Shown piece after piece: positions 1 to 35,993 of a DNA stretch of 35,993 nucleotides (its first letter is position 1; each line of letters begins with the position of its first letter). The stretch comes from a virus (Duplodnaviria > Caudoviricetes), in the IMG/VR virus record IMGVR_UViG_3300012346_000266, positions 1 through 35,993 of that record; one strand, written 5' to 3'. The notes under the pieces are model-generated. The model was not told where the DNA came from and made no database searches. It saw only the letters and a program-made list of their open reading frames with translations. A program made the position numbers and the translations under genes.

Positions 1-237
1 CCCAAATAGTAAACCACGTTCGTTTACCCAACCTGAAATATACTGAACTATAACCTCTGGTCCCTAAACCAGTATTATAGTGTCTTGTTACATCCGGGCG
101 ACAACCCTTTGGCCTAGAAATCCACAGTAGTACCACACCATCAGCACATCTGTTTTTAATGATAGGGTTTACACCTACCTCGCATCGTGCTTTGTTTCTA
201 GGGATTTGAAACTCTGCAGAGGATCGGGACTAATTAC
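1..237 (-). ncRNA. Putative structured non-coding RNA downstream of the tRNA-like element (runs off window)
   Basis: Several nested inverted repeats: 9-14/22-27, 47-53/75-81 enclosing 57-61/68-72, and 113-120/195-202 enclosing 143-147/187-191 and 163-166/174-177; no ATG-initiated ORF of useful length. Confidence 0.4.
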
Positions 238-316
238 TGGTGCGAGTGGAGGGATTCGAACCCCCATTGACTCCATTACGGTACTACGCTTTAGAAGAGC
301 GTTCCGGTACACTCGC
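238..316 (-). tRNA. Atypical tRNA-Arg(UCU)-like RNA lacking a D-arm, with a 20-nt variable region
   Basis: Minus strand reads GCGAGTG TA CCGGA ACGCT-CTTCTAA-AGCGT AGTACCGTAATGGAGTCAAT GGGGG-TTCGAAT-CCCTC CACTCGC A CCA: perfect 7-bp acceptor stem, encoded CCA, T arm and TCT anticodon; only 7 nt separate the acceptor and anticodon stems. Confidence 0.75.
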
Positions 317-317
317 A

Positions 318-602
318 TTAATCATATTTTGATGCTGCATGTTCTATTGAATGACAATTTGCACACAGCATTATACATTTTTTCAATTCAAGTAAGATTT
401 TATCCCAACCTCTCAATCTTAGTTTATTCCAAGAAACATCTTTTGTTTGAGCATCAAGATGATGAAATTGTAATGCAGCAGGATGTGAATCAAACCCACA
501 CCTACAACATTTACCACCCATTACTTCGACTGCTTTTTTCTTAATTTCTCGCCAACGATTGATTTGATAACGATATAAATCTTCTTTGTTTTTATGTGCC
601 AT
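318..602 (-). CDS. HNH endonuclease (small, Zn-binding)
   Basis: CCRCG...LQFHH...KCIMLCANCH motif; start moved to MAHKNK (602) after an AGGAG SD. Confidence 0.85.
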   Translation of the reverse strand: MAHKNKEDLYRYQINRWREIKKKAVEVMGGKCCRCGFDSHPAALQFHHLDAQTKDVSWNKLRLRGWDKILLELKKCIMLCANCHSIEHAASKYD

Positions 603-622
603 AATTTCTCCTAAAAAGATAT

Positions 623-651
623 TATAACACATAAGTTTAGAATAATCAACT
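623..651 (-). promoter_or_regulatory. sigma70-type promoter for the HNH / tRNA-like unit
   Basis: TTGATT-N17-TATAAT on minus strand; a second TTGACT-N18-TATAAT lies at 671-700. Confidence 0.6.
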
Positions 652-671
652 CTACACTCGCTTAACCTCAA

Positions 672-848
672 TTATACATCAGTTTTCACTTTCAAGTCAA
701 CATTTCTTAAAATATTTTCTTTGATGTTCAACCTAGCCAATTCGTTCAAATCAGATTGTGGCATAGACATGCTAGATCGTAGCACACCGTTTGTATCAAA
801 CTGCTGCAACGTCTGGTATTGCTTATTATACTCGTATTTGTAGTTCAT
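672..848 (-). CDS. Hypothetical protein (58 aa, below track cutoff)
   Basis: ATGA overlap with the upstream gene; MNYKYEYNKQ...KTDV*. Confidence 0.5.
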   Translation of the reverse strand: MNYKYEYNKQYQTLQQFDTNGVLRSSMSMPQSDLNELARLNIKENILRNVDLKVKTDV

Positions 849-1042
849 GATCCACCTGCATCGTAATATTTCATCAAATAATTGTACACTGTTCTTGGTG
901 CTACCGTAAAGATGACTTCAGGAGTATCATCACAAAAAGCTTTGTTAGGTGATTTCCACCAGTTATCAACAAGGTTTTTACCGAGTAGTGCAGTTAGCAG
1001 AGCATCGCAGCGTTTGCGAAGTATCTCAGATTCAGTTGTCAT
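845..1042 (-). CDS. Small protein resembling the Xre/MbcA/ParS antitoxin C-terminal toxin-binding domain
   Basis: LLG....DNWWKSPNKAFCDDTP matches the W..xPN.A....TP signature; start MTTESE after GGAG. Confidence 0.55.
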   Translation of the reverse strand: MTTESEILRKRCDALLTALLGKNLVDNWWKSPNKAFCDDTPEVIFTVAPRTVYNYLMKYYDAGGS

Positions 1043-1262
1043 TTTTAACTCCAAAATTACGTTTAAGCTCAAGTGCTGCATGTTTGTAATAATTGTGCAC
1101 ACCTTGTGCTTTAGCATCCATCATTAATAGCTTAAAGCAGCATTCGTCAATAATTGATTCAGCGAAGTTCTCTAATTCATCAGCATAGAATTGGTACACG
1201 CCAAGGCTCAGTTTGTGAGTAGAACCAGCTTTTTCTGCAAGTTCTTCAATTCGTTCGTTCAT
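1032..1262 (-). CDS. Hypothetical phage protein, MNERIxELA family
   Basis: MNERIEELAEKAG...LENFAESII..C...NFGV; paralogous to 14732, 15251 and 17210. Confidence 0.75.
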   Translation of the reverse strand: MNERIEELAEKAGSTHKLSLGVYQFYADELENFAESIIDECCFKLLMMDAKAQGVHNYYKHAALELKRNFGVKNDN

Positions 1263-1264
1263 CT

Positions 1265-3451
1265 TCAAACCTTTCTGATAACTAGCTTCTCAGCTTCACT
1301 TACATAATAATCCAAGTCTACATCATAACCGAAGTCAGCGATGTTGTTGCAGGTTTTTACATTCCAAGATGTATCAATACCTAACCTACGATCAGTCTTA
1401 TCTTCGTTATCTTCCAATGCTGGCATCAACTTCACAAGCTTACCACCAGTTTTACAAGGATAGTACCTGCAGATGTTCTGCTGTTGCTCTACACGACCAT
1501 CTTCAAATTCTAGCACAAGTTTAGAACTGCGAGGGACTTTTGTACGCAGCATGAAATCAAAGATATGACCTTGATCAAGTCTTTCCTGAATGAACTCTCG
1601 TACATCCTTACCATGCAACATAGCAGCTTCAGCAGCCATTGGAATCACTAGACCACCTTGGTTTTGATGCCAACCTAAATCTTCGTACTGATAAGCACCT
1701 TTGCGCTTAACCTTACCATTTGTGTACAACGCAATGTAGTTGTTTACATCACGAATATACATGCTCTGGTAATCCACGAATTCCAACTCAAGCTTTACAT
1801 CTTTTTGCCATTGAGCACAGATTGCATTGTACTGCTCTTCAGTATCTCGTGTCATAGCTACAGTTAAACCGTCTGTATTTAGCTGTACTAGTTTAAGTTT
1901 TGGAATCTGCAACAAACGATCAGCAAGCATAAGCAAAGACAACTGACCATTGATGGTAATCGACATTGTAAACTTAGGATCATAGAACACAGAGTATTTA
2001 TCATTGCTCTTACCATATGTACCATTCAAAGCAAGTTTGAGCATTGCATTTTCAGGAGTATTCTTTGCATATGATTTACGCTGTTCATACATGTCTTGAT
2101 AGATCACACAGAATTGCTCACCAAGATGCTCAGGATAAATCTTATTTGAAATAGCAATGTTAGGATACATTGAACTTACATCAGCATCACGAAGCATGTA
2201 GGTTTTACCTGCACTTGCGATCTTTTCAGATAGGGATGCATGTACACCACCTACTCCAAAGTCAATCCTGTAGCCATCTACAAGGACGTTTAGAGTCTCG
2301 GCAATACGGTAGCAACCCCAATAGGATTTCTTGGGTACTCTGACCTTCTTACGCTTCTTTGTGAGGTCTGGACAACCATCAGCATCTAGCGGATATTCCA
2401 TAACATGCTCACCGTTGGTATCAAATAAATATTCAGTAGCCTTAAGCTCTTCTACTTCAATCCAACCCAAAGGATGTTCATTCTTAAATTCATCAGTATC
2501 TCGTTCAGTTGGAGTACCTTTAAACTTCTTACGCTTTACTGTAAGGTTTGAATATTCAGCCACTGCACCAAGATTATGCTCTTCAATGTCTGAAAATACA
2601 CCCTTTGTCTCAGTGATTACCTGCTTAGAAAACCAATCATAAACTGCCTGAAATTCTGGACGATCAAACTTGTAATATTTAAACAAGCAGTCTTTAATAG
2701 CGATTTTGTCTCGCTTAGTTTGCATCATGACTTTCTTACCGTCTTTAAACTTGTGCAGCTTTACACCTGATTCTTCAAGCTTCATCTGAAAGTATTCTGC
2801 ACCAATCTTAGTGTCATCAGCATTGGTAAAGTCACGACCAAGTTTGATACTCAGATTATCCCTGAATTCAATCTGAGTAAGAGACTTTAGATAAAACGCA
2901 AGAGTACAACGCACATCATGCATGTTGTATGTTTTAAGTTTGTCGATTTCATCGTCAGCAAGTTCTGCATCTACAGCATAAGGCAAGTCTTCAATGTTAT
3001 CCATACGCATATTGAATTCCAGCATCTTTAGACCAGTAGCTTTAGCTTTGTTATTGAAATGATGAATGCGGTATAGGTCAACTTGTTTTACAACTTGCTC
3101 TTCAGTTTTGATGCTGTGACCAAAACCATTATCCTTAAATGAATCAATCTGCTTTTGTGCAAGCTTGTGTACATCAATAGCAACTTGCTTACCTGATTTA
3201 GACGACCAGCGACTGCGTGTTGTTAGCACTTCATGTAAGATCGGATAGTCGAAGCCTACGTTGTTAAAACCCACCAAACGACCCGCAGAGGCTTCAATGA
3301 AATCAACGCAAGCATAGATGCGCTCTAGTTCATTTAAGCGGCTGGAAACCTCAAATACTCGTGCGTGTTTACCATCTGCACGAATAACAGCAAACGTAAA
3401 AGCAGACTTGTATGTCTCAAGGTCATAAATCCAGTCTTTTGTCAAATCCAT
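1265..3451 (-). CDS. Family B DNA polymerase with N-terminal 3'-5' exonuclease
   Basis: ExoI YDLET, ExoII GFNNVGFD, ExoIII YNMHD; polymerase motifs DVSSMYP, KLALNGTYGK, NTDG. Confidence 0.93.
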   Translation of the reverse strand: MDLTKDWIYDLETYKSAFTFAVIRADGKHARVFEVSSRLNELERIYACVDFIEASAGRLVGFNNVGFDYPILHEVLTTRSRWSSKSGKQVAIDVHKLAQKQIDSFKDNGFGHSIKTEEQVVKQVDLYRIHHFNNKAKATGLKMLEFNMRMDNIEDLPYAVDAELADDEIDKLKTYNMHDVRCTLAFYLKSLTQIEFRDNLSIKLGRDFTNADDTKIGAEYFQMKLEESGVKLHKFKDGKKVMMQTKRDKIAIKDCLFKYYKFDRPEFQAVYDWFSKQVITETKGVFSDIEEHNLGAVAEYSNLTVKRKKFKGTPTERDTDEFKNEHPLGWIEVEELKATEYLFDTNGEHVMEYPLDADGCPDLTKKRKKVRVPKKSYWGCYRIAETLNVLVDGYRIDFGVGGVHASLSEKIASAGKTYMLRDADVSSMYPNIAISNKIYPEHLGEQFCVIYQDMYEQRKSYAKNTPENAMLKLALNGTYGKSNDKYSVFYDPKFTMSITINGQLSLLMLADRLLQIPKLKLVQLNTDGLTVAMTRDTEEQYNAICAQWQKDVKLELEFVDYQSMYIRDVNNYIALYTNGKVKRKGAYQYEDLGWHQNQGGLVIPMAAEAAMLHGKDVREFIQERLDQGHIFDFMLRTKVPRSSKLVLEFEDGRVEQQQNICRYYPCKTGGKLVKLMPALEDNEDKTDRRLGIDTSWNVKTCNNIADFGYDVDLDYYVSEAEKLVIRKV

Positions 3452-3473
3452 TTATAGTTCTCCAATAAAGAAA

Positions 3474-3508
3474 ACCTAGAGTCTATCACAACTCTAGGTC
3501 TACGTCAA
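3474..3508 (-). promoter_or_regulatory. Promoter for the polymerase, overlapping a hairpin/terminator
   Basis: TTGACG-N17-TAGACT on minus strand, with the -10 inside the inverted repeat ACCTAGAGT(3474-82)/ACTCTAGGT(3491-99) followed by a T tract. Confidence 0.55.
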
Positions 3509-3516
3509 GCTTTAAT

Positions 3517-4044
3517 TTAAAAGATATTACTGTTACCTTTTCGTTTATTTTCAGATTCGGTTAGTATGCAAAGATTCCACGGCACATGCAAACCGCATAC
3601 ATTTTTACCTTGTAATGGTATGATATGATCAACTTGATACTCAATACCAGTGTACAACTTAAACATTGCAGCAGCCGTGTAAAAATCTTTCATTTCATCA
3701 AACTGATCTTTTGTTAACCATTTTGGCGTAGCGTTTAATTTTATCGCTCTTCTTTTTGACCAATAAGATAATGCTGTATCTTTATTTTTTGAATAATGAT
3801 CTTTTCTGTACTTGTATCTAGATACTTTATTTTTCATATTGTAAGCTTTTTGTCTTTCCAATATTTCATCACGTTTCTCAAGATACCTTTCTCTTTGTCT
3901 TTTTAATTTATTATCTTTGTTTAAGTTATACCTAATCTTTTGACAATCAGAACAAGTATAACAATACCCATCTTTAGAATGTTTATCCTTGTTAAATGAA
4001 GAGTTATCTTTTTCTACTTTACATTGTTTACATAATTTCATCAT
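3517..4044 (-). CDS. Free-standing HNH homing endonuclease
   Basis: N-terminal CxxC...CxxC; C-terminal VDHIIPLQGKNVCGLHVPWNL...EN..K.N. Confidence 0.9.
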   Translation of the reverse strand: MMKLCKQCKVEKDNSSFNKDKHSKDGYCYTCSDCQKIRYNLNKDNKLKRQRERYLEKRDEILERQKAYNMKNKVSRYKYRKDHYSKNKDTALSYWSKRRAIKLNATPKWLTKDQFDEMKDFYTAAAMFKLYTGIEYQVDHIIPLQGKNVCGLHVPWNLCILTESENKRKGNSNIF

Positions 4045-4080
4045 AGGTTAAACCCGGAGAGGTTATCTCCGGGTAATTAC

Positions 4081-5811
4081 TCAATTGTTATTGTTTAACC
4101 ATTCATCCAAATTGTGTAAAGTGTGTGTATCATTATCGTAATAAACTTGACCCGCTGGACCAGTAATACCACAAATTCGATTTTTACTCAAGACAATCTT
4201 TGTAGTGTTTCTTTCAACAATATCTTCAGCATATTTATTTCGACTTAACAAAATATTAGCTGATGCTGATTTAATAATTGTTGAAGAACCCATGATCTCT
4301 TCTTCTGTAAAACCACCACCCTGAGAAGATGTAGCTGTTCCAGAAGCTGACTTACGAACGTGATTGATAAAGATCAACGTTACGTTGTGACTCTTAATGA
4401 TACCTTTAGACCACTTCATAAACAATGCTTGGTCTTCGTTAGATAAACCATCCAGAATATCCTGTAAGGGGTCAAGCACAATGATTCGACAACCACATGA
4501 TACTACAAGCTCTTCTACTGTGTCTTGAATCTCTTCGATTGTACCATCACGGTTATCAAGTAGATAGAAACGATGTTGACCATCTTCGTTATAGAAAAGC
4601 TCATTTGCTTTATCACGCACTTTATCTGATTCTAGCAAGTCTTTCTTAACTTCATCATCTTGAATCAATGAAAGTTTGCGACTAAGGTGTCTTCCCAACA
4701 ATGTTTCACCGTATTGACCTGAATCTAACTCCATTGAAACAATACCGATTTTATGCGGTGAGTTGAAAATCCAGTGATAGATCATCTCATTAACAAAAGA
4801 TGTTTTACCAAGTCCTGTACCTGCTGCAATATTGATGATGTGACCCAGTGGCAAACCACCTACAAGCATTTCATTCAAAGTATTCATGAATGGTGGAAAC
4901 GGCACTTTGGGTACGGTAGCTTGTTCTAAGATTTTACTATACAAATCACCACTACCTAATACCCCAACAGGAGTATAGCGTTTAGCTTCATAAAAACTGC
5001 GAATAAACTCATCTTGTTTACCTTCTTCAAGATAAGTATTTGGATCTTTGTATCGCATATGCATGATCTTTACTTTACCTTTTGGCAAAGCCTTGACTAC
5101 ATCTTCAGTTGCTTCCTTACCAGCTTTATCATTGTCATAACAAACGATGATGTTATCAAAGCTATCAAAGAAACGATACTGTGCAGCAATTTGTTTATGT
5201 GAATTAGCGCCTGTAGTTGGACTAACTACTGCCATCTCATAATCGCCACCACGAGTTTTATTGTACTCAGCAAACATCTGATATGCAGATAGTGCGTCAA
5301 GCTCACCTTCAGTGATTAGAATGTACTTACCACCACGGTTAAACTTAAACTGCATAAACAGTTCGCAGTCAGCACCAGTACGACCTTTAGAATAAAAGTT
5401 CTTTGGTACTTCACGGATTTTATATCCTACGATTTGACCATCTTGTGTAGCTGGATAATACTGCTCTTCAACTTCACCTTCGTCATCATAAGCATACCGT
5501 ACACCAAAAGGTTTTGTAGTTTCATCCTTTAGTCCACGAAAACCTTTACCAGCTACACCAGTTACGGATTTAATCTCTGCATTTTCATCCGGTGTCATTG
5601 CAGGTTTACCACTTGGTTTAACTTCCATATTCTTATCTTCCTTTACTGATGTTCTCACTTTGGTTGTCTTCTTGGGGTTTAACTCCTTGAATTCACTTGA
5701 TGGTACGGTATGTTCACAAACAAAGCAATGCGAAGAACCACCTTCATACACTGCCTTACCATCTGAACTACCGCACTCTTCGCAATTGGTATGCTTGATG
5801 AATGCTGCCAT
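4081..5811 (-). CDS. DNA primase-helicase (T7 gp4-like)
   Basis: Zn finger CEECGSSD...CFVC; TOPRIM ITEGELDA and YDND; Walker A AAGTGLGKT; IVLD; INHVRK; KNR. Confidence 0.95.
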   Translation of the reverse strand: MAAFIKHTNCEECGSSDGKAVYEGGSSHCFVCEHTVPSSEFKELNPKKTTKVRTSVKEDKNMEVKPSGKPAMTPDENAEIKSVTGVAGKGFRGLKDETTKPFGVRYAYDDEGEVEEQYYPATQDGQIVGYKIREVPKNFYSKGRTGADCELFMQFKFNRGGKYILITEGELDALSAYQMFAEYNKTRGGDYEMAVVSPTTGANSHKQIAAQYRFFDSFDNIIVCYDNDKAGKEATEDVVKALPKGKVKIMHMRYKDPNTYLEEGKQDEFIRSFYEAKRYTPVGVLGSGDLYSKILEQATVPKVPFPPFMNTLNEMLVGGLPLGHIINIAAGTGLGKTSFVNEMIYHWIFNSPHKIGIVSMELDSGQYGETLLGRHLSRKLSLIQDDEVKKDLLESDKVRDKANELFYNEDGQHRFYLLDNRDGTIEEIQDTVEELVVSCGCRIIVLDPLQDILDGLSNEDQALFMKWSKGIIKSHNVTLIFINHVRKSASGTATSSQGGGFTEEEIMGSSTIIKSASANILLSRNKYAEDIVERNTTKIVLSKNRICGITGPAGQVYYDNDTHTLHNLDEWLNNNN

Positions 5812-5819
5812 TTTACTCC

Positions 5820-6839
5820 TTATTCATTTTTCAGTAACCAAGAATTTGAGATTGACTTAAAACTGCGATCATGCACAGTGTTGCTCTTGAATACAACACC
5901 TTCACGATTGCTGCCATTTAGTAAAGATTTACCTTCAGCGAACTCTAAGATAGATTGAATTGTTTGTTCTTTAATATCAGTAGATTCTGCAAGAATAGGT
6001 ACATGCTTTAACCCAAGACGTTCACACGCTGCTTTAAGCTGCACTGGCAAAATATATTGCCCTGTATGCGTATTGTACATGTCGTAAACGTAGAAGTCAA
6101 GCCGTGTTTTGTACTGGTTACCTTGGATGCCTTCACCAATCATTTCACCTTGAATTGCCATACCTTTCATAAAGTTCCTACGCATAATATCTTCGATTTG
6201 AAACTTACGTGCTACTTTCCAGAATGAATTTGCTTCGTCTTCTTTCAGATCAAGATTGCGTGAACATACGTGAAATACATCCTCATCATCTAGATAGAAA
6301 GTGCAAGATGAACCATCAAGTTTTTCAGTAATTGACCAAGTATCAAGTTGGTACTGCTCAAAAGATCGTGTAAGGTTTTGAATACGCTCTTGATCAGTCT
6401 TTGGTACTGCAGCAGGGAAATTACCTCGTGCCATACCAGCGAGTTGAGCATTGATTGGGCGTTCCCATTTGAGGATACCAAGATGTTCTGTGAGGTCTAA
6501 TCCTTCAGCAACAAGATGACCGGCACCTTTAATGGTATCTTCTGGAATAGGCAACAACAAGCCTTGCGATAGTTGACCACGTAGTTTTACAGTACGTAGG
6601 CGTTCACCTTTTACACCTTCAAATTCACGAGGCTCTTTACCTTTAGATAGGAATGGTGCTAGTTCTGTTGGAATCCACGCATCAATTTCAAGGTATACAG
6701 CAAGTGAATCAACTGCAAATTCACCCTTCTTTACTACGACTTTCCAACCATCGACTACAGCGACTTCAATAGCGTCTGCACCTTCGATGGGTTCAATTGC
6801 TGCGATTTTACGAATAGTTGCGAGTTTTCTTTCTGTCAT
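5820..6839 (-). CDS. RNA ligase, DRB0094/Rnl5 family
   Basis: N-terminal RKLATIRKI..IEPIEGADAIE OB module; PKTDQERIQN; TEKLDGSS; REGVVFK; FKSISNSWL; start coupled to the HNH stop (ATGA). Confidence 0.9.
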   Translation of the reverse strand: MTERKLATIRKIAAIEPIEGADAIEVAVVDGWKVVVKKGEFAVDSLAVYLEIDAWIPTELAPFLSKGKEPREFEGVKGERLRTVKLRGQLSQGLLLPIPEDTIKGAGHLVAEGLDLTEHLGILKWERPINAQLAGMARGNFPAAVPKTDQERIQNLTRSFEQYQLDTWSITEKLDGSSCTFYLDDEDVFHVCSRNLDLKEDEANSFWKVARKFQIEDIMRRNFMKGMAIQGEMIGEGIQGNQYKTRLDFYVYDMYNTHTGQYILPVQLKAACERLGLKHVPILAESTDIKEQTIQSILEFAEGKSLLNGSNREGVVFKSNTVHDRSFKSISNSWLLKNE

Positions 6840-7399
6840 TTTCCGTGCCTTTCTGTATAACCTGCTCCAAGAGCATTGAGTAATTCTAACTGTTCTTTTC
6901 TCCAATTACAAGCACCTTCAAAAGCAATTTCTTTGTGCAAAGTAAAAGGAAACTTTTTACGAATCAATTTTCCATTTAAACCTGAAACAAAAGCTTCGTA
7001 ATAGAGATAAGTTCCATTGTTTGAAGATGTTAAGGAAACACCTACAACACCTGTTTTATTTCTAGGTGACAATTTAACATTTCTAGCGTTACTTACAAAA
7101 TCAACCTCACGAAGATTATCTATTCTATTATTAAATGGATTCCCGTCAATGTGGTCGATAATTTTTATAACTTGATTTCCTGTACACAATTCCCAAACCA
7201 GATCGTGATTATAATATACTTTGTTATTAAAAGAAGTTCTAATGCACTTTGGATCACCATTTTTCCTAAAAGTAAATGAACCAACATCTTCTCCTTTTAA
7301 ATTTACAATCCTACCATTCCAAAGAGTTCGATTTTTACTAGCAATCAAACCTGTTTTTGAATTTTCATCGTATTGTATATAATCAAATATCTCTTGCAT
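6836..7399 (-). CDS. HNH-AP2 homing endonuclease
   Basis: IDHIDGNPFNNRIDNLR followed by an AP2-like NKTGVVGV...A..WR domain. Confidence 0.88.
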   Translation of the reverse strand: MQEIFDYIQYDENSKTGLIASKNRTLWNGRIVNLKGEDVGSFTFRKNGDPKCIRTSFNNKVYYNHDLVWELCTGNQVIKIIDHIDGNPFNNRIDNLREVDFVSNARNVKLSPRNKTGVVGVSLTSSNNGTYLYYEAFVSGLNGKLIRKKFPFTLHKEIAFEGACNWRKEQLELLNALGAGYTERHGK

Positions 7400-8282
7400 C
7401 TCTAATTCCTAAAAAGATCGGGAATCTAGGTACGGAGTATCCTGTTCCAACATCAAAATACTTAACTTTTGCAAGTTGACCTGATAATGTTTCTCTATGT
7501 TCCCACAAGTCTTCTCGGATAGCATCAGTCATACCACTACCACAACTGAATGTATCGCCTTTAGAGGTGCGTAGAATCAACGATCCCATTGTGTCTAGGG
7601 CTACCATACCATCTTTAGCTGTAGATCGTGCTGTGCGTCCTAATTCATTGACTGTAGCTTCATTAGTGTTGGTGTACTTAGGCTCCCAACCGATGATTTC
7701 AAATTCATTGTCTACAAAGCGTTTGACCTTCTGTAGTTCTGGTGTCTTAGTTCCAGATCGACCGCACTTATACTTAGCATCTGAATCACGAAGCATAATA
7801 CCTTCAGCACCCTGCGCCAGCATCTTAGCTTCAAATTCATCAATATTAAACATTTCTTCTACTGGAAAATGCTCTAGTAGTTTGACACGCTTAGGTAAAG
7901 AACTATGGTTTACCAAACGTGCATAACGCTCAAGCCAAGTAGCGGTAGGATGAAAGCGATCAAATACCCAAAAGGTAAACTCTGGTTCACCCTCAATACG
8001 CATAACTCCAGAAGTACTTTGGTTAAATACATCGGGTGCATTCTTATCACCAACAATCAGTTCACCATCCATACCATCCATAACTTCAGCGTGGTGTTGT
8101 ACATAAGCTTGAATACTTAGGTTTGGAATACGCTTAAGACTACGAGAGTAAGCTACACCACCAAATACAATACAGCGAATACCGTCAAGTTTCTCTGACA
8201 TGTACATGTTTGCTGGTTGTGTTTTAACCTTTGTTTGCTCGATTGCAAGTTGTGGCTTAAAGCCTTCTGGAATTGTCATCAT
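7383..8282 (-). CDS. ATP-dependent DNA ligase
   Basis: Motif I SEKLDGIR, DGEL, FWVFD, EGIMLR, KVK; C-terminal OB domain CGSG...PRFPIF. Confidence 0.93.
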   Translation of the reverse strand: MMTIPEGFKPQLAIEQTKVKTQPANMYMSEKLDGIRCIVFGGVAYSRSLKRIPNLSIQAYVQHHAEVMDGMDGELIVGDKNAPDVFNQSTSGVMRIEGEPEFTFWVFDRFHPTATWLERYARLVNHSSLPKRVKLLEHFPVEEMFNIDEFEAKMLAQGAEGIMLRDSDAKYKCGRSGTKTPELQKVKRFVDNEFEIIGWEPKYTNTNEATVNELGRTARSTAKDGMVALDTMGSLILRTSKGDTFSCGSGMTDAIREDLWEHRETLSGQLAKVKYFDVGTGYSVPRFPIFLGIRDARDI

Positions 8283-8385
8283 CGTTCTCCTACTTTAAAA
8301 ATGCGATATCGTTTGTTACCAAGCTTCAAGTATACACCAGCATAGTAAAACATCTTAGGTGATTGCCAAATAATTTTTGGGAAGT

Positions 8386-8607
8386 TCATACTTCGATCTC
8401 CTTGTGTACTTTTGCATGTGGTTTGTTCTTATGTGCAGTTTGTCTTTTTATAAAGCGTTCAAGCATGATCTCTGTAGTTTTAAGTGATGATAAACCAGTG
8501 TAGATGTTCTTCCACCAAAACCAAACTTTCTGTTGTGCAGAAAATGTTATTTCGTATTCACCACTCCAGTTATCAAAAGAAGGTACTTCAATGATACGAA
8601 ATTTCAT
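8386..8607 (-). CDS. Hypothetical protein
   Basis: ORF track; GGAG SD; ATGA overlap. Confidence 0.65.
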   Translation of the reverse strand: MKFRIIEVPSFDNWSGEYEITFSAQQKVWFWWKNIYTGLSSLKTTEIMLERFIKRQTAHKNKPHAKVHKEIEV

Positions 8608-8969
8608 TTAGATTTCTCCTTGACTTTACTTTTGATAATGTCAAGTTCTTCTGCAAGTTTATACTCAATAAGTTCCAATGTCAGCTTACCAATGGTGCTT
8701 TCCATTACTTTCTCACCAGTGTATGCACCAGCCATCATCCACATTGTGCGTTCGCTTGGTAGTAACGTACCGATTGTACCACAAGCTAGAATTACAGCAA
8801 GAGGCCATTTGTAGAATTTGACTCTATGATTCCACTCTTCTGCATTAGTAAGTAAATAAACCACTGTATAAACAACATATAAACAAATAGTTGCAGCAAA
8901 GATAAAACTTAGAAATTTTGCAATACCGGTAATAACACCAGCCAAATAAATTAAGAATACTAAGCTCAT
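8604..8969 (-). CDS. Hypothetical membrane protein
   Basis: Two to three hydrophobic segments; LPS..T motif common in phage membrane proteins. Confidence 0.7.
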   Translation of the reverse strand: MSLVFLIYLAGVITGIAKFLSFIFAATICLYVVYTVVYLLTNAEEWNHRVKFYKWPLAVILACGTIGTLLPSERTMWMMAGAYTGEKVMESTIGKLTLELIEYKLAEELDIIKSKVKEKSK

Positions 8970-9103
8970 CGTTGCACCACCTGTAAAATCATATTAATAC
9001 CTTGCATAACCATCTGCTGCTCCATTGGGTTCAACTGATGCCATGTGCGTTTGTCACCGAACTTTTCAGCAACTTTAGCCCAAAATAATTCTACATCAGA
9101 CAT
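8966..9103 (-). CDS. Hypothetical protein (45 aa)
   Basis: MSDVELFWAKVAEKFGDKRTW...; overlaps both neighbours. Confidence 0.5.
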   Translation of the reverse strand: MSDVELFWAKVAEKFGDKRTWHQLNPMEQQMVMQGINMILQVVQR

Positions 9104-9512
9104 TTTTACTTTCCTTTCGATAAGCTAACTCTTGTTTAAACAACTTCTCTACGTAACTACCTTTGAGTTGCGTTTGAGTCTCAAGTATAGCATGAATATG
9201 ATCTGTATCCATAGCATAGAGAAAAATATAAATACCATGTGGAATATGTTCACCATTCTTACCATAGCTTTTCCAAACGAAAGCTTGACGAATTATTTCA
9301 AATGAATCACTTAAGTAAACAGTGCAATCTGTAGCAGGTGTTGTATTTAAGCTACGGCGCAAGTATTCGTTGCCACCATCTACAATGTAAATTTCACCAG
9401 ATTCTGTATCAAGATGGTCTTTGTAGTCATGTCTGTGATAACTACGCAGGTAAGTACCATCGGGTGTAAGTATTGCGTTACTTATAATTTGCTCAGTAGT
9501 CATCTTCGTCAC
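9096..9512 (-). CDS. Conserved hypothetical phage protein
   Basis: LRSYHRHDY...VDGGNEYLRR motif seen in many phage proteins. Confidence 0.75.
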   Translation of the reverse strand: MTKMTTEQIISNAILTPDGTYLRSYHRHDYKDHLDTESGEIYIVDGGNEYLRRSLNTTPATDCTVYLSDSFEIIRQAFVWKSYGKNGEHIPHGIYIFLYAMDTDHIHAILETQTQLKGSYVEKLFKQELAYRKESKNV

Positions 9513-9666
9513 TCCATGTGTCTACAATTTCAGGATCGTGTGCTGTTGGATCAAAGAATTGTAATGCATATTTGATAGCTTCAGCTTCATTGCACACATC
9601 ATCAATTACTAGTGTTTCTTCAACTTTAATAGTTACAAAATATCTCATTATATCTCCAAATGATAA

Positions 9667-9688
9667 AAGGAGAGCCGAAGCCCTCCTT
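9667..9688 (-). terminator. Rho-independent terminator after the SPFH gene
   Basis: AAGGAGGGCTTCGGCTCTCCTT hairpin with a UUCG loop and T tract on minus strand. Confidence 0.65.
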
Positions 9689-9691
9689 GTG

Positions 9692-10489
9692 TTACTTAAC
9701 GTTAATCATTCCTTTGAAATCCATTGGTACAACAATCGTATTAACACGACCTGCTGCAATACCTTCAGCGATTTTCATTTGTGCCTGAGCTTGCATATAA
9801 GCAATGGATTGACCAGAGTTAGAACTTAGTGCAGCCATGCGCTCGGATTCTTTCTTAGCGATATCAACTTCAGTTTGCTTAATCTTTAGTTCATTTTGAG
9901 CACGAACATAGTTGGTAGCAGACTGCAAAATTTCAGCATTGGGTAGAATGTTACGCACTTGCACAACAGTCAATGATACTGCATTATCCAGCTTTTCAGC
10001 TTTAAGTTGCTCATGTACTGTATCACGAATTTGCTCTTCAATTTTAGCACGATTATCTGCAACTTCAAGTGACTTATAACCACGTACAACTTTATAAGCT
10101 GCGTTGTTAACAAGAGTACTCATGTACGAATGCATCAGATAAATATCACCTTTGTGTTCAGAATGAAAGCTACGACTCTTAGTTGAATACAACTCAGCAA
10201 CTGAAGTAGGATTCAAACCATAGACAACTGTAATATCAAAATCTGCAAGCGCACTATTGTCTGCAGTCATTGGTGTTTTATTATCTAGTGTAACTGAGAT
10301 ATCTTTTGTAGGAAATGTAAGCACAGAACCAACCATTGTCTGATTCCATGAACCGGGAGGTAGCTCAGAACCTTCGATTTGCTTTGATGCGTTAACACGT
10401 ACACCAACTTCACCAGTCTCAATGCGAGTGCAACCTACAGAAGCCAAAGCAACTGCAACAGCAAGAATAACACCTTTAATAAATTTCAT
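9692..10489 (-). CDS. SPFH/Band 7 (prohibitin-like) protein, probable lipoprotein
   Basis: Signal with lipobox-like ASVGC, then TRIETGEVGVR, an SPFH domain and coiled coil; start MKFIK after AAGGAG. Confidence 0.88.
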   Translation of the reverse strand: MKFIKGVILAVAVALASVGCTRIETGEVGVRVNASKQIEGSELPPGSWNQTMVGSVLTFPTKDISVTLDNKTPMTADNSALADFDITVVYGLNPTSVAELYSTKSRSFHSEHKGDIYLMHSYMSTLVNNAAYKVVRGYKSLEVADNRAKIEEQIRDTVHEQLKAEKLDNAVSLTVVQVRNILPNAEILQSATNYVRAQNELKIKQTEVDIAKKESERMAALSSNSGQSIAYMQAQAQMKIAEGIAAGRVNTIVVPMDFKGMINVK

Positions 10490-10503
10490 AAATACTCCTT
10501 TGA

Positions 10504-10680
10504 TTAAAACAAAATAACAATGCCAGCCAGAATTGACACAGCAATGAATCCGAAGAACAGCAAGTATAGCACAGTTTTCACTGCTTTCCACTTCGCAGAT
10601 GCATCTGACTCTTTAAAAAAGAAAAATACCCCTGCTACGATTAGCGTTACTAATGCCAGCACAAAAATTAGTTTGAACAT
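10504..10680 (-). CDS. Small two-TM membrane protein upstream of SPFH
   Basis: MFKLIFVLALVTLIVAGVFFFF...LFFGFIAVSILAGIVILF*. Confidence 0.6.
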   Translation of the reverse strand: MFKLIFVLALVTLIVAGVFFFFKESDASAKWKAVKTVLYLLFFGFIAVSILAGIVILF

Positions 10681-10865
10681 TTATTAGACTCCTTATATTC
10701 AGCATCCCAACGAATTACGCATTCGATACAAGCCCATTCACCACCTTCTTCCGGTGTCGGATAGTTCTCTTGCGTGAAAGCTTTACGGCAGAAATCACAA
10801 CACTCTGGAATACCACCACGCAATTGTGCAATTAAATTAATCACGAATTTTTCTCCTTTAACCAA
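10668..10865 (-). CDS. Hypothetical Zn-finger protein
   Basis: CDFC...WACIEC. Confidence 0.6.
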   Translation of the reverse strand: MVKGEKFVINLIAQLRGGIPECCDFCRKAFTQENYPTPEEGGEWACIECVIRWDAEYKESNKCSN

Positions 10866-11074
10866 CTTTCAACAAGTTCTGCCAACATAACATCGGATTT
10901 TCCACCTTGAATTTCAAGTGACAGTTTTTGTTCGTCTGTCAAACCAACCCATTGCTTTGCTTCCAACCGAGTGTTACGAGCACGTAACAAACGATTCTCT
11001 TGCTCTAGTTCATCAATTTCATTTTCATTTTGCATACGTTCTTCTACTGTACTCACATATCCCTCCATTTCCAT
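10841..11074 (-). CDS. Hypothetical protein
   Basis: Coiled coil plus the common phage WVGLTDE...LKEKN module. Confidence 0.65.
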   Translation of the reverse strand: MEMEGYVSTVEERMQNENEIDELEQENRLLRARNTRLEAKQWVGLTDEQKLSLEIQGGKSDVMLAELVESWLKEKNS

Positions 11075-11250
11075 CCAAAAGTTTCTTCTGTGTTTTTAAT
11101 CTGTTGTTCAGTTGGTTTTGTAAACACTGCAAACAATGTACAAGGTCCAGCACCTCTTGGATTGTTGGGTGGATCAATTACCCATGCACCTACAGGTTGA
11201 GGTGGAGTATACATCTTAAAAGTATCAGTCGGAACAGTACAATCTTTCAC
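11053..11250 (-). CDS. Hypothetical protein
   Basis: KP......FGWKW motif; GGAG SD. Confidence 0.6.
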   Translation of the reverse strand: MKDCTVPTDTFKMYTPPQPVGAWVIDPPNNPRGAGPCTLFAVFTKPTEQQIKNTEETFGWKWRDM

Positions 11251-11416
11251 AACTTCTCCATTTTAATGTTACGAAGGGAAGGACTCTTACGCATTTGCAT
11301 CAGATGCCAGCTTGCACTTTTATCATCACAAGCGTAAGAACGATTTGAGATTGTACCATCGTTTTTAACTTCTTGCCATGTCAACCGAATATTTTTAATG
11401 TCTTTTGCTTTTAGCT

Positions 11417-11731
11417 TCATGATCCCATTCCTTCAGATGCAATTGGTTTGTACACTGTATTACGAGTGATGATTGTACCATCAAAAAGAACTTTTCTAAC
11501 AACTGATGTTCTTACATCAAAGCAGTTACCTAGTGCTGGATGAGCGATCACATACTGTAGATGTGCTACAGGTTGCTTAGGATCACCATTCCAGTTAGAA
11601 AACTGCGGTACACCTATATAGTATACTACTGGTTTTTCTTGCTCCTTCTCTACGTAAGCAACTTTTGGAATGCACCCATGTTGCATACAGTGCTGTACTG
11701 TTTCGCATTCATCGCAAATAACTCTATTCAT
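11417..11731 (-). CDS. Hypothetical protein
   Basis: AAGGAG SD; HPALG..DVRTS...TRNTVY motif. Confidence 0.7.
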   Translation of the reverse strand: MNRVICDECETVQHCMQHGCIPKVAYVEKEQEKPVVYYIGVPQFSNWNGDPKQPVAHLQYVIAHPALGNCFDVRTSVVRKVLFDGTIITRNTVYKPIASEGMGS

Positions 11732-11782
11732 AAAATACTCCTTTGTTGATTTCTTACACTCATACCTGCATTGTACTACAGA

Positions 11783-11868
11783 TTAACCTAAGATCAACCT
11801 GAGTTCAACCTTGAGACTAACCCTTCGACTTAACCTTCGCTAACCCCCGTAACCCCCTTGATGACCTG
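11783..11868. repeat. Phased AACC/GGTT short-repeat array
   Basis: AACC at 11785, 11796, 11807, 11819, 11832, 11842 and 11851. Confidence 0.55.
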
Positions 11869-11869
11869 A

Positions 11870-11898
11870 ATTGTACCAACATCTGCAAGTCTTGTCAA
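11870..11898 (-). promoter_or_regulatory. sigma70 promoter for the leftward operon
   Basis: TTGACA-N17-TACAAT on minus strand. Confidence 0.75.
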
Positions 11899-11993
11899 TA
11901 CCCTAATGCAAAAATAATTTTAAAATATTTGTTGTGTTGTGCGAAAAGTTGTGCTACAGTAGAGCCTTCAATCAACAACCGAAAGGAACTGAA

Positions 11994-12419
11994 ATGCTAC
12001 TCAAGAATGAATTCTCACACATGATCAACCACCTTGGTCTAGAAGACGGTGAACTAGCTTTGGCTGAAATCGTATGGGAGAAAGCCGAACGAGCAATGCA
12101 AGGCAAACCAGTACAGGAAGCTGCACTTCTTAAAGAGCCGTATGTATTTGCAGCAACAAAACGATCAACTAATGAGTTTACACGAGAAGAAGCTCAATTT
12201 ATGACTGATCTCACACGAGACTTTCTTCGCACTGCACAATCGAACATGCGAGTTCTTCGTAGTGACATTCAAAGTGTTTGGCTACTGTGTGATCCAGATG
12301 ACGAACGAACAGATCATTATTTCAATGAACTAAACGCTTTGCGTAGTTATCAACGTAAAATTAATAGTTCACTACGCAAACTTGAAAGCATTCAACATAA
12401 ACTGAAGAAACAACGCTGA
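11994..12419 (+). CDS. Hypothetical protein
   Basis: Start MLLKNEF after AAAGGA; extended -10 upstream. Confidence 0.7.
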   Translation: MLLKNEFSHMINHLGLEDGELALAEIVWEKAERAMQGKPVQEAALLKEPYVFAATKRSTNEFTREEAQFMTDLTRDFLRTAQSNMRVLRSDIQSVWLLCDPDDERTDHYFNELNALRSYQRKINSSLRKLESIQHKLKKQR

Positions 12420-12766
12420 TGAAACTACGGAAACGCTACACTATTGTTGCTACGTGCTTTGATCGTAAAGGTCGAGTACTTGGTTCTGGTACAAACAATT
12501 ACAACAAGTCACATCCATTGATGCAGCACTTTGCTGTAAAAGCTGGAGAATCTAACGACAAGATTTATGTACATGCAGAACTAGCTGCTGTGCTACAATC
12601 TGGACGTAAAGATATCCATAGTATCTTAGTGCAGCGTTTCCATGAAAATGGTGATATGGCAGTTGCTAAACCATGTCCAACTTGTCAAGCTATGCTCAAA
12701 GGTTTTGGTGTTAAGCTTGTTCGTTATACATCTGAAGAAGGAATCAAGGAATATGAAATTTTATAA
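12419..12766 (+). CDS. Cytidine-deaminase-superfamily protein (substrate unknown)
   Basis: HAE...KPCPTC zinc motif. Confidence 0.85.
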   Translation: MKLRKRYTIVATCFDRKGRVLGSGTNNYNKSHPLMQHFAVKAGESNDKIYVHAELAAVLQSGRKDIHSILVQRFHENGDMAVAKPCPTCQAMLKGFGVKLVRYTSEEGIKEYEIL

Positions 12767-13004
12767 TCCGTTTAAACCGCACATTGTGCAATTTTTTAAT
12801 GGTAAATATGCTGTGCGCAGGTGGAGTGTACTAGGTTGGGTATACAAAGAACATACTCATACTACATATGGCAATGACAATATTTACTGGTGGAATGCTA
12901 TGGAGTATGTCAAAAAGTGGTGCATGGTAGATACACTTGAAGAAGCAAAAGCTTTACGTGACAAACGCAAACCTAAAGTAAAAACGAAAGTAATTCATGG
13001 CTAA
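12753..13004 (+). CDS. Hypothetical protein
   Basis: Start MKFYNPF after AAGGA. Confidence 0.65.
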   Translation: MKFYNPFKPHIVQFFNGKYAVRRWSVLGWVYKEHTHTTYGNDNIYWWNAMEYVKKWCMVDTLEEAKALRDKRKPKVKTKVIHG

Positions 13005-13449
13005 TCAAAAAGACCTTGATGAAACCTATATGGGTACTGCTATCCTTCACAGCAAGCTTTCTAAGGCCCGTAGAGCGCAGGTAGGAGCTATCTTAGTTAC
13101 CAAGCAGGGTGTTACCCTTACTGGCTACAATGGGACTGCTGTAGGTCGTCCTAATGATTGTGAAACTGTTGTAAAAACTAGCCTACCTTACCTTTTTGAA
13201 GATATGCTGGTTACAAAAGCAGAAGTAATTCATGCAGAACTTAACTGCATTATGAAAGCTGCTCGTGAAGGTGTAAGTTGTGTAGACGCTACAGTTTATG
13301 TTACACTAGCACCTTGTGTACAGTGCGCTGCTATGATGCTACAAGCTGGTGTTAAGCGTGTGGTATACATGCAACAGTACAGAGATGATTCTGGTGTTAA
13401 ACTGCTGCAGGAATCAAATGTAGTGGTACAATTGTATGATCAACTTTAA
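12997..13449 (+). CDS. dCMP deaminase
   Basis: YM..A....S...R.QVGA, TGYNG, HAELN, YVTLAPCVQCA. Confidence 0.92.
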   Translation: MANQKDLDETYMGTAILHSKLSKARRAQVGAILVTKQGVTLTGYNGTAVGRPNDCETVVKTSLPYLFEDMLVTKAEVIHAELNCIMKAAREGVSCVDATVYVTLAPCVQCAAMMLQAGVKRVVYMQQYRDDSGVKLLQESNVVVQLYDQL

Positions 13450-13458
13450 GGAACACAA

Positions 13459-13743
13459 ATGAAAACATATAATGCAGCAGTAGTTGTAGAATCAGAAGTA
13501 ACGATTCGTATTAATCCGAATGTAGATACTGATGAATTAATCAAAGAGTTTAGCGAATGTATCTTTGGTGTAGATAGTATTGAAGAACTTGTAGAGTTTG
13601 CATCTGCTCAGATTACCAGAGGTGAACCATCGTTTATCGAAGGTATTGGTTCTGTAGAGTACGATTTCGGTCAAGAATGGAAAGATCATGTGATAATGCA
13701 GTATACCATGTGGACTGATGTATCTACAAAGATTGTAGACTAA
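13459..13743 (+). CDS. Hypothetical protein
   Basis: ORF track; AAGGA SD. Confidence 0.7.
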   Translation: MKTYNAAVVVESEVTIRINPNVDTDELIKEFSECIFGVDSIEELVEFASAQITRGEPSFIEGIGSVEYDFGQEWKDHVIMQYTMWTDVSTKIVD

Positions 13744-13955
13744 TGCTACGCTGGTCTGGTACAATTTTTTACATGATCAGCATGATCTTAACAACATTTA
13801 ACATATTTCCATTAAATCTAGTGTTTGGTTTTATTGGTGGATTTTTATGGTGTTTAGTCGGTTGGTTAAACTACGATGACAAGGCATTAGTAATTGTGGA
13901 GGCAGCGTCTGCATTTATTTACTTATCTGGTATAATTATGTGGGCTATTAAATAA
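13743..13955 (+). CDS. Small membrane protein
   Basis: Three hydrophobic stretches. Confidence 0.7.
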   Translation: MLRWSGTIFYMISMILTTFNIFPLNLVFGFIGGFLWCLVGWLNYDDKALVIVEAASAFIYLSGIIMWAIK

Positions 13956-13958
13956 CAC

Positions 13959-14061
13959 TTGATTTCCTAAATAATATCTGTTATAATTATAAAGCAATAG
14001 TTAAAGAAGTCATGAGCTTTAACGACAAGAGCAGCTTTCCGTGGCTGCTTTTTGCTTTATA
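13959..14061 (+). promoter_or_regulatory. Promoter and structured leader upstream of HNH gene
   Basis: TTGATT-N17-TATAAT (13959-13987); stems GTTAAAG/CTTTAAC, AAGAGCAGC/GCTGCTTTT and AAAGCA/TGCTTT. Confidence 0.55.
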
Positions 14062-14089
14062 GTCACGGGTATTTATCGGAGAATATAGT

Positions 14090-14620
14090 ATGAAAACATG
14101 CAGTAAATGTAAAGAAGAAAAGTTGTTTAGTGAGTTTAGTAAAAACAAAACACGCAAAGATGGTTACAACCACATTTGTAAACTCTGTGTAATAGAATAT
14201 AAACAGAAAAATAAAGCTAGAATTGCTCTTTATGTTAAAGAACATTACGTGACAAACAAGGAAAAAATTTTAGCATACCAAGAAGAATACGCTAAGTTAA
14301 ATAAAGTTAAAATTGCAATTCGTAAAAAGAAATCCAATAAAAAATATCGCGAACTTAATAAATGTAAAATTGCTGCACTCATGGCAAAAAGAAGAGCATC
14401 TAAACTCAATGCTACGCCGAATTGGTTAACAAAAGAGCAAATGGACGAAATTACGGAAATGTATGAAATAGCTCGTGCTTTTCGACTATACACAGGATCG
14501 GAATATCATGTAGATCACATCGTACCCTTGCAAGGTAAAAATGTTTCTGGTTTACATGTACCTTGGAACCTGCAAATTCTTGAAGCGTCAGAAAATCGTA
14601 TTAAAAGCAATAAGCACTAA
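14090..14620 (+). CDS. Free-standing HNH homing endonuclease (paralog of 3517-4044)
   Basis: KTCSKC...ICKLC; VDHIVPLQGKNVSGLHVPWNL. Confidence 0.9.
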   Translation: MKTCSKCKEEKLFSEFSKNKTRKDGYNHICKLCVIEYKQKNKARIALYVKEHYVTNKEKILAYQEEYAKLNKVKIAIRKKKSNKKYRELNKCKIAALMAKRRASKLNATPNWLTKEQMDEITEMYEIARAFRLYTGSEYHVDHIVPLQGKNVSGLHVPWNLQILEASENRIKSNKH

Positions 14621-14629
14621 GTGATACAA

Positions 14630-14661
14630 ACCCTAGGTTAACTCCTAGGGTATTTTTTTTT
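14630..14661 (+). terminator. Rho-independent terminator
   Basis: ACCCTAGG-TTAACT-CCTAGGGT then a T run; related hairpin at 20814-20840. Confidence 0.75.
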
Positions 14662-14731
14662 ATCTGTACTTGTTGTAATGTCTAAAAGTTGTGCTATACT
14701 CTAGGCTTCACAACAAACTTGGAGGTGAAGA

Positions 14732-14959
14732 ATGAACGAAAGAATTAAAGAACTTGCTTTACAGGCCGGGCATCCGGGTTTTCCACAAGGTGAAATTGAA
14801 CTCCAAAAGTTTGCCGAGCTACTAATTGAACAGTGCGTAACTTGTGTAAGATACACGGATAAAGATCACATCTTTACTGCACAGGATGCTGGTGTCGTTG
14901 GTGCTGCACATGATCGTGCAATGAAAGCTATTCGTAAACATTTTGGAGTTGAAGAATGA
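14732..14959 (+). CDS. MNERIKELA-family hypothetical protein
   Basis: MNERIKELA...KFAELLIEQC...HFGVEE*. Confidence 0.75.
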   Translation: MNERIKELALQAGHPGFPQGEIELQKFAELLIEQCVTCVRYTDKDHIFTAQDAGVVGAAHDRAMKAIRKHFGVEE

Positions 14960-15117
14960 AAAATATTGAAATTGAACTATACTGCGATGGTTGGACAGTA
15001 AAGGTAAACGATGAACAATTCCATTGGGATCACAATCATGAGGACATGGGAACCGAAGGTATCAAACAACTTCTGGAATATCTCGGTTACAATGTTACAG
15101 TTGAGGAGTGTTATTAA
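14956..15117 (+). CDS. Hypothetical protein (53 aa)
   Basis: ATGA-coupled; MKNIEIELYCDGW... Confidence 0.55.
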   Translation: MKNIEIELYCDGWTVKVNDEQFHWDHNHEDMGTEGIKQLLEYLGYNVTVEECY

Positions 15118-15254
15118 TGCACGAACTATTCATCGCACTCGTCACGCTTATTATTTTGGCATTCATTGCTGGTTTATTTTTTCTTTTTGATAATGAAATA
15201 CTTCATGGGTATTTTGCCAAGAAGATTCGTAAATATTTCGGAGTTGAAGAATGA
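15117..15254 (+). CDS. Small membrane protein ending in FGVEE
   Basis: MHELFIALVTLIILAFIAGLFF...IRKYFGVEE*. Confidence 0.55.
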   Translation: MHELFIALVTLIILAFIAGLFFLFDNEILHGYFAKKIRKYFGVEE

Positions 15255-15499
15255 ACGAACGAATTAAAGAACTTAAACAACAGGCTGGGGATTTTGCGAC
15301 CGAGACTTATTCCAAATACACTATGGTAACATTCGATACCAATAAAAGTATCGAAACACTATTTGAGGATAAGTTCGCAGAGTTGATTGTCAAAGAATGC
15401 GCCAAGATTGCATGGTACAATACACCTGATACAGAGGAGCTTGAATACAGTCATCTAATTAAAGACAAGATTTTAAACCATTTTGGAGTTGAAGAATGA
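15251..15499 (+). CDS. MNERIKEL-family hypothetical protein
   Basis: MNERIKEL...KFAELIVKEC...HFGVEE*. Confidence 0.75.
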   Translation: MNERIKELKQQAGDFATETYSKYTMVTFDTNKSIETLFEDKFAELIVKECAKIAWYNTPDTEELEYSHLIKDKILNHFGVEE

Positions 15500-15672
15500 C
15501 AGCAATTGAAGCATTACACATTGTTCTTGAACGAGCGCAGTATCTACGTAGTGAAGGTGAATCAGACATGCGAAGTATCATTTACTTAGCTAGTGCTTTA
15601 ATTCGTGATATTGAAGCTGGTAAATCAACTGAAGAAATTATGCAAGATTTTAATGAGGATGAAGATGAATAA
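15496..15672 (+). CDS. Hypothetical protein (58 aa)
   Basis: ATGA-coupled; MTAIEALHIVLERA... Confidence 0.55.
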   Translation: MTAIEALHIVLERAQYLRSEGESDMRSIIYLASALIRDIEAGKSTEEIMQDFNEDEDE

Positions 15673-16162
15673 TAACATTAAAGCTGGCGCTGATATCCAT
15701 GCTGGTGCAGGTGGATATAGCGAAGGTACAAAAGAAGGTTATGAAGCGTTTGTAAAATCTCGAAATAAACCTACTTTGTATCTAATCCGTGGTGTACCCG
15801 GTAGTGGTAAGTCTACCTTTGCACAATCTCTACTTGATAAATTTGTAGTGCAACGTGCATATGAAGCTGATGATTATTTCATGCAGGGTGGCGAATATCG
15901 TTTTGATTTTAATCTATTAGAGGACGCACACTACCAATGCAGACGTAATACTTGGCTGGCGCTCTACGAAGGTCTATCAGTTGCTGTATCAAATACATCT
16001 TGTGCAGATTGGGAAGTGGAAACTTATGCTACAATTGCACGAGAGACTGAAGCTAAGTTTGTAAGTATCATTCTTGAAAATCGTCATGATGGTAAAAACA
16101 TTCACGGTTGTCCTGATGCTAAAGTTGAACAGATGAAAAGGAAGTTCCATGTTAAGTTATAA
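15665..16162 (+). CDS. P-loop kinase, polynucleotide-kinase-like (AAA_33/N4BP2-like)
   Basis: LIRGVPGSGKST, EADDYF, VAVSNT, NIHGCP...M. Confidence 0.85.
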   Translation: MNNNIKAGADIHAGAGGYSEGTKEGYEAFVKSRNKPTLYLIRGVPGSGKSTFAQSLLDKFVVQRAYEADDYFMQGGEYRFDFNLLEDAHYQCRRNTWLALYEGLSVAVSNTSCADWEVETYATIARETEAKFVSIILENRHDGKNIHGCPDAKVEQMKRKFHVKL

Positions 16163-17039
16163 TGAACAAATGCACTTAGTAATGCGTGGTCTTGCTACTT
16201 TGAAAAACGATGGTAAATATACTACGTTCAAGTACGCTCGTAAAGCCATGTATGAATATCTCTGGTATCAAGTACCAAACTTATTAGATTGCAGAGGTCA
16301 TGTATACTGCAATACTACAAAAGAACTAGTACAAGCTGCTCCACGTAAAAGCTTCAATTATCTTGAACGTGGCTACTGGAAAGATATTCCTTTGGATACT
16401 CCAGTTGAAATGTACAAAAAGATCAATGGTTTTATGGCGGCAGCTACTATTCATAAGTATCAACTTGTTGTAAGTACTACAGGTACAACCACCAGTGAAT
16501 ATGCAAAGTGGGCTAAAGAATTGATTGAACGTGATCGTAAATTGTACGACATGATTATTACTTCTGATGCTACTACGCTATTTGAAGTTGTAGTACCGCA
16601 AGACCCACACATTGTAAAAGAGCGTGAAGGTTTGCATCTACTAGGTGTGCGTGAGAAAGATACAGGTAATTTTCATCCGATGGGTGCTTCCGTTCGTTGT
16701 ACATTAGAGCAAGCATTGGAAATTGTAAGGTCAGATCGTGGTGAAGGCTTTATGATGTATCCTATGCAATCCAATGGTACTTACGATTACAATAACTGCT
16801 GTAAACTAAAGACTGACTATTATGTTGGTAAAAAGAAGTTGATGCGTATGACACCAAAGAACGTAGAGTTGATGTACAAGGATGTGCATCACTTTAAATC
16901 TGAGTTGTCTAAAATGTGGTACACTGCTGCAAAATGCATCGTGAAAGATTTCAATAAAGATGCTTGGTTAAAATCTACAGATCAAGAACGCAGATTGATT
17001 CTTGATAACTTTAGATGGAATGAACATGCAGGGTCATAA
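16149..17039 (+). CDS. RNA ligase, T4 Rnl1-like
   Basis: DCRG, KSFNY, motif I KINGF, LFEVV..DPHIV, EGF, KLK..YY. Confidence 0.8.
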   Translation: MLSYNEQMHLVMRGLATLKNDGKYTTFKYARKAMYEYLWYQVPNLLDCRGHVYCNTTKELVQAAPRKSFNYLERGYWKDIPLDTPVEMYKKINGFMAAATIHKYQLVVSTTGTTTSEYAKWAKELIERDRKLYDMIITSDATTLFEVVVPQDPHIVKEREGLHLLGVREKDTGNFHPMGASVRCTLEQALEIVRSDRGEGFMMYPMQSNGTYDYNNCCKLKTDYYVGKKKLMRMTPKNVELMYKDVHHFKSELSKMWYTAAKCIVKDFNKDAWLKSTDQERRLILDNFRWNEHAGS

Positions 17040-17220
17040 CTTCAACAGAACGCTACACGCCAAAGGTATGTTTGTATACTGTGGTCGTTGTGGATTGATT
17101 CGTCTTGGTAATCGTGCTACAGAAAAGCAGATTAATAAACCTTGCATTGGTATTCGTGAACTAGAAGACGAAGAGTATCTTAGACTTAAAGGACAAATGA
17201 AAGGTAACAATGCAAGATAA
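17026..17220 (+). CDS. Small Zn-finger protein
   Basis: H...YCGRCG...C. Confidence 0.6.
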   Translation: MQGHNFNRTLHAKGMFVYCGRCGLIRLGNRATEKQINKPCIGIRELEDEEYLRLKGQMKGNNAR

Positions 17221-17473
17221 AATCAAACTATTAGCACAAGAAGCTGGTTTCTGTTTCTTTTCTCCAGAAGAAGATGCCGAAGAACCAATTGATTGGTCCT
17301 GTGATTACGAACAGGAGTTTAAACTATTTGCTGATTTGCTGCAGAAACATACTCGTGAAAAAACAGTAAAGCAAATTGTAAGTTTACTCAAAGAATTGCA
17401 CGAGATTAGTAAAAGCAGACATAATCTGTATTTGTGTACCGCTAACTTAATCGAAGAAGATTTTAAGGAATGA
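17210..17473 (+). CDS. Hypothetical protein (distant MNERIKELA-like)
   Basis: IKLLAQEAGF...IDWSCDY...FADL. Confidence 0.65.
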   Translation: MQDKIKLLAQEAGFCFFSPEEDAEEPIDWSCDYEQEFKLFADLLQKHTREKTVKQIVSLLKELHEISKSRHNLYLCTANLIEEDFKE

Positions 17474-17474
17474 T

Positions 17475-18056
17475 ATGAAAATATTCACAAGTGATTTACA
17501 TCACGAACATAAAAGAATTGTGGAATTCACAAATAGAGGTGCTGATACTACTCAAGAAAATCATACTGAATGGTTGGTGCATTTGTGGAATAGTCAAGTC
17601 ACTAAAGGTGACGTTGTTTACTCATTAGGTGACTATTCCTTTGCTAAAAACTACGATGATATTGCAAAGTTTACTAGGCAGTTAAACGGTCAAAAGATTT
17701 TTATTAAAGGTAATCATGATCGTAGAGAGCACCTAGATCAACTTGTAAAAGATAATCTGATTCAAGCATGGTACGATTACAAAGAGATTAGGTTGCAGAA
17801 TGTTCCTACAGTGCTATTTCACTTTCCTATTGCAAGTTGGCATCATCAGAGTCATGGTGCATGGCATCTACATGGTCATTGTCATGGTAATTTTAAAGAT
17901 TTCCGTGGTAAAATGCTTGACGTAGGCTTAGATTCCGCATATAATCTATACGGAGAGCACAAGTTTATTACAGAAGATGAAATACTGCAGTTTATGCAGC
18001 ACGAAGATATTTACTCAGCAGATAAACACAGAAAGGTTATAGATGCAAAAGATTGA
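17475..18056 (+). CDS. Calcineurin-like metallophosphoesterase
   Basis: FTSDLH, LGD, GNHD, HFP, HLHGHCH. Confidence 0.92.
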   Translation: MKIFTSDLHHEHKRIVEFTNRGADTTQENHTEWLVHLWNSQVTKGDVVYSLGDYSFAKNYDDIAKFTRQLNGQKIFIKGNHDRREHLDQLVKDNLIQAWYDYKEIRLQNVPTVLFHFPIASWHHQSHGAWHLHGHCHGNFKDFRGKMLDVGLDSAYNLYGEHKFITEDEILQFMQHEDIYSADKHRKVIDAKD

Positions 18057-18711
18057 AGATTACACCACCGCAAAGCTAATCGCTTACTCACAGGCAACCG
18101 AAGAGTTCAAAGGGCAGTTTAAGACCATTAAAGACCTTGTAGCGTACTGCGCTAGGGTGTCTAACCCAAGTAACCAACTGAACATGGAAACCTCTGATAA
18201 ACTCATTGGTTATCTACTAAAGCACAAGCACTTCAGTCCCTTTGAAATGGCAAGTGCTACGATTGAGATTGAAACAACTCGTGACATTGCTCGTCAGCTA
18301 TTACGTCACCGTAGTTTTACATTTCAGGAGTTTAGCCAACGTTATGCAGACCCTACGAAAGATTTAACGTTTGTAACTCGTGAAGCACGACTGCAAGACC
18401 CTAAAAATCGTCAGAACTCTGTTGTCACTGATAACCTAGCATTACAATCGCTATGGGAAAACTATCAGAATAAGGTTATTGAAACTGCACAAAATGCTTA
18501 TGCTTTCGCCATTGCCAATGGTATCGCTAAAGAGCAAGCTCGTGCTGTACTACCGGAAGGTTGTACAATGTCTCGTTTGTATGTACAAGGAACCATTCGT
18601 AGTTTTATTCACTACATTGAAGTACGTAAAGCAAATGGTACACAGTTAGAACACATTGTACTGGCTCAGAAAGTTGCACAAGCTATTTCGGAGGTATTCA
18701 ATGTTGAATGA
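18043..18711 (+). CDS. thyX: Flavin-dependent thymidylate synthase
   Basis: H.SPFE; ThyX motif RHRSFTFQEFSQRY; KEQARAVLP; TQLEH. Confidence 0.95.
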   Translation: MQKIEDYTTAKLIAYSQATEEFKGQFKTIKDLVAYCARVSNPSNQLNMETSDKLIGYLLKHKHFSPFEMASATIEIETTRDIARQLLRHRSFTFQEFSQRYADPTKDLTFVTREARLQDPKNRQNSVVTDNLALQSLWENYQNKVIETAQNAYAFAIANGIAKEQARAVLPEGCTMSRLYVQGTIRSFIHYIEVRKANGTQLEHIVLAQKVAQAISEVFNVE

Positions 18712-18958
18712 ACACGATATTAAAGATTGGGTCATGCTAACAGAACCTTTGAAACTTGAGCAGTTAAAAGAGGGTGATGTTTTTAGCATCTTTGGTGACA
18801 ATCGAATGTATAAAATTCGGCATGTTCTACTAGATATTGCATGTGTTGAAACAGCGGAAACAGCGGAAATTTGGAATGCGCTAGTATTTCCTAGAACAAC
18901 GGAGGTGTTTCCTTGGGTGATAAACAAAAACGTAAATCAAAACGATACAAACAATTGA
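18701..18958 (+). CDS. Hypothetical protein
   Basis: Start MLNEHD after GGAGG. Confidence 0.6.
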   Translation: MLNEHDIKDWVMLTEPLKLEQLKEGDVFSIFGDNRMYKIRHVLLDIACVETAETAEIWNALVFPRTTEVFPWVINKNVNQNDTNN

Positions 18959-19230
18959 TCGAAATGGTAGCTAAGTCATCAGGCTACTACCAATATGAAG
19001 TTGAAGATATATTAAATCATTTGGTTGGTAATATTCAAGTATTACTTGCTGAAGGTACAGATATAAAGATTCGTGGTATTGGAACAATGAAAGTAAAAAA
19101 GATGAAAATATCTAAGATGTTCTCACCAGAAGGTCCAAATTTGGGTTATACTGCATACAGGTTGTCAGTTGCAACCGATAGCATTTTACAGCAACATCTA
19201 AAGGAACACTATGCAGAACCAACAGAATGA
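18913..19230 (+). CDS. HU/IHF-like DNA-binding protein
   Basis: LIEMVAKSSG...V..I...I...L..G..I.IRGIGTM.V. Confidence 0.75.
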   Translation: MGDKQKRKSKRYKQLIEMVAKSSGYYQYEVEDILNHLVGNIQVLLAEGTDIKIRGIGTMKVKKMKISKMFSPEGPNLGYTAYRLSVATDSILQQHLKEHYAEPTE

Positions 19231-19356
19231 ACCCATTGTTTGGCCTTTTCCTTCAATCAATGGTGAGCGCACACAAGCTTCACAGGAGTTGATGGAATCC
19301 AAACCTCACAAGACTAAAGATGTATTTTCTACAGATGACTATGAAGAGGCAATGCT

Positions 19357-19806
19357 TTGAATGAAGTAGTTAAAAATTTTCGACTTGTTAGTATTGATAA
19401 AATTCTTACTAATAAGAAACTACCTAATTGGGTGCTCAAAGCTGCTTTTGAAGTTAAGCACTCAGGATTTCTACCAGCAGGTGAGTACTTTGAAAAACTA
19501 GATGATGTTGAAATCTATGAAATGACCAGTGCTCTGGAGTACATTCACACAGCCAATTTCAAGCAGTTCAATGTATTATCTGAACAAGCAGAAGAAGACC
19601 TGCAGAGTTTGTGTTTATTGTGCTTTATCTTAGCTTTAGGAGAAGGTGAACTAGAAGTTGATCCTGAAAGTCTATCTTCTATGCTACAATATCTGTTCTT
19701 GCTTGTGAATATTGAAAGTATGCACCGAGAAGGTAAAGTAGAAGTTATTCGTGAACACTACAGTTTATTCGGTGGTGAGAAACCAGTTGTTAGAGCTAAA
19801 CATTGA
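19357..19806 (+). CDS. Hypothetical protein
   Basis: ORF track, coding-like composition. Confidence 0.7.
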   Translation: MNEVVKNFRLVSIDKILTNKKLPNWVLKAAFEVKHSGFLPAGEYFEKLDDVEIYEMTSALEYIHTANFKQFNVLSEQAEEDLQSLCLLCFILALGEGELEVDPESLSSMLQYLFLLVNIESMHREGKVEVIREHYSLFGGEKPVVRAKH

Positions 19807-19816
19807 GGGAGAACCA

Positions 19817-20293
19817 ATGAAAATAAATATCGGACGTTACCCAAAGGGTGATAAACAACGTAAAATCAGCATTAAGATCGACCCTTGGGATACATGGAGT
19901 GCCGATCATACACTGGCGCTTATTATCACTCCTTTGTTGCTGCAGATGAAAGAACAAAAGCAAGGTGCGCCAAATATAGATGATGATGATGTACCTGAGA
20001 ATCTGCGTAGTACTGCAGTAGCACCTAAAGAATTCGATTGGGATACAGATGATAACTGGCATTTACGTTGGGATTATGTACTTGATGAAATGATCTTTGC
20101 AATGCAAGAAATTGCTTCGGATAAAGAAGGTGAAAACTCATTTTATGATCATTCACAAGTTGATGAATATGCAGAAATAAACGATCAGATCAGTGCTATC
20201 AAAGTCGATTGGGAAGCTTTATTAGCACACCAAGACCGTGTACAAAAAGGCTGTGAATTGTTTGGTAAATATTTTCAAGCATTGTGGGATTGA
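19817..20293 (+). CDS. Conserved hypothetical phage protein
   Basis: IKIDPWDTWSAD.TLA...RWDYVLDEMIFA...LFGKYF..LWD. Confidence 0.8.
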   Translation: MKINIGRYPKGDKQRKISIKIDPWDTWSADHTLALIITPLLLQMKEQKQGAPNIDDDDVPENLRSTAVAPKEFDWDTDDNWHLRWDYVLDEMIFAMQEIASDKEGENSFYDHSQVDEYAEINDQISAIKVDWEALLAHQDRVQKGCELFGKYFQALWD

Positions 20294-20295
20294 TC

Positions 20296-20547
20296 ATGAA
20301 TGAATATAAAACATTTGAAGAACTAGAACGCTTTGCGTATATCAGTAATCTACCTAAGATTGCAAATTTATATGCTAAACTTGATGATGATGAAACATAT
20401 GAATATGATTTTGATAAATTACGTCAGGAGATAAGAGATTTAGAGTATGATATAGAATTTCTCAGTATGAAACGTACAGAAAATGAAGATAAGATTGAAG
20501 CACTTGAAATTAAACTCGAAAAAATTGCAGATGTTGTCAATGAATGA
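20296..20547 (+). CDS. Hypothetical coiled-coil protein
   Basis: ORF track. Confidence 0.6.
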   Translation: MNEYKTFEELERFAYISNLPKIANLYAKLDDDETYEYDFDKLRQEIRDLEYDIEFLSMKRTENEDKIEALEIKLEKIADVVNE

Positions 20548-21185
20548 CTCAAAAATTGATGTACAATCGCTATACTCTGAGGGTGATCTAGAGTATGTGA
20601 CACAAGAGGATAGTTATCAGGTGTTGCAATCGTTTGATAGCTGGCATGAATACAACCATGAAAGGAATGAAGAATGAAATACGTAGTAAAATGGAACAAT
20701 GGTTACTGGAAGGTGTTCAACACTCAAGAGTATCGTGATGAATCAATGCATGGTCTAAAAACTGATGCAGACAAAGCTTGTTTGCGAATGAATCAACAGC
20801 GATAATCTTTAATACCCTAGTTAACTCTAGGGTCTTTCTTACTTTTAAATCTAGGAGAATCATATGGAAAAAGATACAGAAGTTCTAATTGTACGCAATA
20901 CTACAGTGAATCGTTTGTACGATCTGGTGATGGTAAATTATTTTGAAGAAACTGTAGAATTCATCGTAAAGGGTGTACAATACGATCATGCTGTAGCGAT
21001 GATGCTAGAGCTAGAAAGCAACTAATTTACACAAGGAAAGATCATGTCACAAGGTTCATATTTGCAGAATAACAAACGCAATAAACGCAAGTTTGATGAT
21101 GGGGGTTATGAAGAAACTGTTAAACCTAATAAAAAACCAAAGAAGGACTTCAGCAAGCAACGTGAGCAAAAGCGTGGAAGTGATA

Positions 21186-21731
21186 ATGCAAGCTATTAAA
21201 CGATGGTCAGTTTACATTACTATCTTTCTGGTAGCAATGCTACTGACAGATCAATACCGAGAGTATCGTCAGTTGCAAGAATTTGAAGCTGTACGCAAAG
21301 ATTTGATTCGTCAAGAGAAAGAAGCTGAAAAGAACTGCCTTAAGAACGCTTTGTGGTATGAAGCAGGTAATCAATCGCTATACGGTATTGAAGCTGTAGC
21401 TGCAGTGATTCATAACCGCAGGATGCATCCAGATTACCCTAGCACATACTGCGGAGTGATTCATCAAAAAAGTCAGTTCAGCTATACACTACTAGGTAAA
21501 CCTGATGTTGAAATCGTTAAGGCTAACTTTAGACCAATGGAAGCTAAAGCTTATGCTAAAGTTGAAGAAGTCGCTGAAAGAGTTATGTCGGAAGAATTTA
21601 AACCTGTACTAGACTCTTCAGTGCGTTTCTATGCAACTAAACAGATTAAAAACTACTGGACTAAGACCAAGAAAGTAGCTGCTAGAATTGGTGATCATGT
21701 GTTCTATAAAGATAAGGAGAAATCGAAATGA
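21186..21731 (+). CDS. Cell wall hydrolase, SleB/Hydrolase_2 family, with N-terminal membrane anchor
   Basis: CL..ALWYEAG...AVAAVIHNR...YP.T.CGVIHQ..QFS...FY...W......IGDHVFY. Confidence 0.9.
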   Translation: MQAIKRWSVYITIFLVAMLLTDQYREYRQLQEFEAVRKDLIRQEKEAEKNCLKNALWYEAGNQSLYGIEAVAAVIHNRRMHPDYPSTYCGVIHQKSQFSYTLLGKPDVEIVKANFRPMEAKAYAKVEEVAERVMSEEFKPVLDSSVRFYATKQIKNYWTKTKKVAARIGDHVFYKDKEKSK

Positions 21732-22078
21732 CAAATACTAAGAAACCTCACGTACATGCTGAAGTTATTAAAGCTTGGGCTGATGGTGCTGAAATTGAAT
21801 ACAACAATGGGTACGATTCTCGTGATTGGCGAACACTTACAAATGGATCACCTGCATGGCATGAGTATGTACAATACCGTGTAAAACCAGAACCTGTAGT
21901 AAAATATCATGGTATTATGCAAGGTGTAGGTTCTTTTCAGGATTTTAATCACAATACAGGATACCACATGCTTGAATCGCATGTTCGTTCAAATGATATT
22001 GATAAATGGAAAGTCATTGCGGTTGTAAAAACTACATTTGTAAATGGTGTACCAGTTGCAACTGAAATTCTAAAATAA
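21728..22078 (+). CDS. Hypothetical phage protein
   Basis: PHVHAEVIKAWADGAEIE...YRVKPE. Confidence 0.75.
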   Translation: MTNTKKPHVHAEVIKAWADGAEIEYNNGYDSRDWRTLTNGSPAWHEYVQYRVKPEPVVKYHGIMQGVGSFQDFNHNTGYHMLESHVRSNDIDKWKVIAVVKTTFVNGVPVATEILK

Positions 22079-22086
22079 CCTTTATT

Positions 22087-22118
22087 TCCGCATGGGTATT
22101 AACCTGTGCGGATTTTTT
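22087..22118 (+). terminator. Rho-independent terminator
   Basis: TCCGCATGG...CCTGTGCGGA then TTTTTT. Confidence 0.65.
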
Positions 22119-22153
22119 GTTGTATAATTAAGGCTTCAACACTAGGAGTTCAA

Positions 22154-22513
22154 ATGAAAGTCGCTGTCTATTTCAACTTGCACAAGAAGACCTTTAGCAT
22201 CAAAGCTTTGGAGGGAACTAACAAAGGACGAGTGATTGATTACTCAGATGATCTTACAATTGAAAACGCAACGTTTAAAGTTTCACAAGCTGGACGCAAT
22301 CGTGTACTGCAAGAAAAGCGCAAGAACGTACATGCTTACGTCATTGGTGAGTTGAAGTCAACTAATGAAGTCCAATGCTGTGGTGAAAAGATCACGTACA
22401 ACCCATACCTGTACGATTCGTTTGTGACCGCTTTTAATAAAACTGCAGTCTTCAAAGCAAAGGAAGTTTTTATGATATGCCGTGATAAAAAAGCTCAAAT
22501 CTTTGCACGATGA
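22154..22513 (+). CDS. Conserved hypothetical early protein
   Basis: VYFNLHKK.FS...F.VSQAGR.RVL.EKRKNVHA...YNPY. Confidence 0.8.
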   Translation: MKVAVYFNLHKKTFSIKALEGTNKGRVIDYSDDLTIENATFKVSQAGRNRVLQEKRKNVHAYVIGELKSTNEVQCCGEKITYNPYLYDSFVTAFNKTAVFKAKEVFMICRDKKAQIFAR

Positions 22514-22556
22514 TAAAATCTGTGCTACAATCAAGGCTTCAACACAGGAGATACTT

Positions 22557-22862
22557 ATGATGAAATTTCAAGATGCAAACGGCAATCATGTTTTCAACGA
22601 AGGTGAATTCGTAGAAGTTGACTTTGGCAAGTACTTCACGTACAGAAAGACAAATAACCTTTGGGCTATTGAGCAAGGTTTCATGCACGAAGTTGATGTG
22701 TTAGATGGTGTACGATTCGCTCGTGTACTGAAGACTGTAGCTTACGTTTGCGTTGATGAAGACGAATACGGTAAAGCTGTCTTTCAAATCTGGAAAATAA
22801 AAAAGCACAATCGTTATAATGAAGTGGAACCTGTGCTATACTCTAAGCTCAAACGCAACTGA
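22557..22862 (+). CDS. Hypothetical early protein
   Basis: RFARVLKTVAYVCVDEDEYG; AGGAG SD. Confidence 0.75.
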   Translation: MMKFQDANGNHVFNEGEFVEVDFGKYFTYRKTNNLWAIEQGFMHEVDVLDGVRFARVLKTVAYVCVDEDEYGKAVFQIWKIKKHNRYNEVEPVLYSKLKRN

Positions 22863-22874
22863 TAGGAGTTAAAG

Positions 22875-23174
22875 ATGAAGACTTATAAATTCTACGCTGA
22901 TCCCGGTCATGGTTGGCTTGCTGTTAAAATCGAAGAGTTGATGCAGCTTGCTATCATCACTCAGATCAGCAGCTTCAGCTACATGCGTGGAGCTACAGCT
23001 TATCTTGAGGAAGACTGCGATGCTTCTTTGTTCTTTAATGCTTACAAAGATAAGTACGGAATTGATCCTAAGCACACCTACAAGCACACAAACAATCGTA
23101 GTCCTATTCGGAATTACGACAGCTACAATCGCAATAAAGCTGTGGATTACGCTTTAGTTGCTTTGAAAGGATGA
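22875..23174 (+). CDS. Conserved hypothetical early protein
   Basis: DPGHGWLAV...IS.FSY...YLEEDCDA...SPIR.Y. Confidence 0.8.
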   Translation: MKTYKFYADPGHGWLAVKIEELMQLAIITQISSFSYMRGATAYLEEDCDASLFFNAYKDKYGIDPKHTYKHTNNRSPIRNYDSYNRNKAVDYALVALKG

Positions 23175-23175
23175 T

Positions 23176-23439
23176 ATGTCTGCTAATATGAATTTTTACC
23201 AACTATCTAATCTTTTGGATTATGTATACGATAACAACTCACCTTTTACTGCAGCCAAAGGACGAAGGGTTGTAAAGTACGTAGACCCTCACATTGACAT
23301 GCGTGATGGAATGTGCTTTAGTATTACTTTTCGTACATACAGTGGTTATATTAACTTTAATACAACAAATGAAAATAGAGATGATCCAAAAAGTCTATAT
23401 GATCGTTGTATTGAGTGGTTGAATTCTGGTACAATCTAA
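23176..23439 (+). CDS. Hypothetical protein
   Basis: ORF track; AAGGA SD. Confidence 0.65.
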   Translation: MSANMNFYQLSNLLDYVYDNNSPFTAAKGRRVVKYVDPHIDMRDGMCFSITFRTYSGYINFNTTNENRDDPKSLYDRCIEWLNSGTI

Positions 23440-23456
23440 TTTTAAAGGAGAAAATC

Positions 23457-23837
23457 ATGGGTCTTGATATGTATGCTTTTGCTGTTCATCCTGATAACGC
23501 TAAGGGTGACTTTGAAATTTCTGATGAAGCTCCAAAAGAAGAGTTTCAGTACTGGCGTAAACACAACGCTTTGCACTCTTGGATGGAAAACCTGTATCGT
23601 TCTAAGGGTGGTGATGCTGAAAGCTTTAACTGCATTCCTTTGCGACTTACAGAAAAAGATTTGCTTGCGTTGATAACGGATGCTAAAGCGCACAAGTTGC
23701 AGTCTGCTACTGGTTTCTTTTGGGGTTCTCAGTACGATTACGATGATGAAATTGCAAACCAAGATATTGAATTTGCAGGTAAAGCTTTGGCTAAAATCTA
23801 CCAAGGCTTCGCTGTGTATTATGATAGCTGGTGGTAA
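23457..23837 (+). CDS. Conserved hypothetical protein (MGLDMY family)
   Basis: MGLDMY...YWRKHNALH.W...FNC...GFFWG...YDSWW. Confidence 0.8.
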   Translation: MGLDMYAFAVHPDNAKGDFEISDEAPKEEFQYWRKHNALHSWMENLYRSKGGDAESFNCIPLRLTEKDLLALITDAKAHKLQSATGFFWGSQYDYDDEIANQDIEFAGKALAKIYQGFAVYYDSWW

Positions 23838-23922
23838 TATCTGACTAGACTGTAGGGTTATCTGTGCAGTCTATCTTTCTGTGATACAATCTAGGCTCAC
23901 TAACTAACTGATGGAGTTTAAG

Positions 23923-24363
23923 ATGAAGACTGTTCAAGCTGTTACTCGTGGTGCTACCTCTACTGGTGAAACCCGTGATTGCACTGTTCGTGCTTTGAGT
24001 AATGCTTCTGGTATGCACTACGACAATGCTCACGCTTTGCTCAAGAAACATGGTCGTAAGAATCGCTGTGGTGCTTTCTTTAGTACAATGCTGAAAGCTT
24101 ACACAGAAGCTGGATTTGTTCTGGATTCAGTGCATGGTACAACAGGTGCTGCTCGTTGCGCTGCTCGTATCTCTAAGCGCCAAGCAGAAGATGGTATTAC
24201 ACTCGCTAAGATTCTCCCTAAACTTGCTTTCGGTGAGTACATCGTGAACACCACTGGTCATGCTGTTGCTGTAGTCAATGGTAAGATCATCGACACCTTC
24301 GACAACCCTGCAGGTAAACGAGTAGTAGCAGTCTTCAAAAAGATTGAAAAGTTTGGTGAATAA
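23923..24363 (+). CDS. Hypothetical protein with possible papain-like Cys/His/Asp triad
   Basis: DCTVRALS...GHAVAVVNG.IIDT. Confidence 0.7.
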   Translation: MKTVQAVTRGATSTGETRDCTVRALSNASGMHYDNAHALLKKHGRKNRCGAFFSTMLKAYTEAGFVLDSVHGTTGAARCAARISKRQAEDGITLAKILPKLAFGEYIVNTTGHAVAVVNGKIIDTFDNPAGKRVVAVFKKIEKFGE

Positions 24364-24416
24364 GTAAAAATCTCTGGTATAATCTAATCTTCAACACAAC
24401 GTAAAGGAACTTCAAA

Positions 24417-24680
24417 ATGACAAGCTCTAAAGTTTTCGCTAGTATGATCGACAATTCGAACGGTAAGATGGTTACTGTATCTTTTATCAAGCAAGATGGC
24501 AGTACACGAGTTCTCAATGGTCGCCTTGGTGTAAAGAAGTATCTCAAGGGTGGTAAATCCAATGTAGATGCCAACGAATACATCAGCATTTATGATGTAA
24601 AGAATAAAGGTTATCGCAGTGTGAACCGCAGTACAATCATTGGTTTGCGTATGCAAGGTATTGAAGCTGTTGCTGTTTAA
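24417..24680 (+). CDS. SH3/Sm-like (WYL_2-type) small protein
   Basis: VSFIKQDGSTRVLNGRL...IYDVKNKGYRS. Confidence 0.7.
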   Translation: MTSSKVFASMIDNSNGKMVTVSFIKQDGSTRVLNGRLGVKKYLKGGKSNVDANEYISIYDVKNKGYRSVNRSTIIGLRMQGIEAVAV

Positions 24681-24693
24681 TTAGGAGTAAAGT

Positions 24694-25026
24694 ATGAAAT
24701 ATACAATCGCTGACATCTTGCATTATGCTGCAGATAATAAAGTTGCAACTAAAAAACATCAACAATGGTCCTATGGTGGAAACAAAGAAAAGTTTTCATG
24801 CTGTGCTATGGAAGAAGCTGCGTATGATTTATATCGTGGTTTAGACTTAGATGATGAACGTGACGAATTAATTGTCAGAACTCGCAAAGGTTTGGAAGCA
24901 ATGGGTTGTCCTACAAATTCTACAAGTGCTTTTGATGATTCTGGTTCATTTAATGCAGAAAATCAACAATCTCGATACGCATGGCTCAAATTTGCTGCTA
25001 TAATTGCAGAGGAACAGGGAGTATGA
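24694..25026 (+). CDS. Hypothetical protein
   Basis: ORF track; AGGAG SD. Confidence 0.7.
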   Translation: MKYTIADILHYAADNKVATKKHQQWSYGGNKEKFSCCAMEEAAYDLYRGLDLDDERDELIVRTRKGLEAMGCPTNSTSAFDDSGSFNAENQQSRYAWLKFAAIIAEEQGV

Positions 25027-25149
25027 GCACCAAACGTAAAAAGCTTAAGCAAAGAAACTATCTGGTAGCTATTGTTATGCGTAAAGCTGTGCAAAAGCAC
25101 CTTGATAGGAAACGCAAGGCTAAACAAACACATCAAAAGGAGAGTGATT

Positions 25150-25353
25150 ATGAGTGAAGCACAACATGAGTTGGATTATCAGGAATTGATCGCAAAGGTT
25201 GCAACGATCAATAAAGATGCATCAGAATACATGCAAGGTCCAATGCGTAAAATATCAGGGTTTGAACCATCAGGTGATCTTTGGGATGTAGTTGTATGGG
25301 AATATACACTACAAGGTACAGATTTTTGGTATGATATCGCAGAGCAACTATGA
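25150..25353 (+). CDS. Hypothetical protein
   Basis: Start MSEAQ after AGGAG; W..T.QG.DFW. Confidence 0.65.
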   Translation: MSEAQHELDYQELIAKVATINKDASEYMQGPMRKISGFEPSGDLWDVVVWEYTLQGTDFWYDIAEQL

Positions 25354-25559
25354 ACAGAATCACCTACAATTCTTTCAATGGTAAGTTCTTCTATGAGATG
25401 CAAAAGGAAGAACTGCAGCAATGCATGGAAATCATCAAGGCTCAAATTGATGCATACAGTCCAAGTATCTCAAATATTTGTATCTCAGATCAAGAACGTC
25501 AGCAAGAGCGTTGGAATGCATGGCAGAATGCAAATTATAATCTAAACAAATTACTCTAA
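25350..25559 (+). CDS. Hypothetical protein
   Basis: ATGA-coupled ORF. Confidence 0.6.
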   Translation: MNRITYNSFNGKFFYEMQKEELQQCMEIIKAQIDAYSPSISNICISDQERQQERWNAWQNANYNLNKLL

Positions 25560-25568
25560 GGAAATATT

Positions 25569-25751
25569 ATGGAACTAGTATTAGCTAAAGAAAATGCAGA
25601 TGGTAGTGCAGTGTTTACCATTGATATGACACCAGAAGAGGCACGAGCATTTGTCTTGCTTGGGATTAAGACAGCGATTCTAACAGGTATTGAAGATGCT
25701 AAAGCTTGGGATGGTCAACCTGATTTGGATGCTGCAGGATTGTCTGATTGA
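25569..25751 (+). CDS. Hypothetical protein
   Basis: ENADGSA motif; AAGGA SD. Confidence 0.65.
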   Translation: MELVLAKENADGSAVFTIDMTPEEARAFVLLGIKTAILTGIEDAKAWDGQPDLDAAGLSD

Positions 25752-25826
25752 AATAATTTGCGTAGTTTGCGTTTGAAGTGCTTTTCTGGTGTATAATTAC
25801 TTCATCGCAAACAACTGGAGTACATC

Positions 25827-26120
25827 ATGAAAGCATACAAACACCTCGTCAAACATGCCTTATCTCAAGGTCACACCTGCAGTGTATGGGATGGTGAAGA
25901 GTGGCAGGTCAGTCACTCATCAAAGTACCAGAACATCATCGAAGCGATTGAATCCGTAGAGGAAGCAAACCTAGTCATTCGGCTTGCTGTTGGTGGTGAA
26001 CGCATTGGATGGGCGCAGATTATCCCTTACGGTCTAGAAGATGATGAAACAGTTGTGGATTATATCTGCAGTGATTTTATGGAAAATTGGTACGCAGAGT
26101 ACGAAAAAACTGTGGTATAA
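25827..26120 (+). CDS. Hypothetical early protein
   Basis: SVWDGEEW...IIEAIESVEE; own promoter. Confidence 0.75.
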   Translation: MKAYKHLVKHALSQGHTCSVWDGEEWQVSHSSKYQNIIEAIESVEEANLVIRLAVGGERIGWAQIIPYGLEDDETVVDYICSDFMENWYAEYEKTVV

Positions 26121-26146
26121 TACAAGCTCAACTACCGGAGAACACT

Positions 26147-26395
26147 ATGAAATGCAACTACAACGCTGGCTCTAACTTTGATCGCCAAGGTCAATGGGTC
26201 ATTGCTAAATACCTCGACAGCGCATGGGTTACTGGCATTGTGCAAGAAACTCGTGTAAAATACGGTGGTAAAGTGCAGCACAGTATTGTCAGTGATTCAC
26301 CTACATATATCGGTGAAGAACTGCGAGAATCTGGTAGTACTTTTTTGGTGGAAGAGGGATCAGTATCGGAAGCTCAACAAATGGAGGTTATTTAA
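26147..26395 (+). CDS. Hypothetical early protein
   Basis: G.V.E.RVKYGGKVQH. Confidence 0.7.
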   Translation: MKCNYNAGSNFDRQGQWVIAKYLDSAWVTGIVQETRVKYGGKVQHSIVSDSPTYIGEELRESGSTFLVEEGSVSEAQQMEVI

Positions 26396-26583
26396 TGCTA
26401 GAAAACTTCAACGATTACGTAAAGATTGAAGCAATTTGTACTTACCTGAAAAGCTTTGGTTATAAAGCTAAGGTAAACAATAATACTATGGCAGTAGAAG
26501 TGCAGGATTTAGATGAAAGTATAAAGAGTATCTGCAATTGGGATACAGCAAGAAAATTTATCAAAGTTCGTGCAGAGAGCTAA
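26395..26583 (+). CDS. Hypothetical protein
   Basis: GGAGG SD; TAATG coupling. Confidence 0.6.
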   Translation: MLENFNDYVKIEAICTYLKSFGYKAKVNNNTMAVEVQDLDESIKSICNWDTARKFIKVRAES

Positions 26584-26624
26584 ATTTTGATGTATAATTG
26601 AGGCTTCAACACTAGGAGAATACA

Positions 26625-26840
26625 ATGGCTAAAATCTACGTAACACAACGTGACAATGACAAGCACTTTGCACAAAAGCTGCCTACATTTCGCAATGGTT
26701 TCTGCTGGATTGAGCGCAAGGTTACTTTTACACAAGACCCTAGCGGCGTGTATTTCGATGGTGAGTACGGATATATCACTGTAAAAGGTCAACAAATTTT
26801 TGTTAATGCATCCGGTAATGGCTTCGAAATTGAGTTATAA
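26625..26840 (+). CDS. Hypothetical early protein
   Basis: Own promoter and AGGAG SD. Confidence 0.7.
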   Translation: MAKIYVTQRDNDKHFAQKLPTFRNGFCWIERKVTFTQDPSGVYFDGEYGYITVKGQQIFVNASGNGFEIEL

Positions 26841-26872
26841 TCTAATCTTCAACAACACAACTGGAGTTCCAA

Positions 26873-27295
26873 ATGGCTTATGTATCTGAAGAAGTTATCA
26901 CCAAGGCTCGTACTGCTCTCAAAGTACTCAATAAAGATTATGGTGTAAAGAGCACTCTCAGTGGTAAAAGCGGTCTGTGCTTGAACCTTACTGTTGCAGA
27001 AGGCAGCATTGATTTTCTTAATAACTACTGCGAGACAATCGCAAGTAAGCGCATGCATCGTGATGTTGAGCAGATTATTGCTTGGGTTAAGCTTGAACAA
27101 CGTATTCAAATCAATCAGTACTATCTTGAGGATGCTTTCACTGGTATTGCTCTGGAGTATCTGCAGAAAGCTAAAGAGATCATGCATGTTGATCATTGGG
27201 ATAAATCAGATATTCAGAGCGACTATTTTCATTGCGCATACTACATAAATATGCAAGTTGGAACTTACAAAAAAGGTTATAAGTTTGTAAAATAA
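26873..27295 (+). CDS. Conserved hypothetical early protein
   Basis: MAYVSEE...YGVK..LS...N.YY...D.SDIQSDYFH.AYY...VG...K.Y. Confidence 0.8.
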   Translation: MAYVSEEVITKARTALKVLNKDYGVKSTLSGKSGLCLNLTVAEGSIDFLNNYCETIASKRMHRDVEQIIAWVKLEQRIQINQYYLEDAFTGIALEYLQKAKEIMHVDHWDKSDIQSDYFHCAYYINMQVGTYKKGYKFVK

Positions 27296-27306
27296 GATGA
27301 AGTATT

Positions 27307-27335
27307 ACCCGAGATTAATTTCTCGGGTTTTTTTT
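27307..27335 (+). terminator. Strong rho-independent terminator
   Basis: ACCCGAGA-TTAATT-TCTCGGGT then a T run. Confidence 0.85.
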
Positions 27336-27460
27336 GCGTTCTTTTTTGAAAAGCCGCTTTGGGTTTTACTTTCAATTTTTACCCAAAAACCCGCTTGCTT
27401 AATTTTTTTGAAAAGCCGCCTTGGTAATTATAAAAGTAAAATACCTAAATGAAATAGGTC

Positions 27461-27655
27461 GCCGACTCTGCAGTCAGAAACTATACCGTTCAGTCGCCGA
27501 ATAGACCGTTCAGTCACAAAATGAACAGTTCAGTCAGAAACTATACCGTTCAGTCAGAAACTAGACGGTTCAGTCGTAAAGTGACCGCAGAGTTCAAATT
27601 GTGACTAAGCAGTTCAAATTATGACCGGATAGTCACAAAATATATTCGGCAGTCA
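27461..27655. repeat. About ten degenerate 20-bp tandem units with a GAC-N6-GTC core
   Basis: CAGTC at 27471, 27491, 27511, 27531, 27551 and 27571; AGTTC/AGTC at 27591, 27611, 27631 and 27651; consensus TAGACCGTTCAGTCA. Confidence 0.9.
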
Positions 27656-27760
27656 TTATATAAGCATTTACTTATATAAGCGTTTACTTATATAAGCGAA
27701 CAATTATATAAGCGTTTACTTATATAAGCGAACAATTATATAAGCATTTACTTATATAAG
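27656..27760. repeat. Seven 16-bp tandem units, TTATATAAGC-N6
   Basis: Units start at 27656, 27672, 27688, 27704, 27720, 27736 and 27752. Confidence 0.92.
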
Positions 27761-27761
27761 G

Positions 27762-27890
27762 TTATCCACAGGTTATCCACAGGGTCAAAAGTTATGCACA
27801 GGCGGCAAGTTTTATGCCAGAGTTATCCACAGGTTATCAGTCTTATATAAGAGTCAAATTGTGGATAACTACAACTACTGGTGTGGACAA
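27762..27890. promoter_or_regulatory. DnaA-box cluster
   Basis: TTATCCACA at 27762, 27773 and 27823; TGTGGATAA at 27860; one-mismatch TTATGCACA at 27792 and TGTGGACAA at 27882. Confidence 0.85.
27805..27820 (-). promoter_or_regulatory. sigma54 -24/-12 consensus site
   Basis: CTGGCATAAAACTTGC on minus strand (GG-N10-GC). Confidence 0.5.
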
Positions 27891-28000
27891 CTTTTTCTAA
27901 GGGCATAGTACCAGAGACAAGGAAAATGGCTAAAAACGCCCTTAAAACCCGTTCTAGGGGCATGGCTTTTTATACAGTATTAAGTTTTGCAGTGTAATAC

Positions 28001-28016
28001 TGGCACGATCTTTGCT
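28001..28016 (+). promoter_or_regulatory. sigma54 -24/-12 consensus site
   Basis: TGGCACGATCTTTGCT is a perfect TGGCACG-N4-TTGCW. Confidence 0.65.
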
Positions 28017-28162
28017 CTTAGCGTGCGCGTGCATATTATTTATGAGAGAATCCTAGGTTAGAAACAAAAGTGTTCATTTAATAAAATGCAAATTATTTTC
28101 TAGGTGTTTACCCTAATAAATATCAAAATGAATACCAAATGAGCATATCAAGGGTTTTTTCC

Positions 28163-28233
28163 TGATATAATCAAGGCTAGACAATACGATAGAGTAGTCG
28201 AGTATACAAAAGTATACAGTTCTTTAAAAATTG
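28163..28233 (+). promoter_or_regulatory. Extended -10 promoter and boxA-like antitermination site for the AT-rich island
   Basis: TGaTATAAT at 28163-28171; GTTCTTTAAAAATT at 28219-28232 resembles rrn boxA (GCTCTTTAACAA). Confidence 0.55.
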
Positions 28234-28302
28234 AGAGATTTTCATTATTAATGCTTTAAATAGTATTAATAACCCCAAATCTCACAAACTAAAGGTTTCA
28301 AA

Positions 28303-28569
28303 ATGCAATTATCAGTTGAATATATGAGAAAATCAATTAATGAAAATCAATTGACATATATAACAGTTGGTGCAGTTAATAATCGAGATTATAATAAATT
28401 GAATCTCATTATTACATTATCAACGGGTTTTATTCCAACTAATAAAGATATATTCAATCTGATTGAATCATATGATAATGATGAAAAAGAATATGAAGAA
28501 TATGAAGCAAAACATTGGAATAATATTCAAAATGATTATATAAATAGAGGCTTAGGAAATATCTATTAA
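28303..28569 (+). CDS. Hypothetical (putative pre-early) protein
   Basis: ORF track; AAAGG SD. Confidence 0.65.
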   Translation: MQLSVEYMRKSINENQLTYITVGAVNNRDYNKLNLIITLSTGFIPTNKDIFNLIESYDNDEKEYEEYEAKHWNNIQNDYINRGLGNIY

Positions 28570-28570
28570 A

Positions 28571-28631
28571 TAGAATATCAGATTATAACCCTATAATATA
28601 ATATGGGGTTATATTCGGATGATTTTATCCG
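28571..28631 (+). other. Intergenic stem-loop 1 (RNase III-like)
   Basis: TATAACCC...GGGGTTATA stem followed by CGGAT-N6-ATCCG. Confidence 0.6.
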
Positions 28632-28747
28632 GTTTAAATGAAAGTCAGATTATGTCAGATAATCAAATAATGGTTTCTCTTAACATTGTATTATGGTTTA
28701 TCATTTGCCCTATTATCAGTCATTTTATTTAATTGGAGAATATCAAA

Positions 28748-29005
28748 ATGAAATATACTAAAACAGTATTTATTCGCTCAGATAATCAATATAATCAATT
28801 TAAAGCCTTGAAAATCGGGCAGTGGGTTACTGGATTATCCCTTAATAATAAATCGGGATTATATCGGGGTCAGTTTATGGGTTTTGATAATGATAATATG
28901 CCGATTATTAATTTTCGGATTGATAATGCAAAACGTATTATCGACTGGAAAATGCAGTTTAAATCTAATAAATCGCTGCGTGATTTTGCCCGTATTAAGT
29001 GCTGA
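28748..29005 (+). CDS. Hypothetical (putative pre-early) protein
   Basis: LKIGQWV...RGQFMG; start after GGAG. Confidence 0.7.
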   Translation: MKYTKTVFIRSDNQYNQFKALKIGQWVTGLSLNNKSGLYRGQFMGFDNDNMPIINFRIDNAKRIIDWKMQFKSNKSLRDFARIKC

Positions 29006-29010
29006 TTAAT

Positions 29011-29071
29011 AATAATATCAGTTTATAATCCTAGTTTAAATACTGGGATTATATGCGGATAATATTGTCCG
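29011..29071 (+). other. Intergenic stem-loop 2 (RNase III-like)
   Basis: TATAATCCTAG...CTGGGATTATA then CGGAT-N6-GTCCG. Confidence 0.6.
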
Positions 29072-29088
29072 AAAATGAAAGTAATATC

Positions 29089-29304
29089 ATGAAATTGATT
29101 TCCACCATTAATAAGTCAATCGGGTTTCAAGCTAAAGTATATTATAATAATGATTATAATGAATATGTGGTTAAATATTATGATGAAAATAAACGGATTA
29201 TGTCAGATAATACATGGTATTATACTGACGATAGAGAAGACGCCATTAACACGGCACATAAAGAGATTGAATTTATGTCAAATAATAAAGTATTATCTGA
29301 TTAA
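29089..29304 (+). CDS. Hypothetical (putative pre-early) protein
   Basis: AKVYYNNDYNEYVVKYY...YYTDDREDAINTA. Confidence 0.7.
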   Translation: MKLISTINKSIGFQAKVYYNNDYNEYVVKYYDENKRIMSDNTWYYTDDREDAINTAHKEIEFMSNNKVLSD

Positions 29305-29319
29305 TTGGAGAATATCAAA

Positions 29320-29541
29320 ATGAAATATATTCAAGCATTTAATATCTGGAATATACCAAATGAATTGATTAAGTATATTCAACCCGGACAATATATTTAT
29401 GCAGGAACAAAAGATAATAAAGGAATATATCAGGGTATTAAAAAAACGGGTATTATTGTAGTGGCTTGGAAAGGGAATATAGATAATCAACACAATAAAA
29501 AGCAATATATTAAAACATTAAGGGATTATGCAAAATCATAA
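29320..29541 (+). CDS. Hypothetical protein, likely paralog of 28748-29005
   Basis: IQPGQYIYAG...KGIYQG; identical 29-bp RBS/start block. Confidence 0.7.
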   Translation: MKYIQAFNIWNIPNELIKYIQPGQYIYAGTKDNKGIYQGIKKTGIIVVAWKGNIDNQHNKKQYIKTLRDYAKS

Positions 29542-29545
29542 TCAA

Positions 29546-29606
29546 TAGTATTTTCTCATAATATATCGGTTTAATTATCGGTATATTATGGGGCTAATAT
29601 TAGCCG
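29546..29606 (+). other. Intergenic stem-loop 3 (RNase III-like)
   Basis: CATAATATATCG...CGGTATATTATG then GGCTAATATTAGCC. Confidence 0.6.
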
Positions 29607-29625
29607 ATAATCAAATCAAGGATAA

Positions 29626-30408
29626 ATGATTATGTCATGCTCAAAATCAGTCGCACAATATACAGATAATAATATTTTCACGGGTTATAAATCAGATAAT
29701 CTATTATCTATATCAAGTGATGCTAAAACTAGTAAGGGTTTAAAATACGGGTTTTTAACGGGTATATTGTATTTAGCCCCATATAAAACAATATCTATTT
29801 ATAATACGTGCGCTATGGCACATATAGCGGGTTGTGATATTGCTTGTTTATATGGTGCGGGTAGAGGTGCATTTACTAGCGTGCAAAATGCCCGTATTAA
29901 TAAAACAAACTGGTATTATCAGGATAAACAAGGGTTTATGCTGCAGTTAATAAAAAATATATATTCTCTGATTTATAAAGCTAATAAACTAGGTTTAACC
30001 CCATTAATCCGGTTAAATGGTACAAGCGATATTAAATGGGAGAATATCGGGTTTTATTATCAGGGTAAATCATACAATAATATAATGGAATTATTCCCCG
30101 ATATTCAATTCTATGATTATACGAAGATTATTAATCGAGATAATCTACCCGCTAATTATGATTTAACATTCTCATATTCAGGTAAACCGGAGTTTATTAA
30201 ATACGTTAATAAAGCAATTAATAAGGGAATGAGAATAGCGGTAGTATTTAAAAATAAACATAATCTCCCGAATGAGTTTATGGGATTATCTGTAGTAAAT
30301 GGGGATAATTCTGATATTCGACATTTAGATAAACATGGGGTTATTGTCGCATTATATGCAAAAGGCAAAGCAAAATCAGATAATAGCGGTTTTGTTGTGC
30401 ATAATTAA
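29626..30408 (+). CDS. Gp88-like protein (radical-SAM-like fold)
   Basis: ILYLAP...C......GC...CL..AGRG...AR..KT...RLNGTSDI...FYDYTK...NYDLTFS...GD..D.R..D...V.L.AKG.A..D.SGFV. Confidence 0.75.
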   Translation: MIMSCSKSVAQYTDNNIFTGYKSDNLLSISSDAKTSKGLKYGFLTGILYLAPYKTISIYNTCAMAHIAGCDIACLYGAGRGAFTSVQNARINKTNWYYQDKQGFMLQLIKNIYSLIYKANKLGLTPLIRLNGTSDIKWENIGFYYQGKSYNNIMELFPDIQFYDYTKIINRDNLPANYDLTFSYSGKPEFIKYVNKAINKGMRIAVVFKNKHNLPNEFMGLSVVNGDNSDIRHLDKHGVIVALYAKGKAKSDNSGFVVHN

Positions 30409-30422
30409 TAAGGGAATATATT

Positions 30423-30548
30423 ATGCATATTAAAACAATTTTCTTTTATCTATTATCAGTTTATGCTTTTTTGTGGCTTTGCATTATCGGATTAACCGTA
30501 TATTGTATGATAGTGCATAGAATCAATCAGTACTTTAAACGGGTTTAA
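30423..30548 (+). CDS. Small hydrophobic protein (41 aa)
   Basis: MHIKTIFFYLLSVYAFLWLCIIGLTVYCMIV...; AAGGG SD. Confidence 0.4.
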   Translation: MHIKTIFFYLLSVYAFLWLCIIGLTVYCMIVHRINQYFKRV

Positions 30549-30572
30549 ACGGGGATTCTAGCGCATCATTTA

Positions 30573-30608
30573 ACCGGGTTATATCTCAGGATGTAATCCG
30601 GTTTTTTT
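30573..30608 (+). terminator. Rho-independent terminator closing the island
   Basis: ACCGGGTTATATC...GATGTAATCCGGT then a T run. Confidence 0.75.
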
Positions 30609-30662
30609 GCGTTATAGCGGGTTTTAAGGGTTATAGTTTTATGCTATTAAGAGGGTTACATC

Positions 30663-30713
30663 ATAGGGAAAATCTATCATGAAAACCTAGGATTGATTAT
30701 AGGGAAAAACTAT
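30663..30713. promoter_or_regulatory. Two ATAG-N7-CTAT (OxyR/LysR-type) boxes
   Basis: ATAGGGAAAATCTAT at 30663-77 and ATAGGGAAAAACTAT at 30699-713. Confidence 0.5.
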
Positions 30714-30739
30714 TGCTTGCTTAAACCGATAGCCAATGA

Positions 30740-30812
30740 CAGTATAAGCGCAGGGTTATATAAGCGCATAGTTATATAAGTAAATCAATATATAAGCAAC
30801 TACTGATATATC
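30740..30812. repeat. Second 16-bp-period TATATAAG array
   Basis: Units at 30740, 30756, 30772, 30788 and (degenerate) 30804. Confidence 0.75.
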
Positions 30813-31228
30813 CAGCAAAAAAATTCTCCCTGCCCATTATAAGTATTATCAGTTATTTAAATATCAGTTAAAACCAAAATACAAAATACAAATAATACAA
30901 TCATATGATGCTTCGCATAGTATAAATGAAAGGTATATCAGATATTTTAAAATCGTAGCACATTTACATAACACAGTACACGTAGCTATCAAGCACCAAA
31001 GACTAACAGCAATTAATAACCGCACAAACATCCCATGCTAAAATGCAGATTACAAGCAAAAATCAACCGATAAAACATGATCCGATACTGTATTCCAGCT
31101 ACTATAACCCGCAACAAGCTGCTTAAAACCGCTATACAAAGCATTATCTTTTACTCAACATAGTATCTATGCAGTTAAACCTTATAATGCCTTCTAGAGC
31201 GTTTAAACCCTTTGATATTTACCCAAAG

Positions 31229-31259
31229 AAAAAACCCCAAGGCTATTAACCAAGGGGTT
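31229..31259 (-). terminator. Terminator for the leftward phoH-clpP unit
   Basis: AACCCC...GGGGTT hairpin with a T run on minus strand. Confidence 0.55.
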
Positions 31260-31273
31260 GTAAATTTTAATTT

Positions 31274-31951
31274 TTATTTATCTGCTTTTAAAAGTTGCTT
31301 AAGATTTTTAGCTTCAGCTTTAGCTCGTTTTTCTTGCATTTCTGCTCTGATTTCTAATCTTCGTACAATCTGTTCAGCGTCAAACCAAAGCTCTTTACCC
31401 ATGATAACTTCTTCGAGTTCTTTATCAGTTAGAAAATCCTGATAAACACTTTTCATTAAAGTCCTAACTTGCTTATCTACGAAAGAAGCATGAGAAATAA
31501 CATCTGATTGCTTACCAAAAGCTCCAAACGTAGCAGAGTGAACCATCATTGTAGCGTAAGGCGATACACTAATACTTGGTGAAGCTAAAGCAATAAGAGA
31601 AGCTGCACTCGCTGCTACACCTTCAATACTTGCGTGAACATCAGCATCTGTGTTTTCGATAGCATTGATAATTGCAATTGCACCATCAAGTTGTCCACCA
31701 TAGCTATTGATATTCAGTAGTACTACATCACCTTCACCCAAGGATTCAACACCTTGTAGTACAGTTCTGTAATATTTAGCTTCTCGGATATTTTCATCCA
31801 AATAGACCTTAATGCAGCGATTTGTTTTGGTACTTTCAAAATAAGGTAAATACTGCGAATTAGTTCTGATATTTACTTCACCTTCTTCATCTTCGTCATC
31901 ATTACGAGCAGACCTGATTGTATAATTTTTAAATTTACTTTTTTCTTGCAT
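31274..31951 (-). CDS. clpP: ClpP-like serine protease
   Basis: LNINSYGG...I..AI...G.AASAAS.I...MMVH...ELWFDAE; start MQEKS after GGAG. Confidence 0.88.
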   Translation of the reverse strand: MQEKSKFKNYTIRSARNDDEDEEGEVNIRTNSQYLPYFESTKTNRCIKVYLDENIREAKYYRTVLQGVESLGEGDVVLLNINSYGGQLDGAIAIINAIENTDADVHASIEGVAASAASLIALASPSISVSPYATMMVHSATFGAFGKQSDVISHASFVDKQVRTLMKSVYQDFLTDKELEEVIMGKELWFDAEQIVRRLEIRAEMQEKRAKAEAKNLKQLLKADK

Positions 31952-31952
31952 A

Positions 31953-32480
31953 TTATTCTCCATGTTTATCTGAGTAACCATAACCGAGTGCAGTTAATTC
32001 AGCAAGTTTATTTCTTCTGAAAGTTACAGCTTTTGCGAAAGATTCCAACAATCCGTGTTTATTAACAGAGAAACATTTACTTTTAGCATTGACTGAATCA
32101 TTTTGTTCCCACCAAGCAATGCAATAAGTATTACCATTTCTTGTATAAAAACTTACGCCTGTAGTACCAGAAGTATTATTTTTACGCTTCTTTTGATTTC
32201 TGGCTTGAATATCTGCAGTTGCCCATCTTAGATTACCACGCTCATATCCTTTTGAAGCATCTATCCTATCAACAGACCATTTTCGAGGTGTATTATCTGG
32301 TGGATGACCTAAGTAATCACACCATGCTTTTGGATCATTCCTAAACTCTTCAGAAACATAAATACCTTTAGCTCCATATCTTTCATATTCAGGATGATTT
32401 TGATTATGACAACGATCTTTAGCATTTTGCCAAGCTATATAAACTTTGGTCCTAGAATAACCATGTTCACTTTTTCGCAT
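31953..32480 (-). CDS. HNH-AP2 homing endonuclease
   Basis: Y..W...K.RC...YG..GI.V...SVDRID..KGY..GNLRWA...Q..N; NTSGTTGV AP2 domain. Confidence 0.88.
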   Translation of the reverse strand: MRKSEHGYSRTKVYIAWQNAKDRCHNQNHPEYERYGAKGIYVSEEFRNDPKAWCDYLGHPPDNTPRKWSVDRIDASKGYERGNLRWATADIQARNQKKRKNNTSGTTGVSFYTRNGNTYCIAWWEQNDSVNAKSKCFSVNKHGLLESFAKAVTFRRNKLAELTALGYGYSDKHGE

Positions 32481-33255
32481 TAGTTACTCCTTTAAGTTTT
32501 AGAGATTTTTCATATTCATCTAAAATGCTTGTTTTAGTAAATTCAGCATCAATCTCGTCTTCGTATGCGATAACAAACTCTTTCGTCAAACCGCTACGGA
32601 CAACATCATCTCTTGTGAAACTGGTAAAGCTGCAATCTGAGATATTATACTTTTTACAAATATTTTCAAGATATGTTAAACCATCCATACCTTTCTTAAC
32701 GTCAGTTTGTGGGCCGGTATTATCGCCACAGAAAATAATCTGACTATCTGTACCTACACGAGTAGTTAAAGCTTGAACTTCCGCAGCAAACAATCCTTGA
32801 CTTTCATCAACAATGATGATGCTGTCATTCCAGCTTCTACCTCGGATAGTCTCTAAGCTACAAATTTCAATAGTTTTATTCTTTAGATGAATCTCTGTAG
32901 TTGCTTTACCTAGATAATCCTCAAAATAGTCAATCATCTGTTGATAGAAAGGAAGTAACTTCTCTTCTGCTGTTCCCGGTAGAAAACCAATGCTTCTTCC
33001 AGCTAAAGGTTGATATGCACGAATCAATACAACTTTCTTGATATCACCATAGTGTAATTTCTTAGCTGCATGATGAATAGCTAGTAATGTTTTACCTGTA
33101 CCTGCACTACCACGAGCTACAACCAAAGTATTATACTTCAGAGCTTCCAGTAATTCTTGCTGTTTGTCATTCATTGCATGCAGAACTGGGAATTGACTGC
33201 GTTGGAACTTCTCTTTTTGTACACGTTGTGATTGTACTTTTTGATTTCTTTTCAT
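32467..33255 (-). CDS. phoH: PhoH-like ATPase
   Basis: GSAGTGKT, IGFLPG..EEK, RGRS, IVDESQ, TRVG, GD..Q.D, DVVRSG. Confidence 0.95.
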   Translation of the reverse strand: MKRNQKVQSQRVQKEKFQRSQFPVLHAMNDKQQELLEALKYNTLVVARGSAGTGKTLLAIHHAAKKLHYGDIKKVVLIRAYQPLAGRSIGFLPGTAEEKLLPFYQQMIDYFEDYLGKATTEIHLKNKTIEICSLETIRGRSWNDSIIIVDESQGLFAAEVQALTTRVGTDSQIIFCGDNTGPQTDVKKGMDGLTYLENICKKYNISDCSFTSFTRDDVVRSGLTKEFVIAYEDEIDAEFTKTSILDEYEKSLKLKGVTNAKK

Positions 33256-33292
33256 ATTATCCTTTCTATACTGCTAATCGGATTAAATACTA

Positions 33293-33544
33293 TCAGCTAT
33301 TATCTTTTGGTTTACGACCTCGTTTAACTTCTGATTTATCTTCAGTATTATCTTCAGTAACTAATTCAGTTGGACCTTTAATTTTAGGTTCAGCTTTAAC
33401 CATACCAGTAACTAGCATTGAGCCAAAAGCAGTTGGGAACAATTCGTTACTTTCGAAGTCAAATCTCCAACCTTCAATGATACTTTGTTGTACCGCTTGA
33501 CAAAACTCATATAAGCTATAAGTTTCAATTCTCTTAATTTCCAT
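33293..33544 (-). CDS. Hypothetical protein with C-terminal basic KRGRKPK motif
   Basis: AAGGAG SD; ORF track. Confidence 0.7.
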   Translation of the reverse strand: MEIKRIETYSLYEFCQAVQQSIIEGWRFDFESNELFPTAFGSMLVTGMVKAEPKIKGPTELVTEDNTEDKSEVKRGRKPKDNS

Positions 33545-33591
33545 AAGTACTCCTTCTTAAGTTGATCAACACTAAGTCCGTGTTAGCTCAA

Positions 33592-33670
33592 TTATAGCAT
33601 GTACCAAATCGTAAGTCAACTAAAATATTTTATAAAAGTACTTGACAAATGCAAAATTGTGTGATACCCT
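33592..33670. promoter_or_regulatory. Divergent sigma70 promoters
   Basis: Minus: TTGACT-N17-TATAAT (about 33591-33619); plus: TTGACA at 33642 followed by TGTGATAC. Confidence 0.55.
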
Positions 33671-34189
33671 AAAGATAATATAAGTTATATACATAGGTTA
33701 TAACATTAGTTATTACGTATGTTGTAATATACATTAACCTTATATTTGTTCTTATATAAGTATATCTAATAGTAACATCCAATGTTAACATTAAATGTAC
33801 TTATTGTATTGAATGGATAAATAATAAGATATAAATAACTTAAGATTAATATAGGTTATAACATAGGATAAACTATAAGTTGATATTTAAGGTTATTCTA
33901 TATTATAATCTATATAAGGTTTTGATTTATTTTATTGTTTTTATTTTAACTTCAAACTTTATACGCTAAAGGCGCTATGCCTGTCCTACGGACGGTTCGT
34001 TGCACTAGGCACTGAAGCTGCTTAGTTAAAAACCTTCAGTAAAGCCCCTAAAACCTTCAGCAAGCTGTCAATTTCAAGTAGTCTAGGGGTATGTAGTCTG
34101 AAGGTATGAAACGAGCATATAGAGCGTTCTAAGAATTCTTCATGTTTGTTGTACAAAAGATCAAAGGTCAACTTTAAGAAAGTATATTT

Positions 34190-34672
34190 ATGAAAGTAAA
34201 AGATTTAATTGATTATGACATATTAACTGGTGACTTCTTTATATTAAAATATAATATCAGATACCGTAAGATATTTCCTAACGAAGATGGTTATTTAATA
34301 TTTTATAAAAATGCTAAAAGAATAAAATTAAAAGCTAACAAAGCTGCAATTGAGTTGGTACAAAATATTATTGTACAAAAAGATAAAGTGATACTTCATA
34401 AAAATTTAGATGAAACAGATTACAGATATTGCAACTTGAGATTAATATCAAAGAAAACATACAACAGTATAAAAGAAGCTCACCGTAATTTATCTGGATA
34501 TTTGAAATTACAACCTCATCAAAAGGATATGTTTTCTTATGTACTTATCTGGAAAGAAAACGGTAAGGACAGAATTTTAGTTGTACAAGATATAGTTGTT
34601 GCAAAACGAATGCTAAACAAGCTGCAGTTGAAGTACGCTAAGATTTTAAGTAAGTATTGCATCTTTGATTGA
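34190..34672 (+). CDS. HNH-like protein, possibly degenerate
   Basis: YD..TG.F...GYL...ILHKNLDETDYRYCNLR resembles HNH_3 with substituted catalytic residues. Confidence 0.55.
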   Translation: MKVKDLIDYDILTGDFFILKYNIRYRKIFPNEDGYLIFYKNAKRIKLKANKAAIELVQNIIVQKDKVILHKNLDETDYRYCNLRLISKKTYNSIKEAHRNLSGYLKLQPHQKDMFSYVLIWKENGKDRILVVQDIVVAKRMLNKLQLKYAKILSKYCIFD

Positions 34673-34985
34673 TATTACTGAATAATCCCAAAGGGTTTGT
34701 GATTTTGCGCTTGAAATTACTAATTTTATATGATATAATCAAGCATCTGTGTAAATTAAATCTGTGGACTTTTGTAAATTGCACTATTAAAAGGTGCAAA
34801 ACTGCTAAAATCATTGTGTGCTTTAACCCTGCATGGATGGAACCTTTGCATGTTCGCTTGTGTATCTTTAAACTCCTTTCAATCACAGGTTCTTCAGTGC
34901 AAGCTGGATAAGTAACCAGCACTAATTTCTCATTGTAGACATTTCTACAGTGAATTGTCCATAATGAAAAAAGAATAACTAACAA

Positions 34986-35195
34986 ATGAACTGCATTACA
35001 TGTAATCGCTATTTTAAGCAAAATATTTTCAATAAGACTGCTGAGTGCGAGGATTGCTTAGATCGTGCTTTCTTGGATTTAGATTCAGACATTCAAGTTG
35101 ATGTAGAACTGCTGAGAAATCCTTCGGGTAAAACAAATCCTGTGTTCTATGATGAACATGATGATCCTGAGTTGGATAGTAGAGATTCTATCTAA
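34986..35195 (+). CDS. Small Zn-finger protein
   Basis: CITC...CEDC. Confidence 0.6.
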   Translation: MNCITCNRYFKQNIFNKTAECEDCLDRAFLDLDSDIQVDVELLRNPSGKTNPVFYDEHDDPELDSRDSI

Positions 35196-35237
35196 AGGTG
35201 TTGAGAGTTGCGAGAGCAACGAAAATAGCGCAAGCTA

Positions 35238-35266
35238 TTGACAACGGATTAAACTGCTGTTACAAT
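35238..35266 (+). promoter_or_regulatory. sigma70 promoter of the tRNA cluster
   Basis: TTGACA-N17-TACAAT, 9 nt before the first tRNA. Confidence 0.85.
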
Positions 35267-35275
35267 AGCATTTAA

Positions 35276-35351
35276 GCTGGAATAGCTCATCTGGTAGAGC
35301 AACGGTTTTGTACTCCGTAGGTGGTGGGTTCAAGTCCTGCTTCCAGCACCA
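35276..35351 (+). tRNA. tRNA-Thr(UGU)
   Basis: Cloverleaf; loop TT-TGT-AC; T:T mismatch at the base of the anticodon stem; CCA encoded. Confidence 0.85.
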
Positions 35352-35356
35352 AATAT

Positions 35357-35431
35357 GCTACTATCGTCTATCGGTTAGGACACCGGGTTTTCATCCCGGC
35401 AAGCGGAGTTCGATTCTCCGTAGTAGCTCCA
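35357..35431 (+). tRNA. tRNA-Glu(UUC)
   Basis: CCGGG-TTTTCAT-CCCGG; GCTACTA/TAGTAGC; CCA. Confidence 0.88.
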
Positions 35432-35443
35432 TTTTTTACTAAA

Positions 35444-35593
35444 GTCCAGTGGGTCAAATCCCCGTCCTCTGAGTATTACCCAATACTTGGCGGTGGTGTA
35501 GAGAAACACATTAGTATTTACGTGTATTCCGCAACTACGTTAAAAGTTCGGCTGCTCAATCGCCAACGGAAAGAGCATAAGGTTACAGTTGGA
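35444..35593 (+). ncRNA. Putative structured ncRNA within the tRNA cluster
   Basis: Closing TCCAG/TTGGA; internal hairpins GAGTATT/AATACTT, GTGT/ACAC, ACGT/ACGT and TGCTC/GAGCA. Confidence 0.4.
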
Positions 35594-35600
35594 TAAATTT

Positions 35601-35690
35601 AGAAGTATGGTCGAGTGGCTTATGGCAATGGTTTGCTAAACCATCGGTGGCGAAAGCTGCCCACAGGTTCGAATCCTGTTACTTCTGCCA
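35601..35690 (+). tRNA. tRNA-Ser(GCU)
   Basis: ATGGT-TTGCTAA-ACCAT; long variable arm; G discriminator; CCA. Confidence 0.92.
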
Positions 35691-35697
35691 ATACAAT

Positions 35698-35773
35698 CTC
35701 CCTATAGCGTAGTCTGGTAGCGTTCCTGATTTGGGGTCAGGAGGCGTAGGTTCAAATCCTACTAGGGTGACCA
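35698..35773 (+). tRNA. tRNA-Pro(UGG)
   Basis: CCTGA-TTTGGGG-TCAGG; CCA; one acceptor mismatch. Confidence 0.88.
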
Positions 35774-35780
35774 AACATTT

Positions 35781-35855
35781 ATATCTCTAGCTCAACTGGC
35801 AGAGCAACGGATTCCAAATCCGTAGGTTCTAGGTTCGATTCCTAGGGGTATACCA
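35781..35855 (+). tRNA. tRNA-Trp(CCA)
   Basis: ACGGA-TTCCAAA-TCCGT; acceptor/T-stem junction appears one base short. Confidence 0.8.
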
Positions 35856-35864
35856 AAGATCAAT

Positions 35865-35935
35865 AGCGGGTATTCAGGGCATCCGTAAGTCTCATAAGCT
35901 CTACGCAGAAGTTTCGAGTACTTCACCCGCTTCCA
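35865..35935 (+). tRNA. Aberrant tRNA-Met(CAU)-like RNA with no canonical D-arm
   Basis: AGCGGGT/ACCCGCT-T-CCA; loop CT-CAT-AA; GAAGT-TTCGAGT-ACTTC; bulged anticodon stem. Confidence 0.65.
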
Positions 35936-35942
35936 CAATTTA

Positions 35943-35993
35943 GGGTACGTATACCGTTAAGGAGACGGTCTGGTCTGTAAAACCAGCGCTACT
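35943..35993 (+). tRNA. tRNA-Tyr(GUA), truncated by window end
   Basis: CTGGT-CTGTAAA-ACCAG anticodon arm; D arm CCG...CGG. Confidence 0.75.

What the first reader, a model, noticed from the sequence alone, without database searches (positions are those of the whole stretch)
27340..28160. About 800-bp non-coding mosaic of apparent host protein binding sites (candidate DNA decoy, injection-control or origin element)
Seen, packed end to end with no ORF: about ten 20-bp units with GAC-N6-GTC, seven 16-bp TTATATAAGC units, six DnaA boxes, two sigma54 -24/-12 sites on opposite strands, GTCTTATATAAGAG (27840), a 13/19 match to the Fur box (28082-28100), TAGG-N7-CCTA (28101-28115) and a similar box near 28148. 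Known: DnaA, sigma54 and Fur consensus sequences; the T5 injection-stop region at the end of the first-step-transfer DNA also carries repeats and DnaA-box-like sites. Inference: a lytic phage with its own primase-helicase and polymerase has little need for so many different host sites. The segment may be a genome-end element that recruits abundant host proteins to ratchet or pause DNA entry, shield the DNA, or titrate regulators. This is the best candidate here for an undescribed system.
Basis: partly seen in the sequence, partly recalled or inferred. Interest (0 to 1): 0.85.

Follow-up and report, generated by a model that had tools for sequence, protein, structure and literature searches.

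The report
Host-protein docking strip gating phage entry
A freshwater phage carries a conserved, gene-free strip of sequences matching binding sites of several host proteins, at the border of a small gene block that likely enters the cell first, so it likely acts as a host-protein checkpoint for DNA entry, like the still unexplained injection-stop region of phage T5.

Summary
The element is real, and the phage is a close relative of Limnohabitans phage DC31. Six DnaA boxes, two sigma54 sites and both repeat arrays far exceed shuffles; the Fur box is chance. The central palindrome matches the operator predicted for the TCA-cycle regulator SdhR (present in 49 of 61 host-family genomes, control 0). 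The 16-bp units resemble ArsR/BigR-type operators; the 20-bp units weakly resemble TetR-type ones. The DnaA-SdhR-DnaA core recurs in 90 distinct phage contexts from at least two unrelated lineages, while the arrays swap and the core inverts. The strip borders a 3-kb gene block that nearly lacks GATC and shifts in dinucleotide use as T5-like first-step DNA does. Pseudomonas relatives keep similar host-site gaps before their terminal early genes. The strip thus likely lies about 3 kb inside a genome end, not at it. Best reading (0.45): a host-protein checkpoint or anchor for staged DNA entry. It is not a T5 iss member (no A1/A2 homologs, no inverted partner). Termini and binding are unmapped. 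This scan noted the element before on other DNA; my paper searches found it described only for T5-like phages.

The parts
27307..27335 (+). Intrinsic terminator closing the upstream arm of small genes; left border of the strip
27342..27424 (.). A/T-tract direct repeats (two 21-nt copies); similar tracts open the gap in relatives
   Evidence: (D8)
27464..27641 (.). Array of about nine 20-bp units, TetR-type GACY-N4-RGTC look-alikes; swappable between relatives; cognate protein not identified
27656..27760 (.). Seven 16-bp units forming six overlapped 20-bp palindromes ATATAAG-N6-CTTATAT (4 perfect, 2 with one mismatch); likely ArsR/BigR-type operators
27762..27831 (+). Four co-oriented DnaA boxes (27762, 27773, 27792, 27823); block aligns with DT57C Repeat Region 2
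27805..27819 (-). sigma54 -24/-12 type site
27840..27853 (.). Core of the predicted SdhR operator (13 of 14 to GTCTTATATAAGAC), between converging DnaA boxes
27860..27890 (-). Two DnaA boxes facing the first four (27860, 27882)
28001..28015 (+). Second sigma54-type site, followed by a conserved GC-rich stretch
28082..28100 (.). Claimed Fur box: not supported
28101..28115 (.). TAGG-N7-CCTA palindrome, kept at this position in 11 of 19 family members; host identity weak
28163..28171 (+). Likely extended -10 promoter element (TGnTATAAT) for the downstream gene block; inferred, not listed by the consensus scan
   Evidence: sequence; TATAAT at this place in relatives; absent
28303..30408 (+). Small gene block (88, 90, 83, 78 aa and a 260-aa GP88-family gene); GATC-free 28011-31078, shifted dinucleotide use; likely first-entering DNA
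30572..30610 (+). Terminator closing the gene block
30742..30809 (.). Second, smaller array of the 16-bp palindromic units; replaced by a LexA-type box in several relatives
30941..30997 (.). Two conserved motifs in the gap where the gene arms converge; candidate terminal-repeat or packaging region (inferred by gene order)

Best explanation
The strip is a conserved cluster of sequences matching host-protein sites (DnaA, sigma54, the predicted SdhR operator, likely ArsR- and TetR-type repressors) that likely marks the inner border of the first 3 kb of DNA to enter the cell and would act there as a checkpoint or anchor for staged entry. Shown: the sites, their conservation, their swapping and inversion, host operators for SdhR, and a sharp compositional border at the strip. 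Inferred: the virion end lies in the gap 30610-31270; that end enters first; host proteins already in the cell load on the strip as it emerges, needing no phage gene expression; the complex holds or tethers the DNA while the adjacent promoter expresses the small gene block on restriction-site-poor DNA; the rest enters afterwards. Any tight host binder would serve, which would explain why the site types are interchangeable.
For: Motifs exceed shuffles. Of 62 viral hits selected only on the central 16-mer, 35 have a DnaA box 14-18 bp upstream and 39 have two or more boxes within 60 bp. In 19 DC31-family contexts, unselected motifs are enriched against 63 flanking control kb: sigma54 17/19 vs 2/63, ArsR-type 9/19 vs 3/63, TetR-type 7/19 vs 1/63. 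All four protein-found loci that span the gap (L004, L007, L196, L197) keep DnaA and sigma54 sites. The core is inverted relative to the gene block in several members (P26059A, L071, L215, L246, L253) and arrays swap, including runs of sigma54 sites in both orientations. That fits docking better than a directional promoter or iteron set. The block beyond the strip has GATC at 0.05-0.18 of expectation vs 0.55-0.70 in the seven 500-bp bins from -4000 to -500 (0.24 in the outermost bin), with AG and AC low and CG high. The same AG/CG shift marks the first-step DNA of DT57C and the terminal clusters of phiPsa374, G1W1 and PaP1. T5-like phages are restricted only through sites in first-step DNA (PMC10644984, passages). 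In phiPsa374 the annotated terminal repeat lies where the arms converge, and a gap with Fur-type boxes precedes its terminal cluster; PaP1 has 3 sigma54 sites and a DnaA box in the matching gap and none in 23 kb of coding flank. GP88 homologs sit within 2.6 kb of the record start in several podoviruses.
Against: No terminus was mapped; the DC31 and P26059A papers gave no passage on termini. No A1, A2 or Dmp homolog was found in the window or the DC31 pieces tested, and no inverted second copy of the DnaA block. Two-step injection is verified only for T5 and BF23, and the DnaA model is untested (10.1101/866236; PMC10644984). In 55 of 90 contexts the core lies in a divergent gap beside terminase genes, with no GATC purge and only a weak shift, so the role may differ there. 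DT57C first-step DNA is not GATC-poor (32 vs 28.2 expected). GATC is also low to the right of the block (8 vs 20 expected in the window; 0.28-0.71 in the family), two members lack GATC over 9 kb and L197 has two in the block. Pooled relatives are not independent. L007 lacks the SdhR site and the left DnaA boxes. Beyond the DnaA boxes, similarity to T5's region is not significant (114 of 300 shuffles).
Confidence: 0.45

Rival explanations
1. Control region: host regulators bound upstream of the promoter at about 28165 tune the small gene block to host state (TCA flux, sulfur/redox, nitrogen, DNA damage).
For: The strip lies directly upstream of a conserved TATAAT and the gene block. SdhR operators precede mdh, the GntR gene, aceA and acnB in hosts. 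In the second lineage the core also abuts the first small genes.
Against: Most sites lie 300-700 bp from the promoter, the core inverts, and regulators of unrelated signals replace each other between close relatives. Like sites sit behind the terminator at the far end of the block.
Confidence: 0.2
2. Replication origin or replication-timing element using host DnaA, with the AT-rich palindrome as melting site.
For: Six DnaA boxes, two converging 27-29 bp apart around an AT-rich palindrome; tandem repeats next to them; the phage encodes an HU/IHF-type protein. Third-position GC skew differs across the strip (-0.04 vs +0.30).
Against: The phage has its own primase-helicase and polymerase. Overall GC skew keeps its sign across the strip. 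Arrays swap between relatives with about 90% identical GP88, unlike iterons. No IHF consensus lies in the strip. Only one weak plasmid match. T5 origins map mid-genome, away from its DnaA boxes (10.1101/866236).
Confidence: 0.15
3. Decoy: after replication, many copies titrate DnaA, sigma54 and repressors, stalling host initiation and derepressing TCA genes.
For: Hosts hold only 3-4 exact SdhR cores per genome (5 of 5 genomes), so titration is plausible. It is independent of orientation.
Against: It does not explain the fixed place at a compositional border or the fixed spacing. Usually one SdhR site per strip, absent in L007.
Confidence: 0.1
4. The strip is itself the physical end or terminal repeat: host proteins ratchet or shield the leading DNA and transcription of the block pulls the genome in.
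For: Terminal repeats or record ends of phiPsa374, G1W1 and PaP1 carry sigma54-type sites, those of the first two also Fur-type sites. In the second lineage the core lies beside terminase genes, a usual place of genome ends (placement recalled). The block is transcribed away from the strip.
Against: Gene order puts the phiPsa374 repeat at the arm convergence, which matches 30610-31270 here, and puts an internal host-site gap at the strip's place.
Confidence: 0.1

Closest known systems
Phage T5 terminal-repeat Repeat Regions 2 and 3 (IRC-spacer-IRD and IRD'-spacer-IRC', the proposed injection stop signal; Davison, 10.1101/866236)
   Same: Gene-free, repeat-rich, paired co-oriented DnaA boxes followed by a host-regulator palindrome, next to a promoter for small genes. 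The DnaA block aligns with DT57C Region 2 (score 86, shuffle maximum 39; partly because both hold the boxes). Adjacent DNA shares a dinucleotide shift.
   Different: Unrelated lineage. SdhR, sigma54 and ArsR-type sites instead of the LexA- and Fur-type boxes seen in DT57C. Six boxes in converging groups, no inverted partner, no A1/A2/Dmp homologs. No sign of a long terminal repeat.
SdhR operator (GntR family, HutC subfamily), predicted palindrome TCTTATGTCTTATATAAGACATAAGA (PMC4494728)
   Same: 13 of 14 in the central core. The phage 13-mer occurs in 49 of 61 host-family genomes, control 0, before TCA genes.
   Different: The outer arms are missing (9 mismatches in 26). The site sits on a lytic phage between DnaA boxes. 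The operator is a comparative-genomics prediction in the passage I read.
Non-coding gaps and terminal repeats of Otagovirus and Pakpunavirus phages (phiPsa374, UNO-G1W1, PaP1)
   Same: Same layout: A-tract repeats, host-type sites, promoter, terminal early cluster, end region with more sites.
   Different: Fur- and sigma54-type sites with at most one DnaA box; no significant sequence match to the phiPsa374 gap (74 of 300 shuffles); clusters of 7-11 kb instead of 3 kb.
oriC and iteron-type theta origins with DnaA boxes (recalled)
   Same: Clustered DnaA boxes, direct repeats, AT-rich centre.
   Different: Repeats are swappable host-operator look-alikes; no IHF consensus; the phage has its own replisome.

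Membership tests
T5 injection stop signal / Repeat Regions 2-3 | Non-coding region dense in repeats and palindromes | tested here: met
T5 injection stop signal / Repeat Regions 2-3 | Paired DnaA boxes 3 bp apart, eight in two inverted blocks | tested here: not met
   One pair 2 bp apart, six boxes, no second inverted copy
T5 injection stop signal / Repeat Regions 2-3 | dmp, A1 and A2 genes in the first-step DNA | tested here: not met
   No tblastn hit at E<=1 in the window or DC31 9724-76209; DC31 1-9723 and remote homology not tested
T5 injection stop signal / Repeat Regions 2-3 | Lies at the border of DNA that enters first | tested here: inconclusive
   Composition and gene order fit; terminus not mapped
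T5 injection stop signal / Repeat Regions 2-3 | Long direct terminal repeat | tested here: inconclusive
   Only contig depths were available
T5 injection stop signal / Repeat Regions 2-3 | Injection pauses there until phage proteins are made | not testable with these tools
   Needs an infection experiment
SdhR operator | Core palindrome found before mdh/sdhR/aceA/acnB in the host family | tested here: met
SdhR operator | Full 26-bp palindrome | tested here: not met
   9 mismatches in 26; core 13 of 14
SdhR operator | SdhR binds | not testable with these tools
   Needs EMSA or ChIP
ArsR/BigR-type operator (16-bp units) | Palindrome found at ArsR-family or persulfide genes in hosts | tested here: inconclusive
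   5 of 61 genomes vs control 1; 3 of 6 places at such genes, in 2 genomes; no excess over control in 5 further genomes at 2 mismatches
TetR-type operator (20-bp units) | GACY-N4-RGTC before TetR-regulated genes | tested here: inconclusive
   5 of 61 vs control 2; 2 of 5 before nemA-like and rutA genes; NemR/RutR link recalled
Fur box | Match above chance and conserved | tested here: not met
DnaA-dependent or iteron origin | Conserved iterons, IHF site, skew switch | tested here: not met
DnaA-dependent or iteron origin | Autonomous replication | not testable with these tools
   Needs cloning

The most novel reading that the evidence does not exclude
Staged DNA entry gated by host proteins is not peculiar to T5: unrelated lytic phages use an exchangeable strip of host operators, matched to each host group, as a protein-free gate at the border of first-entering DNA, without A1/A2, and the choice of operators may make entry depend on host metabolic state.
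Probability: 0.3. Interest if true: 0.88.

Novelty: new variant of a known kind. Interest (0 to 1): 0.62.

Why it matters
How T5 halts and resumes injection is still open (PMC13250531 and PMC10644984, passages). This strip gives an independent, modular case in two cultured phages (DC31, P26059A), with named candidate host proteins that can be deleted or titrated. If it gates entry, first-step transfer is far more widespread than thought. That would bear on how phages evade restriction and on host range, since the sites must fit the host's regulators.

Tried and rejected
Terminus from sequencing runs: all 22 listed runs are contigs, no RNA holder listed. Contig depths show no doubling over the gene block (X1 19.7-29.6, X2 124-143), which is weak against a long terminal repeat but depends on library type; no end could be seen. 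Contig ends near the core in viral contigs were dropped as evidence because repeats and strain variation break assemblies there. Structured RNA: only four microRNA-family matches far below cut-off; the fold z-score of -4.7 (20 shuffles) reflects the palindromes. LexA, IHF, FNR and CRP consensus sites: none in the strip. TAGG-N6-CCTA as a host motif: 22 of 61 genomes vs 17 controls, rejected as unproven. Exact 20-bp and 16-bp unit words: 0 of 5 host genomes each. The Cupriavidus SoxR paper (PMC13122954, passages) gave no palindrome sequence in text, so the ArsR link was not confirmed. Supplements of PMC4494728 held no SdhR entry. No cultured phage close to the terminase-adjacent lineage was found. 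The atlas search on the 78-aa gene gave only an unnamed cluster at 0.77. One paper search returned nothing relevant.

Full report
Context. The window is part of a lytic phage closely related to Limnohabitans phage DC31: 74.5% identity over 27000-28400 and 95.9% in the primase-helicase. Curvibacter phage P26059A and Pseudomonas Otagovirus/Pakpunavirus-type phages come next. It encodes its own polymerase and primase-helicase. The strip lies between a terminator at 27307-27335 and a block of five small genes at 28303-30408 on the same strand. A second gap (about 30610-31270) separates that block from clpP and phoH, which point back at it.

Observation. Six DnaA boxes, two sigma54-type sites and both arrays are real and far above 500 shuffles. 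Only four of about nine 20-bp units carry an exact GAC-N6-GTC, and the Fur match is chance (135 of 500). Contigs from two public runs reproduce the strip with two 16-bp units fewer, so it is no assembly artefact.

Whose sites. The palindrome at 27840 matches the core of the SdhR operator given in PMC4494728 (passage). The phage 13-mer occurs in 49 of 61 genomes sampled from the family of a Rhodoferax genome, with 0 of 61 for the reversed control. In five genomes picked for holding an SdhR-type site, the 9 places examined lie between mdh and a HutC-type GntR gene (6), before aceA (1), acnB (1) or argD (1). The 16-bp units form overlapped palindromes ATATAAG-N6-CTTATAT. This pattern occurs in 5 of 61 genomes (control 1); 3 of its 6 places, in 2 genomes, are at BigR-like ArsR genes or a persulfide-dioxygenase-like gene, the others before coxB, a Rieske gene and an fnr-like gene. 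Five further genomes showed no excess, so this is a lead only. The 20-bp units resemble TetR-type sites, weakly (5 of 61 vs 2). Sigma54 is present in 21 of 21 family genomes tested. The consensus motifs for DnaA, sigma54, Fur, LexA and parS are recalled, not taken from a call.

Conservation. A scan with the central 16-mer alone gave 62 viral loci; 35 have a DnaA box 14-18 bp upstream. Most of the rest are chance hits in genes or other arrangements. Of 151 viral loci and records examined, 118 hold the DnaA-SdhR-DnaA core, in 90 distinct contexts: 19 DC31-family, 55 beside a terminase gene pointing away from the core, 16 unassigned and mostly cut short. These were selected on the core, so DnaA and SdhR counts are circular. 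Unselected motifs are not: in the DC31 family sigma54 17/19 vs 2/63 control kb, ArsR-type 9/19 vs 3/63, TetR-type 7/19 vs 1/63, Fur 0/19; in the other lineage LexA 13/55 vs 0/171, Fur 17/55 vs 1/171, parS 4/55 vs 0/171. Across the DC31 family the order is terminator, A-tract repeats, a swappable array, the core, a TAGG palindrome, TATAAT, genes; the core is inverted in several members (part of the output was cut). The four protein-found loci spanning the gap all keep DnaA and sigma54 sites; one (L007) has lost SdhR. Five distant homolog loci (L008, L010, L199-L201) show no cluster. In the far gap, the 16-bp array of the window, DC31 and L006 is replaced by a LexA-type box in L004, L007, L009, L197 and L251, of 16 loci shown.

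Position. No terminus is published in the passages I searched for DC31 or P26059A (PMC12195039; PMC5964084). In phiPsa374 the annotated 526-bp terminal repeat lies where the two arms of small genes converge, with clpP, phoH and tRNAs in the same order as here. An internal gap with Fur-type boxes precedes its terminal gene cluster. PaP1 has three sigma54 sites and a DnaA box in the matching gap, four near the record end and none in 23 kb of coding flank; G1W1 has Fur-type boxes in the gap. By this order the strip equals the internal gap and the far gap equals the end. The gene block between them has no GATC in the window (0 vs 10.2 expected) or DC31 (0 vs 12.4). Across the family the ratio is 0.05-0.18 from +500 to +3000 of the core and 0.55-0.70 in seven of eight bins left of -500, with AG and AC low and CG high at similar GC content. 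The same AG/CG shift marks the first-step DNA of DT57C and, more weakly, the terminal clusters of the three Pseudomonas phages. Against: DT57C first-step DNA is not GATC-poor, GATC is also lowish right of the block, relatives are not independent, and the terminase-adjacent lineage shows no purge.

Mechanism. I commit to an entry checkpoint (0.45). The far gap end would enter first. The 3-kb block, poor in at least one common restriction site, would come in up to the strip. Resident host proteins would load without phage gene expression and hold or tether the DNA while the adjacent promoter drives the block; the remainder would follow. The sites, their modularity and the border are shown. The end, the order of entry, binding and the pause are inferred. 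Swapping and inversion fit a role in which occupancy matters more than signal or direction. Rivals are promoter control (0.2), origin (0.15), decoy (0.1) and physical end (0.1).

Known systems. It works like the T5 repeat regions, for which Davison proposed DnaA-mediated arrest (10.1101/866236, parts 1-4 of 6 read); the model is untested (PMC10644984, PMC13250531, passages). The DnaA block aligns with DT57C Region 2, but the flanks do not beat shuffles. It is not a member: no A1/A2/Dmp hit and no inverted partner.

Novelty. Searches (SdhR with phage: 0 papers) found no description outside T5-like phages; the library lacks most subscription papers, and bioRxiv supplements were closed. Earlier notes of this scan report the same core on other DNA. 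My SdhR and T5 readings were noted before those look-ups.

Noticed in passing
L194:1-526 (phiPsa374 terminal repeat); L318 last 700 bases; L319 end region: Terminal repeats or record ends of Pseudomonas Otagovirus/Pakpunavirus phages carry several sigma54-type sites; the two Otagoviruses also carry Fur-type boxes and a repeated motif, and phiPsa374 a parS-like palindrome (consensus recalled).
   Followed up: partly
L003:5170-5600 and 6960-7570 (DT57C): The T5-like repeat regions hold LexA-type boxes and many Fur-type boxes beside the known DnaA boxes.
   Followed up: partly
window 29305-29541: Homologs of this 78-aa gene are often among the first genes beside the core in the unrelated terminase-adjacent lineage, suggesting that core and early genes move between lineages together.
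   Followed up: partly
window 30941-30997: Two short motifs are conserved in the convergence gap across the family and P26059A; candidate packaging or terminus signal.
   Followed up: no
window 28038-28200: The strain in runs X1 and X2 is near-identical up to 28037 and differs right after, a likely recombination point at the start of the variable block.
   Followed up: no
window, coding arms: CGCG is almost absent outside the strip and block (2 vs 45.6 expected in 96 kb of pooled flanks); L253 and L277 have no GATC in 9 kb.
   Followed up: no
L035, L054, L060, L061, L014, L045: Other viral contigs carry SdhR-type palindromes in tandem or with Fur- and LexA-type boxes in other arrangements.
   Followed up: no
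window 33560-34190 and 34700-35993: An AT-rich gap with short tandem repeats between phoH and an HNH gene, followed by what looks like a tRNA cluster as in DC31.
   Followed up: no
window 11750-11930: Divergence point of the two gene arms, with short tandem repeats and the GC-skew minimum; a candidate promoter or origin region.
   Followed up: no
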